From: a virus
Lineage: Duplodnaviria > Caudoviricetes
Reading direction: 5' to 3' (one strand)
IMG/VR virus record: IMGVR_UViG_3300020049_016712
Coordinates: 1-64,000 of that record
DNA length: 64,000 bases
Shown here: piece by piece, positions 1 to 64,000 of the stretch
Layout of the letters: each line of letters opens with the position of its first letter
How positions within the stretch are numbered: the first letter of the stretch is position 1
Position numbers and translations under genes: made by a program
Notes under the pieces: model-generated
What the model saw: the letters and a program-made list of their open reading frames with translations, nothing else
What the model was told of the DNA's origin: nothing
The model's database searches: none

Positions 1-8
1 GGTCTTTG

Positions 9-158
9 TATGTTACGCCTTTCGGAAGGGCTTTGTGGTTCCGGACATGGGCGGAAATTGGATATGCCTTGCCGATGGGCTTGGTGGATCTGACAAAGTA
101 AAGTCTAACGCCTAGGGATGCGCAGATACGCCGTTCGGAGCGGTTTGATGGCTCCGCC
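9..158 (+). CRISPR. Degenerate 3-repeat mini-array (type V-M-like repeats); may continue left of the window
   Basis: Units gttac-GCCT-ttcggaa-GGGC-tttgtggttcc-GGAC (12-46), gatat-GCCT-tgccgat-GGGC-ttggtggatc-TGAC (61-94), gatac-GCCG-ttcggag-CGGT-ttgatggctc-CGCC (125-158). Same architecture as the units at 2030-2192. Confidence 0.6.
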
Positions 159-172
159 ATTGGTTCTTTCTT

Positions 173-201
173 TTGACAAACAGGTAACGCGTTGTTAATA
201 T
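173..201 (+). promoter_or_regulatory. sigma70-type promoter with variant operator (TTGACA-N17-TAATAT)
   Basis: TTGACA 173-178, GGTAAC in the spacer, TAATAT 196-201, followed by a GAGCAAACG leader. Confidence 0.55.
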
Positions 202-254
202 CCAATTATAAACGAGCAAACGGAACGCCCGGATGGGCGAGGAAGGTGAGAAAA

Positions 255-923
255 ATGAACGTTGTGGAACTCAACAAGGAGATCGTCTCGGTTCTGGACA
301 CGGCCAGGACCTCGGGTATGGGCGCGCAGGAGATGCGTTTCCTGGCCTACCTTCTATACCTGAAGGAGGAGGGTCGCGCCGACGAGGCTGGCGCTGCTTT
401 CTTGCGCATGTGGTCATCGCTCGACCCGTGCTTGCCGACCGAGCGGTATAAGTTCATCGCGTTCTGCAGGCGGTTCGACCGTTCCACCCTGCCGCAAAAC
501 GGCGTAGGTCATAGCCTCGCGCAGTTCGCTGATGGCCGCTGCTGTCCGGTAAACGCGCGCCGCTTCGTCGCCACCAATATCCTCCTCGGCCGGCTTTCGT
601 TGGGCCACCTTCCGCAAATCGAAATCCTCGATCAACACGTGTTGATAAGTTTCAGCCACGCGTTTTGCCCAACACCGATACAGGTCTCGGCGCCGCCGCA
701 ACACCTTGTCGCGCAAGTTGGCCTCCCAGTCCCACAAGTGCTTGTCCTGTTTGCGCCAGGCCTCCAAAGCCTCAAAGGCATCCTCGTCGCCCTCAAAACG
801 CTCGGACCGCCAGGCTATAGCAAGAGCGGCCAACTTGCTCTGAGAACGCCACTGCGCCAGATGTTCCGTTTTCTCGGTCAGCCATTCCGGCAAGTAGGAC
901 TGAGATTTCAGCCACGCAGATAA
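255..923 (+). CDS. Hypothetical protein; probably only the first ~70 codons are genuine, the rest is antisense to the Cas12m-like gene
   Basis: ATG 255 behind a promoter and purine-rich RBS; reads into the convergent Cas12m-like ORF from 414 onward. Confidence 0.4.
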   Translation: MNVVELNKEIVSVLDTARTSGMGAQEMRFLAYLLYLKEEGRADEAGAAFLRMWSSLDPCLPTERYKFIAFCRRFDRSTLPQNGVGHSLAQFADGRCCPVNARRFVATNILLGRLSLGHLPQIEILDQHVLISFSHAFCPTPIQVSAPPQHLVAQVGLPVPQVLVLFAPGLQSLKGILVALKTLGPPGYSKSGQLALRTPLRQMFRFLGQPFRQVGLRFQPRR

Positions 924-1976
924 CGTTTTTTGAGCCGCGTTGAACGACTTGCCGCGAATAGATCCGAGGTCGGCCACTTTGCGCAGCCGATCCAGGATGG
1001 CGTCTGGCAGGATTAGATAGTCGACATGGCCGGCCTCGTCGAGCAAAGTAGCCACTCGCAACCCGCCATCCACTACGCGCCAACCCACATCGATGGCACA
1101 TCGACCCCACTTCGCAATGGGAAGCGGTGGTATGTTTTCCTCCACGGTGAATTGCGCAACCCAGTGAAACTTGGATCCGACTCGGCGCCTGAAGACCTTG
1201 ACCCATCGTATCCTTCCGGGCGGGAGCGGTCGATGCATCGGCATGTCAAACCGAGCCCACACCGGAGCCCTACCTTCGCTCCCGATACGCATCCAAAGGG
1301 TCGTTTCCGACAACCATTTCCTTTGACCTTCGGTCAACCCTTTGGCGTACCAGGCAGCCGGGTCCGGCGGGTCAACTCTGACTCGAGTGTCGGCTCGAAA
1401 CAGGTCTGGAGTCTCCATGACTCCCTGCAGTTGCACCGCGATACAGCCAGAACCGTCCCACTGGTGGAAACGCGGAGGAGTCGGCTTCTTCTTGGCTGCC
1501 TGAACGGCGGCCTCGGCATGCAGGTAGGTTCCCCAAAAGGCTTCGGTCGCCGCTCTAGCCGCCTTCACCTCGGCGTTCGCAACCTCGTTGATAGCCTCGA
1601 TGTTGGCCTGAACGCTTTCGTCCTCCCGAAGGCGCCTCTTAGCCTCTCTGATATCGTACCGCAACTTGGAAGCCCGGCCTCGCAACTCCTTCACAGCTTT
1701 GGCTGCGTCGCGCTTATCGCCCTTCGTGCGACTCGCGCTATTGGCCTGGCGGATAGCCTGTCGGCGCTCCTCGATCTCGGCCTCGACTTTGGCCAATTGC
1801 TCCAACAGGTCGCCCTCCCGAGCGATATGCTCGGCCATCAGGGCCGCATAGGCATCGCGGCGGCGGCGTTCGATGGCCACCAACTCGTTGCGGTATCTGT
1901 GTCCGGCAAGAATTTGAGCCACCACCGCTTCTTCGTCTGCCGGGTAAGGCCGACACCCATATTCGTATATTCTCAT
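414..1976 (-). CDS. cas12m: Cas12m-like (type V-M/V-U1) RNA-guided DNA-binding protein, C-terminally truncated (~520 aa)
   Basis: ATG 1976 with GGAGG RBS; YEYG and HRYRNELV start, long coiled coil, FHQWDGSGCIAVQLQ, PMHRPLP, RuvC-I AIDVGWR, RuvC-II LIEDFDL; stops after GGTVE with no CxxC finger. Confidence 0.85.
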   Translation of the reverse strand: MRIYEYGCRPYPADEEAVVAQILAGHRYRNELVAIERRRRDAYAALMAEHIAREGDLLEQLAKVEAEIEERRQAIRQANSASRTKGDKRDAAKAVKELRGRASKLRYDIREAKRRLREDESVQANIEAINEVANAEVKAARAATEAFWGTYLHAEAAVQAAKKKPTPPRFHQWDGSGCIAVQLQGVMETPDLFRADTRVRVDPPDPAAWYAKGLTEGQRKWLSETTLWMRIGSEGRAPVWARFDMPMHRPLPPGRIRWVKVFRRRVGSKFHWVAQFTVEENIPPLPIAKWGRCAIDVGWRVVDGGLRVATLLDEAGHVDYLILPDAILDRLRKVADLGSIRGKSFNAAQKTLSAWLKSQSYLPEWLTEKTEHLAQWRSQSKLAALAIAWRSERFEGDEDAFEALEAWRKQDKHLWDWEANLRDKVLRRRRDLYRCWAKRVAETYQHVLIEDFDLRKVAQRKPAEEDIGGDEAARVYRTAAAISELREAMTYAVLRQGGTVEPPAERDELIPLGRQARVER

Positions 1977-2029
1977 TTTACCTCCAATGTGAATTTCGGC
2001 CGCGCTTCCCCGGATCTTGAACCCGAGTT

Positions 2030-2192
2030 GTCGGGATTGCCAAGCCTTCCCGCCAGGCATATCTCGGTCTCCAACACATCTCTGGTCTTGTCGCATCCAC
2101 AAGGCCTATGCGCAAGGCATCTCCGGTCGCTTTGGTCTTGTCGAGCGAGTATACCGTCGAACAAACGAAGCCGGCCCGAACGGCGTGTCCTA
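2030..2192 (-). CRISPR. Degenerate 3-repeat mini-array directly upstream of the Cas12m-like gene
   Basis: Minus strand: gacac-GCCG-ttcgggc-CGGC-ttcgtttgtt-CGAC (2189-2156), gagat-GCCT-tgcgcat-AGGC-cttgtggatg-CGAC (2123-2090), gatat-GCCT-ggcggga-AGGC-ttggcaatcc-CGAC (2063-2030). Compensatory stem change; spacers ~29 and ~23 nt. Confidence 0.65.
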
Positions 2193-2855
2193 TCCGAAAA
2201 CACGGTCGCGAACGGCCTCCCAGGCCTGCAGATTCGCATACGTGTCCAGGAAGTCGTTGGCCTCGTGGGAACGCTGCAGAGCGCCGCAGATTCCGTTCAG
2301 CGCCGTGAATTTCAGCCCAGGAATTTCCTCCTGGATGTCCTCGACGAACTCCTCGAGCTTGTCTTCGATTTCCGGGTCGAAGGCCGGTCCGAACAGGTCG
2401 GAGGTGACCTGATATTCGACCAGGGGCAACTCGTCGACCTGACCAACCCAGTAAGGACCGTCTTCCGAGTCGACAGCCTCGGCGACCGCGTAGGTGTCGC
2501 CATATACCTCGACGTTGCAGTGAACGTCGGGTGCGCCCGGGTCGCCATTGAGGACCGCTTCGAACTCGCGAGACGGCTGGGCTTCCGACCAGGCGCGCTC
2601 GGAGTTGGTCCAACGGGCCAGCTCGCCGCTCGGGAGGCGGACAATGTGGTCTTCGCAATTGTCCCAAATCACTTCGGCGTCCGAGGGATAATCCCAGGGG
2701 GCCATCGGGCCGCGCGGGCCCCAGTCGCTGGTCTGCTCACTTTCGTCGAGCAGGCCGCTGGCGCAAAGAGCCTCGCTCCACTCTTGGAGGTCTTCCAGCG
2801 TCTTGACTTCTTCCAGGGCTTCTTCGAAATTGGTTTCTTTGGTTTCGCTAGTCAT
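2190..2855 (-). CDS. Highly acidic early protein (possible DNA mimic/anti-defence)
   Basis: ATG 2855 behind a consensus promoter and GGAG leader; strongly D/E-rich. Confidence 0.7.
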   Translation of the reverse strand: MTSETKETNFEEALEEVKTLEDLQEWSEALCASGLLDESEQTSDWGPRGPMAPWDYPSDAEVIWDNCEDHIVRLPSGELARWTNSERAWSEAQPSREFEAVLNGDPGAPDVHCNVEVYGDTYAVAEAVDSEDGPYWVGQVDELPLVEYQVTSDLFGPAFDPEIEDKLEEFVEDIQEEIPGLKFTALNGICGALQRSHEANDFLDTYANLQAWEAVRDRVFG

Positions 2856-2856
2856 C

Positions 2857-2917
2857 TTCGTTTGCTCCGTTTCGTTTGCTACATGCAGAGTATACGACAC
2901 ACGTTAACCATTGTCAA
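2857..2917 (-). promoter_or_regulatory. Early promoter TTGACA-N3-GTTAAC...TATACT plus leader AGCAAACGAAACGGAGCAAACG
   Basis: -35 2917-2912, -10 2894-2889, 17-nt spacing. Confidence 0.8.
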
Positions 2918-3191
2918 GAGGCTCCTGAATGAAGGTTTGGAACTCTTTCTGAAACTGGTCGGCGAGGCCGTCCATGTAATCCTCCTTGGAACGAAGGAAG
3001 TCGTCTAGAGCAAGCAGATACTCGGCCGTTTGCCTGCACTTCTCGGGCGTGAAAGCCGCAGGCGATGACAATGCCTGCTGAACGCGGTTGCGAGCCTCCT
3101 CGAGTCGTCCCTTTGTGGTGCGCATATACCTCTCCGCAAACGACGGCTCAGGCGTCGAGGAACTCGATGTCGGTAAACCCTGCTGGTCCAT
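2904..3191 (-). CDS. Hypothetical helical protein
   Basis: ORF in the same-strand early gene run. Confidence 0.5.
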   Translation of the reverse strand: MDQQGLPTSSSSTPEPSFAERYMRTTKGRLEEARNRVQQALSSPAAFTPEKCRQTAEYLLALDDFLRSKEDYMDGLADQFQKEFQTFIQEPLDNG

Positions 3192-3432
3192 AATGTGTCC
3201 TCACCTTCCATGTGAAATGATCTTTGTCGAAATTGTTGTAAACAGGATGGTAGTCGACGCATTTCAGGCAAAACTTGCAACCTTCAAAAATGACAAACCG
3301 ATTTGTTCGGGAATGGCAGGCGTCGCAGTTCAGGGTAACGCCGTACTTTGTGGTCACTTCAGGCTCAAACCCGAGACCAATCAGAATCTCGGCCCGCTCA
3401 AGTGCCTCTGCTATCTCTGCTCTGGATTTCAT
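3148..3432 (-). CDS. Hypothetical Zn-finger protein
   Basis: CDAC and CLKC pairs. Confidence 0.6.
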   Translation of the reverse strand: MKSRAEIAEALERAEILIGLGFEPEVTTKYGVTLNCDACHSRTNRFVIFEGCKFCLKCVDYHPVYNNFDKDHFTWKVRTHYGPAGFTDIEFLDA

Positions 3433-3823
3433 TTACGGCACCATCCGACTGTTCGGAAAAAACATCGGGGTCAGAGCCATTGTGCAACTGGGATTCGTCG
3501 ACCACCTGACGCGGGCAGGGCGGACGATTCTGGGTTCGTCCACCACCGGGTTCGGAAACCGGAACCCACACATTTCCGCGCTCCCGAATACACCGTATTT
3601 CGGTGACCTGACGCGATGGTTGTCCGGGTATCGTGACTGAGTAAATCTCGCGATATGCCCTGTAACCGCAGATAGGGCAACGACACGGATTGAGACCACG
3701 TCTGCGCGCCTTCTTGGCCCACAGTTCATCTTCGTCCCAGGTGTAGAAAACATCGCCGTGGTTGGTGGGCGGGCCACTCGCCAGGTGGTCGTGCAGACGA
3801 TCTCGAAAGGAACCTTTGGACAA
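3398..3823 (-). CDS. Hypothetical Zn-ribbon protein
   Basis: CRCPICG motif; gene-run context. Confidence 0.5.
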   Translation of the reverse strand: MSKGSFRDRLHDHLASGPPTNHGDVFYTWDEDELWAKKARRRGLNPCRCPICGYRAYREIYSVTIPGQPSRQVTEIRCIRERGNVWVPVSEPGGGRTQNRPPCPRQVVDESQLHNGSDPDVFSEQSDGAVNEIQSRDSRGT

Positions 3824-3866
3824 GACACAACATGGTTTGATGAAAAGTCTTCAATTCCCTTTTTTG

Positions 3867-4229
3867 TCATCCGGTTTTCAACCACTCGATGAATCCCTCG
3901 AGAGTAAACGAGTCGCCGCACATATAGCCTTTTGGCACGTGAATCCCTATGGGACATGCGTTATTCGGGCACTCCATTACAGGGTTTTCCAACCAGCAAC
4001 TCAGGGAGACAACTGTGTCGCAGTGCCACTTTTTTGATTTCTCCCACTGCTTTTCCGGACAAGAACAAACCACGTTCAATTTCCCAGTTTGACACTCGTT
4101 AAGTTCTATCATCGTCAGGAACGCCTCGAGGCACTCCAACGAGTCGAACACCAACACCGAATCGTAAATGTCTGAGTCTGGACGATGACAATGAAGCAGG
4201 CGCGCCCCTATCGACTCAAAGTAGACCAT
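3867..4229 (-). CDS. Hypothetical Cys-rich protein
   Basis: ORF in the same-strand gene run. Confidence 0.5.
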   Translation of the reverse strand: MVYFESIGARLLHCHRPDSDIYDSVLVFDSLECLEAFLTMIELNECQTGKLNVVCSCPEKQWEKSKKWHCDTVVSLSCWLENPVMECPNNACPIGIHVPKGYMCGDSFTLEGFIEWLKTG

Positions 4230-4340
4230 GGCTATTCTTGGTCCCCGATTTCCCCTAGGAACTCATGGATAGTCCATGGCCTCGGAATCCAGAATCCGAT
4301 CCGCTTTCCATTCGCGCAAACTACAGGCATCTCGATACCC

Positions 4341-5210
4341 TTAATATCCAACATGGCGAATCTCCAGGCGAGCAGCGGTTGCCGCCGGATTGTTTTCGAC
4401 GCTGGCCATGGCCAACTCGCCCATGGCCCGAATCAGGTAAGGGTGGCTCCTGGTCTTGGCGATTCCGGCCGACCAGTGGGCCCGAATCGTCTCGATAGGG
4501 CACCCAGCATTCAGATTGCCCACGGCAACGGTGCGCTCAGACTCCCACCAGGAACCCCAGGGCAGATCGATTCCAACCGCCGCAGAGGAACCGTTGCGAT
4601 GCTCCCAAACTTTGGTGGCGGCCACGGTGATAGCGTCGCGCACCAGTCGATAGTTTTTCGACCGCGCCCGATTGTGCGGCGATGGATGCCAGGTCGGAAT
4701 GACCCACCCTGGTCCGTGGCTGAAGGTGGCCGGAATCGCCTTGCCGTAATCTCGCGAACCGGAAAATGGATGCGACGTGAAAGCCGCACAGAGCGAAGCC
4801 GACGCGAATCTTCCCAGTCCAATCGCGACAATGGGTTCCATCGTGATCATCTGAGCGTGAAACCAACCTGCGCAGGCGGAAATCTGCTCCTGGGTTGGAT
4901 CAGGGTTACCCTCTCCAGGCCAGCAGTTGACCACGTTGCCTACCGGAACCGATAGCCGGTCCAGATAGTTGGCCTCGAGGCAGGCATCGAGATTTCTCCC
5001 CGATGCACCCTGGAAAGCCTGGCCGGTTTCATCCTCTTTGGCCCCTGGAGCCTCCCCAAAGCAGACGATACCAGACGTAGAAGGCGCGATGCCAGTCCAG
5101 GTCACAGGGGCCGTACATCCGGCCCTAAGCGAGCACATCGAACAGGATAGAATCGCTTCCCTGACGTTTTCGGCCATGACGATTTTGGCCGGGTCGATCT
5201 GAATGGTCAT
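4341..5210 (-). CDS. Uracil-DNA glycosylase family 4 (Fe-S)
   Basis: CSMCSLRAGC cluster, GEAPG..ED..G.AF.G.SG, NVVNCWP, HPS motif. Confidence 0.9.
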   Translation of the reverse strand: MTIQIDPAKIVMAENVREAILSCSMCSLRAGCTAPVTWTGIAPSTSGIVCFGEAPGAKEDETGQAFQGASGRNLDACLEANYLDRLSVPVGNVVNCWPGEGNPDPTQEQISACAGWFHAQMITMEPIVAIGLGRFASASLCAAFTSHPFSGSRDYGKAIPATFSHGPGWVIPTWHPSPHNRARSKNYRLVRDAITVAATKVWEHRNGSSAAVGIDLPWGSWWESERTVAVGNLNAGCPIETIRAHWSAGIAKTRSHPYLIRAMGELAMASVENNPAATAARLEIRHVGY

Positions 5211-5563
5211 TTCGGCTGCTCGCTCTCGCGGCGGTCCTCATTCAGCAATGCCAACAGCGCACCGTTCCGTTGGTAACGGTCGAAGTCCTGGGCATGCAGG
5301 GCATGGAACATGTTCCACATGATGGCCTCGGCCCGCTCCAGTCGCCAACCCGTGAACGCTTGTTCGACGAAGTTGACGAATCGGCTAAACTGGCCGATTC
5401 GGGCCAAAATTTCGCGCGCTTCCGCGTAGACCTCGGGGCCGCAATGGCCCACAAACTGAGCCTGGGCGTTATACATCGACCGGACCTCGGTCATCAGGCG
5501 CCACAGGTGGTACAGGTCGGCATCCTGGTTTCTGGTTTTGAATTGGCTAATCGTTACTTGCAT
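5207..5563 (-). CDS. Hypothetical early protein
   Basis: ATG 5563 after a GGAGCAAAC leader and promoter. Confidence 0.65.
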   Translation of the reverse strand: MQVTISQFKTRNQDADLYHLWRLMTEVRSMYNAQAQFVGHCGPEVYAEAREILARIGQFSRFVNFVEQAFTGWRLERAEAIMWNMFHALHAQDFDRYQRNGALLALLNEDRRESEQPK

Positions 5564-5626
5564 CTGGTTTGCTCCGTCCGTTCGTTTGCTCAAGACATTA
5601 TATTCACAATTGTTAACCTGTGTCAA
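5564..5626 (-). promoter_or_regulatory. Early promoter TTGACA-N3-GTTAAC...TATAAT plus leader
   Basis: -35 5626-5621, GTTAAC 5617-5612, TATAAT 5602-5597. Confidence 0.75.
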
Positions 5627-5981
5627 TAGGATCCATGACGAGATAATAATCGTATCTATTCACAAGCGGTCGAATAACGTCTCGGTATCCCCCGACGAAC
5701 TCGACTCCACAATACTTTCTAAGGTTTTTCACGTTGACAACCGCATACGATTTATCGCGAACGATCAGAATCTTGGTTATGTTACCGAACATAGGTCCAG
5801 AATAAATTCGGCCGCAAATGTACAGTTCAGAGGTGATTCGGCGGTCGTCTCCAAACCCTTCGATATGGATTTTGTGCGACTCGATCCCCGCTATTTCGAG
5901 CATTGTGAGCACGTCTTGGAACTCGGTTTCTGAAACGCGTTTGCAGAGTTTGTCGGCCAGACTGTGGCTAACGTGGCTCAT
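5613..5981 (-). CDS. Hypothetical protein
   Basis: Short overlap with the upstream gene; operon context. Confidence 0.55.
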   Translation of the reverse strand: MSHVSHSLADKLCKRVSETEFQDVLTMLEIAGIESHKIHIEGFGDDRRITSELYICGRIYSGPMFGNITKILIVRDKSYAVVNVKNLRKYCGVEFVGGYRDVIRPLVNRYDYYLVMDPIDTG

Positions 5982-6534
5982 AATATTCGTCGGTTCTCAG
6001 CGTCAAGTTCGCGAACTGGTCGGTTTGCTTGATAATGTCGAGGAGCGCGAACCGAACATCCCAGCGAACCTCCTTCTGCTCGCCAACGCGGCGCGGCGAC
6101 TTGTAGCGCAGAACCTCGTAAGCATGTTCGGCGCACCAGTCAGGCGGAAAGGTCGTTTGCCCGTTCGACTCGTGGATCAACAATTCAACGTAGGGAACGA
6201 AGTAGGTGCGATCTATGCGCTTCGGCCATCCGCGCTTGAGCTTGGCCGCCGAAGGCTGAAGGCGGAAATTCACACAGACCAGAGGGATTCCGCCATGGTC
6301 TGCCGTCAACTGCAGATTGTGACGCTGACCGTCGCTTAGTTTACGACTCGAGAACGACCATGACGAGGACGTTACCTGCTTGTTCTCCACGGCGAAATAG
6401 TGACCCTGAAACAGGATCCCCATGTCATACACGTGCTCGACGGTTGCGCGCCCGCAATCTGGAATCGGAATGACGCACAACCCCATGGCCTTCAGGGATG
6501 CCACCAGTTCGCCCTGAAACGTCCTCTCGCTCAT
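5968..6534 (-). CDS. PD-(D/E)xK nuclease, RecU-like resolvase candidate
   Basis: E..F...L, IPD, YDMGIL, FAVENK catalytic pattern. Confidence 0.65.
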   Translation of the reverse strand: MSERTFQGELVASLKAMGLCVIPIPDCGRATVEHVYDMGILFQGHYFAVENKQVTSSSWSFSSRKLSDGQRHNLQLTADHGGIPLVCVNFRLQPSAAKLKRGWPKRIDRTYFVPYVELLIHESNGQTTFPPDWCAEHAYEVLRYKSPRRVGEQKEVRWDVRFALLDIIKQTDQFANLTLRTDEYYEPR

Positions 6535-6716
6535 TTGCCGATTCCGTTAGGCCGGATATCCCAGGAGTGTTTCGGGTCCGGCAGAAAGGCAATAGAGACC
6601 GCCAGAGAGGATTTCACGCTTGTGGTCTGCCGGACCAACCACCCACCGGGAACGCGAGTCGCTTCGGTGCGCTCCCGGCCATCCTGATATTCCTTTACGT
6701 CGACCTTGGTCCACAT
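6531..6716 (-). CDS. Small hypothetical protein
   Basis: Coupled between neighbours (ATG 6716). Confidence 0.5.
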   Translation of the reverse strand: MWTKVDVKEYQDGRERTEATRVPGGWLVRQTTSVKSSLAVSIAFLPDPKHSWDIRPNGIGK

Positions 6717-6717
6717 G

Positions 6718-7422
6718 TCATTCCTCCTCATCGGTGATGATGCATGGCTCCTCCAGGAAGCGCACAATCTCGGAGTTGATTTTTTTTCCAATCCCTGGAA
6801 CTTCGGAGAAGTCCAAATTGGCCGATACCGGCATGGCTCCGTTGGTGTGCCGCAAAATCGCGATGGCGCGTTTCCTGGACACGTTGGGCAAGGTGGAAAG
6901 CATGTCGATTTTGCGTTCGGGAGAATGCGAGTCCTGCCACGGGTTCGCACACTTGGGCCGCCGCAGCAGGCTGCCGTGTTCGCGCTTGTCGAGCCACCCT
7001 GGAAGCCATCGCAGATAATCCACCGTTGCTGTTTTTGATGGCGTCCAGACCACCTGAAAATTGTGAACCCAGGTGAGTGACGCCTCCATTCCCTGCAACT
7101 GCCGCAAGGTGCATTTGTCGTGACCAGTGGTCACCAATTCTCCGGTTTTCGACCACTTCGGAGATCCCTCCAGGAGCAGAATCCGAATCGGGAAAAACTG
7201 CATCTGGTTGATTTCCCTCTGCAGTCGCGAACCACCCACCTGGGCTGGTCTGCGCGAAGCTAGAAAATCTGAGGGGAAGGCCTTGCGCTGAATCCCAACC
7301 AGGCCCATTCGCGAGGGAATTATGAAGTCTGCCCCGTGCTCCTCGGGCAACGCATGCTCTTCGTACATGTCCCACAAAGCCATGCGCAAGTCTTCCGGTT
7401 CTTGAAACGAAATCAAGTTCAT
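6718..7422 (-). CDS. ERCC4/XPF-family nuclease with HhH tail
   Basis: ADFII, IQRK..SDFLAS, RL..E..QM, LLLEG, C-terminal VPGIGKK. Confidence 0.8.
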   Translation of the reverse strand: MNLISFQEPEDLRMALWDMYEEHALPEEHGADFIIPSRMGLVGIQRKAFPSDFLASRRPAQVGGSRLQREINQMQFFPIRILLLEGSPKWSKTGELVTTGHDKCTLRQLQGMEASLTWVHNFQVVWTPSKTATVDYLRWLPGWLDKREHGSLLRRPKCANPWQDSHSPERKIDMLSTLPNVSRKRAIAILRHTNGAMPVSANLDFSEVPGIGKKINSEIVRFLEEPCIITDEEE

Positions 7423-7591
7423 GGGTACAACACCATCCCTTCCATGACCGGAGCTTCTTCTCTTTGACGCCTCTCCAACCTTCGTGCACAAGCCAGCCGT
7501 GATTTTTACCATATTTCTCGAAAGCGCAAAGCTCGACCAATAGCGATTTCTGCAATGTATCGATAGGGTTGAACATGTCTGACTTGCTCAT
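7419..7591 (-). pseudogene. Small gene broken by a one-base frameshift (or sequencing indel)
   Basis: One extra A in the GGTAAAAATC run would give a 57-aa ORF ending in an ATGA overlap with the ERCC4 gene. Confidence 0.45.
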
Positions 7592-7601
7592 TGGCCCCTC
7601 T

Positions 7602-8162
7602 TCAAATCAGGCATATCGCGCCACCGAAGCCTTTATAATCCGAACAGGAAGTGGGTATTTTCGTATAGACTTGACCGTCATACCAGTTCACCGTAATGCC
7701 TCCAGAGCCAACGTTTAGCCCCGTGTTGTCAGGCCTGGCCAATTCTTCCATCAGGTAAACGTCATAGGCTCGACTCGCGACAACGCGCAGAAACCGGTTT
7801 GCGATAGACTCGAATGCCCGCCAACCGCGTTTCGTCAGTTTTGGAATGAGCATCTTCTGTAGGTGTGAACGCGGTTGATTCTCCACCACAACCAGGCCGC
7901 GTTTCCGAAGTTTTTGAAGTTGAGAATTTCTCATCTGATCCCGATGGCCACTCCAGCGCGTTCCAATGTGAATTACAAGGCGTTCGGAGTTTGTCAGGTG
8001 CGAACGAAATACGTCCCGAACTACGACCAGGCGTCCGTCGGAAGCCTCAAACAATGCTTCGTCAAGCAGACGGCCAGCTTTTGATTGAGCGCCTTCAATA
8101 GACAACCCACCCGGATTTTTCGAGGAAATACTGAACCGCGAAGTTTGAAATTTCTTCTCCAT
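7602..8162 (-). CDS. MarR-like winged-helix protein
   Basis: LQKLRKRGLV...KLTKRG wing pattern; start uncertain. Confidence 0.5.
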   Translation of the reverse strand: MEKKFQTSRFSISSKNPGGLSIEGAQSKAGRLLDEALFEASDGRLVVVRDVFRSHLTNSERLVIHIGTRWSGHRDQMRNSQLQKLRKRGLVVVENQPRSHLQKMLIPKLTKRGWRAFESIANRFLRVVASRAYDVYLMEELARPDNTGLNVGSGGITVNWYDGQVYTKIPTSCSDYKGFGGAICLI

Positions 8163-8967
8163 CGAATTGACCTCGTTTCCCGGTCTCGCGCGCCGTCGTG
8201 GCAAACCATCGGCCTTTGTAGCGTTGCTGCTTGTAGATGATCGTGTGGAATTTCGAGGGAGTATCGCTCTTGCACTTGGGCTTGAAGCCAACCTCCTTGA
8301 ACTGGTTCACCAGTTGCTGAGAATCTTTTGGCGCACTGGTGTTGCCGCCGGGCTCGTTGAGCTTGGATTCGTTGGCCATGAACATGACGTTGCAGCGTGT
8401 CATATAGACGAGCGGGTCCTCAAAGGAATTGACGTACATCGGATTGATGCCGGTTCCGTAATATTTGAGCAGCGCCGTTTCGCCCTTGGAGGAAAAGTTT
8501 TTGCTCTCGCGATACTCCGCCTCGAGTTCCTCCTGTGTTTTGCCAAGGCGCGTCCGACAATACCAGTCGGCGGCTCGGTCCCAGCACACGCTGACACGAT
8601 CCACGACCACCCAATCCTGTTTTCGCGGTCGAGAATTGACGATCTCCTTGGCAGCGTCGATCATTTCTCCGAACGTGTAGGGCTGCCAAATGCGGATGCG
8701 GCCATTCCCCCACAACTCCAGAAGGGTAGGATCGTCTTCGACAGTGCGGATCCATCGCTCCCCGTCGGTATCTACGACTTTGAAGTTGGCGTCGGACCCC
8801 ATTTGGGCAAGGAACTTGATAATTTCCGCCATATCGTGCGTCTTGCCAGACCCGTATTGGCCAAAGAGCATAATTTTCTCAGTGGTTGCGGTTGGGGATT
8901 GAATCGGCATCAGGGTTTGCCCTCCATAAGTTTCGTGTAACGTTGCTGACCAATGGCTTCGCGGCAA
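8095..8967 (-). CDS. AAA/RecA-fold ATPase (Sak4-like recombination function)
   Basis: Walker A GQYGSGKT, VVDTDGE, Walker B WVVVD. Confidence 0.75.
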   Translation of the reverse strand: MPRSHWSATLHETYGGQTLMPIQSPTATTEKIMLFGQYGSGKTHDMAEIIKFLAQMGSDANFKVVDTDGERWIRTVEDDPTLLELWGNGRIRIWQPYTFGEMIDAAKEIVNSRPRKQDWVVVDRVSVCWDRAADWYCRTRLGKTQEELEAEYRESKNFSSKGETALLKYYGTGINPMYVNSFEDPLVYMTRCNVMFMANESKLNEPGGNTSAPKDSQQLVNQFKEVGFKPKCKSDTPSKFHTIIYKQQRYKGRWFATTARETGKRGQFDGEEISNFAVQYFLEKSGWVVY

Positions 8968-9509
8968 GCCAGAATCAACATTTCAGCGGTCGTGGAAGGC
9001 GATTTTAGCCCCTCCAGCCAGTGGCACAAGTTGAAGGCAACCCGTTCCAGACGGCGGTAATCCAGGTCGACAGGCGAATCGGTATCGGAAAATTTTGATT
9101 TCCAAAACTCCAGTTGCGCCTTTGCTTCATTCAGTTCTAGGGTCAGTCTCTGAATCTCTTGATGCTCGGCCGCAGGCATGCGACTCGATGGCTCGCGCCC
9201 AGCAAACTCATAGCCGGCTTGCGTAATCGACAGGCTTCTCGGTTTGCCATGCTCGCGAACAATCAAGCCTCGCTTTTTCAGGTTTTCAAGATGTCGATAG
9301 GCGCACGATGACGATGCGGTGTGAGCCACTCCGGTTACATCGCGAATCGATGGCGCGAAACCGTATTCCTCGACATAGTCGATGATGAAATTCATCAGGA
9401 GCCGATACATATCGCCAAGCTCTTTTGGTTTTCTCATGCGCTTGGAGATAGGCCGCAACGGCTTGTCGGGAATCTGGTTTGCAGCCGGCTTTAGATTCCG
9501 AAATTGCAT
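8910..9509 (-). CDS. LexA-type N-terminal wHTH regulator without peptidase domain
   Basis: FIIDYVEEYGFAPSIRDV...SSS.AYRHL..L.KRGLI.R..GKPRSL. Confidence 0.8.
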   Translation of the reverse strand: MQFRNLKPAANQIPDKPLRPISKRMRKPKELGDMYRLLMNFIIDYVEEYGFAPSIRDVTGVAHTASSSCAYRHLENLKKRGLIVREHGKPRSLSITQAGYEFAGREPSSRMPAAEHQEIQRLTLELNEAKAQLEFWKSKFSDTDSPVDLDYRRLERVAFNLCHWLEGLKSPSTTAEMLILACREAIGQQRYTKLMEGKP

Positions 9510-9510
9510 T

Positions 9511-10611
9511 TTATTCAGCCTCGGTCTTTGGCTTGCGCGGCCCAAATACTTTGATGTGCGATTTGCGCTTCGGCTTGCGATACCGAGCCACCAGGTCGGG
9601 ACGCTCGCGCTCCAACGTCTCGACATCGACATCCTCGACAACGCGTGTCGTGATGTATGGCTTTACCGCGTCCGGTTCGGAATTCAGGGCCGCTGACAGG
9701 TCGAAAACGGTTTCCTTTTCGTTGGTCCAGACAATCGAATAGGGTCCGGCAACCGTCTTTGGTTCACCGCGCGTCGCATCCTCGAGTTGAGGCTTTACCG
9801 CGTTTTTCTCGCCCTTCCAGTAGACCTCTTGCTGTTGAGCTTCGTGATATTTCTCGGCCAACTCGGTTAAGGAATCATCGCGCACGGCTTCGGCCTTGTC
9901 ATGCAAATACTTGAATTTGCAGAACGGAGAGGAAACGTCGCAGGGTGGCCGCTGGTCTGGATCGGACATGGCCATGCCCTCGATTAGCGCAACACGAGCC
10001 GGAGGGTCGCCAATCGGAAACGGGAGTCCAGGAAGGGCTTTGATGAAAAATTCTCCATCGTTGCGGTTCTTTAAGCCCCACACAACGCCCTTGACCTCGA
10101 TTCCATAGCAGGCTTGAATCAGCGCCGAGTAAGTCGTGACCTGAAAGGCGTAAGCATGCTCGGCCCTAACCAGTGCTTCCCAGCCTTTGGTCAGTGCTCG
10201 TTTCAGCGTCTTGAAGGTGGAATAGGTGTCGGTTTCACCAGCAGTCTTGGCTTCGACCAACCACCAATTTCCGTCATCGTCTACCGCGATTCCGTCCACC
10301 TCGCCAACGATTTCGGCATAGTCGCCAATCCGCATGGCCAAACAGGATGGTCTCGGAAGAAGGCGATAACCGTGCCGCTCAACTTCAGCCAGGATGGAAT
10401 CCTCATGGAGGTGACCCTCAGCAAGGATTCGCTGGTTGCGTTCCGAGCGCACCATAGGCTCATACCCGGTGCGCTCAGCCAAAAGGGCCCGAAGGCAGGA
10501 CCCAAGCGACGAGGGACGATAACGCCAGATTCCGCTTTGCAAACGGTGCACTGAGCGCGCGTCCGGGTCGCGAGGCTCCAAACCTTCGGGCAACTTCGGT
10601 GCGGGCAGCAT
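9511..10611 (-). CDS. PD-(D/E)xK exonuclease (Cas4/YqaJ-like)
   Basis: RPSSLGSC, GHLHE, GEVDGI, LVEAKT, QVTTY. Confidence 0.75.
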   Translation of the reverse strand: MLPAPKLPEGLEPRDPDARSVHRLQSGIWRYRPSSLGSCLRALLAERTGYEPMVRSERNQRILAEGHLHEDSILAEVERHGYRLLPRPSCLAMRIGDYAEIVGEVDGIAVDDDGNWWLVEAKTAGETDTYSTFKTLKRALTKGWEALVRAEHAYAFQVTTYSALIQACYGIEVKGVVWGLKNRNDGEFFIKALPGLPFPIGDPPARVALIEGMAMSDPDQRPPCDVSSPFCKFKYLHDKAEAVRDDSLTELAEKYHEAQQQEVYWKGEKNAVKPQLEDATRGEPKTVAGPYSIVWTNEKETVFDLSAALNSEPDAVKPYITTRVVEDVDVETLERERPDLVARYRKPKRKSHIKVFGPRKPKTEAE

Positions 10612-11381
10612 TACCCGAGACTCGCCTTGAGTTCGTTGTAATGCGCCTCTTTGGTGGCCGCCTGAATTGCAGCAGCATTGGTCCGCACTGACGGCGAATT
10701 GAGACAGGCCGTGCGCCAGGATGCGAAATCAGACGTGGTCGCAACCAGTCCGAGCATTTCGGCAGCCACATCATCGGGCACACCGTTGCCGGCCGGAGCA
10801 GCCGAAGATCCATTCGCAGGAGTCGTCGTTGCGGTCTGAGCGGAGCCCTGAGCGGGAGCCTGCTGTTGATGCGACTTGTCGCCGATCCAGCCGATGAACT
10901 TGGCGGGAGCGGCCATCGTGCGCTTCTCTCCACCCTTGATTTTATACTCTACGGGCTTGAGTTGGACGATGGCCCCGCGCCAAATCTCGGCGTCCCGAGT
11001 GTCGTGACGACCGTTTTTCCGCAACTCGGACATCAGGCCGCACTCTGCCGAGTTTTTGATCCATTTGCCGTACAGCGAACCGCCGGTGGGACCGCGCTTG
11101 TCGTCGTTGGGATCCATGATGATTCGGCCGTTGTGCTGAATCACGAAACCATCGCCCACCGTGAATTTCTCTTTGCGAGGCTGGTCGGTGTGGTAGTCGT
11201 ATCCCTCGGCCATGAACTGGATGACGTTGTGTCCCACAGACTCGGAATAATCGGCGATCCCGAAGTGCGGATTCTCGATCACCAGCGTGTAACTGGAAAA
11301 GTCGTTCTCGGGCGGATTCCACAGAGCCTGTGCCTGCTCTTCCGACACCTGGAACAATGGGGTATAGGTGTTTGCTGCCAT
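10611..11381 (-). CDS. Hypothetical, possible ssDNA-binding/recombination protein
   Basis: Position in the recombination module; A/Q-rich linker. Confidence 0.5.
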   Translation of the reverse strand: MAANTYTPLFQVSEEQAQALWNPPENDFSSYTLVIENPHFGIADYSESVGHNVIQFMAEGYDYHTDQPRKEKFTVGDGFVIQHNGRIIMDPNDDKRGPTGGSLYGKWIKNSAECGLMSELRKNGRHDTRDAEIWRGAIVQLKPVEYKIKGGEKRTMAAPAKFIGWIGDKSHQQQAPAQGSAQTATTTPANGSSAAPAGNGVPDDVAAEMLGLVATTSDFASWRTACLNSPSVRTNAAAIQAATKEAHYNELKASLG

Positions 11382-11387
11382 ATAGAT

Positions 11388-11591
11388 TTAGGCATCCTTT
11401 CGCTTCGTGTTGGTTTGATCTGGAGGCCGCTTCTCGAACTCGGTCAGGTCATCCTCGGATACCCTGATCAAACGCTCGCCAATGCGGACATGGCCAAGTT
11501 GGTTCGTTCTGATCCAGGCGTAAACCGTGGTTGGCTTAACCGAGTACCGTTCGGCGACCTCCTCCACTGTGTAGTAGGGTGGATTCGGCAA
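11388..11591 (-). CDS. Excisionase-like HTH protein
   Basis: YTVEEVAERYSVKPTTVYAWIR...L.HVRIG..IRV. Confidence 0.85.
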   Translation of the reverse strand: MPNPPYYTVEEVAERYSVKPTTVYAWIRTNQLGHVRIGERLIRVSEDDLTEFEKRPPDQTNTKRKDA

Positions 11592-11636
11592 ATTTGCCTC
11601 CCGTGCCGAACGTTGTTTGGTTCGGTTGTGTTTGGT

Positions 11637-12170
11637 TTAGTTCTGTTTTTCTTGAATCTTTCCTTCCCTGTTTCTGAAGATTTTTCGATTGATTTTTATC
11701 CAATTGCTTGAATCAAATTCTTCTCCGCGCTCGTTTACGATCTCGTGTGATCTCCTGAAATCTCTGTAGTCGCGCCCCAGGATATTGAGCCAGTCGACGA
11801 ATTCAAAAGCGTATTTTTCGGCTTCTTCGTGATGGTCGTGAGCCTCCGTCAAAGTGCAAGCTCGAGTCTGATAATCGCCTTCTGCCTGAAACCTGTCGTA
11901 ATCCCAAAGCCAGCCAACGGTTCCGTCGTCGTCCAAAAAACCTGTTTGTCCGGGCAGAATCATCGTCTCGAAAACCACTGGTGTTCCATTTAGAATGTAG
12001 GAGTGATCGAGTCCTAGAAATACGGTCGAGATTCTGCAGACCCTGAAAACCCCAATCCACAACTCGGTCAGTGCGATGCTTTCGCGTTGAATTTTCCCAA
12101 CGGCTTCGCGGTGCACGAAAATTTTCCTAACGTTGCCGCATTCATCCAGTGCGAAACATTCCATGCTCAT
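11637..12170 (-). CDS. Hypothetical phage protein
   Basis: ISTVFLGLDH...FETMI motif; coupled start. Confidence 0.6.
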   Translation of the reverse strand: MSMECFALDECGNVRKIFVHREAVGKIQRESIALTELWIGVFRVCRISTVFLGLDHSYILNGTPVVFETMILPGQTGFLDDDGTVGWLWDYDRFQAEGDYQTRACTLTEAHDHHEEAEKYAFEFVDWLNILGRDYRDFRRSHEIVNERGEEFDSSNWIKINRKIFRNREGKIQEKQN

Positions 12171-12430
12171 GTCAGCCTCCTGTTGGGCAATATGGTTACC
12201 AGAACAGGTAGTTTACCAGATTCTGATTTCTCCACCACGAAACGCAGGCGCAGCGGACGCGGACCCTGCCAGAGCCACGCCCCCGACTTGAATTGCTTAA
12301 CTTTTTTGGCCTCTTTAGTCAGGTTAATCAGCTCCCCCAGGGCTTGCTCATAGGTCAACCCGCGAGCCCACCGCTCGCGATAGCGACGCACGGCGTGAGG
12401 TGTCACGAATAATGGTCCAGACGCGCTCAA
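12167..12430 (-). CDS. Small basic protein, RelE/BECR-like RNase candidate
   Basis: VTPHAVRRYRER, terminal VLVTIL; coupled to cysH. Confidence 0.5.
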   Translation of the reverse strand: MSASGPLFVTPHAVRRYRERWARGLTYEQALGELINLTKEAKKVKQFKSGAWLWQGPRPLRLRFVVEKSESGKLPVLVTILPNRRLT

Positions 12431-13179
12431 GAGCAGGCCTCCCGAGCCATCATATCAAGTTCGCGTAGGCGGTCCCGATAGTAGAGACCCTCCCACTCGG
12501 CTCGGCCGTGGCCTGTTCCCCGACCGCCGGCCAGGCCAGCCACCCGGAGCCTATCGCGGTCCCAAATCCCCCCCTGAGTGTATCCGTAAGCCGGGTGCAC
12601 GGGGAGGCTAAACTGCAGTAGGTAGGCAAAGACCTGGGCCGTAGACCAGCGGCCCAGAGGCGCCAACGTGTTGCGGGTGGCCAGGCCCTTCCCGACGCGT
12701 TTTCGCCTGGCGTTAGACTCCTCGGCCCGCACCCCGCTGGCATAGCGGGCCCCGAACCTGGTAGCAGCCTCGGAGAATCCGGCAGAGAGGCTGAGTCGGC
12801 CGGCAGGGGCCTGCCAGGTGCCGTCTGGCTGCGGGGCGCAGTGAGTCACCACTTCCTCGTATGGCATCGGGAAATCGGCCAGGAAGGCGTCTCGCACCAG
12901 TCGGCAATCGGGGTTGTCGCGAGGGTGGTTGCGAACCCAGACAAGCGGCGGCCCATTGTCGGCCCATAGCGTCCAACACAGGTGCGCCAGGACGATAGAG
13001 TCTTTCCCCCAGGAGCAGCCGATATAGTCCGGCCGGAACCGCCGCAGTTCCTCGCGAGCCGCGTACTGCAGCCGTTCCCAGTTGGTGGACCTGGCGACGA
13101 CCCGATCACGCCGACGTAGACGCTCCCACTCGGCCAGGTCGGCCTCCGTGTGGCGCTCGGTGACGATTAGCCCGGACAC
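12427..13179 (-). CDS. CysH/PAPS-reductase-like type IV-B ancillary protein
   Basis: GTG 13179 with GAGGA RBS; SWGKDS PP-loop, SGVRAEES..R, PLGRWST..V.AY, HPAY. Confidence 0.85.
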   Translation of the reverse strand: MSGLIVTERHTEADLAEWERLRRRDRVVARSTNWERLQYAAREELRRFRPDYIGCSWGKDSIVLAHLCWTLWADNGPPLVWVRNHPRDNPDCRLVRDAFLADFPMPYEEVVTHCAPQPDGTWQAPAGRLSLSAGFSEAATRFGARYASGVRAEESNARRKRVGKGLATRNTLAPLGRWSTAQVFAYLLQFSLPVHPAYGYTQGGIWDRDRLRVAGLAGGRGTGHGRAEWEGLYYRDRLRELDMMAREACS

Positions 13180-13805
13180 AGTACCAGTTCCTCGGTCGAC
13201 CGGCGCCAATAGGGGTAGGTGAGATTCCCGTAGCGGACATGGCTCTCGGTCACCCCTGGCCAGTCCGGGGGCAGGTGGCGCATTGCTCGACCGTCGGGAC
13301 TGACCACAGGGAATCCAGGCCATGGCTCGACCACCTCGAATTCCCAGCGTCGGATGCGACCGAGTCCGCAGGAACGCTTCCGGCCCAGGTGGTGGATCGC
13401 CGATAGGCGCCTGCGAACCTCGGCCAGATCGGCCAGCAGGAACCACGTTACCCGGTCCCAGGCCGCGTAGCCAACCTGATATGGTATTCGGAAATGCTTC
13501 TGCTTGCCTGCGGCCAGGTTCACGCGCTTCATTCGGCTGTGGTGAACGGCCTGCTCGACCGGGAAGCGGCGAATCAGATACTTCCGCTCGAGTAGCTCCC
13601 ACTCGACCACGGAAGCACTGGCCAGATGAAAACGCCCTCCCGGCTCGCGCTCGACTGGAACCTCGATTGGAACCAATTGGTCTTCAGTCGTAGCCAGCTC
13701 GATACCCTCCTGGACGCAAACCGCGTAGGCCAGCAATGCGTCGATATGGATCATGTCCATGGCCACGGGTCCCTGCAGGTAGGCTGTTGCCCTCAGTGGT
13801 TGCAT
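13167..13805 (-). CDS. csf3: Csf3 (type IV Cas5 group)
   Basis: IDALLA, LG.KRS.G.G.I..W, R.LP, YPYW. Confidence 0.85.
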   Translation of the reverse strand: MQPLRATAYLQGPVAMDMIHIDALLAYAVCVQEGIELATTEDQLVPIEVPVEREPGGRFHLASASVVEWELLERKYLIRRFPVEQAVHHSRMKRVNLAAGKQKHFRIPYQVGYAAWDRVTWFLLADLAEVRRRLSAIHHLGRKRSCGLGRIRRWEFEVVEPWPGFPVVSPDGRAMRHLPPDWPGVTESHVRYGNLTYPYWRRSTEELVLCPG

Positions 13806-14344
13806 AGCGGCTCCACCATCAGCATCCCAAACCCGTAAGGTTTGCCAGGTCCCAGACCGTCAATGAGGCAGCGCGCCAGTTCGGCCGGGTCGGTGCACTC
13901 GAGAATTCCGTGATAGTCCACCCCGGTGAACGTCAGGGGCAGCCCGTCTGGCTTACGGCCAACCGCCTTGGGCGCCATCCGCTTCCAGACCTCGCGAGCC
14001 ACCCATCCGAACTGGTGGCGCAGGAGCCAACCGGTCCAGTCTTTGTCGGGCACTCTCATCCCGTTTTTGCGGCCATCAGGGTGGACCTTCTTGGTGACGT
14101 TGGCGCGCAAGTGAAACAGGTAGCGCCGGCCGGCAGCGAGTTCCACCTCGACGGGTCGCGAATCCGGGCCGACAACCACTGGCGTTCGGACCCTGGCCAC
14201 CGGACCTTCAAGCCGATAGAGAAGCCTGGCCTCGGCCCGCTTCTGGGCTGGCACCAGGGTCTGCACCTGCCGGTGAATCGAGTCGCAGTCGTATCCCCGA
14301 ACCGGGAACAGTGTTTCCTGTAGGGTTAGAGTAAGCGCCCCCAT
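13793..14344 (-). CDS. cas6: Cas6e-like RAMP endoribonuclease (compact, 183 aa)
   Basis: IHRQV, LLYRLE, YLFHLRANVTKK, WLLR, VDYHGIL, G-rich loop GLGPGKPYGFGML. Confidence 0.8.
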   Translation of the reverse strand: MGALTLTLQETLFPVRGYDCDSIHRQVQTLVPAQKRAEARLLYRLEGPVARVRTPVVVGPDSRPVEVELAAGRRYLFHLRANVTKKVHPDGRKNGMRVPDKDWTGWLLRHQFGWVAREVWKRMAPKAVGRKPDGLPLTFTGVDYHGILECTDPAELARCLIDGLGPGKPYGFGMLMVEPLCNH

Positions 14345-15318
14345 CAGGCCACCACCTTGGCCAGAAACTCCCGAATCCGGTCCTTGCGCTCGGCGATATG
14401 GCGCCGAAACAGCTCGCCCTTGCGCTGGTCCGGTCCAACCAGGTCGAGGGTATCCATTCGCTCGCTGAAGTTGGCCAAGCTCACGTTGCGAGCGTCGATC
14501 GGCACCAGGTGGCCATGGCCAGTCCCCCGCTTGCCACCCACGCGGCAATGGCGCAGAAACGCACCCACCATGACCAGGAGTGTATCCTCGTCGAGCGGCG
14601 TGTAGAGAGTCGCTGTCACCGACCAAAAAAACAGGCTCCCTTGGGCCACGCGCTCATAATTAAAGGGCATCATAGTCGATTTGCTTTTGACGGCAGCCAC
14701 CGCGTCCCGTGATTCACCGGCCGTCTCGGAGTTTAACAGGCGCTGCTCGGCCCCAGCCCGCTCTCCGGGTATCAGGAGCAGGCGCTTGGCCGGGTCGAGG
14801 GTCGGGTCCATCCTGACCCGCTGCACAGGCTCGATGTGGGCTCGGCAGCCGTCGAGTTCGCCGGCGCCCTCCCGCGCCCACTCGGGCACCAGGTGCTCGG
14901 TTTCGCGGCAGACCAGAATAGCCGGGTCAACCTGCAGGCGCCCAGGTATAATCCTGTTTTGCGCACAGCCACCCAACAGACCCAGGGGCGGAATCAGTTC
15001 GGCGAGTTGGCGAAACTCGTCGAGGTTGACCGCACTCCCGCTTGAACCGGTGATCATCCCGCCCGCGAACAACAGGCGAAGAGCGTTCTCGGTCAAGCTG
15101 TCTTGCAGCATGTCGGCGCATTCTAGCAGGCAGTAGGTGCTCGCCTCGCGCAGACCGTGGCGCATCGTGTCTCCCGTCACGATAGGGACTTTGGCCCAAC
15201 GGCCGCAGGGTTGGCGAACCTTCTGGGTCATGATGATGCTGGTGTTGCCCAGATTTTCCTGAGCATGAGCGATTGGTGTTTCGGCTCTGAGCAAAAATTC
15301 AAACCGTTGCTGTTTCAT
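14344..15318 (-). CDS. csf2: Csf2 (type IV Cas7 backbone)
   Basis: TPIAH, VPIVTGDTMRHGLR, LFAGG, LLGGC, GRLQV, GGKRGTGHG. Confidence 0.9.
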   Translation of the reverse strand: MKQQRFEFLLRAETPIAHAQENLGNTSIIMTQKVRQPCGRWAKVPIVTGDTMRHGLREASTYCLLECADMLQDSLTENALRLLFAGGMITGSSGSAVNLDEFRQLAELIPPLGLLGGCAQNRIIPGRLQVDPAILVCRETEHLVPEWAREGAGELDGCRAHIEPVQRVRMDPTLDPAKRLLLIPGERAGAEQRLLNSETAGESRDAVAAVKSKSTMMPFNYERVAQGSLFFWSVTATLYTPLDEDTLLVMVGAFLRHCRVGGKRGTGHGHLVPIDARNVSLANFSERMDTLDLVGPDQRKGELFRRHIAERKDRIREFLAKVVA

Positions 15319-15721
15319 GCGATCCTCCAAGACCTTCTTCCAATGCTTCTGATTCGGTTAACTCCTGTTTTCGTTCTTTTGATTCCTGGGCCCGGAGTCG
15401 GCCCATGGCAATCAGGTAACTGTGTTCGTTCTCGACCAGGTCGAGCCATTCGTCGGGGGTGCAGACGTGGCCAACGGTCTCGGCCAGTTTGCTAATCACC
15501 AAAGAGCGTGAGTTGCTCGGGGCTGCCAAACCCAGCGACCGGCTCAGCGTCGTGACCCACTCGGCCACGCTGGTGCTCGTTCGGGCGGCCACCCGAATTC
15601 GGTCCTGGAGTTGGTCCCAGTGTTTGAGCGGATTGGCTCCGCTTGCCAGATACTCGCGTCGGACCTCCATGATCAGGTCCACTGTCCGGCCCTCTATCTC
15701 CTCTTTCTGATCGTTGCGCAT
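15299..15721 (-). CDS. cas11: Cas11-like small subunit
   Basis: ATG 15721 with AAAGGAGG RBS; all-helical; canonical position between csf1 and csf2. Confidence 0.75.
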   Translation of the reverse strand: MRNDQKEEIEGRTVDLIMEVRREYLASGANPLKHWDQLQDRIRVAARTSTSVAEWVTTLSRSLGLAAPSNSRSLVISKLAETVGHVCTPDEWLDLVENEHSYLIAMGRLRAQESKERKQELTESEALEEGLGGSHETATV

Positions 15722-16454
15722 CGCGCCTCCTTTCAAGTTCCACTTCGTCTCGTTGGGCTAGCCAGAGGCACAGGGCGAACCACCCACCTCCGCGCTCGCG
15801 AGCCCAGTAATGTTCGAACAGGCGAGCCCAGCGAGCAGTCTCCCCTGTCATGTAGGTCCTGGGCGAATAATCGCCGGTCTCTATCTCCGACTTGGTCACT
15901 CCCCCGCTGAGTCCGTCCACCATCGCGTCGAGCAACTCCCACGACCCCATTTCCACGTCGAGTTCCTCGAATCGCACCTGGCCCCATTGTCCGGGATTGA
16001 GGCGCGCGTAAGGAATGACGTGTTTTTGACCACTGTCGGCAATAGCGGCAAACCAGGGGGGAGTTTTCGGGCCACGCAGCCACTCCAGGATAGCTGGTTT
16101 GTCCCCTTTGTTGGCGGTGACGTATCCACGGCGGTCCCAGAGGTGCGAGTAAAGGCGCAGGTTTACCCCCCGTTTTCCTGGAGGCGGATCGGGGTGAAAT
16201 CCGGGAACAATCGTCCAGGAGTGAGCCCAGACGCAGGCCTCGCAGACGTGCTGTGATGCCGTGCACGAGACTTTGTTCTGGTCGGTGAAGCTCGAGCCTT
16301 GCCACTTGTCGAACAGCATACCTCTGGGCGCCACGCAAGCGCACATCCGACATAGTGAGTCCTCCAAAGGAGAACATCCAGCCTGAACTGGTGAGCCCGC
16401 CAGTTGGTGCAAAATCGCCGCCGGACTAACCGGTTTGGAAAAAGTTTCAATCAT
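15492..16454 (-). CDS. csf1: Csf1 (type IV Cas8-like) with overprinted C-terminal tail
   Basis: CRMC, SSFTD, CEAC, NK..K, IADSGQKH, LWLAQ; ends QLTLFGD. Confidence 0.85.
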   Translation of the reverse strand: MIETFSKPVSPAAILHQLAGSPVQAGCSPLEDSLCRMCACVAPRGMLFDKWQGSSFTDQNKVSCTASQHVCEACVWAHSWTIVPGFHPDPPPGKRGVNLRLYSHLWDRRGYVTANKGDKPAILEWLRGPKTPPWFAAIADSGQKHVIPYARLNPGQWGQVRFEELDVEMGSWELLDAMVDGLSGGVTKSEIETGDYSPRTYMTGETARWARLFEHYWARERGGGWFALCLWLAQRDEVELERRRDAQRSERGDRGPDSGPDHGGPTRVSGKRSQSAQTLGPTPGPNSGGRPNEHQRGRVGHDAEPVAGFGSPEQLTLFGD

Positions 16455-16665
16455 AATTCTTGTCGGCGCCTTCAGGAATGGATTTCAAGAAGTCATTATC
16501 GCGGCCTGGATGCAATTCAACGCTAAACCTCTTGGGCTTCGACCTGATCTTTTCGACCCGCAATAGTCCAGATTCGAGTCCTAATTTCTCGAGTTCGGCC
16601 GCGAAGGGGGCGATCAACGTCTTCCGAATCGCGGAAGGTCCTGCTAGAAAAACTTTCATCTTCAT
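16447..16665 (-). CDS. Small protein linking the helicase and csf1
   Basis: Start overlaps the helicase stop (ATGA); its end overlaps the csf1 start. Confidence 0.6.
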   Translation of the reverse strand: MKMKVFLAGPSAIRKTLIAPFAAELEKLGLESGLLRVEKIRSKPKRFSVELHPGRDNDFLKSIPEGADKNYD

Positions 16666-18410
16666 GGAACGATCTTTATTTCTCCTGTTTCGATAAGTCG
16701 GGTTAGCGGGTCGTCGAGGTAACCGCGCGGCAGAACGCGCGACTTGAACTCGACTGGAAAAATATTCTTGGTTCTGGGATTTCTCCAAAGTCGCTCAAAT
16801 TGCGAGTCGATCATGTAGGTCCAACACCAATCGTGGCCGCTTCTAGGGGCCCTCCCTGCCCCTTGAACCAGTTCGCGAATAGCCTGAACCTCAAACCAGT
16901 GTCGGCCATCGTAGTGGCCCGTTTCCGGGTCTTTGTAGGCGAAACGGGCTTTGATTTGCGGATCTCCAAGGTTGGGCCACGGAACTTTTGCCCAAATCTG
17001 AACACGGCAATCATCGTCCGGGAAGTCGTATCCGCGCGAAATCGATGACCCGAAAATGACCGAGGCAGAGTTCTTCCTGAACGCATCCAGGGCGCTATTT
17101 TTGGCAGCCTCGGTTTCGTAGGTCAAGCACATGCGTTCACTCAGGATCTGGCAAATCGTCGACTGCAACGAATGCGCCAGATCGTTGGAGACGCAATGCA
17201 CGACCGTCCGATACTGAGGATGTCGCATGAGAACCCACAAAACAGCAGCAACCAACGGTTCCCAGGCGTCTTGAATGAAATTCCCGCCATCGTCCCGAGC
17301 GTCCCAATCCTCTTTTTTGCGATTCTTCGTGACATTCACCGAGGAGATCCTGATAATGGGTGAACGACGCGCATCCCATGGCGCAGGAGCCTCAATCCAC
17401 TTGATTTTTGCGCCTTCAAGACCGACATCGCGAATCAACTGGTCGGGGTCGATGATGGTCGCGCTCATCAAGAGCATCGGGTATCTGTTTTTGATGAATC
17501 GCTTAGAGACAATGGACGGAACGACGGGCTTGAGCGTCACCGACCCATAAGACGAAACCGAGTAAATCCAGTCTGGTGTTACGTCCTTGAGCGAGGCATA
17601 AAGGCGGTCAGCGGATTGAGAGGCTTTCACTAGCGAGTCGGAAACGTCTTTTCCCTGCTCTGCTAACGTCTGCTTGAGATTGTCGCAACGCTCTTTTAGT
17701 GCAACCTCGAAGGCCGCAAGCCACTTCGGCCACCGCTCTTCGATGGGCTCGTCGGGCTTACTTCGCTTTGGCGGTTTACGATGCTCTTTCGGCAGATTGA
17801 CCATCGAGATCATCGATGACGAAATCGAGACCGTCAGCGCACCCATGAGGACGCCTTCTAGCGAGTCTGCCTCGTCGATGACCGTTAACGGTCGTCTCCA
17901 AAAAGGATTATCAAGTGGCCGCTTGTCTAGTCCTGTATACCGGATAGAGGCCAACCAGTACGCCGTGTTCAAGACCACCGGAGAGGATGAACCGTTTTCA
18001 ATCCGAGTGCGGGCCGTGTGGCGCACCTGGCGATACTCACATGGGCCGGACTGGCAATAATTCCCCTTCACGCATAACCCGCAATGAATGTCGGGATAGG
18101 CGTGCTTCATGTCCGGACAGGCGTAATTGGCCTGGCCTTGCACCACAATGGAATCAGGAAAATTGTCGCAAAACTGCTTCTGGAGCGGCTTGTGCGGGGG
18201 CGCGTAAACCAGCGTCAGACCAAGCCGCTGGGCAAGCATGTAGGCAACCAGCGATTTGCCGAAACCGGTCGAGGCCTGCAATACGATAACCTCGTACCCT
18301 TCCTCGATGGCCAGTTCCATCATGACCAGGACGTAATCCTGAGCCTCGCGGATGGACTCTACCCAATCTGGCACCATGACCGTGCCAAGCCCGGCCTGAA
18401 CTTCCTTCAT
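16662..18410 (-). CDS. DinG/XPD-family SF2 helicase with Fe-S cysteines
   Basis: ASTGFGKS, Cys cluster, IDEAD, LLMSAT, GYDFPDD.CR, QGAGRAPR. Confidence 0.9.
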   Translation of the reverse strand: MKEVQAGLGTVMVPDWVESIREAQDYVLVMMELAIEEGYEVIVLQASTGFGKSLVAYMLAQRLGLTLVYAPPHKPLQKQFCDNFPDSIVVQGQANYACPDMKHAYPDIHCGLCVKGNYCQSGPCEYRQVRHTARTRIENGSSSPVVLNTAYWLASIRYTGLDKRPLDNPFWRRPLTVIDEADSLEGVLMGALTVSISSSMISMVNLPKEHRKPPKRSKPDEPIEERWPKWLAAFEVALKERCDNLKQTLAEQGKDVSDSLVKASQSADRLYASLKDVTPDWIYSVSSYGSVTLKPVVPSIVSKRFIKNRYPMLLMSATIIDPDQLIRDVGLEGAKIKWIEAPAPWDARRSPIIRISSVNVTKNRKKEDWDARDDGGNFIQDAWEPLVAAVLWVLMRHPQYRTVVHCVSNDLAHSLQSTICQILSERMCLTYETEAAKNSALDAFRKNSASVIFGSSISRGYDFPDDDCRVQIWAKVPWPNLGDPQIKARFAYKDPETGHYDGRHWFEVQAIRELVQGAGRAPRSGHDWCWTYMIDSQFERLWRNPRTKNIFPVEFKSRVLPRGYLDDPLTRLIETGEIKIVP

Positions 18411-18411
18411 T

Positions 18412-18470
18412 CTTCCGTTTGCTCCTAGCCCAATAAGGCGTTTTCAGAAACGTTCGTTAACCGAAGTCAA
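18412..18470 (-). promoter_or_regulatory. TTGACT-N3-GTTAAC operator and GGAGCAAACGG leader ahead of the helicase/type IV operon
   Basis: Same motifs as the early promoters; -10 not convincing. Confidence 0.55.
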
Positions 18471-18474
18471 ACTC

Positions 18475-19218
18475 CTACTTTTTCGGCAATAATTTTCTAG
18501 CCTCTGCCAAAGCGTTCAGGCACCGTGTTCTCCATGGCTCCCGCTCGGCAATGAGGATGCGCTCCTGTTGCTCGATAAACTCCAACAATGCATCCCAATC
18601 CTCTTGAGCGACCAGGATGTTCGTCGTGGCCTCGAGGTCTTTCATGCAGTCAGCATGATACTGCGCCTCGGCGAACTTCTGTTGAGAGTATTCAATCGAG
18701 ATGAATCTAGGACTGCGCTTGATGCCGCCATCTTTGTCGAACCAGCGAATCCGCTGATAGAAAGCGTCACGACCGAAATCAGAATAGGTCTGATATTCCG
18801 AGCACTCGCGAACGATGGTTTCGATTTGCGACCTGAAAAATTCGGGAATCTTCAAGCTCGTGGTATGAGTGCGCCCCTGATATTTGTCGAACCGGTAAAC
18901 GCGCTCAGGAGAAAATTCGTCTTGCTCCGTCTCATGCGGGGTCCACAACACATTCGTGAGGGGGCCAGGACTGTGGTTGATTCCGCTGCCCGGCGGGAGC
19001 GGGGGAATCGGAGGAGGTAAAGCCAAGTCTTCAATGTCCTTTCCTGGTCTATTTCGTCTGCGGACCTGAGATCTTCGACGCGACCGCTTGAATCCTTTCC
19101 CATGTTCCGGGTTTTCCGCGTGAAGTTTTTTCCATGATTCGAGCACGGTTTCGGAGGGAGTTCGAGGCGGCGACGGAGAACTTTCCCAGAAAAAACGTAC
19201 AGTACTGAAGTACCTCAA
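18475..19218 (-). CDS. Hypothetical DNA-binding protein with ribbon-helix-helix-like segment
   Basis: TTSLKIPEFFRSQIETIV...YSDFGRDA; next to the origin-like repeats; start uncertain. Confidence 0.5.
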   Translation of the reverse strand: MRYFSTVRFFWESSPSPPRTPSETVLESWKKLHAENPEHGKGFKRSRRRSQVRRRNRPGKDIEDLALPPPIPPLPPGSGINHSPGPLTNVLWTPHETEQDEFSPERVYRFDKYQGRTHTTSLKIPEFFRSQIETIVRECSEYQTYSDFGRDAFYQRIRWFDKDGGIKRSPRFISIEYSQQKFAEAQYHADCMKDLEATTNILVAQEDWDALLEFIEQQERILIAEREPWRTRCLNALAEARKLLPKK

Positions 19219-19545
19219 CTGCTCAGTACATGAAGTAATTCAGTACATGAAGGTACTCAGTACCTCAGTACACTCATGAACTCAGTACTCTCATGTACTG
19301 TACGATCCATGAGACTCATGAGATTCAGGTACTCAGTACATGAAGGTACTCAGTACTCATGCAATCGTCGGTATACGGTATTACCGTATCGGTGATACCT
19401 CCAAGAGCCAGAATACGGTAATACGCTAATACAAAACTACGGTATTATATAGGCTAAATTTGTAGTGTTGCACAACGTTTTGTACCCAGAGGCTAGAATA
19501 CGATAACACGGTAATACGCTAATACGAGAATACCGTATTATAAGG
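19197..19545. repeat. Iteron-like repeat block, putative replication origin
   Basis: 15 GTAC in 19197-19356 and 8 CATG in 19229-19361; direct repeats cagtacatgaaggtactcagtac (19241, 19334) and acggtaatacgctaatac (19415, 19508). Confidence 0.7.
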
Positions 19546-19569
19546 ACAAGCGTTAACGTGTGTTATTAG

Positions 19570-19628
19570 TTGACAAAGGTTAACGTTTGTGCAATAATAA
19601 GGCATCGAAAGAAACGGAGCAAACGAAA
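19570..19628 (+). promoter_or_regulatory. Early promoter with GTTAAC operator and CGGAGCAAACGAAA leader
   Basis: TTGACA 19570, GTTAAC 19579, AATAAT 19593. Confidence 0.8.
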
Positions 19629-19838
19629 ATGACGAACCTTCACCCTCGCGAAAACAAATCTTCCCTGGACAAAGAATTTTTTGACTTCGTTAATGCGGGC
19701 GACCTGACGAGCGCCCGCCTGCTGGCTTGGAACTGGCAACTGCAGTTCCCCTACTCCAGCAAAGAAGGAAAAAAATGGCATGACCGCTACGAATCGGTGG
19801 TGGAAGAGCAAATTGTTCTTGGCCAACTAGACGAATAG
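19629..19838 (+). CDS. Small early protein
   Basis: ATG 19629 after the leader; own promoter and terminator. Confidence 0.7.
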   Translation: MTNLHPRENKSSLDKEFFDFVNAGDLTSARLLAWNWQLQFPYSSKEGKKWHDRYESVVEEQIVLGQLDE

Positions 19839-19899
19839 ATTGGGGAAGAATGATTTCGAGGTCCTGCGTTGAAGAGTAACCTCGCACAAACAAATCCTA

Positions 19900-19929
19900 G
19901 AAGGGGCCTCCGCTTGGGGGCCTTTTCCC
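19900..19929 (+). terminator. Intrinsic terminator, part of a dispersed repeat
   Basis: GGCC(T)CC..GGGGGCC stem followed by TTTT. Confidence 0.55.
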
Positions 19930-20000
19930 ATGCAGGCGGTTTCTCGTATTATCGGCTCTTCGGGTGCTGGGGACTCGACTGCGCGCTTCGCTTGCGCAGG

Positions 20001-20420
20001 TCAGGTGCTCGATTTCGGCCAGGGCTCACATGGTTTCGATGTGTCGGCCAGTTCGAACATCGTTTTGAGCGCCTCTAGAGCCTCCATGGCGGCTTCTGCG
20101 GTTTCGCAGGCTATCAGGGTCGGAACGTAGGCGGAAAGTGCCTCTCGTGCCGTCTGTGGGCCGACAGATAACCAAATCTCGGATAGCATGATTGAGTAGA
20201 TGGGCCAAGGTAGTTTTATTAGCCAATCTCCATGCCGCAGAATTTCACCGATGCTGGAAAGCTCAAGCTCGATTGCTGCTAAGCAGTGTGGGCATATCGG
20301 CGAGTCTTCGCTAATGACTCCAGAAGCGTATATTGCTCGGCCGCAATACACCCCGGTTTGTCCGCTGAACACAACATGGGAAAAATGATCGCCAAGAGCG
20401 CCTTTGAGCTTATGTCTCAC
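20001..20420 (-). CDS. Zn-finger paralog family member (C-terminal ELA helix)
   Basis: H..YCG..CPHC; ACETAEAAMEALEALKTMFELA. Confidence 0.7.
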   Translation of the reverse strand: MRHKLKGALGDHFSHVVFSGQTGVYCGRAIYASGVISEDSPICPHCLAAIELELSSIGEILRHGDWLIKLPWPIYSIMLSEIWLSVGPQTAREALSAYVPTLIACETAEAAMEALEALKTMFELADTSKPCEPWPKSST

Positions 20421-20744
20421 CGGCTAACTCCAGGAACGTCGCCAGGGCCTCCAGAATCGCTTGTGCGGCCTCGAGGCTTTGGCAGGCCTCCAGGTCTGGG
20501 GCTGCGGCCGCGAGCGCCTCTCGGGCCATCCTGGGAGGCCTAATTCGGTTTCCAGATAGACTGTCCAGGATAATGGAAAACAGGCTTTGGCCCCGCAGTA
20601 TGATGTACGTTTCCCGCATCTCAGCCGCGAACGGGGCGTTCTCGAAACTTTTGGCCGCGAGACATATAGGACAGATTCCAATTGCAGGTGCGTAAACGCG
20701 TCGTGGTGGGATCGTGCTCGCAACCACAGATGAGTTTCTTTCAT
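20410..20744 (-). pseudogene. Zn-finger paralog with a frameshift near the 5' end
   Basis: Coupled ATG 20744 (MKETHLW) is one base out of frame with the body CPIC...ATFLELAGET. Confidence 0.55.
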
Positions 20745-21235
20745 TGCGCCAACTCCTGATTTTTCCCGCCGTCGGCCAGGGCGAGCATGGTTTTAAGGGA
20801 ATCGAATAACTCCTGGGCCTCGTTTGTGGTCTCGCAAGCAAGAAGGTCTGGCAACGTGGCGTAAAATACGTTCGTGGTTTTCAGAAACGGAATCTGCGGA
20901 GCGCAAATCCAGAGAGCGTGAATCAGGTTGTAGACGATTGGGAACTCCGGGTCGCGCCCCACGATCAATCCGTCCAGATGCCCAGGATTCTCCTCGACCA
21001 TTCGGGCTATCAGGCAACGAGGGCACGTCGCGAGTCCATCCGTTTTGAATCCCCAGAAACCTCCCGTTCCGCAAACCGTCTTAAGCATACCTTGTGGAAC
21101 ACCAAACTTGAATGGGAAATGTTCAAACTCGTCGGACGGACACCGCAAGCACATGTAATCAAACTGCGGTTTCCAGTTCCAAACCAATTCTTCTTTCACT
21201 GCGCCAACTCCAACATGGCCAAGGTGAAATTCCAT
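20741..21235 (-). CDS. Zn-finger paralog family member
   Basis: CLRC, VCG, CPRC; LACETTNEAQELFDSLKTMLALA. Confidence 0.7.
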   Translation of the reverse strand: MEFHLGHVGVGAVKEELVWNWKPQFDYMCLRCPSDEFEHFPFKFGVPQGMLKTVCGTGGFWGFKTDGLATCPRCLIARMVEENPGHLDGLIVGRDPEFPIVYNLIHALWICAPQIPFLKTTNVFYATLPDLLACETTNEAQELFDSLKTMLALADGGKNQELAQ

Positions 21236-21606
21236 TCTTCGTGGGGAAAGTTCTGCCGGTCGGCATATTGGCGCATGAAGTTAAACACGGTCAGTTGCGC
21301 TTCCGATTTTCGGACAGCATACCCTAACTCTCCGTATTCGGGGCAATTGGTTGCGCGGCGCACCTGTTTTACCATATCCACGAATAGCGGCATGCCGTCG
21401 TCGGTTTCGAATTCGGAATTCCATCGGCACCGGAACGATGCAGAGCAGACCTCGCACGGCGGATGATGGAGCTTGCCATGAGGTGTTGCTCTCAGCGTCG
21501 CGCCGACACCGCACCAGGTGAGTGCGCTATCCTCAGAAATGCGCGCATGCCGCCGCTTGTCCGAGGGCAGTACCCACGACAGGTAGTCGAATTCAGGCTC
21601 GGTCAT
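21196..21606 (-). CDS. Zn-finger paralog family member
   Basis: RH..TWCG..CEVC; ends MLELAQ. Confidence 0.7.
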   Translation of the reverse strand: MTEPEFDYLSWVLPSDKRRHARISEDSALTWCGVGATLRATPHGKLHHPPCEVCSASFRCRWNSEFETDDGMPLFVDMVKQVRRATNCPEYGELGYAVRKSEAQLTVFNFMRQYADRQNFPHEEWNFTLAMLELAQ

Positions 21607-21991
21607 GAGACGCCAACTCCATCATCGTATGCATTCCCTGGTAAATGTCGACCACTTCGCGCACCGACTTCGCGGCCATCATCTCCGCGCAAATCCGCTC
21701 CATGCAGGACCGCGCAAACCCGATTTGAAGAGCAGCCCATGGCATTCTGGTTATGATTTTGGCGTACCGGCTCTGCACGTTTGGCCCAAAGTCTATTTGT
21801 TTGTATGGTCGACGGAAAAACTCGGCAAGAACATGACTGCTGCATTTCTCGAACCGGTAAGCGAGTTCGCAGTGCGGACAAACCTCGAAAAACGAACATG
21901 GAGAGGTGGCATACAGGTCCGTGTAACCGATTCTCCAACCGCAGTAGGACCGGCGCGTGGTAGGGAACATGATGTGCACAGCGGCGGTCAT
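21593..21991 (-). CDS. Zn-finger paralog family member
   Basis: ATG 21991; VH..YCG..CPHC; ends TMMELASHDRA. Confidence 0.7.
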   Translation of the reverse strand: MTAAVHIMFPTTRRSYCGWRIGYTDLYATSPCSFFEVCPHCELAYRFEKCSSHVLAEFFRRPYKQIDFGPNVQSRYAKIITRMPWAALQIGFARSCMERICAEMMAAKSVREVVDIYQGMHTMMELASHDRA

Positions 21992-22416
21992 AGTTGCACC
22001 AGAATTTTCGCAGTTTCCAGGATGACCTCGAACTCGTCGAGATCGCATATCGCCAGATCGTTGCTGACGGCCGCCAGGATGGCCTCGTGATGCTCGGTCC
22101 ATCCATTCCACGAAAACTCTCTGCCGCACGGCCTGGCAGCGTTGTGCAAAGCCAAACGAAGAGACCATTGTATCGGAATCCGATTGCTGGAATCTCCAAC
22201 CAGGGACACAAACTTGGCTCTGAATTCCAGGTCTTGAGTATTCCTCTCTTCAAGAAGTTCGGCAGCATCGCACCAAGCGCAATCAGGCATGCTTTTCAGC
22301 ACCGCAAAGGAATACCGCATTCCGCACATGGAATACTTTGTTCCAGTCCCAAGATGCGGCCAGGCAATATGCCGGACGTGGTAAGTGTAAATATGTGCAG
22401 GAATAGCCATCGCCAT
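21988..22416 (-). CDS. Zn-finger paralog family member
   Basis: RH..SMCG..CAWC; LAICDLDEFEVILETAKIL. Confidence 0.65.
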   Translation of the reverse strand: MAMAIPAHIYTYHVRHIAWPHLGTGTKYSMCGMRYSFAVLKSMPDCAWCDAAELLEERNTQDLEFRAKFVSLVGDSSNRIPIQWSLRLALHNAARPCGREFSWNGWTEHHEAILAAVSNDLAICDLDEFEVILETAKILVQL

Positions 22417-22421
22417 AACGC

Positions 22422-22446
22422 AAAAAAGGGCCGAAGCCCTATCCTG
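22422..22446 (-). terminator. Intrinsic terminator
   Basis: AGGGC-TTCG-GCCCT-TTTTT on the minus strand. Confidence 0.7.
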
Positions 22447-22669
22447 CCTTCTCGGTGCGCCGCACCCAGTTATTCCAGTATGTGTCGGACATGAATTTGC
22501 CCCGGAACGACAACTCGGCGAGGTCGTCAACGAAATCCTCGAGTTCGTCATCGTCCAACACGATGGCCCGGTGACCATCGGTGGCAACGTGCACCGTGCT
22601 CTGGATGAAGTGGCCGAGCGTGGGCGTGGCCTTCTTCATTTGGATCTCTTCGATGAAAATTTGCTTCAC
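22439..22669 (-). CDS. Small acidic early protein
   Basis: GTG after a CGGAGCAAACGG leader. Confidence 0.65.
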   Translation of the reverse strand: MKQIFIEEIQMKKATPTLGHFIQSTVHVATDGHRAIVLDDDELEDFVDDLAELSFRGKFMSDTYWNNWVRRTEKAG

Positions 22670-22720
22670 TTCCGTTTGCTCCGTTCCTGAAAGTGCAGGG
22701 CCCCGAAGGGCCCCGGTTGT

Positions 22721-22876
22721 TTATTCCCGTCCGGGAAGTCCGGCCAGGGTGCGGCAGATAATCATCTGCGATTTGGCCGTGCGGCTCAGGTTGTGCCGCG
22801 ATTTGTGCAGGCGCCCGATATAAAAACTCGAGTCGCGCAGGTTTTCGGTTAGGGTCCAAGGCTTCAGGTTCGTCAT
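22721..22876 (-). CDS. 51-aa early protein (MTNLKPW...), absent from the ORF track
   Basis: ATG 22876 after a GGAG leader and consensus promoter; TAA 22721. Confidence 0.65.
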   Translation of the reverse strand: MTNLKPWTLTENLRDSSFYIGRLHKSRHNLSRTAKSQMIICRTLAGLPGRE

Positions 22877-22936
22877 CGTTTTCCGCTCCGTTTCTTTCGA
22901 TAAACCAAGTATATGACATTAGTTAACGGTTGTCAA
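22877..22936 (-). promoter_or_regulatory. Early promoter TTGACA-N3-GTTAAC...TATACT
   Basis: -35 22936-22931, -10 22913-22908. Confidence 0.8.
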
Positions 22937-22954
22937 TAGGGTCCCACAGGTTGG

Positions 22955-23269
22955 TTATCGGGCGCGTTCGCAGTAGTCGACCAGGACCATGTATTCCCAA
23001 TCCGACAGCTCTCGAATGCTTGGAGGAACGGTTCGGCGAGAGTCGATTCCCGTCAGGGCCGCGCAACCGGACTCGAACTCAAACCGCTTGCTGAACTCGG
23101 TCAGGTCTTGCGGGCTGATCTTGTCGAAAACGTCCTTTTGGGTCGCCGCGATGGCCGCGTAATAGCGCACCAGATCGCGGCGCGCTACCGAATGCGGCTT
23201 CTCGTCTTCCGGGCAGCGCGCTTCGATTTCTTTGAGCAACTCAGGCCAGGCCTGAAAGGAGATAATCAT
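22955..23269 (-). CDS. Hypothetical protein coupled to the VWA gene
   Basis: ATGA overlap at 23266-23269. Confidence 0.6.
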   Translation of the reverse strand: MIISFQAWPELLKEIEARCPEDEKPHSVARRDLVRYYAAIAATQKDVFDKISPQDLTEFSKRFEFESGCAALTGIDSRRTVPPSIRELSDWEYMVLVDYCERAR

Positions 23270-24699
23270 CGTTTCGCCTCCGCTTTCACGTTGACCACGG
23301 CCGCCCATTTGGGCACGTCTCCACCTTCGCCGCGCACGTTGTCGATACGCGCAATCACAGTCGGAATCGGGAACGACGTTGGCCATGGAGTGTAGCAATC
23401 CGACAGGCAGATAACGACTTGCGGGCGTGGCGTCAGTTTCAGGGCCGCGTCGAAGCCGATACGCATGTCCGTTCCTCCACCACCGTGCAACTCGAAACTC
23501 CCGATGTCTCGAATGCGCTTGGCGTTGTGCAAATCGGCGTCAACCTCCAAAAGCCAGGCAGAATCGACTCCGCCAGTTTTGAGGATGCCGCGCACCTCGG
23601 CCATAGCCTGGCCCAACAGGTCCTGGCTCATCGACCCGGACGTATCCAGGATGATCGCGATCTCCAGGTTGGGAGCCACCATGGAGGGCATGACGACTCG
23701 CGGAATACGCCGCCGCCCCGGTCTCGAGTAGGAGTAATCCTCAACACCGACACGACGGCCAGCCGCGCGCACCATTGCCCGGAACTGCTTGCGCCAATCC
23801 ACCTGCGGGCAGAACCGATCCTCGGCCCATCGGGTCCAATGTCCAGGGATATTGCCGCGCTTTTTCGAGGCCTCGTAAATCTCTTTGGCCACGTTATGGC
23901 GAATGGATTCCAGGTCGGCCTCGTCAACCCCAGGCGTGTCGCAGTCGTCGGGACCCGGCAACTCCCACTCACCAGGGCTGCCAGCACAACTACCACACTG
24001 CCCGTGGCCGACTCCAGAGGGGTCGCAATCGCAAGTTTCCTGGCCTCCGTGACCGTGGTCGTGGTTGCCATCGCATTTGCCACCCCCGCAACCTCCGCCC
24101 TGAGACTCATTGCTTTGGTTGCCAGCACCCGACGAACCCGACTCGTCAGCACTCGAGGAACCGTTCGTGTCTGTTTGGTTGCCAGATTTTTTACTTTTGC
24201 CCTTTCCGCCTTTCCCTTTCCCGCTTTGACCCTGGCCGCTCCCCGGTTCGGGTTTGGGCCTGCCGCAATTGCCGCAGACGCGTTGCACCTTGATTTTGTG
24301 GTAATACTCCTCGGCCAACCGGTGATCAGGCTCTCCGATTTGCTCGGGCAGGAGCATTTCCGGCAACGAAAGGCCCTCAGATTTCAGGTCGTCGTTGATC
24401 TCCATGTCCGAGGCGATGTTGTACCTCAACGGTTCGGCGCGCATCGCCTCGGCTCGACGGTTGTGGTCGCGCAAAACGTGGAACACCTCGTGATAGAGCA
24501 TGATCGCCAGTCGTTGCGTGTCCTCTTTCTCGACGAGGACGGGATTGTAATAGAGTCGAGCCCACTTATCGACGGCCATGGTCGGACACGATTTGGACTC
24601 GACCGGCTGGAGCGCCCAAACCGCCGTTGCCAGGTAGGGCCGTTGATGCGCCAGGGCCCGCCGAGCGGCTTGCAGTTGGAGAGGAACTTTAGCGGCCAC
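23266..24699 (-). CDS. DUF2201-type HExxH domain plus VWA domain protein
   Basis: YHEVFH; MIDAS DTSGSM; GGGGTD; SDCYT. Confidence 0.9.
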   Translation of the reverse strand: MAAKVPLQLQAARRALAHQRPYLATAVWALQPVESKSCPTMAVDKWARLYYNPVLVEKEDTQRLAIMLYHEVFHVLRDHNRRAEAMRAEPLRYNIASDMEINDDLKSEGLSLPEMLLPEQIGEPDHRLAEEYYHKIKVQRVCGNCGRPKPEPGSGQGQSGKGKGGKGKSKKSGNQTDTNGSSSADESGSSGAGNQSNESQGGGCGGGKCDGNHDHGHGGQETCDCDPSGVGHGQCGSCAGSPGEWELPGPDDCDTPGVDEADLESIRHNVAKEIYEASKKRGNIPGHWTRWAEDRFCPQVDWRKQFRAMVRAAGRRVGVEDYSYSRPGRRRIPRVVMPSMVAPNLEIAIILDTSGSMSQDLLGQAMAEVRGILKTGGVDSAWLLEVDADLHNAKRIRDIGSFELHGGGGTDMRIGFDAALKLTPRPQVVICLSDCYTPWPTSFPIPTVIARIDNVRGEGGDVPKWAAVVNVKAEAKR

Positions 24700-25810
24700 T
24701 GAGGCTCACCTCCTTCGCTGCTTTGATGATCGGCGAGAACCGCTGAATTTCTTTGGTCTTGATGGGCAAATGCGGGTGTTGCGCGAAGGCCCCAGCCAGG
24801 TTCTGCGCAACGGCCGCACTGGTATCGAGCGCACCCTTCTCGGCGGCCATCGTCAAAATGGTCCAGGCCGCAGACCATCTCTCGGGAGTGAGATTGCTCA
24901 GAGCCGCCTGCACGACCGAGGTCAGCACAACATAACGGTGGTCGCCGCGCTCGGGCAGCTTGAATTTGCTCGGGTCGTTCAGGAGGTCTTCCGGGTTCGG
25001 CAAGTCAAGCTCCTTAACCCAGGTGCGGAACTCGAGACCAGGCCCGGCTCCAACGGAGCCTTCAGCCAATTCCAGGAGCGCCTTTTCCCGCTCCGCTTTG
25101 GGCAGGCTGCAGGACTTTCCGGCGGCCCACAACTTGCTGAGCATCTCCCAGGAACGCGGCGACGGCCAGGCTTTCCCGGCTTCGTCGGCGCTATCGGGCA
25201 CCTTGATCTGAAGCCCAGGTCGCGTCCGCACGAAACCGGCTACGAGAATGCGGGCCTCCGTCAAACCATCCCTCCAGCTCGGAGAGAGTTTGGCAGCGCG
25301 AGCAGTCGGCCAGTGTCCAGACTCCATCCCGTTAGCCCATGCCTCCAACTCGGGTTCGCAGGTCAGGTGCAGGAACCGATTAGCCAACGGGGGAGAAAGC
25401 TCCCAGCCTCCAGCCGCTTGGTCAGGCGGATTGGCGGCTGCGATAATCCGCAACGACTCAGGCAACTCGAGGTCGCCAACAACGCGGTCAAACACCACCC
25501 TGAGCAGTGCTGCTTGCACCGCCGGCGGCGCGGTCGAAATCTCGTCGAGGAACAGGAGCGGAGCCGAAGACTCGGCCAACGATTTGGCCCACTGCGGCGG
25601 TGCGAACGATACGCTATTGTTGTCTCCGACAACCGGCAGGCCGGAGAAATCCGATGGTTCGCGAATGCTCGCGATTACGGTCTCCAGTTTCATCGAGAAA
25701 TCGATGGCCAGCTGTTTAATGGCCGAGGTCTTCCCGATGCCTGGCTCCCCCCAGAGGATGACCGGAACTCCCGCCTGAACAGCGATGCTAAGGGCGTTGA
25801 TACACTTCAT
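24689..25810 (-). CDS. MoxR-type AAA+ ATPase
   Basis: GEPGIGKT, LFLDE, AANPP, PLANRF, SPRSW. Confidence 0.9.
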   Translation of the reverse strand: MKCINALSIAVQAGVPVILWGEPGIGKTSAIKQLAIDFSMKLETVIASIREPSDFSGLPVVGDNNSVSFAPPQWAKSLAESSAPLLFLDEISTAPPAVQAALLRVVFDRVVGDLELPESLRIIAAANPPDQAAGGWELSPPLANRFLHLTCEPELEAWANGMESGHWPTARAAKLSPSWRDGLTEARILVAGFVRTRPGLQIKVPDSADEAGKAWPSPRSWEMLSKLWAAGKSCSLPKAEREKALLELAEGSVGAGPGLEFRTWVKELDLPNPEDLLNDPSKFKLPERGDHRYVVLTSVVQAALSNLTPERWSAAWTILTMAAEKGALDTSAAVAQNLAGAFAQHPHLPIKTKEIQRFSPIIKAAKEVSLSGR

Positions 25811-25916
25811 TTCGTTTACTCCTTCAATGACCGATAAATTCGGTTCTGAAGGACGGTTTCAACAGATCCTCGAGACCTCCTTCTAAACTTCTAGAAAACT
25901 TTCTAAAAACTTATAA

Positions 25917-25945
25917 TTGACAATCGTTAACGGAACTGGGATAAT
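25917..25945 (+). promoter_or_regulatory. Early promoter TTGACA-N3-GTTAAC...GATAAT
   Basis: 17-nt spacing. Confidence 0.75.
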
Positions 25946-25959
25946 CTGGTCAGTAATTC

Positions 25960-26280
25960 ATGGGAGCAAACAAGCGAATGAGCAGTAGAGAAACCGTGCC
26001 CGAGAAGGCGAAGCGCCTGACCGAGTCGTTCCGGGTCTTGATTTTGGTCGACAAGCGTGATCCGCTAGAAATAGATGCCGAGGTAATTGGAGACCACGAT
26101 TCCTACACGGTGCGATTCCGGCCCCATGGCCTGTTCTGCCAGTGCACATGGTTTCGGCTAAGGGGCCACGTGAAGCCGTGTAGCCATATTCTAGCCGTTC
26201 GCAGGGCTCTGGATTACCCTGAGTCGCAGAAGCCGGTTAGAAGGCTTGTGGAACGCCTTAGAGGGGCTCAGAAACGATGA
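25960..26280 (+). CDS. SWIM zinc-finger protein
   Basis: CQC...CSH. Confidence 0.8.
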   Translation: MGANKRMSSRETVPEKAKRLTESFRVLILVDKRDPLEIDAEVIGDHDSYTVRFRPHGLFCQCTWFRLRGHVKPCSHILAVRRALDYPESQKPVRRLVERLRGAQKR

Positions 26281-26288
26281 GTAGCGGA

Positions 26289-26573
26289 CTAAGGAAAATG
26301 AACGCCGTGGCCGTCGCCGAAAAGTTTCCGGTGAATTGCTTCCGCGCTCCCCAGTTCATCGGGCTTGGAACCTTCGATTTTCCACGACTCAACATCGCGA
26401 TCAGGGCTCAGATCGCCGAAGTCTTCAGGCAACGAAAAACGACCTCGAGGCCAGATGCGCTCCAATTCGCGCATGGTCAACTCGAGGCTATCAGGGAACG
26501 GTTCCGGCCGCCTGGTATTTCCGACCTGTTTGGCGAACTCGTAGAAAAACGCTTCGATGCCTTTCTCGGCCAC
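26289..26573 (-). CDS. Hypothetical protein
   Basis: End of the lysis gene run. Confidence 0.5.
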   Translation of the reverse strand: MAEKGIEAFFYEFAKQVGNTRRPEPFPDSLELTMRELERIWPRGRFSLPEDFGDLSPDRDVESWKIEGSKPDELGSAEAIHRKLFGDGHGVHFP

Positions 26574-26593
26574 GATGGACCAGAGAAAGGCGC

Positions 26594-26893
26594 TTAGTCG
26601 TTTCCCGGTTTATGACCGTTGGCCCAATCCACGATGAGGTCAATCAGGAAGGGGAACAGGAGAGAGGCAACGGACTTGGACCAGGCCGGCAACTCGATGC
26701 CTCCGGGCTGGTCAAAACTGGCCATCAGGTCGGCCATGACCGCCGCCTTCTTGGCGCTTCCCTTTCCACCACCTTTGACCTCCTCCTCGTGGATGGTCAC
26801 CAGTGCCATGATGGTCGCGATGATTGCCGACAGGTCGTTCGTCAGTTGTTGTTTTACGCCTAGATGTTCCAGGATCCAGCTAAAGAATTTCAT
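26594..26893 (-). CDS. Holin-like/membrane lysis protein candidate
   Basis: Hydrophobic segments; downstream of the endolysin. Confidence 0.45.
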   Translation of the reverse strand: MKFFSWILEHLGVKQQLTNDLSAIIATIMALVTIHEEEVKGGGKGSAKKAAVMADLMASFDQPGGIELPAWSKSVASLLFPFLIDLIVDWANGHKPGND

Positions 26894-27122
26894 TTTTTCT
26901 TCTTGTCCTTTCTTTTCCGATGCCCGACTTTTCCAACTCGAGCATCCTAACTCTAGATTCGAGATCTTGAAATTTTTCCTCTAATTCGAGTCGCGAACGT
27001 TCCCGCGCCGAAGCCACCAGGAGCATGCGAGCCACAGTTTCGCGCGAAACGCGGTCAGGCCATTCCATTAGCCATTTTGCCACTTCCTCATAATCGGTAG
27101 GCCCGATGCCCTCTAGATTCAA
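26880..27122 (-). CDS. Hypothetical coiled-coil protein
   Basis: Coupled to the endolysin. Confidence 0.5.
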   Translation of the reverse strand: MNLEGIGPTDYEEVAKWLMEWPDRVSRETVARMLLVASARERSRLELEEKFQDLESRVRMLELEKSGIGKERTRRKNEIL

Positions 27123-28240
27123 TCCACCATAACGCCCCAGCCATTACCCGGAGCGAACCTCCCGTCGGGATACACTTCGAATCGACGTTGAAAATTCTTC
27201 CTTGAGTATAGCCGAGATTTTCCATTGCCGTGAAGGTAGGTGCCCGTAATGAGGTTCATTTCCCCCCAAGGGTCGTTGACGATGAAATAATCAGAATCTT
27301 CCTTTCCGGTGCGGCCGCAAACCGTCATGTAATGGCCTCCTCCGCTCGGTCTTTCGATGGGTCCATGATGCAGGAGTCCGCATACCACTGGGATTTTCCG
27401 CTCCAGTTGCTTGTCGATGTCTGCAATGCTCAAGTCTTGGCGGAACCGCGCATCCACCTTGAAGTATTTTAGAGTCTCGATTTGAGCTTTGGCCTCGGTT
27501 GTGTCCCAGTTCTCCCCCCGTGCCCTACCGAGTTGACGAAGCCGCGTGTAATAGGCGTCGTCTGCGTTCGGGTCTGGTCCCAGAGTGTTCGGCTTGAGAA
27601 AGGCCAGGAGCATCGAGCACGAGCTTGAAAAACACATCCGGTCAGCCTGGCCAGGAAGCCTCGAGTCGCGTTGCGAGTAATAGGGAACGTCCAGTTCGAT
27701 TCGCTCGGGATAAACCGCGCTGACCGGCTTCTGAGGGACTGGCGGTGCCGGTTGGACAGACTGTTTTGCCAATTCGCGCAAACCCAGATTCCAGGCATGG
27801 CCTTCGGCTTCGCGGCGCCTGCGCAACCCCTCCTCGGCTGGAGTGAACGGATTGCGGTAAAGCAACAGGGCTTCGGGGACGTGATCCCATTCCTTGTTTT
27901 TGAGTCGCCGCGTGATCGTCGAGAAATCTGGATTGCCGTAAAACGCAGGTCCGAGATTGTAGGCGAACGACTCCAATGCGCCCTTCATGTAATCGTGCAT
28001 TTCCGACCAATGCGGAATTTTCTCGAGATAGGGACGAATTCGCGTATCGACGAACCAGATCAACTCCTTTTCCGCCTTCTGTTTGTTGAGAATATCGCCA
28101 GGCCGAACTTTCTGCCCGGTATGGTATCGCGTCGTCCCGTATCCAATCGTGGGAACGCTCCACCCATGAATCGGATCAGGATACGCCTTTTCGCGATACC
28201 CCTCGAAGTCTTTGATTAGCCTGAGTCCTGGACCGGTCAT
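27119..28240 (-). CDS. Endolysin: GH24 lysozyme plus C39-like peptidase
   Basis: LIKDFEG...Y.D...PTIGYG, GL.RRR.AE; YYSQRD, CFSSSC, GGHY, VNDPWG. Confidence 0.9.
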   Translation of the reverse strand: MTGPGLRLIKDFEGYREKAYPDPIHGWSVPTIGYGTTRYHTGQKVRPGDILNKQKAEKELIWFVDTRIRPYLEKIPHWSEMHDYMKGALESFAYNLGPAFYGNPDFSTITRRLKNKEWDHVPEALLLYRNPFTPAEEGLRRRREAEGHAWNLGLRELAKQSVQPAPPVPQKPVSAVYPERIELDVPYYSQRDSRLPGQADRMCFSSSCSMLLAFLKPNTLGPDPNADDAYYTRLRQLGRARGENWDTTEAKAQIETLKYFKVDARFRQDLSIADIDKQLERKIPVVCGLLHHGPIERPSGGGHYMTVCGRTGKEDSDYFIVNDPWGEMNLITGTYLHGNGKSRLYSRKNFQRRFEVYPDGRFAPGNGWGVMVD

Positions 28241-28249
28241 GATAATCTC

Positions 28250-28759
28250 CTATTCATCCTCTTCTGCGTCAACATCATCGCCTTCAGACAGTAACTCATT
28301 TAAATCCGTATCGTCGACAACTTCGCGCTCTTTACAGGTGGATCGCCAGCACCCGAGTGCGCGGATCCTCTCGATGCGTTCCAACAGGTCCACCGTCTCT
28401 TCTTCGGCCTCCTCCAATCGTTTTTCGAGATCCTTAACCCGCTCGCGCAGGCGATCTACCTCGATGTCGGCGGTCGACTTGTCGCGGTCGAGAACGTGCA
28501 TTTGCTCGCGGAGGGCGTCGATTTCACGGTCTTTCCGCTCGCGCAATTGCTCGTTTTCCTTGTCCCGTTGCTCAATTGCCGCTCGCGCGAGATCGAGACG
28601 AGTGAACAGTTTGTCGATTCGCTCATCTTGCTTGTCAATCGCGCGGTCGCGATATTTGAGCATGGCGATCCAGTACCCCGAGAGAGCGGTCGCTATCGGG
28701 GCGGCCAACATGGCGACATGGGTGGGGGTGATTGAGGTTATTGCCTCGACTTCAGGCAC
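28250..28759 (-). CDS. Membrane-anchored coiled-coil protein
   Basis: N-terminal hydrophobic helix, long coiled coil. Confidence 0.6.
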   Translation of the reverse strand: MPEVEAITSITPTHVAMLAAPIATALSGYWIAMLKYRDRAIDKQDERIDKLFTRLDLARAAIEQRDKENEQLRERKDREIDALREQMHVLDRDKSTADIEVDRLRERVKDLEKRLEEAEEETVDLLERIERIRALGCWRSTCKEREVVDDTDLNELLSEGDDVDAEEDE

Positions 28760-29238
28760 TTTTTCTCGAGTTCTCGGATCTGCCGTTCGGCTTCGTCAAT
28801 CCGACTCTTTATTTTTTCCGTCCGCCCTTTTGGGTCGGTTTCTGGTTGCGAAGCCTGCGCGTCGATCGCGATCGCGCAAAGCCTCTTGATTTCACCGGAC
28901 AGACTCATGGCTGTAAGCCCTTCTTTCGTTAAGTATAGGTTAGCTCCCTGTAAGCGTGACTGCCGACGGAGACTTTTGTCAGAGGTCAGGACGATGACAG
29001 GGAGACTAGGAAAATTAGAGCAGACGATAGATAGGGCCTCGGTTGGAGTTAACGAGGGGAAGTGCAGATCGGTAAACACGATGTCGGGGTTGACGTTTGT
29101 GGACTGAATTTGCAGGGGGCTCGAAATTACGGTAACGGCGATCTCGGCTTTGGCGCAGGAATCAACGAACAGGATCGCATCCGAACGGGAATCCTCGATG
29201 TACAGGCAGTGCATGTCGAGTATTTCCCTATCGAGCAT
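28738..29238 (-). CDS. CheY-like response regulator receiver protein
   Basis: YIEDS..D, DIVFTDLHFP, PVIVLTS, GANLYLTK. Confidence 0.85.
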   Translation of the reverse strand: MLDREILDMHCLYIEDSRSDAILFVDSCAKAEIAVTVISSPLQIQSTNVNPDIVFTDLHFPSLTPTEALSIVCSNFPSLPVIVLTSDKSLRRQSRLQGANLYLTKEGLTAMSLSGEIKRLCAIAIDAQASQPETDPKGRTEKIKSRIDEAERQIRELEKKCLKSRQ

Positions 29239-29290
29239 AATGTGACCTCTTGAATTTTAGTGAGGGGAAACTCTACTCCTGGTTATCAAT

Positions 29291-29662
29291 TTACACCCCT
29301 ATCCCCATCTTGCCATCCCTGGCGCCTGCCTGAACACCAACCATCTCGCCCAACCTCACCAGGTCTGCGCCGAGGCGGGAGTCAGCGGGAGGCTTGCGGG
29401 TCTGCTGGGATACGAGCCACAGGACGGCGCGGGTCAGGACCAGGAGGATGCGCTGCGATGGCCATTGCTGCTGGAGGGCGTATTGTGACCTAAGCTCCTC
29501 GGCTCGTGTCTGGAGTTCCGCCCGGTCGGAATCGCTTAATTCACCGTCCGGAACTATACGGATTTCCCGCGCCCCGGTGGATTGATATACCTGTATTTCT
29601 GCGCCCAGGTCGGGCTCGTAGGATTGTGCGAGGGTGGTTTCGATTTGGCGGCTTTCAGCCAT
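29291..29662 (-). CDS. Hypothetical protein
   Basis: ATG 29662 right after the upstream stop. Confidence 0.55.
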   Translation of the reverse strand: MAESRQIETTLAQSYEPDLGAEIQVYQSTGAREIRIVPDGELSDSDRAELQTRAEELRSQYALQQQWPSQRILLVLTRAVLWLVSQQTRKPPADSRLGADLVRLGEMVGVQAGARDGKMGIGV

Positions 29663-29664
29663 AT

Positions 29665-30975
29665 TTAGTCTCCTGTTCGGGTGAGTCTCAAAAGCTGCAT
29701 AAAGATGGTGTAGTTCGAAGAAGAAACGTTTTTGCTGTCGGCGGCCAGCCGCAGGGTGTGCAGGCCGGATTCGCCGACGGTGAAGGCGATTGTGCTGCGC
29801 TGATTGTAGGCTGTAGAGGCCGCGTAAAAGTCGGCCTGCCCCTGGTCTACGCCGTCGAGCAATAGATGGGCTATCCCGCTCGAGCCAGCCTTGATATGGA
29901 GGATTTCTGCGGACCAAGAGCCGGCAGACAGATCTACCTCCCACTCCAAGTAATTATGTAGTGCTATCCCGTTATAAAAGTAACCATAAAAAATGGCTGA
30001 AGCAGTAGCTTGCCAGGCCGGGGCGGAGGCATCGTCGGCCATCCACGGGTAAAGCTCGAGCGTCTCCCGCCCACGAATTGCGGGGGAATTGGCGGCGGAG
30101 GTGCGGACGAATTGCATCCAGTTGACCGGAATATAATAATCTGTTGCCAAGGCATTCTTCGTTGTGCTGGTTGCGGTTAGGGTGTAAAGCCCTGAGACAG
30201 GGACGGTCACTCCTGCAATCGAGAAGAAGGAGTTATTAGCATTAGGCGAAGCGTAGCAATCAATCGACCCAACCGCGCCGATTCCACCGTCAAGAGAGAA
30301 GTCTATGATCCCTCCATTGCTGGCCGCAGTTGCCACGATTTGCAGGGTGTGTGTGCCGGCTGCGAGCCACACTTTCCAACTCCAGGTCCACCCCGGAAGG
30401 TTGCCAGCGGCCGTGTGGACTCGCGAGCCCCACATATAACTAGTCGCCAGAGTGGTGGTGATCGAAGTGCCGCTAGTAGCAGACCACAAATAAGGCGGCA
30501 CGTCCACCACGCCCGGCAAGTCGGCGTCGGTGCGGACGAAGATTGGGGTGGTATAGGTCACCTCAATCTGCTGCAAATACACTGCTGTTGACGATCCAAC
30601 GGACTCCAGACGCAACGTTGTTGGGCCTGGAGTGTCGACCGAAAAACTGGCTGTAATTACCTGATTAACCGTTGTGGAGGCAGAATAGAGGCTGACAGTC
30701 GCCTTCGTGACCCCGTCAACCTTGATCGCCCAGTCCCCGTCTCCTGAATGGGTGGTGCAGAGTATTTTCACCGTGGCGGTGCCTGTGGTTGGCTCAATAT
30801 CCCATTCGAGGTAGGAGCCTAACACCACGCTGGCCGAGCCTATACGTGATCCCAGGATGGATGTGGCGCCAGCGAATAAGCTCAGAGAGAGATTTGTGGC
30901 CGTCGCCAATTGCGGCCACAGCACCTGCCTCGATGCCATCAGCGCCCGCCGCCGGCTACTCTGCACCAATGGCAT
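29665..30975 (-). CDS. Tail/receptor-binding protein with three tandem CBM-like domains
   Basis: Three repeats of W...GT..I......G...DG.....Y...N...L.L.. Confidence 0.65.
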   Translation of the reverse strand: MPLVQSSRRRALMASRQVLWPQLATATNLSLSLFAGATSILGSRIGSASVVLGSYLEWDIEPTTGTATVKILCTTHSGDGDWAIKVDGVTKATVSLYSASTTVNQVITASFSVDTPGPTTLRLESVGSSTAVYLQQIEVTYTTPIFVRTDADLPGVVDVPPYLWSATSGTSITTTLATSYMWGSRVHTAAGNLPGWTWSWKVWLAAGTHTLQIVATAASNGGIIDFSLDGGIGAVGSIDCYASPNANNSFFSIAGVTVPVSGLYTLTATSTTKNALATDYYIPVNWMQFVRTSAANSPAIRGRETLELYPWMADDASAPAWQATASAIFYGYFYNGIALHNYLEWEVDLSAGSWSAEILHIKAGSSGIAHLLLDGVDQGQADFYAASTAYNQRSTIAFTVGESGLHTLRLAADSKNVSSSNYTIFMQLLRLTRTGD

Positions 30976-31125
30976 GGCGCACCTCCTCCGGGTCGCAGAC
31001 TATAACTTTCCCACCTCGATCAATCAGGTGCACGTATCCGTATTCACCGAGAAACGAATACGTGTAGGGCTCACCTCGATATGATACTTGCTCGCCCGGA
31101 AAAAGGTCGTAGATTTGCTCAATCG

Positions 31126-31584
31126 TCACGCGGCCTCGCTAAACACACACTCGATGTGACACCCGATAGCCCCGGTGCCTGCCACATCGACATCCACGAT
31201 CACCAAGTCCCCTGTCGCAACGTCGTCGTTACTGGTGTCAATCACGGCTGGGGTTGCGGCCGTGGCGGAGGAGTATTCGCCTGCGTCAACACTCAGAGCC
31301 GTGGTGAGCATGTCAACATCGCTGCCGGCCCTGCGCCTGCGAACCTGAAAGGTGGGGGCACCGGAACTGGAGACGGTGGACAAGACGGCTTTGACAGACG
31401 ACAGAACCAGGCCGTTGAGATGCGCTGGGACCAGGAACGACGCCTGCCCGTCACCGGTGATCAACACGCCGTCGGCGGGAGCGGAGACGGTGAGAGAATA
31501 GGTGCGGGAAGCCTGAATGGCCGACTCGATGAGAGCCTGGGTTTCAGGCGTAATTCCTGCGCTTGGATTCGTCGTATGGCTCAT
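31126..31584 (-). CDS. Virion accessory protein
   Basis: Beta-rich; D.V..GD...DVD.AGTG pattern. Confidence 0.6.
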   Translation of the reverse strand: MSHTTNPSAGITPETQALIESAIQASRTYSLTVSAPADGVLITGDGQASFLVPAHLNGLVLSSVKAVLSTVSSSGAPTFQVRRRRAGSDVDMLTTALSVDAGEYSSATAATPAVIDTSNDDVATGDLVIVDVDVAGTGAIGCHIECVFSEAA

Positions 31585-32399
31585 TAGGAATCCTGGACGC
31601 TGACCAATGCGTACTCGGTGGTCGTGTCGCTGCTCATGTCGGCATACAACGCAGCCTTGAGCAATCCAGCACAGTCATTAACGCGCGTCCCACCAGGGAC
31701 CAAACAACATCCGCCATTGGTCTGGGCCGTGTTTCCTGGCAACATGTTTCCGTCGCCAAAATAGATCGGGTAACCGGTATAGGTTGGCAGGGCCGAAGTG
31801 GTCGGGTGGTTGATAATCTCGAGAATGGTCCGGTTGCCGTGGAAAGGCGCGAGTTGGACACGGCCATGCGTTACGCACACGTCCACAGATACCGTTGCCG
31901 ACAACGCTGCCGACGCCGAAATGCGCAGGTGATACCCCGAGGCCGAGTTGACCGTATTCTGAGCCCAGTTCGAGGAACCTGGATAGTCGAATGTAACAAG
32001 ACCTGATTGCGCCAGTGTCGCGCCACCCGAGGCCGTGCCATCGCTCAGGTTAGAAACAGCAGTCCAGGCCGACCCATTCCAATAATGCACGGCCAGCGTC
32101 GCAGCATTGGCGTTCACCTGCCCAGAAATCATGCCGATATACAGACGATTCACCGAATAATCTTCGCACTGGATTACGACCCAATCGCCGTTCGCAACCG
32201 TGTTGAGTGAGTCCAGTTGACCGTGGTTGGTTCCATCGGCACTGGCGGTCTCAGAGGTGTAGGCCGTATAATTGGCCCCATCGTCCGTGGTGACCAGGAA
32301 ACGCGTAAGGGCGCGCGCACCGACGCGAACCACTTTTTGGGTCTGGATCTGACCTGCGTCGCGATACAATTTAGCGTTTCTCCCTTGAGCAATACTCAA
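31584..32399 (-). CDS. Virion protein carrying the shared TTDDG..SGGATLAQ domain
   Basis: Domain also found in 45276-47123 and 53678-54553. Confidence 0.65.
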   Translation of the reverse strand: MSIAQGRNAKLYRDAGQIQTQKVVRVGARALTRFLVTTDDGANYTAYTSETASADGTNHGQLDSLNTVANGDWVVIQCEDYSVNRLYIGMISGQVNANAATLAVHYWNGSAWTAVSNLSDGTASGGATLAQSGLVTFDYPGSSNWAQNTVNSASGYHLRISASAALSATVSVDVCVTHGRVQLAPFHGNRTILEIINHPTTSALPTYTGYPIYFGDGNMLPGNTAQTNGGCCLVPGGTRVNDCAGLLKAALYADMSSDTTTEYALVSVQDS

Positions 32400-32403
32400 T
32401 AAC

Positions 32404-32435
32404 CCGATTTCCGCGCATGCCGAAATTGAACCTTT
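32404..32435 (-). promoter_or_regulatory. Late-gene motif AAAGGTTC-N3-TTCSGCATGCGCGGAAATCGG
   Basis: One of five strong copies, all upstream of minus-strand late-region genes. Confidence 0.7.
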
Positions 32436-32478
32436 GAGTACGATGGGAAGCGATTTGTCAAATCAAGCCAGAATCGCA

Positions 32479-32570
32479 CAAACCGTTATGGGACAATGGT
32501 TTTCAAGATGCGTTGAAAAACTTGAATTTTCCATACTTGTGCCATGAAACCGTTGTGCCATAAGGATTTG
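32479..32570. repeat. Inverted pair of imperfect palindromes
   Basis: 32479-32505 and 32545-32570 are 22/26 reverse-complementary. Confidence 0.55.
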
Positions 32571-32799
32571 CCGGTAATTCAGAGGCAGCAGAAAAGCATG
32601 ATGCTCGTGTATTTCTTTCAATTCTTAGCCACTTCAGCCTTTTAGCAAAAGGATCTTCGCCAGGATCCATTTTTCAAGCACCCCCTATGCGATGACATAG
32701 GTTAACCTTTGACGGGCTTAGAATCGATTCTGTGGCCTCTGGTGCGTTGAACGGAATATTCTCCTGTGTCAATGCTTGTTAGGTTGTCTTAACATTTGC

Positions 32800-33624
32800 C
32801 TAAGCAGTAGCCGAGACGAGTTTCAGCGAAACGAACGTTTCTTGAATATCATTATCAGAAGTTGCTTCGCCGGTGGCCTTGACAACCACGGTCGAGGATA
32901 GGGTTTCGGTCGGCGCAGCCGTTTGGCACTCGGTGCCGTAGAGCGACGAGGCCGACCCTACCGCATTCGCGAACGTGATTTGCGTCGCCGCACCGGTGCG
33001 CACGATTCGGGCCCGGACCAACAGCGAGCCTCCGTTCTGGTTCTGCGCCCCGGAACTGTAAATAGCGGTCGATCCAAAATACAATTTCACGGTCTTAGCG
33101 TTAGCGTTTGCGGCGAATGTGAACAGCGCCTCGACCTCGAGAACGTCGTTGGTTTTGGCGAGCAGACTGGCTGGAATCGTGGTCGAAATCAGATCGTCCT
33201 CTCCTGTTCCGACATTGCCGACCGAGGTGGTGGACACTACGGAATATGGCCTTTGCGCGATTAGGAGAAATTGCGTCCCATCGTATAGCAGCACCACAAT
33301 CGAACCGCTCAGGAGGTCGTACGGCAACAATGCTTGCCCGTCCAATCGCAGAACGTTCTTGGCGCCGAGCGAGTTGACGTTGATGGTCGAAGCGCCCGAG
33401 GAATTGCTGGAATGGATTTTCGCGTAAACAATCATGCCCTCGGTATACGCGGTCGGCGCATAGGATGCCGGCAGGGAAATCGTGTACGTCGGTTGCGTTC
33501 CGGCCGTGGTTGCGTAGTTCGTCGCATTCGTCTCGAGACTCTGAATCGAGGATCGGACGGCGTTAGCCCAGGTTGCGGAACTGGTATCGCCGGTGGTGAT
33601 GGACGTAATGGATGCGTTAGGCAT
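32800..33624 (-). CDS. Tail fibre-like protein
   Basis: GA.TINVN.LGAK...G..L...DL..G..V...YDGT.F.L motif. Confidence 0.7.
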   Translation of the reverse strand: MPNASITSITTGDTSSATWANAVRSSIQSLETNATNYATTAGTQPTYTISLPASYAPTAYTEGMIVYAKIHSSNSSGASTINVNSLGAKNVLRLDGQALLPYDLLSGSIVVLLYDGTQFLLIAQRPYSVVSTTSVGNVGTGEDDLISTTIPASLLAKTNDVLEVEALFTFAANANAKTVKLYFGSTAIYSSGAQNQNGGSLLVRARIVRTGAATQITFANAVGSASSLYGTECQTAAPTETLSSTVVVKATGEATSDNDIQETFVSLKLVSATA

Positions 33625-33657
33625 GTTGAATACTTCTCCTCATGGCGTTGAAAACCC

Positions 33658-36039
33658 TTACATTATCCTCCACCGAAGATTCGGGGATTGGCCATGCAGT
33701 TCGCAATTTGCAATCATGATCGTGTCGCATGGCCACCCAGAACCCATGGCTAATGTTCCCGAGTCACGGTTCGGCTCAGGAGGTTGTGCATCGTTGACAA
33801 ACTCGTACATTTCCTCAAGTTCACCCGTGTCGGTCCGCAGTTTTAGCAGGAAGCGTTTGATTCCGACAGCGTCAAAACCGGAGGCGGTAACGTCGCGCCA
33901 ATCCTCGGCCACCAGGTAGACAAAATCATCGGTCAGAAACGGTGTTGAAATGACCTGCCCGTGACGTGGCTCCTTGAGTCCTGACGGAATCGTTCCACTT
34001 TGGGACGGAACCACGGCATCGGGAGCCGCACCCAGGATTTCCTCGTCATGAAGATTCGTTGACCATATCACCGTCAGGCTCGACCCAGAAACGGTGAATT
34101 TCGCCATGGTTGCGATCTCGGCCACCACGGTATTGTGATACTCCAGTTCGTAATCACTCCAGGTCCCGATATTGGCGGTTTTGGTAGGCGCCAACGCAGG
34201 AGACGCGTTGCCGCGCGGGAACCCATAACATTCTCCGTTGTGGATTGCGATTTTCCCGGAGTGCCACAGAGTCGGTTTCGTCGTGATAAGCCCCTGTTTC
34301 GGCTTGTAGAATCGAAACCAGTGATATTTTATCAGCGTGTCGGACGCGAGGTGGAAAAATAACCATGCTGGTGGACGCGTAAACGAGGTTAGAGCCGCAG
34401 TCCAAATTGGTTCGAGGAACGATACTCCAGCCGAGGTTTCGCGCTCCTTCATGCAGTGGACACCTTGATCGGAGGCTTGAGCAGGCTGAAATGAGCTTTG
34501 CGGGCCGGCATCGGGATCCTGGCCTGGAGAGAAATAGAATTCACCGCCGTAGTAATCGGGAATCTCGACCTTGGCCGGGTAAATCGTATCGTAATAGGTG
34601 AACGATCCTGACGATGGCTGCGGAACACAGAACCGAATCGCATCGGGGACGACACTTTCGCCATCGTCAGGCGAGGATCCGCCTTGCCCGTGATAGCATG
34701 GATCCGATCCGAACGCATTCTGCAACGGTGCTGTAATGTTGCTTGCAGAAGGCGTCACAGTCTCTCGTGTCCACTGACCAGCACCTGTTCCGGTGATGAC
34801 AATCGGATTCCCATCAGAATCGTTATAAGTGTCGGTGTCGGACACATAGGCCGTCGACGTAATCGCACCGGTGCGAACATCGATAACCATATATCCGTGT
34901 TTCCAGTCGATGGCCTCTGGGGACCCAATCGCATCACCGGATTCTGAATATACTGAATTTAGTTCACCCTCAAGCTCTGCTAATCGAGCCGCGCCAAATC
35001 CGGCCGACCCTTGCCGGTTATCCAGGTTGGTCGGGGGAGGACTCGGATTCGTCACTAACGGTTGTTGAGGATTCACTCCAGGAGTTCCCGATCCGCTGTT
35101 AAACCAGCGCCCCAAGACGGTTGATGTGACCTGGCTGGCGTTACCGTCTGGATCGCGAACGGTAAACGTTGACGATGACGCGAAATCTTTTCCAGGCTTG
35201 ACCATGAGGAAGTCGATTTCCTCGAAATGGACCAGGATGGAGGTGCTGGAGTATTGGCAGATTGGAGTGTATAGGAATCGAGTCCACTCGTTGGATCCGA
35301 AATCGGAAATACCCGAACAAGCCACAGTCTGATTGTCGCGATCCGCAACTCCTGTCGGAACGTCTTCCCAACCCTTTTTGTGCCAAATCTTCCCGGTGGA
35401 AATCGAGCATCCCATGATTTGATGGGCGCGCGCGAACCGAGGTACGAAAATACCCAGTTCCGGGAATACGATATTGTCATAATACCACGCTTCCGAGTAG
35501 AGACTGTAAAACCATGGGATCGAGCCATGGTCCTCGAGTCCGTCGCCGATCAATTGCCGGTCGCGCTTGTTGTTCGTGCCGACAGAAATGGGGAATGAAT
35601 AATTTTCGCGAGAAGTTCGCGTCGTCCAGGTGCGAATATCGAAACGCGAGCAATCCATTTGCCGCGCCACGCTGGGCTCTGTCTGAGCAAGAGAAAACGT
35701 GTCTTCTATCTCTCCTGTTTCAGAATTCATGACAACGACCGAAGGCTGATAGAGAATCGAGCGCGCTCCTGATGAAGCCAGCCAGTTGTCAAATTCGACA
35801 ATCGAGTGTTGGATAACGACTTGAGCAACCTTGCCCTCAAACTCCATAGGTTCGCCAACCGCAAGGCCGTCGCCGCATAGGCAGAATTCGCGCTCCCACT
35901 TGAGCGGCAAAGCGGAGTCGGACCTATCGAAGTGCTTGATTTTTCTGCATTTTTTGGCCTGCGACAGTATGACTTCCAGGACAGCGGTATTGGTCTGTCC
36001 GAACGGCCACTCATAGGATGAAATCGCGGTCAAGCTCAT
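33658..36039 (-). CDS. Large minor tail protein
   Basis: Tail module position; 793 aa. Confidence 0.6.
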   Translation of the reverse strand: MSLTAISSYEWPFGQTNTAVLEVILSQAKKCRKIKHFDRSDSALPLKWEREFCLCGDGLAVGEPMEFEGKVAQVVIQHSIVEFDNWLASSGARSILYQPSVVVMNSETGEIEDTFSLAQTEPSVARQMDCSRFDIRTWTTRTSRENYSFPISVGTNNKRDRQLIGDGLEDHGSIPWFYSLYSEAWYYDNIVFPELGIFVPRFARAHQIMGCSISTGKIWHKKGWEDVPTGVADRDNQTVACSGISDFGSNEWTRFLYTPICQYSSTSILVHFEEIDFLMVKPGKDFASSSTFTVRDPDGNASQVTSTVLGRWFNSGSGTPGVNPQQPLVTNPSPPPTNLDNRQGSAGFGAARLAELEGELNSVYSESGDAIGSPEAIDWKHGYMVIDVRTGAITSTAYVSDTDTYNDSDGNPIVITGTGAGQWTRETVTPSASNITAPLQNAFGSDPCYHGQGGSSPDDGESVVPDAIRFCVPQPSSGSFTYYDTIYPAKVEIPDYYGGEFYFSPGQDPDAGPQSSFQPAQASDQGVHCMKERETSAGVSFLEPIWTAALTSFTRPPAWLFFHLASDTLIKYHWFRFYKPKQGLITTKPTLWHSGKIAIHNGECYGFPRGNASPALAPTKTANIGTWSDYELEYHNTVVAEIATMAKFTVSGSSLTVIWSTNLHDEEILGAAPDAVVPSQSGTIPSGLKEPRHGQVISTPFLTDDFVYLVAEDWRDVTASGFDAVGIKRFLLKLRTDTGELEEMYEFVNDAQPPEPNRDSGTLAMGSGWPCDTIMIANCELHGQSPNLRWRIM

Positions 36040-37170
36040 CTAGAAACACCCCTGATCCGACCATCCGAGGTCATATTGTTCCTGCCCGTATCCCAACTGT
36101 TTGTATTTGTAGCAGAAGGCGCAACTGTAGGCCATATCTGGATCTCCATCGATACATGCTCCATCATTGAATGGACCATCGCCGCATTCTCCACCATAGG
36201 TTTCGTCGAATGACGTGTATTTGTCGTTGCTCAGGAAGCAGTCGTCGATTCCCGCGAAATAGTCGGAGTCCTCGGCCTGAGAAACCGCATCGTTCCATCC
36301 CTCGATAGCACCATTATAAGCAGTTGCATAAGCCTCGGAATAGGCTGAAGTATAGGCGTCGCAGTAGCACTGATCCTCGTCGGTGGTTACCGAGATGGGG
36401 CAAATTGGATCGTATCGAGAACCGGTTCCACCGTCCACGCCTTCTGCGTCCAGTCCATCCAGGAATCCGTCTTCTGCACCGGCAGCCGTTCCGTCTTCGA
36501 TGCCGGTGGCCGCGCGCTCGGCACAGGATTGCGGTATCGATGGGCAACTTGAGTCGTTGGTGCCCGTGGTTACCACCATGACCGACGATGTTTTCAGGCC
36601 GACGGTGATGGCTAGCGGTTCTGACTCGCAGGCCATCGAAACCGTGTCGGTAGTTGAAAGATTTTCCTGGATCACACTATTCCCGGAGGCTCGATACAGG
36701 TATGGCCCGTATCCGCGCAATAGTTGAATTCCAGAACCTGTTGAAACCGTTTCCAGAATATCCGCCAGGGTGAAATCGTAAGTGGAACAGTTCGAGAACT
36801 GAGAATCGTTACAGGGCCTGTCGTCGCCAATGTAATAGGCAGAACCGCCGCGCAGGCGCAGCCAGGCAGAGCACAGGTATTCGGCAAACTGGTCTCCAGA
36901 CGGAAACGGAGAATCTCCGGTCTTGATGGACTCGTCTCGGAAAATGGCAGTAGCCTTGTGCTTGGACCTGCTCGGATATAGAATCTGGATGGTTTGTCCG
37001 ACGAAATCGGACGGATTGCCGCGCCCTCCAGGAGTGGCCAGAAACGGTTCTGGACGCCCCGAGGCCCGCATAACGCACATTCCGTCTGGCCGCACCTCCT
37101 CGAGAACGGCAAACTCATAGAGCGGCCTACGCGCGACCAGACGCTGTGCAATACGTTCTCGCGATCCCAT
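36040..37170 (-). CDS. Minor tail protein with acidic Cys-rich C-terminus
   Basis: Tail module position. Confidence 0.55.
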   Translation of the reverse strand: MGSRERIAQRLVARRPLYEFAVLEEVRPDGMCVMRASGRPEPFLATPGGRGNPSDFVGQTIQILYPSRSKHKATAIFRDESIKTGDSPFPSGDQFAEYLCSAWLRLRGGSAYYIGDDRPCNDSQFSNCSTYDFTLADILETVSTGSGIQLLRGYGPYLYRASGNSVIQENLSTTDTVSMACESEPLAITVGLKTSSVMVVTTGTNDSSCPSIPQSCAERAATGIEDGTAAGAEDGFLDGLDAEGVDGGTGSRYDPICPISVTTDEDQCYCDAYTSAYSEAYATAYNGAIEGWNDAVSQAEDSDYFAGIDDCFLSNDKYTSFDETYGGECGDGPFNDGACIDGDPDMAYSCAFCYKYKQLGYGQEQYDLGWSDQGCF

Positions 37171-37434
37171 CTACACCGACCACGGGAAGTCGCCAATCGA
37201 GGTTGGGAAGTCTCCTCGGCCTTTGGTGAGAATCAATTGTGGAACACCCTCGGTCGCGTCCTCGTAAATCTGAGGAACACCGCTTCGAGCATTCGGTCGA
37301 CCTGCGACCTTGGCTTCGAGTAATCCTGATTCTGAAATAGATTCAACAACTGAGGATTCGAACTTGGGACCGCGCCGCATGGCCCCTTCAACGGCCCTCT
37401 GAACGGCTCTGATTCTGTCTTTTCGTTTAGCCAT
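37171..37434 (-). CDS. Small tail protein
   Basis: Tail module position. Confidence 0.5.
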   Translation of the reverse strand: MAKRKDRIRAVQRAVEGAMRRGPKFESSVVESISESGLLEAKVAGRPNARSGVPQIYEDATEGVPQLILTKGRGDFPTSIGDFPWSV

Positions 37435-39358
37435 TGGTGATCGCTCCTTGATAGAGGTATTCTACCGCATCGAAGTTCGTCGCGCGAACCGAAAAGTCAT
37501 CGCTCAGGACATGTTGCACGTTGGTCACCCAGAGTGTGTGGGTGGAACTCAGATACAGGTCGGACCAATCCACGCGATCCCCAACCTCCATTTGGAAATT
37601 GGGAGGCACCTCGAACGAGAATTGGCGCTGCATCGTGCCCTGGTATTTGAGGAATCGGTCGGCGAAAATCTGCGCAGTGGCCGCGTCCGGGAAAAGCGCA
37701 TCGGCCTCGAACTCGAGGAATCGTTCGCCGTGAACCGCGATGGAGTCCGCATTCTGGCGAGTTACGACAAACTCGGTGTCGTATGGCAAATCGAGCAGTC
37801 CCGAAGTGTTATCCGGGTTCATGGCAGGAGTGCCTTTAAATCGAATGGCCCCAGGAGCGCCCTCCACTCCAGCCATTGTTTGCGTAACAGTGCGCGCTCC
37901 CCAGGTGTATTTGCAGTATTTCGCGCCGTTGACGTTGCCATTTCCTAGGACCGAACTTGGATAGGAAATCGGCTGAACCACACCTTCTCCTGGAGAGGCT
38001 GCCGAGTTCTCGCGGATAGTTCGCACCGCGATTAGATGGTCGCCCTCGTCGTAATATTCGAAATTGGAGAATACCCCACCGCCAGCAGCGATGATTTGCG
38101 GTCGAACCGAGTACAGGACCGCGTCGAAAGTGTAGGTGTATTGCCCGAAAGTGTATACCTCTTGCCGGTTGGCCTCGTTTGCAGTGGCCGTAGTGGCAGC
38201 CCTCGAGGTGCGCACCACGCGAACCTTGTTGATCACCTTCTGCAAAGAGGTGGTCGACGTTCGACCGCGCCCGCAGATCGCCGAGTTGTACTGCCAGACT
38301 CGAGAGGTGGTGCCCGGGTCGAATACCACCAGTCCGTTTCCGCGAACCTTGTATTTGCAGAGCAGGGCATCCCACAGTTCTGTTAGCCAGTCAATCGGAC
38401 GCGAGTTTTGCCGGTTGAAGATTGGAACCACGTAGTTCGTCGCCGAACTCGTATCGATAGGCACACCGTATTCGTCGGCAATCTCTTTCGTCACCTGATG
38501 CATAGTGTAGGCCTGGGCGGCCGTAGATTCCACCGTGGCCATGGTTTGCGACTCGACCGACAACTTGAGGTGGGGAACGTCGATACCGCCCCAATCAATT
38601 TCAAGCCATCCTCCCGAGGCCTGCGAGTCGGAGAAATTGGTTCCACAGCCAATATACTCAAGCCCTCCTCCGCCTCCCAGAGTTGGTTTCGCAACGAAGA
38701 ACTTGCTCAGATTCCCGCTTGAATAAGGGTTGGCGTTCAAGACGTTTTGCCATGACCCAGACTTGTCGGGATGGTAGTCTTTGGCCGCGTCGATGTGTAG
38801 GGAGAATGTCGATGCGTCGGAATCTGGCAGGTTGATTGATACCAACGATGGTGCGCAAAAATCTCCACCAGGACCGGCGCCGACGATGGACAGGCCCGCG
38901 TCAAAAGTCCCGAATCCTGTTTTCCATCCAAACTCAACAGGAGACACATAATCCGAAGCGTCGAATCCCTCCATCCCTCCGCCAATGATTGCCGATACCA
39001 GGACCTGTGTCGGGTCGATGTTATAGCGGTGATGGAAATAGATGTCGCGCTCGATGTAAATGCCGTATTTGTGCGTGAAATAATTGATTACGTCTTCCTG
39101 GTTGTATCGGTGCAGGAAATACGTCTCGAACTCAGCCAGGGTGGAGTAACGGTGCATGAAATATGCCAGGATTTCGTCACCGAGTCGGTATCGATAGCCT
39201 CCGAAAACGGCCGTTTTGGCGCCCCAGGTGAAGTCTCCCCACTTGCCATTTCCCCAACCGTAGAGAGAACCGGAGGCGAGGATCTGGCCCCACTTGAACG
39301 TGCCCCAATTGCCGTTTCCCCAGGCTGCCGAGTTGTCGCTTGTTGCGAGGTTTGGCAT
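37427..39358 (-). CDS. Baseplate hub/tail-tip protein
   Basis: SI..HG.R...E...F...A...A..FL...P..QMEVGD.V..D pattern. Confidence 0.65.
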   Translation of the reverse strand: MPNLATSDNSAAWGNGNWGTFKWGQILASGSLYGWGNGKWGDFTWGAKTAVFGGYRYRLGDEILAYFMHRYSTLAEFETYFLHRYNQEDVINYFTHKYGIYIERDIYFHHRYNIDPTQVLVSAIIGGGMEGFDASDYVSPVEFGWKTGFGTFDAGLSIVGAGPGGDFCAPSLVSINLPDSDASTFSLHIDAAKDYHPDKSGSWQNVLNANPYSSGNLSKFFVAKPTLGGGGGLEYIGCGTNFSDSQASGGWLEIDWGGIDVPHLKLSVESQTMATVESTAAQAYTMHQVTKEIADEYGVPIDTSSATNYVVPIFNRQNSRPIDWLTELWDALLCKYKVRGNGLVVFDPGTTSRVWQYNSAICGRGRTSTTSLQKVINKVRVVRTSRAATTATANEANRQEVYTFGQYTYTFDAVLYSVRPQIIAAGGGVFSNFEYYDEGDHLIAVRTIRENSAASPGEGVVQPISYPSSVLGNGNVNGAKYCKYTWGARTVTQTMAGVEGAPGAIRFKGTPAMNPDNTSGLLDLPYDTEFVVTRQNADSIAVHGERFLEFEADALFPDAATAQIFADRFLKYQGTMQRQFSFEVPPNFQMEVGDRVDWSDLYLSSTHTLWVTNVQHVLSDDFSVRATNFDAVEYLYQGAITNG

Positions 39359-39370
39359 TTCTACCTCCCT

Positions 39371-40180
39371 CTAACTGGCTTCGATCCGCATAGCCAGCAC
39401 AACCTGAACGTCAGACGATGTTTTCACGCGCTCCTTGGCGGTCAGCCTGCTCCATATTGACTGATAAGACCCTGCCGCAATGGTGCCGCCAGAGCCCACA
39501 GAAAGGGCTGTGGCAAGCGTTCGGATTGTGGAGAACGTAACTGACCCTGGTGCCGTTGAAGCGTCTGTAATCGTTGCTGAGTCATCGAGAGAGGCATGCA
39601 GGCCAATGGCGATTTCTCCGGTGGCCGTGTATCGACCTGGGATCGTTCCCGCAGAGGTCACGATGGGGCCCGGGCAAATCCCGATAGTGGTTGAACTATT
39701 TTTGATGGTCGCGTCACCGGCAACACCTTCCAATGCAGAGGTCGACCCGTTACGAAATTCGATGCGCTGCAAATCGTCGGTCTGCGATGGAGAATTGGTC
39801 GAGGTAGCGTTGACGGTAAACTCTTCCGCGTATTCTACACCTGCCAGAAATCCGACGACTCGCGCCTTCAGATCGGTTGGGGCGGTCGCGAAAGCGACGG
39901 TCACGTAATTTGCCGAACCCCAGGTGGTCAGCGCGTTCAGGATGTAGAATTTGACCGAGTCGGCGTCGTCGGTGGAGTGATCGTTTTGCGCACAGCACTT
40001 GGAATATTGGACATTGTTTCCCTCTCCGGTCGCGAGGCTGGCCATTGGGAAATGCACCTCGCCAATCGAGCCACCGGTGATTGGAGTTGCCGAAGCCGCA
40101 CCGCCGACATTGGAGGTAGAGAACGAGAGAGGACGCGTTGCGCACTGGTAAAGAACGAGATCGGTGATTTCGACGGCCAT
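39371..40180 (-). CDS. Minor tail protein
   Basis: Tail module position. Confidence 0.55.
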   Translation of the reverse strand: MAVEITDLVLYQCATRPLSFSTSNVGGAASATPITGGSIGEVHFPMASLATGEGNNVQYSKCCAQNDHSTDDADSVKFYILNALTTWGSANYVTVAFATAPTDLKARVVGFLAGVEYAEEFTVNATSTNSPSQTDDLQRIEFRNGSTSALEGVAGDATIKNSSTTIGICPGPIVTSAGTIPGRYTATGEIAIGLHASLDDSATITDASTAPGSVTFSTIRTLATALSVGSGGTIAAGSYQSIWSRLTAKERVKTSSDVQVVLAMRIEAS

Positions 40181-40181
40181 G

Positions 40182-40593
40182 CTATTCGCCTCCAATCACG
40201 AAATAGGTGCGGTTTCTGGCTCGCCGAACATACTCTGGATTGACCTCTAGATGCACGGTTACCCAGGCCCCAGAAGACACGGAAAACAAGTTGCCAAGCC
40301 GTTTTTCTCCGAACACGGAAAGCTCCTTGACGCCTTTAGGGCAGGCCTCGACAAGCAAGTCGATGGGCTCGAGCGGCCCAACCTGGAACGACTCGCAGAA
40401 CAACCGTAAAGCCTCAGCCAGGGCGCGGCCCTCATTACGCTGGTTGCGGTCACAGATGCTGATTCGAATGGGTCTGGAATAGTTTTCGCATCGAGGTCCG
40501 CCTTTGTTGAAACGGTTCTGAGCCGCGAAGGCCTGCGCCAAAAACGAAGCCTCGGACATCGGATCAATGGGTTCCCGCGATCTAATCAGCACA
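40182..40593 (-). CDS. Distal-tail-like protein
   Basis: Near the tape measure; behind the late motif; start uncertain. Confidence 0.45.
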
Positions 40594-40602
40594 TGATAAA
40601 GG

Positions 40603-40665
40603 TTTCCGCGCATGCCGAATGCGAACCTTTGGGGTATTGACAACGGTTAACGGTAGTCATATAAT
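40603..40665. promoter_or_regulatory. Back-to-back late motif (minus, 40603-40630) and early promoter (plus, TTGACA 40637, GTTAAC, TATAAT 40660)
   Basis: Both consensus motifs present. Confidence 0.75.
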
Positions 40666-40695
40666 GGGATTATCAAAAGAATGGAGCATACAAAA

Positions 40696-40959
40696 ATGAC
40701 TAATAACAAACTTCAAAATAACAACTACACTCACTTCAATGGCCGAGTCTTCCTGACTCGCGGCCAGCACATGGTTCTGTTCGCTAACGGCGAATGGGCC
40801 AACGGTCGGCTAGAGTTCTGCCTCAGCCGCGCCTGCGAAGCCGCTACGGCTTACGGGCCCGACAACGCAACGGCCATCGTCGTTGCTCCCAACGGCGAGG
40901 TGGTGTGCAAGTTCCGCGCCAACCGCCAGGTCAGCGTAACCTGGAAGTGGGTCAAATAG
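40696..40959 (+). CDS. Early island protein
   Basis: ATG after a GGAG leader. Confidence 0.65.
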   Translation: MTNNKLQNNNYTHFNGRVFLTRGQHMVLFANGEWANGRLEFCLSRACEAATAYGPDNATAIVVAPNGEVVCKFRANRQVSVTWKWVK

Positions 40960-41125
40960 GGAGACCCTAACATACCGGCTGCGGCCGGAACGCCCGGCCG
41001 GGTGGGTCAGACCCCGGCGCCGAGTGGCAGCGCGGAGGTCCACCGCCCAAAAGGGACACTTCGACCGCACGGACAGGCAAGCCAGGGGCTATAGTCCGCG
41101 CCAACCTAAGAACGGAGCAAATCAA

Positions 41126-41371
41126 ATGACCATCAAATTCAATCTTCCAGCAGGGCTCTTCGGAGCCCTCAACATCATCACCAAAGTGCGCGCCCTCGGT
41201 GCTTTCACCGAAGGCTGGCTCGAGGTCGAGGGACCCGAGGCCCTTTATGGGCGCGCGCTCAACATCGAGCAAAACGGCCAATGGGTCGAGTTGCCGAAAA
41301 CCTTCCTGGGATGGAAGGGGGAGGTCGTAGGGATGACCCAGGGTTCAGGGTGGGAGGAAATCTCACTCTAG
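41126..41371 (+). CDS. Early island protein
   Basis: ATG after CGGAGCAAAT; terminator follows. Confidence 0.65.
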   Translation: MTIKFNLPAGLFGALNIITKVRALGAFTEGWLEVEGPEALYGRALNIEQNGQWVELPKTFLGWKGEVVGMTQGSGWEEISL

Positions 41372-41391
41372 GGCCCTGGGCCTTTTTGTTT

Positions 41392-44300
41392 CTAGAGTCC
41401 CCTGCGCGGAGGTCGGCTAACCAGAATCGAATCCTCGTCGTCTCCAGGCTTGGCAGGCACGGATTTCTGAGTTCCGTTTTTGGCCTCGGTGGCCCGAGCA
41501 ATGCGCTCCAAATAGGAATTCTGCTTTTCGAGAGCATACGCCACAGCGTCTGTTCCTTCAGGAAGCGCAGAAGGCACCAGGACCGGCCTGGATTTGTCAT
41601 CAATAGTTGGAGTCGAATTGTCCGACAAAGTCGTTTTCAGACCGGTCTCGCGCTCGATACGGGCCTTCTCGGAACGAGCCTTCTGCGCGTCCTTGGCCGC
41701 TTGTTTTTTCTCTTCCTCGGCGGCGCGCTGATCGGCTCGCTGTTGCTTGAACTGCTCATCGGTCGACTCAAAGGACGTGGTATCAAACCCGCCCGTGGGC
41801 GCCTGAATGGGTCCGAGTTCGTCTTTGAGGTACTTGGATCGCTTATCCAACTCGGCATTCTGATTGCGAATCTCCTGCGTCTGGTTCTGCAGGGCAGTGG
41901 TCTGGTTCACCACCGAATTGACCAAATCCCGAGCATCGGTTACCTGTTTGCGCTTCTCGGCAGAAATGCGGGTTTCGTATTCGGTCTGATTCCGAGCCTG
42001 TTCCGCATTGGTCGCACCGATGTTGGCCGCCTCTTGTTCGAGTTTGTAGCTTTTCGCGCGCAAACCAGAAAGCTCTTTGATGCCTTTGGCCTCGGCCGCA
42101 GTTCGCTCTTTGCTCAAGTTTTTGAGTTCGGCCTGTTGTTGAGCGGCTGGCTTGCCAGACTCTTTGATGATACGCTCGCGCTCTTCGAATTCCTGGCGAA
42201 TAACATTCAGACGCTCCTCGGCCGCGTCTTGCTCGGTTTTCAGGGCCTTCTGAGCGGCTTCCACTCGAATCTTCTGCGCCTTTTCGGACGCCAGGCGCGC
42301 ATCCTCGGCAGACTCGTTGCGAATCCCTTTCAATGTGTTGTTTAAGTCTTGCTCGATAACTGCCAGTTTGTCGTTTAGTTGACGCTGCAGTTCGGCGCGC
42401 TTACTGGGATCTGCCTGAACTTCATCTTGGAACTGCCTTCGAGCACCGGTTTTTTCGGACTCTGCATTTAGCCGTGCCTCCTCCTCGGCAGCCTCCCTGC
42501 GTTTCGTAATTTCTTTTTGGATTTGCCCGATAACGTCTTCGCCGCGTTCCAGTCGTCGTTCCAGAGCCTTGATTTCGATGTCTGCCCCATCGATAATCTC
42601 TTGTTTCAGCCCTTTCTGGATTTCGCGACGGCGGTCATTGAACTCTCTCTCTAAGGCCAACCGCTGGTCAACAGACTCTTTGACGGCCTCAATTTTCTCA
42701 AGTTCGTAACGGCGCTGTTCCTCGACGGTCAAATCCTCGCGCGCCAGAATCTCGTCAATGACTTTGATTCTCAGGCCGAGAACCTCTTTGCCGGCGGCCT
42801 TCTCTTTTTCAACCCGGAATAAAGCGGCATCGATAGCCTGTTGCTTCTCGTATTTGGCGACTTGGACTGCCAGTTTGCGTCGTTCTTGAAATGCCTTCTT
42901 GTATTCCTCGGAGGTCTGGTCGAGCTTTCCGATAATCGCATCAAGAGCATTCAGTTCGGCTCGCGGATTGAGGAATTCTCCAGCCGATGTGGCGTTTTTG
43001 AATTCCTCGTAAGCCTTTCTGGCGCGCTCGAACTGCTTGGCCTGCTCCTCTGCGGCCGCCTTGGATGCTTCCGCCAGCGGTCGCGTTGCAGAGGTTACCT
43101 TGAGCACCTCGACACGCTGTTTGACGTACAGGTCAATCGCGCGCTGCTGGAAATCGAGTTGTGTCTGCAATTCAGCATTACGTTTGTTGAACTCAGGACC
43201 TTTGACAATACCAGCTCTGTATCGCAAACTGAGCTTGTTGATTTGCTCCTGAGTCTTGCGCTCTTCCTCCTGGTAGTAAAAGATTTTCTCGCGCAACACA
43301 GCCGATTCTTTGAGGGAATCGTTATACGCCTGGTCGGGACGCTGGCCGGTGGACTTGATGGCGTCTTGAATCGCTTTCGCGGATTCCGCACCTTTTGTCT
43401 TCACCGAGTCCAGGACCTTATCGAGCCGCAGAGCCTCCTCTGTGGTTTGTCCCACAGCCTTGGTCATTTTCTCCTGATAGGCATTCGCGGCTTCGTCTGC
43501 GGCAATTTTTGCCTCGTACAGTTTTACGGTAATCAAAGCCACGGCGGTCGCAACTGCAACAAGAGGAAGAGCAGCAGAGGCCATCGCCGCGAACCCTCCG
43601 GCCGCCCCTGTAGCGGCTGCTCCCGCTCCCGATAATCCGGTTGCTGCGGCCACGGCCGCTTCTCCGGCCGCTAGAACATTGGCCTCTGCGATAAGAGCAG
43701 CGCGCGAAACCGTGGTTGCAGCTACCGCTTCGGCCTGCATCGCAACAGTGGCCGATCCGATGGCTCCCACCAGAGGGGAGAATAGCGCGATCAAACCGGA
43801 AACACCGGCCCCAACTGTTGCCAACGTCGTCCCAAACAGGAGCGATGTCGCGATGATGCTTTTGGTGGTTGGTCCAAGCTCGTTGAATTTCGTGACCAGC
43901 TCGGTCAGTTTCGACACGATGGGCCCTACAGTCGGAACCAGGGCTTCGCCGAGGGATGCGGAGAGCTTGAAAATAGCGTCCTGAAGGTTGGATGCCTGAC
44001 CCGCGATGGTCTTCATCCGCTCTTCCATGGCGTTGTCGAAGCCTTTTGCTTTTGAGAATTTCTCAATAGCTTGAAGAGCCTTCTCGACATCTTTGGAGGT
44101 TTTCAGCGATACCGAACCGGCTTCTCCAGACGCCGCTCCATACTCAATCAGCGTCTTGCGCGAAATACCGAAGGAGTCTGAAAGTCTTTCAATACCTTGC
44201 TGGGCACCAGAAGCAACTTGCCCAACTGCCGCAGCGGCGTCGGGAATATCCCGATTGAAAATGGCGGCAAGGTTGCCAGCAATAGGCAAGAATCTGTCTA

Positions 44301-44652
44301 CTTCGGCGCCCAGGCTTCGCAGTTTAATGCCAGCCTCGATGACTCCAGGCAACTCAAACGGAGTCTTGGTCGCGAAGTCTTGAAGTTTTTTAAACTCCTG
44401 TTCGGCCGCACCTGCAGATCCCGTGAGGGCGCGCAACGCGGCCTGATAATTCTGAACCTCGGCGGCCGCGCCAATGAAGGTTTTGAGAATTTTTCCGCCC
44501 GAATAGGATAGTCCCGAAAGGGCAATTGAGGCCTTCGTTGCTCCGTTCAGGATTTCTCCGGTCATCTCGGAGGCAGCCTGCCGAGACTGCTTGAGCGCGT
44601 CATTAAACTGCCTGGTTTGCAGTTCGAGCGCGATTTGTAGACGGTTAGCCAT
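41392..44652 (-). CDS. Tape measure protein
   Basis: FATKTPFELPGVIEAG tape-measure domain; long coiled coil. Confidence 0.9.
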   Translation of the reverse strand: MANRLQIALELQTRQFNDALKQSRQAASEMTGEILNGATKASIALSGLSYSGGKILKTFIGAAAEVQNYQAALRALTGSAGAAEQEFKKLQDFATKTPFELPGVIEAGIKLRSLGAEVDRFLPIAGNLAAIFNRDIPDAAAAVGQVASGAQQGIERLSDSFGISRKTLIEYGAASGEAGSVSLKTSKDVEKALQAIEKFSKAKGFDNAMEERMKTIAGQASNLQDAIFKLSASLGEALVPTVGPIVSKLTELVTKFNELGPTTKSIIATSLLFGTTLATVGAGVSGLIALFSPLVGAIGSATVAMQAEAVAATTVSRAALIAEANVLAAGEAAVAAATGLSGAGAAATGAAGGFAAMASAALPLVAVATAVALITVKLYEAKIAADEAANAYQEKMTKAVGQTTEEALRLDKVLDSVKTKGAESAKAIQDAIKSTGQRPDQAYNDSLKESAVLREKIFYYQEEERKTQEQINKLSLRYRAGIVKGPEFNKRNAELQTQLDFQQRAIDLYVKQRVEVLKVTSATRPLAEASKAAAEEQAKQFERARKAYEEFKNATSAGEFLNPRAELNALDAIIGKLDQTSEEYKKAFQERRKLAVQVAKYEKQQAIDAALFRVEKEKAAGKEVLGLRIKVIDEILAREDLTVEEQRRYELEKIEAVKESVDQRLALEREFNDRRREIQKGLKQEIIDGADIEIKALERRLERGEDVIGQIQKEITKRREAAEEEARLNAESEKTGARRQFQDEVQADPSKRAELQRQLNDKLAVIEQDLNNTLKGIRNESAEDARLASEKAQKIRVEAAQKALKTEQDAAEERLNVIRQEFEERERIIKESGKPAAQQQAELKNLSKERTAAEAKGIKELSGLRAKSYKLEQEAANIGATNAEQARNQTEYETRISAEKRKQVTDARDLVNSVVNQTTALQNQTQEIRNQNAELDKRSKYLKDELGPIQAPTGGFDTTSFESTDEQFKQQRADQRAAEEEKKQAAKDAQKARSEKARIERETGLKTTLSDNSTPTIDDKSRPVLVPSALPEGTDAVAYALEKQNSYLERIARATEAKNGTQKSVPAKPGDDEDSILVSRPPRRGL

Positions 44653-45266
44653 TAGCCCGCCTTGCTAGGCCAGGGAAGCCGTTGTGCGTTCTCCACCATG
44701 CGCCAATAGGGGTCCATAAACTCGGCGGCCGCGTCATCGTTGTTCAGCCCGGCCTGACGGTCGACAATGAAGCGACGATCCGACTCCTTCAGGGCACCAA
44801 CCTCTTCGATTTCCCAACCTGTAGCATTCGCGCACAACACCATGCCGATAGCAATCACCTTGGCGAGCGAATCCTTGAACTCGGTCACGTCTTCTTCGCT
44901 TTCGCGATCCATCGATTCCGCGAATACCTGTAGTTGAGTCCCGAGGTCGGCTGCGGCAATCCGCATGCGAGTCCATTGCTCAAGCGCCTCGCCCGACATG
45001 CGAGTCAACACAACCGACTTTCCGGCAACATGGATTAGCTCAGTGGCCGGGTTCTTGTCGGCGATCTCGCCATGCATCAAACGAGCAAGCCAGCCAATGG
45101 CGCCAAAACTGCGAGGGTCGGACGGGTCGACAACCGGAACATCCAGTTCCCCCTTCTGGTAATCCAATGGCGGAACTTGCTGGGATAGCGGAATCCTCCT
45201 GGTCGAAGCCTCGCGGAGAACGTTTCGGGAACGGTGAGCTTGACGTTGGAATTGTCTAGCGTTCAA
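44652..45266 (-). CDS. Tail assembly chaperone candidate
   Basis: Between the tail tube and tape measure genes. Confidence 0.6.
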   Translation of the reverse strand: MNARQFQRQAHRSRNVLREASTRRIPLSQQVPPLDYQKGELDVPVVDPSDPRSFGAIGWLARLMHGEIADKNPATELIHVAGKSVVLTRMSGEALEQWTRMRIAAADLGTQLQVFAESMDRESEEDVTEFKDSLAKVIAIGMVLCANATGWEIEEVGALKESDRRFIVDRQAGLNNDDAAAEFMDPYWRMVENAQRLPWPSKAG

Positions 45267-45275
45267 GTTCTCCCC

Positions 45276-47123
45276 CTAGCTGTAGTTCGAAACCGTGTTG
45301 AACACCCTCAACTGAATATCGGTTCCGGTCGTATTGTCCTTGAAGGCCGACCAGGTTACGGTTTCGATGATGCGGCCACCGCCCGAGGGAACGGGAGCGT
45401 CGGCATCTCCAGCGCGACACCGGTAGACGTCGAAAATCGTCATGAACGGGAACGCGTCGGCCTTGATTCCGTGGTCGGTAACGTTGGTGTCGGAGGTCGA
45501 GTTGATGGATTCTCCATACGAGGAGACCTGCAGGCTGAACTCGGTTCCATTCTGAACTTTTTCGAAAAAGTCCAGGTCCACTTGCTGCCGCGTGAACTGG
45601 CCCGAGATGCGCCTGAAATCGTTGTCTTGAATATTGCGAGCCTCGGCTACTCCGCACAGACCGAAGACGTGTTCCAAGCCGTTCTCGCCCGAAATGGAAA
45701 GCGATTCAATATCGCAAGACCCGGTTCCGTCGATGGCTGCGATGGCTCGCGCACCAACGATGGGCTCGTAAACGGTGACCGAGCCAGAGGGCTTAGCCAC
45801 TTTGACCGCGCGCAATGCCAAGAGGCCAAACGCGATGGAAGTGATTTCGTTCACGCCACCAATCGTATATTCGAACGTGTCCATCCGGCATCCCTCGGCC
45901 CGCTTGGCGAAAGACACGTCCTGATCGTAGGTGGCCGAGAACCCGGGAAGGTCGGCAGAACCGGCCGGCAGAGTAAAGGTGTGCTCGTAAATCGAGTCGG
46001 TGAAAGCGTCCACGGCGGCGTCTTTGGCCTGGCCGTAATCGACCGAGCTTGAGGCTGTTCCCAGTACGAAAAACGCGAACTCGTGAGTTCCGGTCGGGCC
46101 TGCGTCAGAACGATAGACGATAGTACCGTAATAGGTGAAGTCGTCGGGCAAAGTCAATCCAGTTGGGTTAGTCCAGGAGATGGCCACGCGACCGCCGCTC
46201 GCCGCAGTTGCGGTCGACGAGGCGGAAGAAGCTGGCGTGATCACGTATTTCGGTTCGGTGGCATCGTCGTATGGATCCCACTTCCAGACTCCGGCCACTC
46301 TCCAGGTGTAGTCTCCTGCGGCCGCGTTCCCGGTGGCACCGAAAGCGTCGAAAACAACCGCTGCGGTATCGACCTCGACCGAAGACGAAAGAGCCGCAGA
46401 CACGGAGAACCTGACCCAATACAGGGCCGGGAGCGAGCCGAGCGCCAGCATTTTCCAGCCGGAAGGCCTGGTCAGTTCCACGGTTCCGGTTTGCGCCAGC
46501 GTTGCACCACCCGATACCGTGCCATCGGCGGTAATCGTCATGGTCTGCCACTCATCGCCGTCCCAGTATTGGGCCGCCAGCGTGGATGCATTGGAGTTGA
46601 CGTTGGCCGTCATGGTCAGCGTCACATCGTCGAACTTTTGCGAATGCCCGACATAGAAATAGTCGCCATTCGCAGCCGTGCTCAAACTGTCCAACGGCGC
46701 GTTGCCGGAGCCGGTAACCTCGGTCAGATAAGAGGTGAAGGTCGCTCCGTCATCGGTAGTAACCGCGAACCCGAGAGGGCTGGCCGAGTTCGGACCAGAG
46801 GCTGGGGTCATCGACGGAGCCGTGGAAATCAGATCTCCTAGCGCGGAAACGGAGTGACCGGAAGAACCGCCATTCCAGTAGAAGAATGGCAGACCGAGCG
46901 CGACACCATCGTTTTCGCTGGTGAACGTGCCCTCGGGAGTCTGAGCAGCATTGGTTGCCTGCAGAATGGTTCTCGAGGCTGCCAGGGCGTTCGACTCAAT
47001 CAGTTCGCGCGGAGCCGAGAGGTTTCCCTCGGTGAACTGAATGAAAGTCGTGGCAGCCGCACCGGTCCCGTAAGTCGACTCAGTGGCAAACCCCAGAAAT
47101 GCTCTTTTGCCTTTTCCGCTCAC
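45276..47123 (-). CDS. Tail tube protein with inserted domains
   Basis: LG..ESTYGT, G....E, RRISG.F motifs; T/S/A-rich. Confidence 0.8.
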   Translation of the reverse strand: MSGKGKRAFLGFATESTYGTGAAATTFIQFTEGNLSAPRELIESNALAASRTILQATNAAQTPEGTFTSENDGVALGLPFFYWNGGSSGHSVSALGDLISTAPSMTPASGPNSASPLGFAVTTDDGATFTSYLTEVTGSGNAPLDSLSTAANGDYFYVGHSQKFDDVTLTMTANVNSNASTLAAQYWDGDEWQTMTITADGTVSGGATLAQTGTVELTRPSGWKMLALGSLPALYWVRFSVSAALSSSVEVDTAAVVFDAFGATGNAAAGDYTWRVAGVWKWDPYDDATEPKYVITPASSASSTATAASGGRVAISWTNPTGLTLPDDFTYYGTIVYRSDAGPTGTHEFAFFVLGTASSSVDYGQAKDAAVDAFTDSIYEHTFTLPAGSADLPGFSATYDQDVSFAKRAEGCRMDTFEYTIGGVNEITSIAFGLLALRAVKVAKPSGSVTVYEPIVGARAIAAIDGTGSCDIESLSISGENGLEHVFGLCGVAEARNIQDNDFRRISGQFTRQQVDLDFFEKVQNGTEFSLQVSSYGESINSTSDTNVTDHGIKADAFPFMTIFDVYRCRAGDADAPVPSGGGRIIETVTWSAFKDNTTGTDIQLRVFNTVSNYS

Positions 47124-47473
47124 TAGCTTTTACCGCCTTTCGAGGTTTTCGCGCCGGCCTTTGCACTGCTCTTGGCTTTCGGCTCGGGATCAGCTTTCGG
47201 TTCCGGTTTTGACTCTTCGGCTTCTCGCACCGATTTGAAGTCTCCCTCGAGAACCTCGAAACCGACCTTGGTTCCGTCGTCGAGAACGGAGAACGGCCGA
47301 GCCTTTTTCATCGCGATGGCCAGGTGCGTGGCGAACTTCTCGGGCTTCCCGTATCGGGTTACGACCTCTCCGACACCTCCAGGGAGGTTGACGATCCGCA
47401 CATAAGCGCCCCCTGGATTGTTGGGACCAGGGTGCAAAACGCAGAGAACCGCTTGATTTTTCTTCTTGGCCAT
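47123..47473 (-). CDS. Small basic virion-module protein
   Basis: Directly behind the late motif. Confidence 0.6.
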   Translation of the reverse strand: MAKKKNQAVLCVLHPGPNNPGGAYVRIVNLPGGVGEVVTRYGKPEKFATHLAIAMKKARPFSVLDDGTKVGFEVLEGDFKSVREAEESKPEPKADPEPKAKSSAKAGAKTSKGGKS

Positions 47474-47495
47474 GTTGAAAAACTACCTCGGTAAC

Positions 47496-47527
47496 CCGAT
47501 TTCCGCGCATGCGGAACGGGAACCTTT
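47496..47527 (-). promoter_or_regulatory. Late-gene motif
   Basis: ccgatttccgcgcatgcggaa-cgg-gaaccttt. Confidence 0.7.
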
Positions 47528-47529
47528 GG

Positions 47530-48546
47530 CTAAGAGACAGGGCCTTGAGTCTGGCCTCTGATGGTCAGATTAATCCCGAAGCACGATACTCGAAGATTCG
47601 GATCGCCTAGCGGATGGTCCAAATCGTCTTCGATTGCCTCGATCAGGGTGGATTCAATCTCGGTGAATCCATTAACTCCAAGTTGCGGCGCAAATCCGGT
47701 GCGCGCAAACGGGTCGACGAACCGCTTCAACGCCCTCAGAGTGCGCTCGTGATGGTCCTGGCCCGGAACCTGAACCGCGTAATAGCGAATCTCGTAGACA
47801 TACTCAGCATTCGCTTTGCAGGCACCGATTGTTGCAGAATTAGAATTGCCCGAAACAGCGCGCAGGGTGGCTTTGGGTAATCTGGTACGCGGCAGAGACG
47901 GATAAATCAAATCCTGAGTTGGGCGCCCTGTCCAACCCCAGGAAACCAGACCGAGCGGACTCACCACCGATGAACTCAGGAATGTAATGAGCGCGTCGCC
48001 AACCTCCTTGAGTTCCGACTCGTGGAATCCGGTGTCCCCCTGGTCTGTTCCCGACGTGCCCGAAACAGAACGTGTCTCCTGCACCTCAATTTCGAAATCG
48101 GCGCGCGCGACATGGCACCAAACTCCATCCACCAGTTCGCCGTATCCGATGGTCCCGAAACTTGGCAGGCCATGCGTGTTGCAAACTCCTCCGAGCGTCC
48201 TGTCACCAGTTTCCAGATCCTCGGAAATAGCGTCGATGATATCCTGGAAATCGTCCTCGGTGAGATACTCGGAATCGTGACTCAGATACCCTGCCAGTGC
48301 CACCCGGAATCGCGTCACGATGACATCATCAGACTCTTCATGGTCGGTCGCCGTGCGGCCCATCCTGGTGATCTCCCAGAAATGCACGGTATCGGTTCCC
48401 GCGCCTTCATCCTCGCCGAACAACGTGCGCCAATCGCGCGAGGTCGGGGAACCGTCCGTCCATTCCTGGCGAGAATGGCACTGCGTTCCCGAGGCGGCAG
48501 CAATGCGAGCCGCCAGAGCCGTTCGGATAGCTGACCAGTCAGCCAT
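47530..48546 (-). CDS. Tail terminator-like protein, apparently two tandem domains
   Basis: Head-tail module position. Confidence 0.55.
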   Translation of the reverse strand: MADWSAIRTALAARIAAASGTQCHSRQEWTDGSPTSRDWRTLFGEDEGAGTDTVHFWEITRMGRTATDHEESDDVIVTRFRVALAGYLSHDSEYLTEDDFQDIIDAISEDLETGDRTLGGVCNTHGLPSFGTIGYGELVDGVWCHVARADFEIEVQETRSVSGTSGTDQGDTGFHESELKEVGDALITFLSSSVVSPLGLVSWGWTGRPTQDLIYPSLPRTRLPKATLRAVSGNSNSATIGACKANAEYVYEIRYYAVQVPGQDHHERTLRALKRFVDPFARTGFAPQLGVNGFTEIESTLIEAIEDDLDHPLGDPNLRVSCFGINLTIRGQTQGPVS

Positions 48547-49035
48547 TTATCCCAGCTCCTTGAGCACTTCGATTTCCAGCCTGGAACGCAGGAGTCGACC
48601 GATCTTCGGCAACTGTGCATCAGCCGTTTTCTGCACGAACTTTTGCCCAGGAGTTGGCGTGTGCGCCTTCTTGCGCGAGATAGCAAACGCAATGCCGCGC
48701 GCCGCGATGGGGTCGGGATTGATTTTCAGTTGAACCCATGGCACCAGAGCGTAAACCGGAACGGGAGCGGCGCGTCGACCGAATTCAACAGGTCTGAGCC
48801 AGATCGGATCCTTTGTTGAAAAAACTTCCCAGGCCAGCAATCCGGTTTTTCGGATGTTCCAAGAGTTCTGCAGGGAGTCGCTCGACGGACTGGCGCCAAC
48901 CGGTGTTGCGAATTGAATATCATGCATCAATCCAAGAGCCGCATCTTCAATAGGCCTGTCTAACCGATTCTCGACGGCCTTCAGCGGTTTCTTGAAAAAG
49001 TTTCCTACCGCCCTGAACTTCGCTTTGATGTCCAC
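48547..49035 (-). CDS. HK97 gp10-like head-tail protein
   Basis: TPV....L.NSW, VEFGR, T.GQ.F. Confidence 0.8.
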   Translation of the reverse strand: MDIKAKFRAVGNFFKKPLKAVENRLDRPIEDAALGLMHDIQFATPVGASPSSDSLQNSWNIRKTGLLAWEVFSTKDPIWLRPVEFGRRAAPVPVYALVPWVQLKINPDPIAARGIAFAISRKKAHTPTPGQKFVQKTADAQLPKIGRLLRSRLEIEVLKELG

Positions 49036-49136
49036 ATGCTAGGAATTCCGCGCAGGCCGAAGACCTCCCTTACTTCGCACAAACAAAAGCCTAGAAGGGG
49101 CCAACCGGCATAGGGGATGCCTTTTCCCACAGACAC

Positions 49137-49568
49137 ATGGGCTCGGTTGCCGGATGGTATCGGCTTCGCGTAGGAATGGATGGGGTGAGCTTAGAACTCA
49201 TGAGCATGGACAAACTAGAGGTCATGACAATCATGTTCCGGCGCATCGGCGGCGCCTTCGAGGCCTGCATGGAATGCGGATACGTGCTTACCGTCAAAGA
49301 ATGTGACGGGAACCCGCTGAAATTCAGATTCTCCATCCACGAACCCAACGGGCAAAAGCGGGGTGGAATCCTCGAGTTTACTGAGGAATCAACTCCCTCA
49401 GAAGTCGAGTTCGCGTTCGACGAGTTGGCCAAATGTGTTTCCTCGGTAATTGGGAGAGGCAATCGCCTGGTTCGGGACCGCTTCATGGATAGAGTCCGGT
49501 CTGGGTGGGTTGTGCGAGGTAACCCATCCAACTTCTCGCAACGGTTCAGACCGGAAACCTCATTCTAA
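49137..49568 (+). CDS. Island hypothetical protein
   Basis: CMECG; opposite strand to the late genes. Confidence 0.5.
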   Translation: MGSVAGWYRLRVGMDGVSLELMSMDKLEVMTIMFRRIGGAFEACMECGYVLTVKECDGNPLKFRFSIHEPNGQKRGGILEFTEESTPSEVEFAFDELAKCVSSVIGRGNRLVRDRFMDRVRSGWVVRGNPSNFSQRFRPETSF

Positions 49569-49671
49569 GGGAAAACCCCAGAACCGAGATCCCGGGGCCT
49601 TCAATAGGGGTTTTGTGCGAGGTAACCCTTCAACCGAACCGGATAGAATCCTTCGTAGACAGGAATAGAAG

Positions 49672-49986
49672 ATGCTGCAAATATGGAAGTTCAACCTCAG
49701 TAGCGAACTCAACTTCTCGGTGGTCGAGTTGGAATTGCGGCCCGAGAAGAACAACCCGCGCGACCGGCTGCAAGTGAACATGTTCGTCGAGGAGTGCAGG
49801 TCCATAATCGAGACCTTTGCTATACCCGGTATCGTTGATGATTTTTCAGGATACGAGTTGGCATCGTTCAACATTTCGGTCAACTGCGATGCGATGAGCT
49901 TTGCGCTCGAACTCGGAATCGTTTGCGGTGAAACTGTCGGGGCGGTGCGTGATGTGCATGCCAGAATCACGCGCGGGTACTTCTAG
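49672..49986 (+). CDS. Island hypothetical protein
   Basis: AGGA RBS. Confidence 0.55.
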   Translation: MLQIWKFNLSSELNFSVVELELRPEKNNPRDRLQVNMFVEECRSIIETFAIPGIVDDFSGYELASFNISVNCDAMSFALELGIVCGETVGAVRDVHARITRGYF

Positions 49987-49988
49987 CC

Positions 49989-50246
49989 CTATTCGAGCCG
50001 GACCATCCATCTTTGAACGTAACCTTCCAGGTCTCCCGTTTCGCTAACATGGTTAGGATCAAGAGTCGCCAACTCGAGTTCCTTCCCGCATTGTACGCAT
50101 CCCATGGTCACACGGGTAAATTTTTCCAGATAAGCAAGGGCCGAAATCGAGGTGGCGACTAAACGGCAATGGTCGCACCTGATGCGGATCCAATGCCCGG
50201 CCATTTGAGCCATGGTAATGACGGCATCCTGCTCATCTTTCGTCAT
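49989..50246 (-). CDS. Small Zn-ribbon protein
   Basis: CDHC..CVQCG; ATGA overlap. Confidence 0.6.
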   Translation of the reverse strand: MTKDEQDAVITMAQMAGHWIRIRCDHCRLVATSISALAYLEKFTRVTMGCVQCGKELELATLDPNHVSETGDLEGYVQRWMVRLE

Positions 50247-50617
50247 TCGAACACCGTAGCTTCGATGTCCGGCCTGCGCGCCCACTCGCCCGGACTGACG
50301 CATTCCCAGAATTCCAGGATTCGGATGGTATCGCTGTGCATGGTTGGACCAGAGGCGCAACATGGCAGATTGGGCGGGTCGCCCCAGCCGATGTGGTCGG
50401 GCCTGGAGGAGAGGCGAGGATTCTGTTTCTCGGGCAGGTGGAAACGCGGTTGCCACTCCTCGACCACGCGAAACCGGTGACCGCAGTTCCCGCAGGCAAT
50501 CTGCACTAGAGCCACCTCTTGCGAGTAAACTCCGCACTCGGATGGGGAGAATTGGCAAAAGCGCGGATACCCGTCCGAGGTCCACCAGGTTGGGCTTCCT
50601 CTAGCCATTCCAGACAC
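50243..50617 (-). CDS. Zn-ribbon hypothetical protein
   Basis: CGNCG. Confidence 0.6.
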   Translation of the reverse strand: MSGMARGSPTWWTSDGYPRFCQFSPSECGVYSQEVALVQIACGNCGHRFRVVEEWQPRFHLPEKQNPRLSSRPDHIGWGDPPNLPCCASGPTMHSDTIRILEFWECVSPGEWARRPDIEATVFE

Positions 50618-51434
50618 CGCACAGTTCCACGTGCTTGGCTTCCTGCTCTGGTGTAAACTCGGGCTCGATGCCGAAAATTCCGTCCAGGTAACTCTCGTGT
50701 CTATCTGCCATCCTGGTCAGTGTCTCGAGCGGGTCGCGCTCGGATTTGGCCACCAGAGGAGCATACACGGCCTCAGCAACCGCTTTACCGCCACCCCAGT
50801 TTGACACGGCCTGGCGCTGTTGCCGCTTGGCCTCGATGGCCCGCTCGCGCCCCTGGGCCGCGTAATTGGCTTCCTTGGCCGCGAAATAGTCCAGGGCTCC
50901 CCGCAGGTCGTCCGGGCTGCTGTCCACGCTCTGAGGGGAACTCACGCCTTCGCGCGGCCCGTCATCGTCGCCGTCGGGCTCGTCTTGACCCTTGATCTGA
51001 GCCATGGTGTCGCGCAGGGCAACAGCGAATTGAGCCGGGGTGAGCTTGGCGTGGGTCGTGTGGGGTATGCCGATGCGGGCGGCACAGACCGGGCCGAAAC
51101 CAGTGTCCAACGAGGCCGGGGTGGTCAACGCCTTGTTGCAACGCGCGCAGCACTTGTCGGCGATGCGGATTTCGAGGCCTTCGACCGGTCTTCCGGCAAT
51201 GGTCTGAGCCATCGCGCGGACAAAGAACGCGGCCACTCGCTCGTGTTCGCCGCCCCGGAATTTCTTCCAGGTAACCAGGCGGCCGTCGGCCTTCAGGAAC
51301 CCGATGGCCAGGTATTGGTCGTGGCCGATGCAGCGCGAAACGATGCGCTCACCGGCTTTGGCCCACGTCGACACGCGAAAGGTGACGTGGTTTCCGGTCT
51401 TGGCGTTGCGCAAGGTGTAAGTGGCGTTAATCAT
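50601..51434 (-). CDS. DUF6011-like Zn-finger early protein
   Basis: CARCNKALTTPAS..TGFGPVC. Confidence 0.75.
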   Translation of the reverse strand: MINATYTLRNAKTGNHVTFRVSTWAKAGERIVSRCIGHDQYLAIGFLKADGRLVTWKKFRGGEHERVAAFFVRAMAQTIAGRPVEGLEIRIADKCCARCNKALTTPASLDTGFGPVCAARIGIPHTTHAKLTPAQFAVALRDTMAQIKGQDEPDGDDDGPREGVSSPQSVDSSPDDLRGALDYFAAKEANYAAQGRERAIEAKRQQRQAVSNWGGGKAVAEAVYAPLVAKSERDPLETLTRMADRHESYLDGIFGIEPEFTPEQEAKHVELCGVWNG

Positions 51435-51499
51435 CGTTCGTTGCTCCGTCCGTTCGTTTGCTCTGAACTGAGTATAACAATAACGTTAACGGTTGTCAA
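51435..51499 (-). promoter_or_regulatory. Early promoter TTGACA-N3-GTTAAC...TATACT plus leader
   Basis: -35 51499-51494, -10 51476-51471. Confidence 0.8.
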
Positions 51500-51622
51500 C
51501 TAATGAGAAAAAGAGAACGGGCCGCTGGGGGCCCGCTTGCGGGTTATGCACGCACTGCACAACCCCTACTTAGGTACTACTAGATCTGCCATTGGTGTTC
51601 ATCGGTTGGGGCTTGGATTCCT

Positions 51623-52633
51623 TCAAAAAAGAGTATATTGCTCCGCGTCCGATTTCAGGCAGGCTGGAGAGAACCACAGGCGTTCGCGGTTCGGGTTGTC
51701 GTTACCCGATTTGCTCTGGCCCGAGTATCCTCCGGACGCTTTCCATGCCACGGTTTCCCATCCTTTGGCCTCCAGGCGTTGCGTCCAGGGTCCATCGTAT
51801 CCGCACAAGCAGATTCTCAAGAGCGGGTTCGAACCGTTCTCGAGGCAGTAGTCGACAACCTCATGGAACAGATTGGCGTCATCTTCGCCCTCGGCATAAA
51901 CGTCGGTGCATCGGTCATCGTGGGCGTAGGGCGGGTCGAGGAACATTCCAGTCATTCCGTTATGGCTGGTTGGGGTTGGTCCGCAAACGCGCTTCCAGTC
52001 TCCCGAGCATACTCTTACACGCCGCAACCGGTTGGACAATTCCTGCATGTAGTCTAGCAGCGAATCCGATGATGCACGGTTGATTCCTTGACCACTATCT
52101 CCCAGATGTGGGAGTTGCCGGTTGATGCCTTGGCCGCGATTGCCAAGACTTGGAAGTTGCCGCTTGATTCCGCCTGATTTTTCCATCTTGAGCAAGCGTC
52201 CCTCTGAAACGCGCCATGGGCCATTGCAGTAACACCAACCGCTGCCAATCCAGGAAGCGATCCCCCAGAGCCACCAACCGGCAATCATGGGATCAAAATA
52301 CTCGGGATCGCCCTCGAGACGCTCGACCAACTCGGAACGGCGCACGTGTAGGTAATGATGCCGCGCATGCAGGTCGTTTTCATTGATCGGCCAATCCGCC
52401 CAATGCGTAACCGATTCAGGGTCGAGCGCGATGGCTCGCCACACATTGCAGATAAAACCATCTTTGTCGTTAACGGTCTCGAGTTTGCCCTCCCAATCCG
52501 GGCGCCCGAGAAGCATCGCCAGCGAACCTGCGAACGGCTCGACATAGTTTGGCGGATTACCGAGGCGCGGCCAAACCTCATCAACGACTTTCGATTTCCC
52601 GCCAAACCACGGGAATGGGGCTCTGAGCGTCAA
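51623..52633 (-). CDS. Dam/D12-class DNA adenine methyltransferase
   Basis: PWFGGKS, EPFAGS, NDKD, FLDPPY; ends QYTLF. Confidence 0.9.
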   Translation of the reverse strand: MTLRAPFPWFGGKSKVVDEVWPRLGNPPNYVEPFAGSLAMLLGRPDWEGKLETVNDKDGFICNVWRAIALDPESVTHWADWPINENDLHARHHYLHVRRSELVERLEGDPEYFDPMIAGWWLWGIASWIGSGWCYCNGPWRVSEGRLLKMEKSGGIKRQLPSLGNRGQGINRQLPHLGDSGQGINRASSDSLLDYMQELSNRLRRVRVCSGDWKRVCGPTPTSHNGMTGMFLDPPYAHDDRCTDVYAEGEDDANLFHEVVDYCLENGSNPLLRICLCGYDGPWTQRLEAKGWETVAWKASGGYSGQSKSGNDNPNRERLWFSPACLKSDAEQYTLF

Positions 52634-53310
52634 AACGGTAAATCCTCCTCTTGCTCGTCAGTGGCCGGCGGTCTCGTCATTTCTCCAGCGATGAACTCCT
52701 CGACGGTTACCGGCCACTTCGTGATTCCGCACCTGTGCATAACGTATCCTTCGACATCGTCGCCCCAACGTTTGCGAAGCCCACTCGAGTGTCTCAACAG
52801 GAATCTAGCAGCAGTTCGGCAATCATCTAGCAATATCTCGATTTTGGCCAACCCTGATCGAATTCTCCTCAATCCCAGGTCAATCTGGTTTTCGTAATAC
52901 TCGATATGGTCAGGCCATCCCCTCGGTCCACCATGAGGCAGCGCCATGCCTCCTGGGTCGGCTAATGCTTTCATGGTGGTTTCATCGAGCTTCTTCCTGT
53001 CCTGCGGTATCGAATACCTGAAAGGAGCAATGTTCGAGCGCACTCGATAAATACTGTGAAACGAGTTGCTAGTGCACTCCCATTTCAGCCCGATAAGCAA
53101 CTCGGGGACGCGCGTTCCGGTGTAAATGTCGAAAACATTCTTGCAGTTACCCGGAACATGAATCGAACAATATGCCTTGTTACGAGGCGGAACCGTATAC
53201 AGAGCCGTTCTCTCACACGCAAAATGCATGTTCCTGCGCACGTGGATCTTCTCGCACCGAACAGGCTCTTGCTCAAGCCTGCAATGAAAGGAAAGCCTGT
53301 CGTCACCCAT
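52630..53310 (-). CDS. Hypothetical protein
   Basis: Coupled to the methylase gene. Confidence 0.55.
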   Translation of the reverse strand: MGDDRLSFHCRLEQEPVRCEKIHVRRNMHFACERTALYTVPPRNKAYCSIHVPGNCKNVFDIYTGTRVPELLIGLKWECTSNSFHSIYRVRSNIAPFRYSIPQDRKKLDETTMKALADPGGMALPHGGPRGWPDHIEYYENQIDLGLRRIRSGLAKIEILLDDCRTAARFLLRHSSGLRKRWGDDVEGYVMHRCGITKWPVTVEEFIAGEMTRPPATDEQEEDLPF

Positions 53311-53327
53311 ACCGACGAGGTTCGTCG

Positions 53328-53645
53328 TTAACTGCCGTTATCCTTTGTTTCGAGCATATTCCTGATGCACAATTCCAGAGCGTCGACGGCTCGGTCAATC
53401 TCCTCATGGGTTCGCAACGAAACCCTTCCCCCGGGCCCCATGAGTGCACCTTTTGCAAGCAGCATCCTGGTCGATATTCCGACATGATCGCAGAAAAACT
53501 CGATGGCCAACTGGCTTCCGCTTGCCAATTTTCCGACATTTTGAAAAATCGTCATCGGATCGACTCCGAAAACGCGGCCAAGAACATAAGAATAAGCCCT
53601 CCAGTCTCCCGGAAGGCTATCCGCAACATACTCGAATGTGCTCAT
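53328..53645 (-). CDS. Hypothetical protein
   Basis: Operon context. Confidence 0.5.
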   Translation of the reverse strand: MSTFEYVADSLPGDWRAYSYVLGRVFGVDPMTIFQNVGKLASGSQLAIEFFCDHVGISTRMLLAKGALMGPGGRVSLRTHEEIDRAVDALELCIRNMLETKDNGS

Positions 53646-53677
53646 ATCACCGGATTCGATTTCCGGCGCGAGGAATC

Positions 53678-54553
53678 CTAGAAGGCTCCGAATACCACGG
53701 CGTTCAGGCTGGCCGCGTTGCTGTCGGCTTCGGTGCAGATGATACGCAACTCGTCGCCAGCTGCGAATGCCTGGTTCTGGTCGGCAGTGAACGTGTAGTA
53801 GTGATTCACCAACCTCAAAACGGCGGCCGTGTCAACCGAAGTCGTGGCACTCATGGCCGCCGAAACATTGAATCGAATCCAATACAGTTCGGTGTCGTTG
53901 ATGGTTTTCTTGGCCCAGTTACCGGCGGCCGGCATCGTGAACGTCACCAGTCCGGTTTGCGCCAGCGTTGCACCACCCGAAGCCGTTCCGTCCGAGGCAA
54001 CAGTCATCGTGGCCCAGGCCGACCCAGTCCAATACTGAGCAGCCAACGTGGCTGCATTGGCGTTCACTTCGGCGCCGTCCATCGTCAAGCGCACACCACC
54101 GAACATATCGGAGTACCCGACATAGAAGTAATCGCCATTCGCAGCCGTGCTCAGGGCATCGAGTTGGGCATGGCCGGTCCCGGTGACCTGAGTCAAGTAT
54201 GACGTGAACGTCGCCTCGTTATCGGTGGTCACCAGGAAATCCGAGGGACTGATTTCCCGAGCAAACGCCTGAGCCGAGGAGAAGAGCGAAAGGCCGCCCA
54301 CCGACACGTTGACCGAGAACGAATCCGTCGGGTTGGTGGGCAACGTCCCACACTGGAGGCGCAAGCCCTCGATGCGGCCTTTGCAAGGCAGGAAAACCCC
54401 AGAGGCTAGCATTCCGATTGCGGCCGGAGCCTTCAGCGGAAACGGCGCAACAATCTGCGCGCGGTCGACTCCCTCGCGATACTGGCGGCCGGAACTGTCC
54501 ACTCGGAACTCGCCCTTGTCGCCAAACTCAATGATGTCGGTCGGATTTCCCAT
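53678..54553 (-). CDS. Virion decoration protein with the shared TTD..SGGATLAQ domain
   Basis: GAGGAG RBS, late motif upstream. Confidence 0.65.
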   Translation of the reverse strand: MGNPTDIIEFGDKGEFRVDSSGRQYREGVDRAQIVAPFPLKAPAAIGMLASGVFLPCKGRIEGLRLQCGTLPTNPTDSFSVNVSVGGLSLFSSAQAFAREISPSDFLVTTDNEATFTSYLTQVTGTGHAQLDALSTAANGDYFYVGYSDMFGGVRLTMDGAEVNANAATLAAQYWTGSAWATMTVASDGTASGGATLAQTGLVTFTMPAAGNWAKKTINDTELYWIRFNVSAAMSATTSVDTAAVLRLVNHYYTFTADQNQAFAAGDELRIICTEADSNAASLNAVVFGAF

Positions 54554-54586
54554 TTTTCGCACTCCTCGCTAAACGGCTTACGGGTT

Positions 54587-54618
54587 CCGATTTCCGCGCA
54601 TGCCGAAAGCGAACCTTT
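54587..54618 (-). promoter_or_regulatory. Late-gene motif
   Basis: ccgatttccgcgcatgccgaa-agc-gaaccttt. Confidence 0.7.
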
Positions 54619-54629
54619 TCCAAGTGGTG

Positions 54630-54866
54630 CTAGGGGAATATGCCGCGCAACTGGTGAGCCGTCTCGACTAACGACTGGGCGCGAATATGGTGCGCGTAAT
54701 GCACCAGGGCGAACAGGCTGCGCTCGTTGCAATCCAGGACCTCATAAGCCTCGATGACCTCGGATAGGCTAAACTCGAAACGCGGAACATCGGGATAGCC
54801 GGCCAACCGCTCGATAACCCACAGATTAGAATCGGGAATTGGGGTTGAAGATTCTTCGCCGAACAT
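54630..54866 (-). CDS. Small hypothetical protein
   Basis: Same-strand gene run. Confidence 0.4.
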   Translation of the reverse strand: MFGEESSTPIPDSNLWVIERLAGYPDVPRFEFSLSEVIEAYEVLDCNERSLFALVHYAHHIRAQSLVETAHQLRGIFP

Positions 54867-55803
54867 TACGTCCCGTGGAAGCGAACCCGGTGTCCCAATT
54901 GCCGCGCACGGAATGGGCCCTTGATCGCTGCCCGATGTGGTTTTGATACTGCTGCTCCAGCATGGCGGCCATAGACTTGTAGGAGGATGGTTTCTGGTTG
55001 TAGGCCACTCCGTCAGCTCCCAGCCTGGCTCGTTCTGTTGCGCGCGAGTAGTATAGCGCAGCCATCCGGGCCCGGTCTGCGGCCATCAACAGGGCAACAC
55101 CCTCCTTGTCGTTAGCAGACAGGGTCGAGGTCGATGCCGTCAGCGTATGCGGGCCGCGATACCACAACAGGAACGATTGCCCAGGGTCGCCCTCCAGGAA
55201 GCGCAAAAACGACTTCTCCGAGCCTCCCGAATATCGCTTCTCCTGGGTCCAATCCGACTTGTCGAGCAGATTCGAATCGCCATCGGTGGAAATCGGGGAC
55301 TCAATATCCACCACCGAATGAGTGAGATCGTCCCACCCAGAAACAAGCGACTCGAGGTCATATAGGCCCGAGTCATTGTTCGACAGCGATACGACATGCT
55401 GGGCCGGCATATCCCGAGAAAACTTCAATACTGCAGCCTGAATAGAGCGGCCCTCGGCATTATCTAGAGCCAAGCAGTCGGCATAATCTCCAGTGGAGTG
55501 ATTGGCCTCCGTGGTCGAATTATAGGCCCGCGAGACCGTCAGCACAGGCGAAGTGGACTTGGCCGTTACCGCAACCTGTTCCGTTCCGATCAGGAACACG
55601 TCACCTACTCGGGCAGTGTCATAAAATCGCGTCTCGGCAGCCGCAACAGTCTCCCGCGAACCCTGGTCGAACGCTCGGGCTCGCAGAGAACTTCCTGAAA
55701 TGTTCAGGGCGGCGGTCAGGATACCGGACAGCATCAACGGAACAACACCGTCATCTAGCGGCGCGAGGTCCCGTGCACGATTGCGAACGTCGATCAGATC
55801 CAT
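54826..55803 (-). CDS. Head-tail adaptor-like protein with an inserted beta domain
   Basis: Head module position; degenerate late motif at 55816-55831. Confidence 0.6.
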   Translation of the reverse strand: MDLIDVRNRARDLAPLDDGVVPLMLSGILTAALNISGSSLRARAFDQGSRETVAAAETRFYDTARVGDVFLIGTEQVAVTAKSTSPVLTVSRAYNSTTEANHSTGDYADCLALDNAEGRSIQAAVLKFSRDMPAQHVVSLSNNDSGLYDLESLVSGWDDLTHSVVDIESPISTDGDSNLLDKSDWTQEKRYSGGSEKSFLRFLEGDPGQSFLLWYRGPHTLTASTSTLSANDKEGVALLMAADRARMAALYYSRATERARLGADGVAYNQKPSSYKSMAAMLEQQYQNHIGQRSRAHSVRGNWDTGFASTGRNVRRRIFNPNSRF

Positions 55804-55982
55804 CTACTGTTCAACTTCCGCGCAGGTTGAATATTTGCCTACAAACCCTGGCTTAACAACCCAGTGCTCGCACCAGTTCCACAGCCCTACAGTGATAGAA
55901 ATCACATTGCACAAACCGTCTTCGGCCCGATTAGCGCACGATGCGCAGTTCTGGGATACAGGCACTTCAACCTCACATTGGC

Positions 55983-56022
55983 AAAAATAAAGGGCCCTAG
56001 AACTCGCATCCTGGGGCCCTTT
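55983..56022 (-). terminator. Intrinsic terminator, T-tract on the minus strand
   Basis: AAAGGGCCC...GGGCCCTTT followed by ATTTTT. Confidence 0.75.
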
Positions 56023-56100
56023 CAGGCTTTACCTGTTCTGTTCGGAGCAAACGAAACGAACCAGTCTTGGCTTCGCAGGTGACGCAAGCGAAGCGATTGC
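56023..56100 (-). ncRNA. Putative solitary repeat-spacer small RNA antisense to early leaders
   Basis: 7-bp stem GCTTCGC/GCGAAGC, then CAAGAC, then TGGTTCGTTTCGTTTGCTCCG, then the terminator. Confidence 0.5.
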
Positions 56101-56164
56101 CTTATGCCCTGAGTATTCCCCAGACTTGAAAAAACTCCTTTTTCACCTTCAATTTTCTTCAATG

Positions 56165-56193
56165 TGGACAAACGTTAACAGATGTGATACGAT
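56165..56193 (+). promoter_or_regulatory. Early promoter variant TGGACA-N3-GTTAAC...TACGAT
   Basis: 17-nt spacing. Confidence 0.6.
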
Positions 56194-56199
56194 ACCCAT

Positions 56200-56559
56200 G
56201 TGAGCAAACTCCGGTGTTACGAGGGGCGCGCATGGCCAGCCCTTCACGACTTGTCTTATCGAAATTTAGGCCATCAGGTCTGCTATTTTCCCGGGTCATT
56301 GGATGGTTGCCCTGAAAAAATTGCTATTTGTCACGGGTGCAATTACGGCTCTAGCATAGGCTGGTCAAACGTAAAGGTCATCCCTGTTTCCCAATTTTAC
56401 CAGGGCAAAAGGGAATTCCATTTTTGCATCAGTTGTGACAATATGGTCGTCTCGGGAGTGATTCTCATGATCCCCATTTACTCAGATTACGCGCCGACCC
56501 GAACTGAATTGATGGACCTGTTCGAGGCTCACAAAATCTTGCGAGAGTTGGCGAAATGA
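56200..56559 (+). CDS. Island protein ending in ELAK
   Basis: CHGC/CISC; ATGA coupling. Confidence 0.65.
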   Translation: MSKLRCYEGRAWPALHDLSYRNLGHQVCYFPGSLDGCPEKIAICHGCNYGSSIGWSNVKVIPVSQFYQGKREFHFCISCDNMVVSGVILMIPIYSDYAPTRTELMDLFEAHKILRELAK

Positions 56560-56878
56560 GAATATTTCACGCATTGTCATGTTCCAGGTATGGACATCAG
56601 GAAATCTGGTTCAATGACTCCTGGTTTCCCATCGAACCTCCGTCGAGCCTCGCAATCTATGTTGGTGATGGAGACATCATTTTCGTTGACGAAAACTCGA
56701 TAGAGCACATAGTGTACAGTCCTGGCAAAACCTATTTCAAGATTTCTGGCCACCTGATTCCAGCAACCAGCGTTTGGGTAGCCCCGTTTGATTCAAAACT
56801 ACTATCGACTTATGGGCCCGGCGCGAATTTGCCGAGAAGTTCGAAGCCGTCATGATCATGAAAGAGTTGGCGAAATGA
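56556..56878 (+). pseudogene. Island protein with a one-base frameshift near 56795
   Basis: One extra A in TCAAAACT restores ...FEAVMIMKELAK* with an ATGA overlap at 56875. Confidence 0.55.
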
Positions 56879-57312
56879 ACATCGTGGTTAAGGAACTGCG
56901 CTGGCGATACCGGTGCATACTAGGGTGGGCCGACAGGTGGGAAGATTCCAAACTGCAACGAGTAGTCGTTACCTCGAATGAGTTGTGCCTGACTTCCTAC
57001 GGACCTGACTTGAATCTGTATTTCCCCGAGATCGACCGCTTCCTATGCACCAGGATGAATCCTGTCATGGTTCAAACGGTTCGATTTCGCGGGAAAACCT
57101 ATAGCGGATTTCGATTCAATCCCGTCGACGAATACGCTCAAATGATACTGGCTGCGGCAGTGACATCCCATCCACCGCCGTATGAATATTTCGCCATCCC
57201 GGTCTTCATTATCGACCACCCAGAACCAATGTCAAAGTCAGATCAGACCGCGTTCCGAGAGTTCTCAGAATCGGTCATGATCATGTACGAGTTGGCAGAG
57301 CGCAACGACTAA
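56875..57312 (+). CDS. Island protein ending in MYELAERND
   Basis: ATG 56875; terminator hairpin 57325-57345. Confidence 0.65.
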   Translation: MNIVVKELRWRYRCILGWADRWEDSKLQRVVVTSNELCLTSYGPDLNLYFPEIDRFLCTRMNPVMVQTVRFRGKTYSGFRFNPVDEYAQMILAAAVTSHPPPYEYFAIPVFIIDHPEPMSKSDQTAFREFSESVMIMYELAERND

Positions 57313-57379
57313 CTGAAATGGAAAAGGCCCCTCAACTGAGGGGCCCTCGGTTATCCGCCAATCAGGCTCGAAGCCTGGA

Positions 57380-60067
57380 TTAGCTGGAGGCGATGGAAGC
57401 CTGCGCTTTGCGGTGGTCGGTGAAGACCATCCCGTAAACCTGGCGGCATTTCCAGGTATACTTGTCTCCGGTGAACGCGTCGCCGACCATCGGGTCATCC
57501 TGCAGGAGAATCTGAGGATTCTGCTGACCGCCCAGGAAGCCGACTTCGACGGGCTTGTCTGCGAACATGAACCAGTTGTCGAGGTCGAAACCGAGGTAAT
57601 CGCTCTGGATCGCGATTCCCGAAAGTCGACCGGTGGAAACGTCCGGATAGATGGCCGAAACGTCGTTGTTTCCGCCTCCGGGCTTGAGTCGCGAGTTGAG
57701 AATCTGGAACATCTCGGCCCGCTTCGTGTGAGGAACCACCAGTTTGACCATCCGAGGGTTCAGGAAGGCTCCGAGTTGCTCGACGCGAGCCTCGTCGGAG
57801 TGCGTTGCGGCGGTCGTTCCACCAATCCCGCGAGTCACGTTGGCGTAAGATCCGCCCGAAGAACCCGGCAGGGAGCCCACCAGCATCTTCTCGGAGTCGA
57901 TCTGAATCACATCACCTTGCTTGAGGAACGCGGTGATGTCGGTGATTGCGGTTCCGTCCCTCTTCGCCAACTGAATCTCGGTGGCGCTGGTGCTACCAAT
58001 CGCGGCCTCGAGGCGCAGAACGTTGGCGAACCGGCGCTGGTTGGTCAGTCGCTCCCACATGTCGGCAACCGGCTGATATGCCAGGGTGTCCGATGCGAGG
58101 TTGTCGTGAGCCGAGTTGAAAATCGACACGGCGTCGTAACTCACGTCGGCTCCGATGGTCCCACCGTTGTTCGCGATGGCCGTCTTCCAGACCAACTCGT
58201 TCAAGGTGTGGACGCAGGAGTTCGCGATCTCCTGGGGCATCGCCTGGAGTTTGTCGAGGTCGTCGTTGACGATCATCTCCCAGGTCAACTGCACCAGATA
58301 GCCCTTTTTTGCAGCGGTGTAGGTTACCTGCTCGTCGGCAGGGAATCCGGCCTGCAGGTAAGTCCCTGCCTCGGCAACCGTTGGAACGATGCCGAGACCG
58401 CCCACCAGAATCCGCTTCTGGGTTTTGAAGTTGTCGATGGGCACGATGGTCGCAACCTCTTGCCAGTGCGCTTCGGCCTGATTGTAGGCCTGCAGCAACG
58501 CGCGCTCGGTAGAGTCACCGAGAACGTAGGTCAGGTCAGCAGTCGTTGCCTCGACGATGCGGCCCGGGCCGTGCTGGCCCTTCTGCATCTGCCAAACATC
58601 GGCGTCGAACCACTCGCGGAAGAAGCCGCGAATCGAAGGCCGAATCGGAACCAGTCTATAAAGCTCCTTGTCGGACTCCTTGAGGCCATCGGCTTCTTGC
58701 CACTTGTAGCCCATCATCGCGTCGGCCCACTTTTTCATGCGGTCGACCTTCTCGGCTCCAACGGACACGCGAACACCGGCGCCCTCGGATTCGGGAGTTC
58801 TGCTGAGACTTGCCACGATCTTCCTCTGCCCTTCGATGGCCTCGCGCAGGTCCTCGGCCTTAAACGTGCGGCCGGAGAACTGGCGCTTGAGTTCGTCGGT
58901 CGCAACCGAGGGAAGACCGGACTCCCGCAACTGCTCGTTTAGGAGCATGCGGCACTCGATCAGTTCGGTGCGCTTCGCGGCCTCCAGCACGGCTTTCTGG
59001 GCTTCGGTCATGGCCGGCTCAGGAGCGGCCGCAGCCGGTTGCGCAACAGGGGCCGCAACGGGAGCCTCGGGAGCAACAGGAGCCGCAGGAGCGGCCTCAG
59101 GAGTCTTGGAGGCTGGCTCCGCAACCGGTTCAACCGGCTCGGTGGTCGCCTCTTTGTAGGAGTCCATACAAGCCTTAATAGCCTGCATGGCGCCCTCCAT
59201 GTTGTCTTCCTCGACCATTTTCATGATCTTCTTCTTTTTGTCGTCGGGAGTCTTCATCTCGGCCAGGCGCGCGCCCAGTGCCTCATGAAGCTCCTCGGTG
59301 CTCGACTCCTCCAGGTTGCCGGTATACTCCAGCGAACGGAGCCCACGGACAAGCAATTTCCGATTCATTTTTGCAGCCTCCTTAACGGCTGGTGTATTTT
59401 CGGCCCCCAGGGCCTGCTCTTTGGCTCCGCCCGAAGGCGACTCCAAACTTTTCTTCAACTCTTGTGCGGTGATTCCAAATGCGGAATCCAGCGTCTCGAG
59501 TCCAGACTGCATCGAGGCCACGAGGCGCAAAAACTTGCCTCCAGCAGCCCCTTTGGTAACCACCGTCAGTTCCTCGACTCGGGAAATTTGGCGAATCTCG
59601 CGCACCGGCTGGCCTTCCGCATAGCCCAGCGTGTGCGGGCCTTCAGCCTCGATACTCAACTCTAGGAAATCAGCCGAACCAGACTCGGCCGCGCGCATCA
59701 GAGTGTTCCGCAGCCAGTCATCGGTAACGTGCAAATCTGCGATAATCGCGGGGACCGTCTTGCCCTGTTTCGCCGAATCGCTTTCCCCCATCCGCACGTT
59801 CCGCAATACGCCAACAACATTCCCGGCTACACCCTCGGGAATCAGGCGGCGCACATCCATAGAGGCGTGGTCGAATCCGTCGCCTCCGCCCGGGCGCGCA
59901 AACTGGTAAATAGCAACCGGCTTACCCTCAAAAAGCGGAACAGCCTGGCGCAACACCTCGGGCTTGTAGAGATTCTTGTTGGCCGAAACCCCAGCTTCGA
60001 TCACGACCACTTGCCAGACTCGACCCTGGGGGTCCTGGGCCCGCTCGACAAGGCGCGCGTTCGGCAT
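57380..60067 (-). CDS. Fused prohead protease/scaffold/major capsid protein (Mu gpT-like capsid)
   Basis: N-terminal S..NLY..EVL...F.G and ELSI..EG...V..GAAGG; helical scaffold; C-terminal E.Y.A.K.G...LTWE.IVNDDL and VEVGFL.G.Q.P. Start probably 60067 because the late motif lies at 60103-60134. Confidence 0.85.
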   Translation of the reverse strand: MPNARLVERAQDPQGRVWQVVVIEAGVSANKNLYKPEVLRQAVPLFEGKPVAIYQFARPGGGDGFDHASMDVRRLIPEGVAGNVVGVLRNVRMGESDSAKQGKTVPAIIADLHVTDDWLRNTLMRAAESGSADFLELSIEAEGPHTLGYAEGQPVREIRQISRVEELTVVTKGAAGGKFLRLVASMQSGLETLDSAFGITAQELKKSLESPSGGAKEQALGAENTPAVKEAAKMNRKLLVRGLRSLEYTGNLEESSTEELHEALGARLAEMKTPDDKKKKIMKMVEEDNMEGAMQAIKACMDSYKEATTEPVEPVAEPASKTPEAAPAAPVAPEAPVAAPVAQPAAAAPEPAMTEAQKAVLEAAKRTELIECRMLLNEQLRESGLPSVATDELKRQFSGRTFKAEDLREAIEGQRKIVASLSRTPESEGAGVRVSVGAEKVDRMKKWADAMMGYKWQEADGLKESDKELYRLVPIRPSIRGFFREWFDADVWQMQKGQHGPGRIVEATTADLTYVLGDSTERALLQAYNQAEAHWQEVATIVPIDNFKTQKRILVGGLGIVPTVAEAGTYLQAGFPADEQVTYTAAKKGYLVQLTWEMIVNDDLDKLQAMPQEIANSCVHTLNELVWKTAIANNGGTIGADVSYDAVSIFNSAHDNLASDTLAYQPVADMWERLTNQRRFANVLRLEAAIGSTSATEIQLAKRDGTAITDITAFLKQGDVIQIDSEKMLVGSLPGSSGGSYANVTRGIGGTTAATHSDEARVEQLGAFLNPRMVKLVVPHTKRAEMFQILNSRLKPGGGNNDVSAIYPDVSTGRLSGIAIQSDYLGFDLDNWFMFADKPVEVGFLGGQQNPQILLQDDPMVGDAFTGDKYTWKCRQVYGMVFTDHRKAQASIASS

Positions 60068-60102
60068 CGCAATGGTTTCGTAACGTAAACGTTTCACGGG
60101 TT

Positions 60103-60134
60103 CCGATTTCCGCGCATGCGGAATACGAACCTTT
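60103..60134 (-). promoter_or_regulatory. Late-gene motif
   Basis: ccgatttccgcgcatgcggaa-tac-gaaccttt. Confidence 0.7.
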
Positions 60135-60413
60135 TTCAATCATTTCGTGAAACAAACTCAACTAGACAGGGTAGAAGGAAACTTCCAGGCCTCGGCGAAT
60201 CCATTACCTCGCAACCAAACAAACTCCACAATCGAAGGGCCTCGGGACCAACCTCCTGGGGCTTTTCCCTTAGCAGGCATGGGCTCAGTTGCTCGGTTTT
60301 GGAGGTTTATCCGCGTTTGCGTCTGCGGTGATGCCGGTTGATGAACCAGTCCTCGAAAACCACGGTGGACGCGACGACGGCCAATGCGGCAATGACCATG
60401 ATGAGGAATGACA

Positions 60414-61004
60414 TTATCGGTTTCTCTCCGGGTAGATGTCCCATGGTTCCTGGGGAGTTTCGGTGTCCTCGACGGCGGTCAGCGTGTCTTGCGATGTCTG
60501 GAAAACGACTCCTGCGTCTGGCTCTTTGGCGAACTCCCACTGCGTATACTCGTTCAGGTGCACGATCACTGATTCCTCGATGGCATTCCCGCCAAACAGT
60601 TGCCGGCTTCGGATCGTGCAGAAGTTTTCTCCGCGCTCGCCCAGGGCCATCTCGGGCGGCCCAACTTCCTCGCAGAACTGACCGTCCTCTCCACCGAGAG
60701 AAGCGATGACGCTAGAAACGATTTCATCGTTGCCGGCCAAACGCCAGAAACGGTCTCCTCCGCGCTCGTGCCAGCAAGCCGCGAAAGGAGCATCCGGGTA
60801 AGCCTCGGCGATTGCGGCCGGGTCCGCTGACGGGTCGTTGACAACAGGCACCTCGTGGCCGCCAACGAAAATCATGTCGCACTCGGAGAAGCGTTCGACT
60901 TGCGCAAGGCGCTGCTTGGCCAGATCCTCGGAATCGAAACATCCGAAAGACCGCGATCCATCGGCGTTGTATACGCACCACTTGCCGTCAACCTGTTTAA
61001 TCAC
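60414..61004 (-). CDS. Hypothetical two-domain phage protein
   Basis: IKQVDGKWCV..FGCF.S...AKQRL N-domain; PFAACW...W.L C-domain. Confidence 0.6.
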   Translation of the reverse strand: MIKQVDGKWCVYNADGSRSFGCFDSEDLAKQRLAQVERFSECDMIFVGGHEVPVVNDPSADPAAIAEAYPDAPFAACWHERGGDRFWRLAGNDEIVSSVIASLGGEDGQFCEEVGPPEMALGERGENFCTIRSRQLFGGNAIEESVIVHLNEYTQWEFAKEPDAGVVFQTSQDTLTAVEDTETPQEPWDIYPERNR

Positions 61005-61037
61005 CAGACACCTCCGAGCTTGCTAGATGAATGTTTC

Positions 61038-61550
61038 TCAACTATACCCCAGGAACCCTTTCACCGGCATACTCTCGTAAGCGCACTCGGCGCACAGGCA
61101 TTCACCGCCAAACGGAATATGGTAAAAGTTCTTTCCACGGGTGAATAGCATCCCACAGACCAAGCAGGTGCGATCTTTGTCCATGGTCTTCCAATATACA
61201 GTGTCTGCATCGTCACTCCACTCTCTACACCAGTACAGGTCGCATTTCAAGCACAGGCACTGGCGCGGTTGGCAAACTCCCCACCTCGACCGGATGTGAA
61301 TCCAAAATGGTCTGGCATGATGGTCAAATGGGTGGGCGCTGAGCGAAATATCATCCTTCGGAGCAATCACAATCTCGCCGCACTGAAGGCACTGATAGGG
61401 CACATCCTCGCTAGCCAACTCCTCCATGAGCAAAGCGGCCTTCTGGTGTTCGCTCAGATAAGGCCGATCGGTATGGTCGTTGCTACTCAAAGAGGTCTTC
61501 GTTGATGTCCAGGATGGCTTGCCGGATAGCGAAGTTTCGTTTGGCCTCAT
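61038..61550 (-). CDS. Cys-rich Zn-finger protein
   Basis: CLQCG, CLKC, CLVCG, CAEC; start uncertain. Confidence 0.55.
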   Translation of the reverse strand: MRPNETSLSGKPSWTSTKTSLSSNDHTDRPYLSEHQKAALLMEELASEDVPYQCLQCGEIVIAPKDDISLSAHPFDHHARPFWIHIRSRWGVCQPRQCLCLKCDLYWCREWSDDADTVYWKTMDKDRTCLVCGMLFTRGKNFYHIPFGGECLCAECAYESMPVKGFLGYS

Positions 61551-61896
61551 CTATCTCGCGGATCATTCGACAAGCGTTGCCAATCCAGATACCGGCCGCC
61601 GCCTGCTCGGACGGTTCGCATTCCATCAACTCCAAAATTGACTCGCGCAAACTCGGATCCAACTCATCTAGCAGAACTTCCTCGGGGGCGTATCCGGCCA
61701 TCAGCAAGCCCTCCTCGGCGTTACCGAAATACTCGCCGATGGCCCGCGCCAACTCGCGCGATGGAATCAGTCCATCTTTCTCGATTTTTGAGAGGTAGGT
61801 GCCGTGAACACCTATAGCCTTCGCGACCTGCTTTTTTTCGCGACCACTGATTCGGCTGGAGAACCACTCCTGCCATGTTGCAATCCCACTGCCCAT
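61483..61896 (-). CDS. XRE-family HTH regulator
   Basis: KQVAKAIGVHGTYLSKIEKDGLIPS..LARAI. Confidence 0.85.
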   Translation of the reverse strand: MGSGIATWQEWFSSRISGREKKQVAKAIGVHGTYLSKIEKDGLIPSRELARAIGEYFGNAEEGLLMAGYAPEEVLLDELDPSLRESILELMECEPSEQAAAGIWIGNACRMIREIDEAKRNFAIRQAILDINEDLFE

Positions 61897-62016
61897 TCCT
61901 GTTTGCTCCTATTCCTATTTTGCATCGGAAGACTTCTGTTCACGGGTAACCCATCCAGAATTTCCGAACGTGTAGCCCATGATCGTCACCTCGAAGGACC
62001 ATCCGAAGATTGTCAC

Positions 62017-62469
62017 CTAGTAAAGTTTGAACTTTCGCTTGCCGGCATCGTCGCGCACCGCCGTCCATCCGTCGCGCTGCTCGTAGATGGCGATAGGCAG
62101 ACGTGTATGCGCACCGGCGCGCGCCCACTTGAGGATGTCGACGGCCACCGAAAGCGGCAAGTTGTGGGTCGTGCCATCGCGACACTTGACCACCCGCATG
62201 GCGTTCGGATCGCGACTCAACTCGGCCTCGACCTTCTCGTCAGACGGGATAGGCTCATCTTTAATGACCACGTCGAAATCCTGCGTGATAGACTCTTTGA
62301 ACACCTCGCGGAGTAACTCGACTTCGTCATCTTCGAGCCTGCTCTGGACCTTGACGCCCTCTTTGCCCTCGGCCTCCAGAGCCTCCACCAGGTGCTTCGA
62401 TTCAACGGGTTCTCCGTTGACTTCGATACCCTTTTTCGACAATTCCTTTGCTAGTTGCCAGACGAGCAT
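62017..62469 (-). CDS. Protein with an IF2 N-terminal-like domain
   Basis: GGAGG RBS; LVWQLAKEL..SKHLVEAL..G..VK.QSRLEDDEVELLREVF. Confidence 0.65.
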   Translation of the reverse strand: MLVWQLAKELSKKGIEVNGEPVESKHLVEALEAEGKEGVKVQSRLEDDEVELLREVFKESITQDFDVVIKDEPIPSDEKVEAELSRDPNAMRVVKCRDGTTHNLPLSVAVDILKWARAGAHTRLPIAIYEQRDGWTAVRDDAGKRKFKLY

Positions 62470-62525
62470 GTTTCCTCCGAATAATTCTGATCTGGATTGG
62501 ATTCGAGCTTGCCGAAGGTTTTCCT

Positions 62526-63503
62526 TCACTCTTCGGGTCCTGCTAAGCCGCCGTCGCCGAGCAGCCATTCGCCAGCGGTCTGGCCTTTCGCCTTGCGCGG
62601 TAGGGAGTTGGGAGTCCATACGACCCACGAGCATCGGCATAACGGGTGTTGGGGAATGGTAGGCGCCTTCTCGTTGCCGATGCTTCCCTTTGGGTCTTTG
62701 TATTGCGTCGACCCAGGTATGTCGCGCAGGTCAACCGCACCTTTATCCGTGTAGGGCGTTCCGTCGAGCCGATACCGGCGGCCATCGAACGGCGCGCATC
62801 GGGGACAAGCATCAGCCTGAGCCACATACAACTTAAGCACGTCCCAACCCGGAAACTCATAGGCCAATTGTTCCATGCGCGCGGTCATCACCGCCTGCAC
62901 CGACCTGGCCAATTCTGTTCGAGCAATCATCCGAGCCCGCACAGCAATGGAGCGCCACACTCCGGGCTTGCCGATGTGTTTCTCGATGGCCCGAGCCAGG
63001 TCGTCGATACTCGCGCCCGAGACCACGGCTGCGGTGACCTCCTGCGCAATCTGCTCCCGTGCGTAAAGCGAGAGGCCAGAGATATACTGCTGTCGAGCCG
63101 CCGCCTCCAGGGCCGAGCGGCCGGGCAGTTCGGCCAAATTGCGCACCATCTCAGGATTAAACTCGGGAATCAGGAGCGAAAGGTGCGTGTCGACGATTTG
63201 CCGTCCAATCAACACCGAATCCTCAATAACCGGATTCACGTCGGTTGCGAACTCCAGAGCCGCAGCCGTCGTCTCGGGCTTGGCCATGTCGACCACGGGC
63301 TTAATCCACGATGGCCCGAAGGGGAGAATCTTGCGCGCTCGATCAAAGGCGCCAGAGAGGCCATCGACAACCCGCCTGCGCAGGTTCACAATGGACCCTA
63401 GAGCCTTTTTCCTGACCTCGGCGTCTTTCTGGTCGAGTCGGTTGAACAATGGCCGTAAACGGTCCTGCAGGCGCCTGAGAAGGCTTCGTTTTTCCTCACC
63501 CAT
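62526..63503 (-). CDS. Minor capsid protein (Mu F/SPP1 gp7-like)
   Basis: RARMIARTELAR, CPRCAPFDG, PQHPLCRC. Confidence 0.85.
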   Translation of the reverse strand: MGEEKRSLLRRLQDRLRPLFNRLDQKDAEVRKKALGSIVNLRRRVVDGLSGAFDRARKILPFGPSWIKPVVDMAKPETTAAALEFATDVNPVIEDSVLIGRQIVDTHLSLLIPEFNPEMVRNLAELPGRSALEAAARQQYISGLSLYAREQIAQEVTAAVVSGASIDDLARAIEKHIGKPGVWRSIAVRARMIARTELARSVQAVMTARMEQLAYEFPGWDVLKLYVAQADACPRCAPFDGRRYRLDGTPYTDKGAVDLRDIPGSTQYKDPKGSIGNEKAPTIPQHPLCRCSWVVWTPNSLPRKAKGQTAGEWLLGDGGLAGPEE

Positions 63504-63975
63504 TGGTAAATTCTAACACATTCCACAACCACTCGGCTCGCGCATCCAGTTTCTCGATAACAGACCGGCTTGGCGGTGGCCACATGGGCTGGCGATGACC
63601 AATCCAGAAAACCCATTCCCGACCGGTGCACAGGCGAGACTTCTCGTTTCGGCAATTCGGAGAGGTTCCCAACGATGAAGTGGTAATCCTGTTGTCGGGC
63701 ACCTCTGAGATCTCTTCAAGTGTTATTTTCCGGCCATTTCGGTGGGGCCATATCATGAAGTCGTGAACGATGAACATTCTCATCAGGTAATCATCGAGGT
63801 TGACGAAGTAAATATGGTCGAACCGAACATTAGAATCCCATGGACAATAGGCATGCAGGTCGAGTCGGTTGGTGGCAACCCTGCGGAACTCGATAGCCGG
63901 AGTCGCCAGCCAACCATCGAACATGAACGCGGCATACTCGGCGCTCATAAGGCAAGGTCGACCATCGTCAGCCAT
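63496..63975 (-). CDS. Hypothetical protein
   Basis: Its end overlaps the minor capsid start. Confidence 0.5.
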   Translation of the reverse strand: MADDGRPCLMSAEYAAFMFDGWLATPAIEFRRVATNRLDLHAYCPWDSNVRFDHIYFVNLDDYLMRMFIVHDFMIWPHRNGRKITLEEISEVPDNRITTSSLGTSPNCRNEKSRLCTGREWVFWIGHRQPMWPPPSRSVIEKLDARAEWLWNVLEFTNG

Positions 63976-64000
63976 CCAGGTCCGTGTTCGCGCAGTGGAC

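Follow-up and report, generated by a model that had tools for sequence, protein, structure and literature searches.

A rearranged, probably crippled type V-M (Cas12m) CRISPR locus with diverged repeats on a tailed phage

Our analysis indicates that the cas12m region of a tailed phage is a genuine type V-M (Cas12m) CRISPR locus that was rearranged and probably crippled—a reading to which we assign a probability of roughly 60%. The phage is represented by an 86-kb contig, of which the 64,000-nt stretch analysed here ("the window") forms a part; the features of the locus are collected in Table 1. The system is of an established type, in worn condition, and does not constitute a new one. Unlike known type V-M loci, it resides on a phage of an uncultured phylum. 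About 11% of the phage genome is absent from the contig, the start of which falls inside the left-hand repeat units, so a canonical array possibly lies in the missing portion.

Table 1. Features of the cas12m region, with positions given in the window.
Feature	Positions	Strand	Details
Units L1, L2 and L3	9–46, 58–94, 122–158	+	Inverted relative to R1–R3; touch the contig start
Promoter-like site for the small gene, TTGACA-17-TAATAT with TG	173–201	+	Sequence match
Small phage gene, copy 1	255–479	+	92% identical to the copy at the opposite contig end
Truncated cas12m ORF, 520 aa	414–1976	-	ATG at 1976–1974; GGAGG at 1985–1981
Read-through tail, 21 codons (VEPPAERDELIPLGRQARVER, then stop)	414–476	-	Antisense of the small plus-strand gene, not Cas12m sequence
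Part homologous to Cas12m residues 1–500	477–1976	-	WED, REC with coiled-coil roof, RuvC to the start of strand beta5
Sequence after R3	1977–2029	-	Candidate guide for a third crRNA-like unit; extends into the ribosome-binding site of cas12m
Repeat unit R3	2030–2066	-	Helix CGGGA/UCCCG; covariance model E 9e-5, best match in the contig
Spacer 2, 23 nt	2067–2089	-	Between R2 and R3
Repeat unit R2	2090–2126	-	Helix CGCAU/AUGCG; covariance model E 0.018
Spacer 1, 29 nt	2127–2155	-	Repeat-end remnant (CTCGCTCGAC), then duplicated start of spacer 2 (AAGACCA)
Repeat unit R1	2156–2192	-	Helix CGGGC/GUUCG with two G-U pairs; terminal AC; covariance model E 0.14
Acidic protein gene, 221 aa	2190–2855	-	65% identical counterpart upstream of cas12m in the sister phage
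Sigma-70-like promoter TTGACA-17-TATACT, 11/12	2889–2917	-	Sequence match

Up to residue 500, the effector is a D-E-D type Cas12m. A search of the PDB with the ORF returned solved Cas12m chains (23vw_A, E = 1e-72; Cas12m2, 8hio, 3e-23; GoCas12m, 8pm4, 1.5e-20) and no TnpB chain at E ≤ 0.01. The predicted structure (pLDDT 92) reached a TM score of 0.74 to Cas12m2 (8hhl) and GoCas12m versus 0.37 to TnpB in Foldseek, and the closest relative, P0002, is a full-length protein with a Zn ribbon that shares 62% identity over residues 1–500. The initial annotation had called the protein Cas12m-like from the letters alone; the 23vw_A match and the fold comparison bear this call out, and in place of the clustering with transposon TnpB that it had named as the contrary outcome, we found Cas12m matches far stronger than those to TnpB. 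Family and fold are shared with known type V-M effectors (MmCas12m2, 8hhl/8hio; GoCas12m, 8pm4; 23vw) through WED, REC and most of RuvC (PMC10442227, PMC11013384). The long coiled-coil insertion of REC, the "roof", is present as predicted helices at residues 12–162, which align to REC of Cas12m2 with pLDDT values above 89 except in one 10-residue block. Both the RuvC-I residue D296 and the RuvC-II residue E450 are kept in the 520-aa protein, and H248/R249, aligning with H269/R270 of Cas12m2, are invariant or nearly so across 47 homologs. This His-Arg pair belongs to the WED domain, and its Cas12m2 counterpart makes contact with crRNA base C(-1) (PMC10442227); retention of the pair is as in known type V-M systems, and so is the lack of cas1/cas2, a tracrRNA being likewise not expected.

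Past residue 500, Cas12m homology ends, with neither CxxC pairs nor a DxNA motif. The gene is cut at codon 500 and the last 60 residues are gone (the sister protein described below has 560 aa), namely the last RuvC strand (beta5), the Zn-ribbon (TNB) domain and the RuvC-III aspartate—whereas known type V-M effectors possess a complete RuvC (D-E-D, H-D-D or N-D-D) together with a Zn ribbon/TNB. The sole cas12m match in the contig ends at base 477, and at bases 477–479 of the window, 479 bp from the contig end, the gene runs tail to tail into the antisense strand of a small phage gene that is present in duplicate. Bases 277–479 recur in inverted orientation, with 92% identity, at the opposite end of the contig, and the small gene has its normal end there; in copy 1, the stop codon is lost at the junction and the frame continues antisense through cas12m to position 923. 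The read-through tail, predicted with a pLDDT of 45–65, yields an identical peptide when read from the second small-gene copy in L002. A stretch "NAMNLY" in this region was considered as a RuvC-III remnant and rejected, bases 277–479 being homologous to the small-gene copy.

The truncated form is a singleton. Natural absence of the Zn ribbon and RuvC-III is seen in a clade of 11 Cas12m homologs, which, unlike the window protein, retains RuvC strand beta5; the two members examined adjoin arrays of 13 and 21 repeats. A further precedent is offered by TldR proteins, TnpB-like, nuclease-dead prophage repressors that bind DNA in an RNA-guided manner despite a C-terminal truncation (PMC10705468). 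Like them, the window protein is a phage-borne member of the TnpB/Cas12 superfamily without the C-terminal ZnF and RuvC part; TldR differs in using a long omega-RNA-type guide at the 3' end of its gene, with a clade-wide truncation, as opposed to a CRISPR-repeat guide and a singleton truncation here. Taken together, the 500 intact codons, the Shine-Dalgarno sequence, the promoter, the natural Zn-ribbon-less clade and the TldR precedent imply that the truncated protein could still be active.

R1–R3 are genuine, if diverged, Cas12m repeats that keep the predicted crRNA scaffold. Their cores (2184–2156, 2118–2090 and 2058–2030, minus strand) each follow GCCK-N7-MGGC-N10-CGAC, to which the full repeats add an 8-nt 5' part, and outside the cas12m flanks this pattern has just two matches in the 64-kb window. 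R1 shares bases with the stop codon of the gene upstream. A covariance model built from the arrays of four other cas12m loci, without any window sequence, placed R1–R3 and L1–L3 as the six best matches in the 86-kb contig, and the units align in register with the repeats of two other cas12m loci, L004 (sister phage) and L009 (another cas12m element). Pairwise identity among the units is 54–73%. The three upstream units lie where the initial annotation had placed them, all with its stem, 7-nt loop, 10-nt linker and terminal CGAC, and "highly degenerate" describes them well; the three inverted units at 9–158 had escaped it. Known type V-M loci have an array of identical repeats; here, no canonical array of near-identical repeats of ~36 nt was found in the 86-kb contig, only the six diverged units, three per side and inverted.

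The covarying helix, CGNNN/NNNCG, is 5–6 bp long, ends 2 nt before the terminal AC and has changes on both sides in 5/6 pairs, while the GCC...GGC helix is essentially invariant across units. The two-helix structure leaves 96–98% of cells paired, versus 83–85% in shuffled and 17–66% in slid controls, and the terminal AC is present in 5/6 window units (L3 ends in CC). Since z-scores from single-sequence folding are mostly near 0, thermodynamics alone cannot choose the structure, but covariation does—and pairing kept through compensatory changes is not expected from neutral decay. The compensatory change described in the initial annotation holds for the fourth stem pair (G-C in R1, T-A in R2 and R3) and does not extend to the rest of the GCC/GGC helix. 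Its suggestion of a Cas12m-like repeat layout agrees with the published scaffold plan, except that the covarying helix sits in what it had read as loop and linker. The crRNA scaffold of Cas12m2 comprises a 36-nt repeat with a pseudoknot helix ending at -3, followed by A(-2) and C(-1) (PMC10442227); the window repeats share this plan at ~36 nt, with the helix ending at -3 and then A(-2) C(-1), and differ by one extra base between GCC and the helix.

A type IV-B cassette is also present on the window phage, and its Cas6e was considered as a user of the units. Class 1 crRNAs carry an 8-nt handle. Here, only 2 nt of the repeat follow the hairpin, which leaves no 8-nt handle, and the same repeat family adjoins cas12m in loci without IV-B (L009, L016, L017), which further disfavours Cas6e; the candidate was rejected.

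Spacer 1 bears traces of rearrangement: its repeat-end remnant and the second AAGACCA copy indicate that the array underwent duplication and deletion. The initial annotation had proposed comparing the spacers with other genomes; no guide was found to have a target in a search that covered the window phage, its sister, reference phages, plasmids and IMG/VR. Specifically, when the guides were matched to the 86 kb of the phage itself with as many as five mismatches permitted in 18 nt, no site had fewer than four; a single 11-nt seed at 25347, with a CTCC flank and 12/18 identity, is at about chance level. The spacers of R1 and R2 had no match as exact 20-mers in IMG/VR, and the whole 216-nt cassette gave only chance matches to reference phages and plasmids (best E 0.6, others ~8). 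No guide had a target in the sister phage or is common to both sister phages, and the spacers of L004 matched neither the window phage nor other cas12m loci. Within positions 1–3400, which include the cas12m promoter region, no guide seed of at least 8 nt was found, nor any with a YTN PAM. The repeat pattern itself had 0 matches in IMG/VR and three single matches among 185,579 species genomes, in unrelated phyla and none in Vulcanimicrobiota; scanning IMG/VR with cas12m and the small gene as single-protein queries turned up no relatives.

Consistent with the initial annotation, which reported adaptation genes to be absent, neither Cas1 nor Cas2 had a profile match in the 86-kb contig. It had also inferred a domesticated guide cassette; V-U1/V-M loci are typically without adaptation genes (PMC11013384), and their absence is no pointer to domestication.

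As for expression, the sigma-70-like promoter at 2917–2889 probably drives the acidic-protein gene, then R1–R3 and then cas12m; no terminator-like site was found between them. The last unit ends 45–53 nt ahead of the cas12m start codon, both for R1–R3 here and for the units of L004. To our knowledge, degenerate upstream repeat elements beside the effector have not been described for type V-M. The SRUs upstream of cas12a, grouped with CreR and crlRNA, are comparable in that degenerate repeats likewise directly precede the effector gene and are separate from the main array (PMC10120712), and such repeat-like sequences occur upstream of cas12a in about half of V-A loci (PMC10120712). In the CreR/SRU type, the guide partly matches the cas promoter, whereas the window guides have no such match.

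The full layout can be seen in a sister phage, known from Vulcanimicrobiota MAG contigs JBINOK010000702.1 and JBFXAX010000033.1 (L003/L004). As in the window, it carries a type IV-B cassette, the acidic protein, degenerate units and cas12m in the same order, with identities of 62% for Cas12m, 65% for the acidic protein and mostly 75–97% for the IV-B proteins. Unlike the window, L004 encodes a full 560-aa Cas12m, has an extra gene of ~160 aa before the units (conserved in four relatives and absent from the window phage) and holds a canonical 7-repeat array followed by a co-oriented degenerate tail. L004 has 11–12 degenerate units of the same repeat family, six to seven of them upstream of cas12m. 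In the window phage, the cas12m module is separated from the IV-B cassette by ~9 kb of other genes. No upstream units were found at cas12m loci L007, L008 and L010, and L009 has solitary repeats with their own promoter. The contigs of several relatives break off right at the array.

We propose that R1–R3 would be transcribed from the promoter at 2917–2889 within the leader of the cas12m mRNA. Cas12m of the intact ancestor, like that of the sister phage, would bind each scaffold and use the next ~17–20 nt as guide; the guided protein would then sit on DNA beside a YTN PAM and block transcription without cutting. Cas12m may also bind and cut its own leader, a form of feedback on its synthesis. 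In the window phage, the truncation most likely abolished or badly weakened this activity, which would make the cassette a relic of recent date, unless the units are used in trans by another Cas12m, be it encoded by the host, by a co-infecting element or in the 11% of the genome that the contig lacks. The crippled state is favoured by the singleton truncation, the lack of a canonical array, the missing ~160-aa gene, the deletion scars in spacer 1 and the lack of targets; the 500 intact codons, the good Shine-Dalgarno sequence and start codon, the strong upstream promoter and the compensatory pairing speak against it. The "fixed guide cassette" of the initial annotation is possible, with a crippled remnant at least as likely.

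A working version of that idea, in which the locus is a domesticated CRISPRi cassette whose truncated Cas12m still binds DNA and whose fixed guides silence genes of the host or of rival elements, seems to us possible but rather unlikely. It has the merit of giving repeat divergence a role, namely shielding the guides from recombination loss, and it accords with the intact ORF, the confident fold to residue 500 with its RNA-contacting residues, the preservation of structure during repeat divergence, the natural Zn-ribbon-less clade with large arrays, TldR, the presence of upstream degenerate units in a sister phage with an intact system, and spacers (23–29 nt) that exceed the Cas12m guide of ~17 nt. 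It is countered by guides that lack targets and differ between the sister phages, by the loss of beta5, which the natural Zn-ribbon-less clade kept, by a singleton truncation ending in an accidental antisense tail, and by the deletion scars in the array.

Unlikely as well is the notion that the units are cis-acting leader elements, i.e., docking or cutting sites through which Cas12m feeds back on cas12m, and not guides against outside targets. Their placement fits: R1–R3 and six to seven L004 units occupy the interval from the upstream gene to the start of cas12m, with neither promoter nor terminator between units and cas12m. The V-A parallel and the activity of Cas12m, which cuts pre-crRNA inside the repeat and about 17–18 nt into the guide, point the same way. 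Yet the window phage would need an active protein, no partial, PAM-flanked guide match to the promoter region of the CreR type was found, and L007, L008 and L010 do without upstream units.

Use of the units in trans, by a Cas12m encoded elsewhere that they serve as a mini-array or against which, in the host, they act as an RNA anti-CRISPR decoy, we regard as improbable. An own effector truncated beside an intact unit scaffold would suit such a role, as would the solitary repeats of L009, and precedents exist for phage mini-arrays and for repeat-mimic RNAs (PMC11656645, PMC10651486); however, neither a host Cas12m nor a host array with this repeat was found, and the repeat pattern had only the three isolated genome matches and none in IMG/VR.

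An assembly artefact is equally doubtful; in that case, the first 479 bp would be a misassembly, and the true genome would carry a complete cas12m with an ordinary array behind it. The position of the junction so near the contig start and the inverted, 92% identical copy at the opposite end invite this suspicion, as arrays and inverted repeats often break assemblies and several relatives' contigs end there. Against it, the small-gene copies differ at 8% of positions and hence are not a fold-back of one sequence, and cas12m and the small gene share no sequence at the joint that could mislead a graph assembler. Finally, a transposon-encoded TnpB plus guide RNA, or unrelated phage iterons or terminators beside an unrelated protein, is virtually out of the question despite weak TnpB-type matches in Pfam and NCBIfam (E 0.03–0.09) and the PHROGs label "transposase": the PDB matches, Foldseek and the repeat covariance model refute it, full-length Cas12m matches are at least 50 orders of magnitude better than any to TnpB, relatives adjoin CRISPR arrays, the units match the Cas12m repeat model and the gene is bordered on its 3' side by a duplicated phage gene instead of the end of a transposon.

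The probably crippled type V-M locus bears on several wider questions. If the truncated protein works, it would represent a smaller minimal Cas12m of about 500 aa without a Zn ribbon, and phages would hard-wire CRISPR interference using non-identical repeats; if it is inactive, the locus offers a clear snapshot of the decay of a phage-borne CRISPR module. A broader generalisation—that phage V-M loci keep compensatorily diversified, recombination-proof leader repeats as permanent guides or feedback sites, and that Cas12m lacking the Zn ribbon and RuvC-III, in the window phage and independently in the natural clade, is still an RNA-guided repressor—is one that we regard as unlikely. In both the window and the sister phage, CRISPR finders miss Cas12m repeats that conserve structure and diverge in sequence; useful by-products are a repeat model that finds such units and the clade of naturally Zn-ribbon-less Cas12m with large arrays. 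Other viral Cas12m proteins with an adjacent array and no adaptation genes include MvCas12m of a myxophage (bioRxiv 10.64898/2026.09.14.751636) and type V-M systems in prophages (PMC11656645); unlike the window locus, MvCas12m is a full-length D-E-D protein with a consensus-repeat array of eight spacers.

The window locus is a V-M system of an already known sort that has been rearranged. Adaptation genes are normally missing from V-M systems (PMC11013384), which have been found on plasmids and in some prophages (PMC11656645); a 2026 preprint describes a phage-borne Cas12m (bioRxiv 10.64898/2026.09.14.751636), and for V-A, repeat-like elements have been described ahead of the effector gene (PMC10120712). 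The effector itself proved to be a Cas12m, as the initial annotation had proposed, and not a transposon TnpB. General profile libraries gave no more than weak TnpB-like signals for the protein, and a large protein collection held 253 relatives (about 540-700 aa), most of them carrying the Cas12f1-like TNB Zn-ribbon family PF07282. The closest, a 560-aa protein from a Vulcanimicrobiota MAG (P0002; 62% identity across residues 1-500), matched the solved Cas12m chain 23vw_A from end to end (4e-82). The window protein matched the same chain at 1e-72, Cas12m2 (8hio/8hhl) at 3e-23, GoCas12m (8pm4) at 1.5e-20 and UnCas12m4a at 2.5e-15, and this search of solved chains gave no TnpB chain at E ≤ 0.01. 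Its AlphaFold model (47 homologs; pLDDT 92) had a TM of 0.74 to Cas12m2 and GoCas12m versus 0.37 to TnpB. Given these chain matches and TM values, clustering with TnpB was not seen. The protein retains RuvC-I D296 and RuvC-II E450, and its H248/R249 align with His269/Arg270 of Cas12m2, the pair that reads the final repeat base (PMC10442227).

Coordinates of features at the window locus and in related elements
Feature	Element	Position	Strand	Remarks
cas12m	window phage	ATG 1976 to stop 414	minus	520 aa; GGAGG ahead of start
Plus-strand repeat units	window phage	9-46; 58-94; 122-158	plus	
Small gene, window copy	window phage	start 255	plus	promoter-like site 173-201
Acidic-protein gene	window phage	2190-2855		221 aa, strongly acidic; no family match
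Strong promoter-like site	window phage	2917-2889		upstream of acidic-protein gene
Uracil-DNA glycosylase superfamily protein	window phage	4341-5210		Pfam UDG, E 2e-22
Type IV-B cassette	window phage; L004; L010	12170-15899; 1-3772; 1-3420		upstream of cas12m, same strand
~160-aa gene	L004; L007; L008; L010	5038-5529; 3528-4004; 2255-2752; 4534-5004		directly upstream of cas12m
Short upstream-unit spacers	L004	5836-5975		
Solitary Cas12m repeats	L009	2452-2487; 10676-10711		distant from array
Loci of Zn-ribbon-less clade	L016; L017	4001-7260; 4001-6800		with arrays

The three minus-strand units of the initial annotation (R1-R3) are present where it had placed them, each as GCCK-N7-MGGC-N10-CGAC, within the 213 nt that separate cas12m from the upstream gene's stop codon. 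They align in register with the repeats of a sister phage locus (L004) and a marine element (L009), the latter with an array of 7 repeats of the same family, the window units carrying one additional base. Three further units, detected as inverted repeats, share this register and the extra base. The GCC/GGC stem described initially is essentially invariant; covariation sits in a CGNNN/NNNCG helix, with two-sided changes in five of six pairs. The putative GCC/GGC stem crosses this helix and would match the published pseudoknot's second helix. In the two-helix structure 96% of cells are paired versus 83% when shuffled and 17-48% when slid, and repeating the test on 26 repeats without any window sequence gave the same result. 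The covarying helix stops 2 nt short of the terminal AC, an arrangement identical to that in the Cas12m2 crRNA: there, C(-22..-17) base-pairs to G(-8..-3), and A(-2) and C(-1) come next (PMC10442227). The reported T-A to G-C change is real, because the extra base pairs with the base preceding GGC in all six window units. Although these units are only 54-73% identical to one another, they were the top six matches over the whole 86 kb for a covariance model built from L004, L009, L016 and L017 only (E-values 9e-5 to 0.14; noise from 0.18), and neither further units nor a canonical array occurred anywhere in the contig. Duplication and deletion have left a scar in spacer 1, which holds the end of a lost repeat together with another copy of spacer 2's first bases.

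Homology to Cas12m stops at residue 500 (window base 477), and the final 21 residues have low model confidence. A small gene, present at both contig ends in copies inverted relative to each other, terminates normally at the opposite end (...RRFDVIGC*); the window copy has lost its stop and continues antisense through cas12m to 923, and the cas12m frame, for its part, extends 21 codons into the antisense strand of the small gene. Since each frame runs into the antisense of the other gene, a rearrangement joined the two tail to tail, with loss of RuvC strand beta5, the Zn ribbon and RuvC-III. The whole contig holds no second cas12m, and the protein collection no other sequence truncated in this way. 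The 86,005-bp IMG/VR contig, whose first 64 kb form the window, is classed as linear and ~89% complete, and its tape measure, head protease/major head protein, large terminase and portal genes mark it as a tailed phage. Window 277-479 and the reverse complement of the opposite end (G000:C1:85803-86005) share 92% identity; the assembly probably broke inside an inverted duplication, and the remainder of the array may lie in the absent ~11% of the genome.

A crippled remnant, or a locus depending on a Cas12m supplied in trans, is somewhat favoured over an active fixed-guide cassette in which the truncated protein still works. The truncated protein is a singleton whose tail arose by accident, the ~160-aa gene conserved upstream in four related elements is missing from the window phage, and so is a canonical array from the contig. 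The active alternative, close to the domesticated cassette originally suggested, draws on 500 intact codons with a confidently predicted fold, conserved scaffold-contacting residues and a maintained repeat structure. By analogy, TldR repressors, TnpB relatives with C-terminal truncation, can still bind DNA (PMC10705468). Moreover, 11 Cas12m homologs of 536-591 aa (P0031, P0033, P0051, P0052, P0057, P0059, P0077, P0078, P0081, P0098 and P0111) form a well-supported clade without Zn-ribbon cysteines or RuvC-III motif, a form of which we found no published account in the literature surveyed; a twelfth homolog, P0117, lost both separately. The two clade members examined adjoin arrays (21 and 13 repeats) of the repeat family to which the window units belong. 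Unlike the window protein, however, this clade has retained strand beta5.

The intact layout was read from the sister phage (L003/L004): a type IV-B cassette, an acidic protein 65% identical to that of the window, the ~160-aa gene, six to seven diverged units, full-length cas12m, seven identical 36-nt repeats with unique spacers of 38-39 nt, and a tail of five diverged units. The acidic-protein gene, R1-R3 and cas12m are not separated by any promoter-like or terminator-like site, so R1-R3 probably belong to the cas12m leader, as in L004; the acidic-protein gene is probably co-transcribed with them and cas12m. The acidic protein keeps its position in the sister phage, and a role as an anti-defence DNA mimic is only a guess. 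The ~160-aa gene carries the motif QCLAVVDAVERFW and often overlaps the cas12m start in related elements. Type IV-B proteins of the two phages are mostly 75-97% identical versus only 62% for Cas12m, and both cassettes include a Cas6e-family gene.

Against their own 86 kb, the six guides gave no match under 4 mismatches in 18 nt and no PAM-flanked seed match; the single 11-nt seed match, at 25347, is at about chance level. No targets were found in reference phages, plasmids or IMG/VR, the L004 spacers did not match the window phage, and the two phages have unrelated guides. Several short spacers of the upstream units in L004 look, by eye, like small hairpins (GTCGC/GCGAC, ACGTC/GACGT, GCGTCC/GGACGC). 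One of the two solitary L009 repeats stands behind its own TTGACA/TTAAAAT promoter-like site and the other immediately ahead of a gene's ribosome-binding site, and their stems show compensatory differences.

Follow-up and report, generated by a model that had tools for sequence, protein, structure and literature searches.

A type IV-B CRISPR-Cas cassette with its own predicted Cas6e, probably inserted behind a phage helicase, in a tailed phage of Vulcanimicrobiota

Type IV-B is, to our knowledge, the least understood CRISPR-Cas subtype, and we know of nobody who can say which RNA it carries or what its CysH-like protein does. In the 86-kb genome of an uncultured tailed phage of Vulcanimicrobiota (IMGVR_UViG_3300020049_016712), of which a 64,000-nt stretch is the window analyzed here, a type IV-B-like gene set with a Cas6-like gene stands directly behind a gene for a DinG-family helicase. 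Taken by themselves, adjacency and overlap pointed to a new hybrid subtype; the question is whether the helicase is a member of the system or its neighbour. The genes, which overlap along the minus strand, are the following, in order of reading.

16662 to 18410, minus strand: DinG-family helicase, 582 aa (Helicase_C_2, 3.1e-21; PADLOC DinG profile, 1.4e-43)
16447 to 16665, minus strand: orf72, 72 aa, a bridge between dinG and csf1 (ATGA overlap at its 5' side, 8-nt overlap at its 3' side)
15492 to 16454, minus strand: csf1, 320 aa (PADLOC Csf1, 8e-22)
15299 to 15721, minus strand: cas11, small subunit, 140 aa (PADLOC Cas11_0_IV, 4e-9)
14344 to 15318, minus strand: csf2 (Cas7), 324 aa (PADLOC, 6e-46)
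13793 to 14344, minus strand: predicted compact Cas6e-like endoribonuclease, 183 aa (PF08798, 5.5e-21; TIGR01907)
13167 to 13805, minus strand: csf3 (Cas5), 212 aa (PADLOC Csf3_0_IV, 1.6e-28)
12427 to 13179, minus strand: CysH-like PP-loop protein, about 250 aa (PAPS_reduct, 24.7 bits; NF002537, 5e-5; SWGKDS)
12167 to 12430, minus strand: orf87, small conserved gene, 87 aa (tblastn matches in 12 related loci)

A sequence-only reading had named the first eight of these genes, in this order and on one strand, and it was borne out by PADLOC, Pfam and NCBIfam profile searches together with the junctions read from the sequence: one ATGA holds both the stop of dinG and the start of orf72, orf72 stops 8 nt past the csf1 ATG, and the cas6 start overlaps the csf2 stop by 1 nt. 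Csf1, Csf2 and Csf3 also match NCBIfam models, but under the equivalog cut-offs, and the Cas11_0_IV match spans positions 1-113 of the 114 in the profile. The cysH-like gene, whose start was adopted from the gene call in a metagenome-assembled genome (MAG), passes the cut-off of PF01507 (24.7 bits vs 22.5), carries the PP-loop SWGKDS in its translation and is conserved after csf3 in relatives. The small orf87 follows cysH across IV-B relatives and is counted as the ninth gene and a part of the cassette. For orf72, neither a family (PADLOC, Pfam, NCBIfam) nor a homologue (tblastn among related loci) was found. On the minus strand from 18410 to 12167 no terminator-like site was found and there is a single weak, internal promoter-like site; since the overlapping dinG, orf72 and csf1 have neither a terminator nor a strong promoter between them, co-expression with DinG is likely. 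The single operator and leader that had been placed 5' of dinG found no confirmation in a consensus scan.

The IV-B features present are csf1, csf2 and csf3, cas11, an adjacent cysH-like gene and the lack of an array at the locus; indeed no CRISPR array was found anywhere in the 86-kb genome, in line with the earlier statement that no canonical array adjoins the operon. The locus departs from IV-B in its conserved Cas6e. It departs from IV-A in having no array and no CasDinG with a vestigial Fe-S domain, and in the presence of cas11 and the cysH-like gene; the IV-A lineage loses cas11 in the published scenario (PMC7038947), and a cysH-like gene is not described for IV-A (PMC8175902). IV-B loci with a Cas6 are rare exceptions, with 12 instances (Pinilla-Redondo et al., 2020; PMC7038947), and because Cas6e is present we file the locus as a IV-B variant like these. 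Among the 670 Csf2 relatives that were found, the neighbours of those examined, down to 47% identity, were cas11 and cysH loci throughout; the Csf2 tree covers relatives of this Csf2.

Is the Cas6-like protein a real member of its family? It scores 76.2 bits with PF08798 (cut-off 25) and 55.5 bits with TIGR01907 (cut-off 45.2). Its His24 aligns with the catalytic His26 of Cse3, and its C-terminal G-rich loop GLGPGKPYGFG with GVGPGKALGLG of Cse3. The AF2 model (pLDDT 92.2, pTM 0.87) has the double-RRM RAMP fold with a shortened N-terminal domain, and its top Foldseek matches are E. coli CasE and T. thermophilus Cse3 (TM 0.69-0.78). The gene differs from its MAG copy by 27 synonymous and 2 non-synonymous changes. 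It lies between csf2 and csf3 in five independent loci, always 179-183 aa long, and in the tree of Csf2 relatives these loci make up a single subclade, with one loss nested in it; the remaining Cas6e-bearing loci are short contigs. Other relatives have a different Cas6-domain gene, of 317-321 aa, upstream of csf1. Judged by profiles, alignment and model, the protein is a genuine Cas6e-type RAMP under strong purifying selection, integral to a rare but recurrent IV-B variant, and apparently an active endoribonuclease. The proposal of a IV-B module with its own Cas6 is thus upheld by family, fold, catalytic His and selection. A IV-B lineage with a selected Cas6e implies a defined hairpin RNA.

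A comparison that bears on the helicase is with the MAG copies of the cassette, which delimit the following block.

12230 to 16425, no strand: mobile block of 4.2 kb, common to the Vulcanimicrobiota MAG contigs L013 and L014

The phage and the two contigs match at 91% nucleotide identity with zero indels, from the csf1 start to orf87 only, and the GC content is 62% within the block vs 0.54-0.55 in the flanks. The copies in L013 and L014 are without dinG; an aminotransferase gene and glycosyltransferase genes stand upstream of the block instead. Against the MAG copy, all seven cassette genes are intact with dN/dS of 0.02-0.18 (cas6e 0.02, cas11 0.12, orf87 0.15), and locus L099 likewise maintains this cassette under purifying selection with no DinG. 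A reading of the cassette as a decaying passenger that does nothing for the phage would fit its recent acquisition and the absence of an array, but the seven intact genes and their low dN/dS make this very improbable.

The translation of the helicase carries GFGKS (Walker A) and IDEAD (a DEAD-type motif), and four Fe-S cysteines (C113, C116, C119 and C124) that are conserved within its clade and that CasDinG is without (PMC10450177). A profile of the clade, searched against the PDB, gives 88 bits to XPD, 65 to E. coli DinG and 32 to the helicase of the IV-A3 complex (8s35_M). The only NCBIfam matches are YoaA and DinG, and the Csf4 profiles of PADLOC score the protein at only 5e-4 and 7e-3. 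Its best PADLOC model carries a IV-A associated label ('typeIV_DinG'), a profile that gives context-free relatives of the helicase even more, 188-243 bits. The only close homologue (40% identity) is in the phage contig L016, without csf genes, where it directly precedes homologues of the genes at 10611-11381 (39%) and 9511-10611 (an exonuclease, 44%); in the present phage these genes come after the cassette. Near related helicases in 80 IMG/VR loci, of which 54 have at least 5 kb downstream, no csf, cas6 or cysH was found by tblastn and a Csf2 HMM; the exonuclease is kept downstream in 9 and an AAA_24 gene in 13. An iteron-rich region lies ~1 kb upstream of dinG.

Based on these data, the helicase is, by sequence and synteny, a resident phage gene of the Fe-S XPD/DinG type for replication or recombination, outside the mobile cassette. 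Its similarity is much greater to XPD and DinG than to CasDinG, it keeps the four cysteines, and its relatives in the 80 viral loci have no csf neighbours; it does not appear to be the CasDinG-like part of a hybrid. A IV-A/IV-B hybrid with DinG as a component was rejected, as the cassette moves without dinG and the relatives of dinG occur without csf; mobility, the synteny of L016, the 80 loci, the cysteines and the profile scores all speak against the membership that the sequence-only reading had proposed. Its own caveat, that the helicase may just be a phage replication gene, was right, and none of the 80 viral loci with related helicases is csf-linked. The cassette would have been inserted exactly behind the phage helicase and ahead of the exonuclease and AAA_24 genes that normally come next. 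It lacks its own promoter region, and its translation is chained to the dinG-orf72 message. With insertion beside a phage helicase, the IV-A-like look is a juxtaposition and not a hybrid system.

A further feature of the cassette concerns Csf1. Its C-terminal tail is disordered, is overprinted on cas11 and terminates in PEQLTLFGD, with QLTLF at residues 314-318 of 320; the ending QL[ST]LFGD and the length of the tail are kept in all Csf1 relatives. When a complex of Csf1 276-320 and two copies of the host DnaN was predicted, it scored 0.77; 51 of 78 solved complexes and 2 of 108 mismatched pairs reach this mark, and the best of 3 controls scored 0.00. At least 34% of the contacts are common to the runs, and the pLDDT of the partner is 44 or more. 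Since clamp-peptide complexes have been solved many times over, the docking pass may only mirror likeness to those. The tail is a family-wide motif of the sliding-clamp type, and it is predicted to dock on the host DnaN.

One possible option is that the phage DinG was co-opted after the insertion to serve the Csf complex as helicase partner, so that a true functional hybrid re-enacts the step from a IV-B-like ancestor to DinG capture, which is the published scenario for the origin of IV-A (PMC7038947). The phage would then have been caught with a IV-B (+Cas6e) cassette in the middle of capturing a helicase, and a clamp-held Csf complex would work with the XPD-like phage DinG. Consistent with this, translation of dinG, orf72 and csf1 is chained and no internal terminator was found among them, the cassette has lost its own upstream region, and the clamp motif would put the complex at replication forks, the workplace of a 5'-3' helicase. 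Yet the MAG copies and L099 keep the cassette under selection without DinG, the helicase clade is never beside csf genes elsewhere (L016 and the 80 viral loci), the protein is an XPD-type Fe-S helicase, unlike CasDinG, and the instance is a single one. Co-expression is likely, as noted above; co-option we consider improbable.

Another question that is raised by the presence of Cas6e is which RNA it would cut. The candidates within the window, with the gene that lies between them, are the following.

9 to 158, plus strand: three degenerate hairpin repeats at the contig end, of the same family as the next and in opposite orientation (covariance model)
414 to 1975/2102: cas12m-like gene
2030 to 2192, minus strand: three degenerate hairpin repeats upstream of the cas12m-like gene, a candidate Cas6e substrate

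The covariance model finds six degenerate repeats, only at these two places around the cas12-like gene. Their stems covary and they are separated by spacers of 14-29 nt. In the MAG, the Cas12m-like gene and repeats lie 2-4 kb from the cassette, the repeats (36 nt, at 74-76 nt spacing) forming a real array; in the phage they are 10 kb from the cassette. The type V gene of the MAG is Cas12m/V-U1-like (PADLOC, 4.6e-108). Both sets of degenerate repeats, at 9-158 and at 2030-2192, are related to a Cas12m-type array. The degenerate arrays that had been proposed as an RNA source for the Cas6 exist as repeats of this kind; the solitary hairpin at 56 kb, the other candidate, has no relation to the repeat family by the covariance model.

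It can be suggested that Cas6e processes the hairpin repeats flanking the cas12m-like gene and that the type V-M effector and the IV-B complex use guide RNAs in common. The cassette, the Cas12m-like gene and the repeat family occur together in both long contexts, the covarying stems fit this, and a IV-B locus adjoins V-B3 on a plasmid (PMC12669027). Against it, Cas12m reportedly processes its pre-crRNA itself, without tracrRNA (PMC11013384), the hairpin closes the repeat on its 3' side and cutting at the base of the stem would leave a 5' handle of only ~2 nt, neither an array nor a cas12 gene was found in the 5.5 kb downstream in locus L100, and the phage repeats are degenerate with short spacers. 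We regard this sharing as doubtful.

The host offers another candidate RNA. A Vulcanimicrobiota type I-G array has 184 spacers of which 17 match the phage, including csf1/cas11 and dinG, and its repeat is predicted to form an 8-bp stem and a tetraloop, similar in shape to Cas6e substrates. Another hypothesis is that Cas6e and the Csf proteins act as a counter-defence sponge that captures the host type I-G pre-crRNA or crRNA and blunts the host system, an idea already published for IV-B (PMC7038947; PMC8175902). The 17 phage-matching spacers, others that match the cassette and the shape of the host repeat are in its favour. But Cas6e enzymes are usually specific to their own repeat, the solved IV-B complex held heterogeneous RNA and not the co-expressed crRNA (PMC7937560), and the CysH-like gene and the clamp motif are left unexplained, so that a sponge is unlikely.

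The reading that best explains the data as a whole, to which we give a probability of about 0.72, is that csf1-cas11-csf2-cas6e-csf3-cysH-like-orf87 is a mobile type IV-B unit, of a small phage-borne sublineage with a compact Cas6e as an integral gene, that stands next to the phage's own helicase and makes no IV-A/IV-B hybrid with it. By homology, Cas6e would cut a hairpin RNA and stay bound to it, Csf2, Cas11, Csf3 and Csf1 would assemble on the Cas6e-bound RNA, and the CysH-like PP-loop enzyme would act on the bound nucleic acid. The C-terminal QLTLF peptide of Csf1 would dock the complex on the host sliding clamp. For the phage, the benefit of the cassette would lie in the conflict with its host, which targets the phage heavily through a type I-G system.

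[quoted passage not shown] JS623 plasmid (PMC7937560; reviewed in PMC8175902 and PMC7038947) in five gene families and their order, and type IV-B in having no array and no adaptation genes and in being borne on a mobile element. Unlike typical IV-B, it has Cas6e between csf2 and csf3, the conserved orf87 and the clamp-type Csf1 tail overprinted on cas11, and unlike the plasmid system it is borne by a phage of an uncultured phylum. With the exceptions in PMC7038947 it shares the IV-B core plus a Cas6-family gene; that paper gives the count alone, whereas here one compact Cas6e clade holds a fixed position in five loci of one Csf2 subclade. Type IV-A3 (Cas6e-like, CasDinG and array) also has a Cas6e-type enzyme by Csf2 and Csf3 and an adjoining DinG-family gene, but IV-A comes with an array and its CasDinG has a vestigial Fe-S domain, while the XPD-like Fe-S helicase here does not travel with the cassette. 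The atypical IV-B of Fuxivirus, from Bathyarchaeia viruses (PMC10848311), is likewise virus-borne, with cas genes matched by a host spacer and a Cas4-like nuclease elsewhere, as is found in this phage; its locus includes a mini-array and lacks Cas6, in contrast to Cas6e with no adjoining array here. An Actinomyces plasmid carries IV-B beside an inactivated V-B3 variant and a mini-array (PMC12669027, Extended Data Fig. 7) and is alike in that a mobile element combines IV-B with a mini-array and a small type V effector, V-B3 there and Cas12m/V-U1-like here, the association being one of co-location in both.

What had looked like a new hybrid subtype is, in its comparative context, an insertion beside a phage helicase. 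Should the mid-capture reading be true after all, the event proposed as the origin of type IV-A would have been repeated here independently. The predicted clamp-binding type of the Csf1 tail points to action at replicating DNA. The context is unusually rich, with the host phylum, a I-G array directed against both phage and cassette, a co-travelling Cas12m-like array and the clamp-type tail, and a selected Cas6e within IV-B could offer a direct route to the question of which RNA type IV-B carries.

The full virus record has 86,005 bp in IMG/VR, with a completeness estimate of 89%, and the window covers its first 64 kb. The phage looks like a siphovirus; the window encodes a tape-measure protein, a head protease-capsid protein fusion, an HNH endonuclease and a Cas4/RecE-like exonuclease, and most of its genes lie on the minus strand. 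The gene string from dinG to the cysH-like gene, which the sequence-only reading had described on one strand with overlapping genes, is present; each Cas assignment has profile support and the overlaps are seen at the junctions. The features of this region are:

18410-12167, minus strand: in this order, genes for a DinG-family helicase, a 72-aa ORF (orf72), csf1, cas11, csf2, a Cas6e-like protein, csf3, a CysH-like protein and a conserved 87-aa ORF (orf87)
12167-12430, minus strand: orf87 (87 aa, no known family), behind cysH
19220-19540: iteron-like tandem repeats with 17-nt and 8-nt units, about 1 kb upstream of dinG

On the minus strand of 18410-12167 there is a single weak internal promoter-like site and no terminator-like site. 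The iteron-like region probably is the replication origin or regulates the early module. No CRISPR array was found in the whole 86-kb genome, no Rfam family passed the gathering threshold in the window, and a blastn search with the operon against phage and plasmid collections gave no match.

By gene content, the Csf part of the operon is type IV-B. At least 670 relatives of Csf2 occur in metagenomes, and in every context examined (47%-74% identity, mostly on phage-like contigs) its neighbours are csf1, cas11, csf3 and a PAPS-reductase-like gene. Arrays were not found near the other IV-B loci. Homologues of orf87 occur in 12 related IV-B loci; orf87 is a candidate extra component of the IV-B family around this cassette (csf1 to orf87). 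In three more distant phage loci a 317-321-aa protein with a C-terminal Cas6 domain is encoded just upstream of csf1 (L005:7935-8888, L007:6003-6968 and L009:7959-8924; PADLOC 3e-7 to 3e-9); there csf1 was missed by the gene callers and occupies an apparent 700-bp gap. This Cas6-domain gene differs from the compact Cas6e of our cassette, which indicates that RNA-processing RAMPs joined phage IV-B systems more than once. The combination of IV-B with a Cas6 is rare but not new, as 12 such loci were counted by Pinilla-Redondo et al. (PMC7038947).

The Cas6 of the cassette is a real and integral component. It passes the Cas6e thresholds of both Pfam and NCBIfam. In the alignment with T. thermophilus Cse3, its His24 falls at the catalytic His26, and it retains the glycine-rich loop. 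Its AlphaFold2 model (pLDDT 92) has a TM score of 0.75-0.78 to E. coli CasE and Cse3. By exhaustive search, its compact relatives (179-183 aa) form a tiny clade, followed by a drop to ordinary Cas6e, and all clade members lie between csf2 and csf3 of an IV-B cassette: two Vulcanimicrobiota MAG contigs (L013/L014) and three other loci (L015, L099 and L100). Viral and genome contigs scanned with a single-protein pattern for Cas6e gave no hit. All five Cas6e-bearing loci group in a single subclade of the Csf2 tree, and one locus nested among them has no Cas6e, a topology that one gain and one loss fits best. Compared with the MAG copy, cas6 has 27 synonymous and 2 non-synonymous changes (dN/dS 0.02); the remaining cassette genes have dN/dS of 0.03-0.18.

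The part of the earlier interpretation that did not stand is the helicase. DinG is not part of the IV-B system, and six lines of evidence agree on this. The cassette occurs in the two MAG contigs at 91% nucleotide identity and with zero indels, from 29 nt inside csf1 to orf87, and upstream of it both contigs carry an aminotransferase and glycosyltransferases and no dinG. Its GC content is 62%, as against about 54% on either side of it in the phage. DinG has a single close homologue (40%). Behind that gene come first a small ORF and then counterparts of window 10611-11381 and the exonuclease at 9511-10611, the very genes that lie behind the cassette in this phage, so the cassette looks inserted into a conserved helicase-exonuclease module. 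Related helicases were examined in 80 IMG/VR loci, with a median of 8 kb of downstream sequence; neither tblastn searches with every cassette protein nor a Csf2 HMM detected a cassette gene there, and the exonuclease is kept downstream in 9 of the loci and the AAA_24 gene in 13. The helicase clade retains four cysteines at the Fe-S position. With the profile of this clade, archaeal XPD (88 bits), FANCJ and E. coli DinG (65 bits) outscore a type IV-A complex helicase (32 bits) by a wide margin, and the NCBIfam matches of the helicase are YoaA and DinG only. A single-protein pattern scan for DinG in viral contigs returned nothing.

The PADLOC label 'typeIV_DinG' was also considered as evidence for a CasDinG and was rejected as non-discriminating, because relatives from the helicase family that has no csf genes in the 80 viral loci outscore the window DinG (188-243 bits versus 147 bits). 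One point speaks for a link: in the phage the cassette lacks its own upstream region and is chained to dinG-orf72. It is probably co-expressed with the helicase. A later functional co-option of DinG we regard as unlikely. The locus belongs to a rare lineage that combines IV-B with Cas6e; here it has landed behind an XPD-like helicase of the phage, and it is not a IV-A/IV-B hybrid.

Csf1 has 320 aa, and its last ~77 residues, ending in PEQLTLFGD, overprint cas11 (window 15492-15721). The MAG copy has a TGA in this tail where the window has AGA (15695-15693). A lost stop codon in the window was rejected as an explanation: the long form is usual in the family (309-337 aa) and the MAG TGA is the derived state. 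The tail is variable in sequence, yet its length is kept and every relative ends in QL[ST]LFGD or a close variant. In a predicted complex of Csf1 residues 276-320 with two copies of the host DnaN, residues 310-318 lie in the clamp pocket. The prediction scores 0.77 (best of 3 controls 0.00); 51 out of 78 solved complexes attained that mark, as did 2 out of 108 mismatched pairs. Agreement between the runs covers at least 34% of contacts, and the pLDDT of the partner is 44 or higher. Since many clamp-peptide complexes are already solved, this pass shows likeness and not binding. We found no link between Csf1 and the clamp in the open-access literature.

Another question is which RNA the Cas6e could act on. 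The degenerate arrays that were proposed earlier are related to a genuine array found in the MAG, where a 560-aa Cas12u1/Cas12m-like gene (PADLOC 4.6e-108), 2.5 kb downstream of the cassette, is flanked by arrays with a 36-nt repeat that has a 3' hairpin and a covarying stem. The phage counterparts are:

414-2102, minus strand: Cas12u1/Cas12m-like gene, homologous to the MAG 560-aa protein (66% nucleotide identity)
2030-2192, minus strand: three degenerate repeats beside this gene
9-158, plus strand: three degenerate repeats in the opposite orientation

The downstream repeat set abuts the contig end, and an array may be cut off there. Apart from a weak match in a coding region (36820-36865), a covariance model of the repeat detected no further copies, neither close to the operon nor at 56 kb. 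Cas12m was reported to process its own pre-crRNA (PMC11013384) and the 3' hairpin of the repeat leaves almost no 5' handle, so a role of Cas6e on these repeats is not required; we consider it possible but rather improbable. The solitary 56-kb hairpin, also put forward as a Cas6 substrate, folds (z -2.3) and stands beside a terminator; it bears no likeness to the Cas12m-type repeat family and was dismissed as a candidate for a specific Cas6e substrate. One repeat-like hairpin of that family stands alone between genes on the contig of a related IV-B phage (L010:4662-4697, covariance-model E 2e-5); no Cas6 or cas12 is in view on that contig, and DnaN is encoded 1.3 kb downstream of its cassette. 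Neither the spacers of the MAG array nor those of the phage mini-arrays had a significant match to the phage itself.

A pattern search for the Cas12m-array repeat led to a 9.5-Mb Vulcanimicrobiota MAG (G001), in which the match is a spacer and not a repeat. The array of G001 has 185 repeats and 184 spacers, 17 of which match the phage, and from these the host phylum is identified as Vulcanimicrobiota. The cas genes adjoining the continuation of this array are type I-G:

Phage protospacers of the host array include 15460-15497 (csf1/cas11), 17959-17988 (dinG), 18518-18554 and 56044-56081
G001:C13:80704-94455 (L103-L105) and G001:C11:1-8887 (L115): type I-G locus and array, with Cas4-Cas1g, a Cas3g-Cas8g fusion, Cas5/6g and Cas7g

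The region of the 56-kb hairpin is a perfect 38-nt protospacer (56044-56081) of the host I-G array. Among the further G001 spacers, some match the MAG island bearing the cassette and one matches the repeat of the Cas12m array. Searches of this incomplete genome for Csf2, the Cas6e family and a Cas12m-like protein gave no match. In the other direction, one spacer of the MAG Cas12m array (L013:17740-17779) matches L115:9093-9132 in 34 of 40 nt. The target is an ORF of ~60 aa that begins the stretch 206 bp upstream of cas7g in the host; of the six mismatches, four fall on third codon positions and are synonymous, and the match has TTT on its 5' side. A mobile element may in this way silence the host I-G operon. 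Taken together, the matches in both directions suggest that the host system and the mobile elements carrying the cassette target each other. The locus is valuable as a natural system, rich in context, in which to ask what RNA is used by type IV-B.

Follow-up and report, generated by a model that had tools for sequence, protein, structure and literature searches.

A hairpin-bounded, terminated anti-leader between two virion genes as a candidate antisense RNA against the early leaders of a cas-bearing phage

Between the capsid gene and an adaptor-like gene of this phage, the minus strand carries a single element in which a perfect hairpin, an inverted copy of the leader that the early operons have in common and a strong intrinsic terminator follow one another. 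The reading that fits it best, and which we hold tentatively, is a terminated, hairpin-bounded RNA that would pair with the early leaders through its anti-leader. The order of a 5' hairpin, an unpaired complementary stretch and a 3' terminator resembles that of trans-acting antisense RNAs. Phage antisense RNAs which mask ribosome-binding sites exist, among them sar of P22 and c4 of P1 and P7, which acts on two sites of the icd-ant leader.

The window that we analysed is the first 64 kb of an IMG/VR virus record of 86,005 bp with 56% GC, nearly all genes of which lie on the minus strand. The cas genes of this phage, which is probably a phage-plasmid with type IV and Cas12 systems, are real (Table 1). 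A field of dense short direct and inverted repeats at 19200-19545 (CTCAGTAC/ATGAAGGTA units, then AATACG units) adjoins two divergent operator-promoters; it is iteron-like in appearance and a possible replication origin of such a phage-plasmid. A 42-nt tandem repeat (2.3 copies, 77% matches) was also seen at 52077-52171, within an ORF with a D12 adenine methyltransferase domain. No relatives of the phage were found by blastn against phage records. A search for related loci gave zero matches with the 325-aa adaptor-like protein and only matches of about 30% identity with the capsid protein; tblastn of the neighbouring proteins on these capsid loci found nothing, and a word-index protein search with the 325-aa protein returned only the protein itself. 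Exact-pattern scans for the element, leader, promoter and hairpin in viral, metagenome and genome contigs gave chance matches with one exception, the contig CAYZHI010000345.1 of a Caldilineaceae MAG, which has 54 nt of promoter in common with the phage: this stretch (1972-2024) is 81% identical to the promoter and leader at genome position 83001 (TTGACA-act-GTTAAC-...-GATAAT-...-GAGCAAACG). The rest of the contig has no protein similarity to the phage, and the match gives a faint clue to the lineage of the host, or to some related regulatory system.

An earlier note on this DNA, made from its letters, had described a stem, a CAAGAC, a spacer-like stretch and a terminator facing the minus strand, and all of them are found at the positions that it claimed. 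Two of these parts carry little information. Perfect 7-bp hairpins number 148 in the genome (both strands; about one locus per 1.2 kb), so that the 5' hairpin is at chance level, and the 6-mer CAAGAC is uninformative because the genome holds 56 copies of it. The terminator is a stable GC-rich hairpin (dG about -18.6 kcal/mol) with a U-tract directly after it on the transcribed strand, as expected of intrinsic termination, and it is among the strongest terminator-like sites of the 86-kb genome. For the minus strand its U-tract obtains a tail score of 4.42, against 3.05 for the plus strand; the terminator of the capsid gene scores 4.37. Since both strands fold almost equally well (-48.3 vs -48.2 kcal/mol, z about -3.4 and -3.5), it is the U-tract that decides the strand. 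The terminator begins 22 nt past the anti-leader on the minus strand, with the small CAGG/CCUG hairpin placed between them, and in the predicted fold the anti-leader is mostly unpaired between two hairpins. Rfam searched at the gathering score gave zero families in the whole window, and cmscan of 55600-56500 with E up to 10 gave only chance terminator matches, none of them to C4. A 15-nt inverted repeat around the element (55974-55988 and 56152-56166, 80% complementary) was dropped as being at chance level.

Table 1. Features of the element, of its neighbourhood and of the early and late control regions (positions in the window unless marked as genome)
Feature	Position	Strand	Remarks
5' hairpin, GCTTCGC / 11-nt loop / GCGAAGC	56094-56070	minus	perfect 7-bp stem; single copy in genome
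CAAGAC linker	56069-56064	minus	proposed 'handle'
Anti-leader TGGTTCGTTTCGTTTGCTCCG, 21 nt	56063-56043	minus	reverse complement of early leader
Small hairpin CAGG-UAAAG-CCUG	56035-56023	minus	in MFE and centroid structures
Terminator hairpin AGGGCCC...GGGCCCT	56020-55991	minus	extended stem with one mismatch
Terminator U-tract TTATTTTT	55990-55983	minus	
53-aa Cys-rich ORF	55804-55965	minus	six Cys; GAGG 5 nt before GTG
325-aa virion gene	54826-55803	minus	likely head-tail adaptor; clear coding signal
Degenerate early promoter/operator TGGACA-aac-GTTAAC-N8-TACGAT with leader (GAGCAAAC...)	56165-56232	plus	promoter part 56165-56193
Three-gene early cassette	56233-57312	plus	within low-GC island; driven by 56174 promoter
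Sigma-70-like promoter TTGACA-16-GATAAT	57208-57235	minus	11/12; no GTTAAC operator; faces the element
Terminator of capsid-protease gene	57326-57349	minus	
Fused protease/major-capsid protein	57380-60139	minus	
Late motif	60103-60140, 54587-54625, 47496-47535, 40599-40635, 32404-32440	minus	
Early promoter copies	2903, 5612, 22922, 51485	minus	
Early promoter copies	19579, 25926, 40646	plus	
Early promoter copies beyond the window	genome 72764, 80747, 83001	minus	
Degenerate early promoter copy	56174	plus	TGGACA/TACGAT
Example target leader	2853-2882	minus	two registers of 13-nt complementarity
Example target leader	19607-19629	plus	14/14 complementarity over SD
Possible paralogous module in sense orientation	22684-22745	minus	stop codon, GGGCCC hairpin, TTTCAGG, CGGAGCAAACG as RBS of 76-aa gene
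Cas12u1/f-like protein (cas12m)	414-2102		
Type IV module	12427-18410		DinG, Csf1, Cas11, Csf2, Cas6e-like protein, Csf3, CysH-like protein

The early control module of the phage consists of a promoter of sigma-70 consensus, TTGACA-N3-GTTAAC-N8-TATAMT, and the leader GAGCAAACGAAACGGAGCAAACGAACGATG about 7 nt after it. The genome has 11 clear copies of this module, the copy at 56174 being degenerate. A near-palindromic operator common to these promoters, TTGACA-N3-GTTAAC-N3-TGTCAA, covers the -35 to -10 region at the promoter positions of Table 1 (as 19552/19579 in the one case), and its sequence suggests that, as in P1, a single dimeric repressor governs dispersed promoters, here at least 11 of them. 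At 173-201 the operator recurs as a degenerate GTAAC variant.

On the plus strand the element has the sequence CGGAGCAAACGAAACGAACCA, which copies the early leader and ribosome-binding site, and complementarity to the leaders follows automatically from its being an inverted leader copy. This complementarity is real and far beyond chance. The matches that had been claimed, 14/14 at 19615-19628, 13 nt at 2857-2869 and at 2868-2880 and several shorter ones, which we place at 5567-5591, 18416, 22673 and 51453, were all confirmed, and beyond the window we found 14/14 matches at genome 72729-72742 and 82964-82977 and a 13/13 match at genome 72718-72730. With up to two mismatches the core 14-mer GGAGCAAACGAAAC occurs 8 times (0.58 expected), and 16 translation-initiation regions contain at least 9 contiguous complementary bases, compared with 0.76 in shuffles. 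These counts of contiguous pairing were used in place of RNAduplex energies (49-nt core against 60-nt initiation regions), which did not discriminate, as shuffled cores scored equally well. The element thus has what is sought in a trans-acting sRNA, accessible complementarity to translation-initiation regions. It also keeps the exact 14-mer consensus, which only two of the real leaders keep.

Could the leader copy simply be functional on the plus strand? There is no ATG, GTG or TTG 5-13 nt after its GGAG, the nearest plus-strand TTG, at a distance of 19 nt, opens a frame of 19 codons, and to the left of the copy no plus-strand promoter was found. Judged by its sequence, it cannot act as a ribosome-binding site. 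Among the leader copies of the genome it stands alone in having no start codon and no gene behind it; each of the others is followed by a start codon. A 49-aa minus-strand ORF (56022-56171) and two plus-strand ORFs of 72 and 96 aa were rejected for their negative coding scores and lack of an SD sequence, and tblastn found no paralogs of the ORFs around the element.

The element belongs to a low-GC island at about 55.8-57.35 kb (46-52% GC, with flanks of 56-62%) which sits between the capsid gene and the 325-aa gene. The latter is likely a head-tail adaptor gene: the ESM-Atlas look-alikes of its product are phage proteins (feature scores 0.97-0.98, TM 0.55-0.66), and among the clusters to which these belong are some with the SU10 head-tail adaptor family. 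This is a lead and not a proof; the protein has no Pfam match with E up to 10, and its AlphaFold model, built from the single sequence, was unusable (pLDDT 33). The genes on the right of the element had been reported to lie on the plus strand, and this holds for the cassette at 56233-57312, ahead of which we found an early-type promoter with an AT-rich, UP-like stretch (56126-56164) upstream of it. A minus-strand RNA which enters the element from the right is therefore antisense to this plus-strand cassette. The three plus-strand ORFs of the island score near zero on the phage codon model; at least one of them, of 119 aa, ends in an ...ELAK-type tail which is common with proteins elsewhere in the genome, with a 20-aa match at 74464-74523. 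On the left side, about 17 nt separate the U-tract from the start of the 53-aa ORF, whose stop codon TAG abuts the ATG of the 325-aa gene; this gene appears to be translationally coupled to it. With a neutral coding score and a sub-threshold Pfam match to 'Crisp' (E 0.005), the 53-aa ORF may be a real small gene or just a coupling ORF.

From where, then, would a minus-strand RNA come? The earlier note had found no clear promoter, and neither did we: 55990-56200 contains no convincing minus-strand sigma-70 site, the promoter of its own that is expected of a trans-acting sRNA being absent, and in 56100-56165 only a weak AATACT -10 is visible. Each late operon of the phage is preceded by the motif AAAGGTTC-N3-TTCSGCATGCGCGGAAATCGG, which in its extended form, AAAGGTTC-N3-TTCSGC-ATGC-GCGGAA-ATCGG, has an internal inverted repeat and, by its sequence, might serve as an RNA element or as a promoter used by a factor specific to the phage. 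This motif is not present on the minus strand of 55990-56200 either. A stretch upstream of the element, GAAAAAGGAGTT...GGGGAAT, was considered as a degenerate late motif and rejected, since the TTCCGC/GCGGAA inverted repeat is absent from it. The adaptor-like gene at 55803 has no late motif, and there is no sigma-70 promoter between the terminator and the start of this gene. With no promoter to itself, this gene needs minus-strand transcription that comes from the right through the element, and it is thus probable that late transcription of this strand crosses the element. Another possible source of minus-strand RNA is the operator-less promoter at 57208-57235. It is the only site in the genome with a score of at least 11/12 outside the operator-type early promoters, while about one such site is expected by chance genome-wide; it lies within the 3' end of a plus-strand 174-aa ORF and shows what resembles a decayed operator, with GTTCTG in place of GTTAAC. 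From its position and direction it would drive a 1.2-kb antisense RNA over the cassette, ending at the 55991 terminator.

We hypothesize that the element forms the 3' end of a minus-strand transcript, in which the single-stranded anti-leader would be held between two protective hairpins. RNA polymerase would come in from the right on the minus strand, either by read-through from the capsid late operon, or from the operator-less promoter at 57235, or from an unrecognised promoter in 56100-56165, and would traverse the reverse-oriented early cassette in antisense. Most of the polymerase would halt at the 55991-56020 hairpin and its U-tract, while the fraction which reads through would express the 53-aa ORF and the adaptor-like gene. 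Once terminated, and perhaps trimmed to the hairpin at 56094, the RNA would measure about 110 nt, and its exposed GGUUCGUUUCGUUUGCUCCG could pair with the leader common to the early operons in either of two registers, one at the mRNA 5' end and the other covering the Shine-Dalgarno sequence. Such pairing may block initiation or mark the duplex for cleavage, so that early translation would drop once late transcription runs. It is probable that a minus-strand RNA with the anti-leader is made and that it mostly ends at the terminator; we infer its production, its stability and the effect of its pairing from an anatomy, a complementarity, a terminator and a gene layout which are themselves observed. 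The earlier proposal of a small RNA is thus upheld in part: the anti-leader is predicted to be single-stranded between hairpins, the terminator serves the minus strand, the leader copy is an orphan and the layout of the genes favours minus-strand transcription, but the promoter of a stand-alone transcript was not found. No recognisable promoter directly upstream and no Rfam family speak against the antisense RNA, and two terminators in series may leave little read-through RNA.

Nearly as likely as the antisense RNA is an alternative which the earlier note had itself named, that of a leftover plus-strand leader. According to it, the leader and ribosome-binding site are a passive scar of a gene lost when the island was acquired, rearranged or inverted; the hairpin and U-tract would be an ordinary terminator, which lowers the expression of the adaptor relative to the capsid and insulates the late genes from the cassette, and any anti-leader RNA would be an inconsequential by-product. 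The compositionally distinct island, placed exactly between two core virion genes, agrees with such a history, as do the missing dedicated sRNA promoter, the abundance of 7-bp hairpins and the shortness of the identity, which is expected of an orphan ribosome-binding site because real leaders have only the motif in common. Moreover, GGAGCAAAC is the preferred ribosome-binding site of many further genes of this phage, late ones included, and for this reason the inverted remnant of any of them looks like an anti-leader and would seem complementary to 'all leaders'. At 22.7 kb, at the junction between the early genes for 51-aa and 76-aa proteins, the same order of stop codon, GGGCCC hairpin, TTTCAGG and CGGAGCAAACG forms a normal intercistronic junction of the sense strand, and descent from such a module may alone explain the sequence of the element. 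The complement of this module (in full a stop codon, the GGGCCCttcgGGGCCC hairpin, TTTCAGG, CGGAGCAAACG and GTG), too, gives an anti-leader, then a hairpin and a T-rich tail. The similarity of its flanks to those of the element has a p of about 0.01 against shuffles, but it is modest and not the best match genome-wide. A scar would also have required several events: a plus-strand gene must once have stood left of the promoter of the cassette and have been lost precisely from its start codon onwards, perhaps with an inversion besides. The copy is as near to the consensus as the best real leaders and shows no decay, and the single-stranded position between hairpins, on the very strand served by the terminator, would be left unexplained. 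It is unlikely, on the other hand, that the element acts in cis, as a leader or attenuator of the minus-strand operon of the 53-aa ORF, the adaptor-like gene and a 78-aa gene, in which an early terminator sets the level of read-through. The RNA would then start at a promoter of an unrecognised type in 56100-56165, and its anti-leader would either have no trans target of consequence or would sense early-leader RNA so as to modulate termination. In the other three plus-strand early cassettes (19.6, 25.9 and 40.6 kb; the candidate at 25.9 kb is weak) the shared divergent region has a recognisable promoter or late motif for the minus-strand genes, and one is thus expected beside the element, too. 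A possible -10 AATACT at 56117-56112 would place the RNA start about 10 nt before the first hairpin, and some 17 nt separate the terminator from the SD of the first ORF. This candidate promoter, however, has no -35 or extended -10 and failed the promoter scan, and the folds show no alternative anti-terminator pairing with the terminator stem.

The proposal that the element supplies a guide RNA for the type IV/Cas6 complex or for Cas12m was not supported. It supposes a solitary repeat which is cut by the Cas6e-like protein and an RNA used by the type IV (Csf) complex or Cas12m on the early leaders or their DNA, which seems to us very improbable. Some circumstances do recommend it. The phage encodes all the type IV and Cas12u1/f-like proteins of Table 1; it has a Cas6 but no CRISPR array was found in the 86 kb, so no source of guides is visible; and a stem followed by a short handle is a geometry compatible with Cas6 cleavage. 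Type IV-B complexes have also been reported to assemble on non-CRISPR RNA (PMC7937560). However, where a CRISPR array would show at least two near-identical repeats around its spacers, the hairpin with its 'handle' is found once; it is absent elsewhere in the 86 kb and from IMG/VR, and no repeat stands 3' of the 'spacer'. Its 11-nt loop differs from the tetra- and pentaloops of Cas6e and Cas6f substrates. The match to the leaders extends over just 14 nt, from position 4 of a 41-nt 'spacer', and the cas genes are 38-54 kb away. The earlier note had linked the element to cas12m through CAAGAC. This 6-mer does occur twice upstream of cas12m, as CGACAAGACCA, but its frequency in the genome reduces the link to chance level, and beyond it the element has nothing in common with the units found there, which are built of a 4-bp stem, a 7-nt loop, a 10-nt linker and a CGAC at the end. 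The type IV operon, being free of repeats, offers nothing for comparison. Three such degenerate hairpin units ending in CGAC, two of them continued by AAGACCA, lie directly upstream of the Cas12-like gene at 2020-2200 on the minus strand and match nothing elsewhere in the genome. It would therefore be very surprising if the hairpin were a Cas6e-like substrate and the RNA a built-in, partially matching guide of the array-less type IV complex, a DinG/Cas11/CysH hybrid, against the phage's own early leaders.

A second anti-leader-like stretch was observed 18.6 kb past the end of the window. It reads CGTTTGTTCCGTT (about 82651-82663; sequence confirmed) and is framed by a perfect 23-bp inverted repeat with GGTGGCGCCACC in it (genome 82596-82726, minus strand). 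The site separates two genes of one early operon and stands shortly before a GGAGCAAACG ribosome-binding site. This weaker stretch can pair with the part AACGGAGCAAACG of the leaders by way of one G-U pair. By itself it is close to what chance would give: several registers were tried, and each 13-mer has an expectation of about 0.1.

How does the element compare with known systems? By analogy, it may work like P22 sar or P1 c4, outside the Rfam C4 family, though we would put this at somewhat less than an even chance. The c4 RNA of P1 and P7 and the CI RNA of P4 (Rfam C4) are likewise small RNAs of phages or phage-plasmids which pair in trans with more than one leader site and block the ribosome-binding site or cause termination, and the genome of P1 also has many dispersed operator-controlled promoters. 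Unlike members of this family, the element has no covariance-model match with E up to 10; c4 and CI are processed from the transcript of their own targets and have two sites in one operon, whereas the putative single-copy element would face a leader on at least 10 operons. It shares with P22 sar and other cis-encoded phage antisense RNAs the character of a short terminated RNA complementary to a translation-initiation region, but sar overlaps its single target gene, while the element is unlinked to its putative targets and matches each over 9-14 nt. The prophage sRNA IsrK of Gifsy-1, whose terminator read-through gives an mRNA (PMC4825925), is similarly a short hairpin-terminated RNA directly upstream of genes which are reached only by read-through; The promoter of IsrK is defined, however, and its target is the long isoform of IsrK itself, whereas the targets proposed here are other operons. 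With RNA anti-CRISPRs and solitary repeat units (PMC10651486) the element has in common a single hairpin in a phage genome which also carries cas genes, and a short partial match to promoter-proximal sequences would follow the principle of crRNA-like regulatory RNAs (bioRxiv 10.1101/2024.12.27.630466). These are known, however, by their similarity to real repeats, while the hairpin of the element resembles no repeat compared and has no second repeat flanking it. As regards RNA anti-CRISPRs, the comparison covered the phage's own units, which the hairpin does not resemble, and IMG/VR, which has no copy of it. Lastly, a GC-rich hairpin and U-tract, placed at the border of an insert of distinct composition among late genes, could be an ordinary terminator at the boundary of a moron or island; such terminators do not normally carry an exact inverted leader copy ahead of them.

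If the element is a scar, it would be a record of how reverse-oriented early cassettes get spliced between virion genes, and a caution that a common ribosome-binding motif gives any inverted remnant the look of a regulator. A guide, if that very improbable reading were true, would mean that a CRISPR effector has been domesticated as the early-to-late switch of the phage. The known phage antisense RNAs have one or two sites of action. If our favoured reading of an anti-leader antisense RNA is true, one small RNA would address the leader common to at least 10 dispersed early operons and would thus be a master switch, at the RNA level, for the whole early regulon of this phage. Such an RNA would be a by-product of the late transcription that must cross the element.
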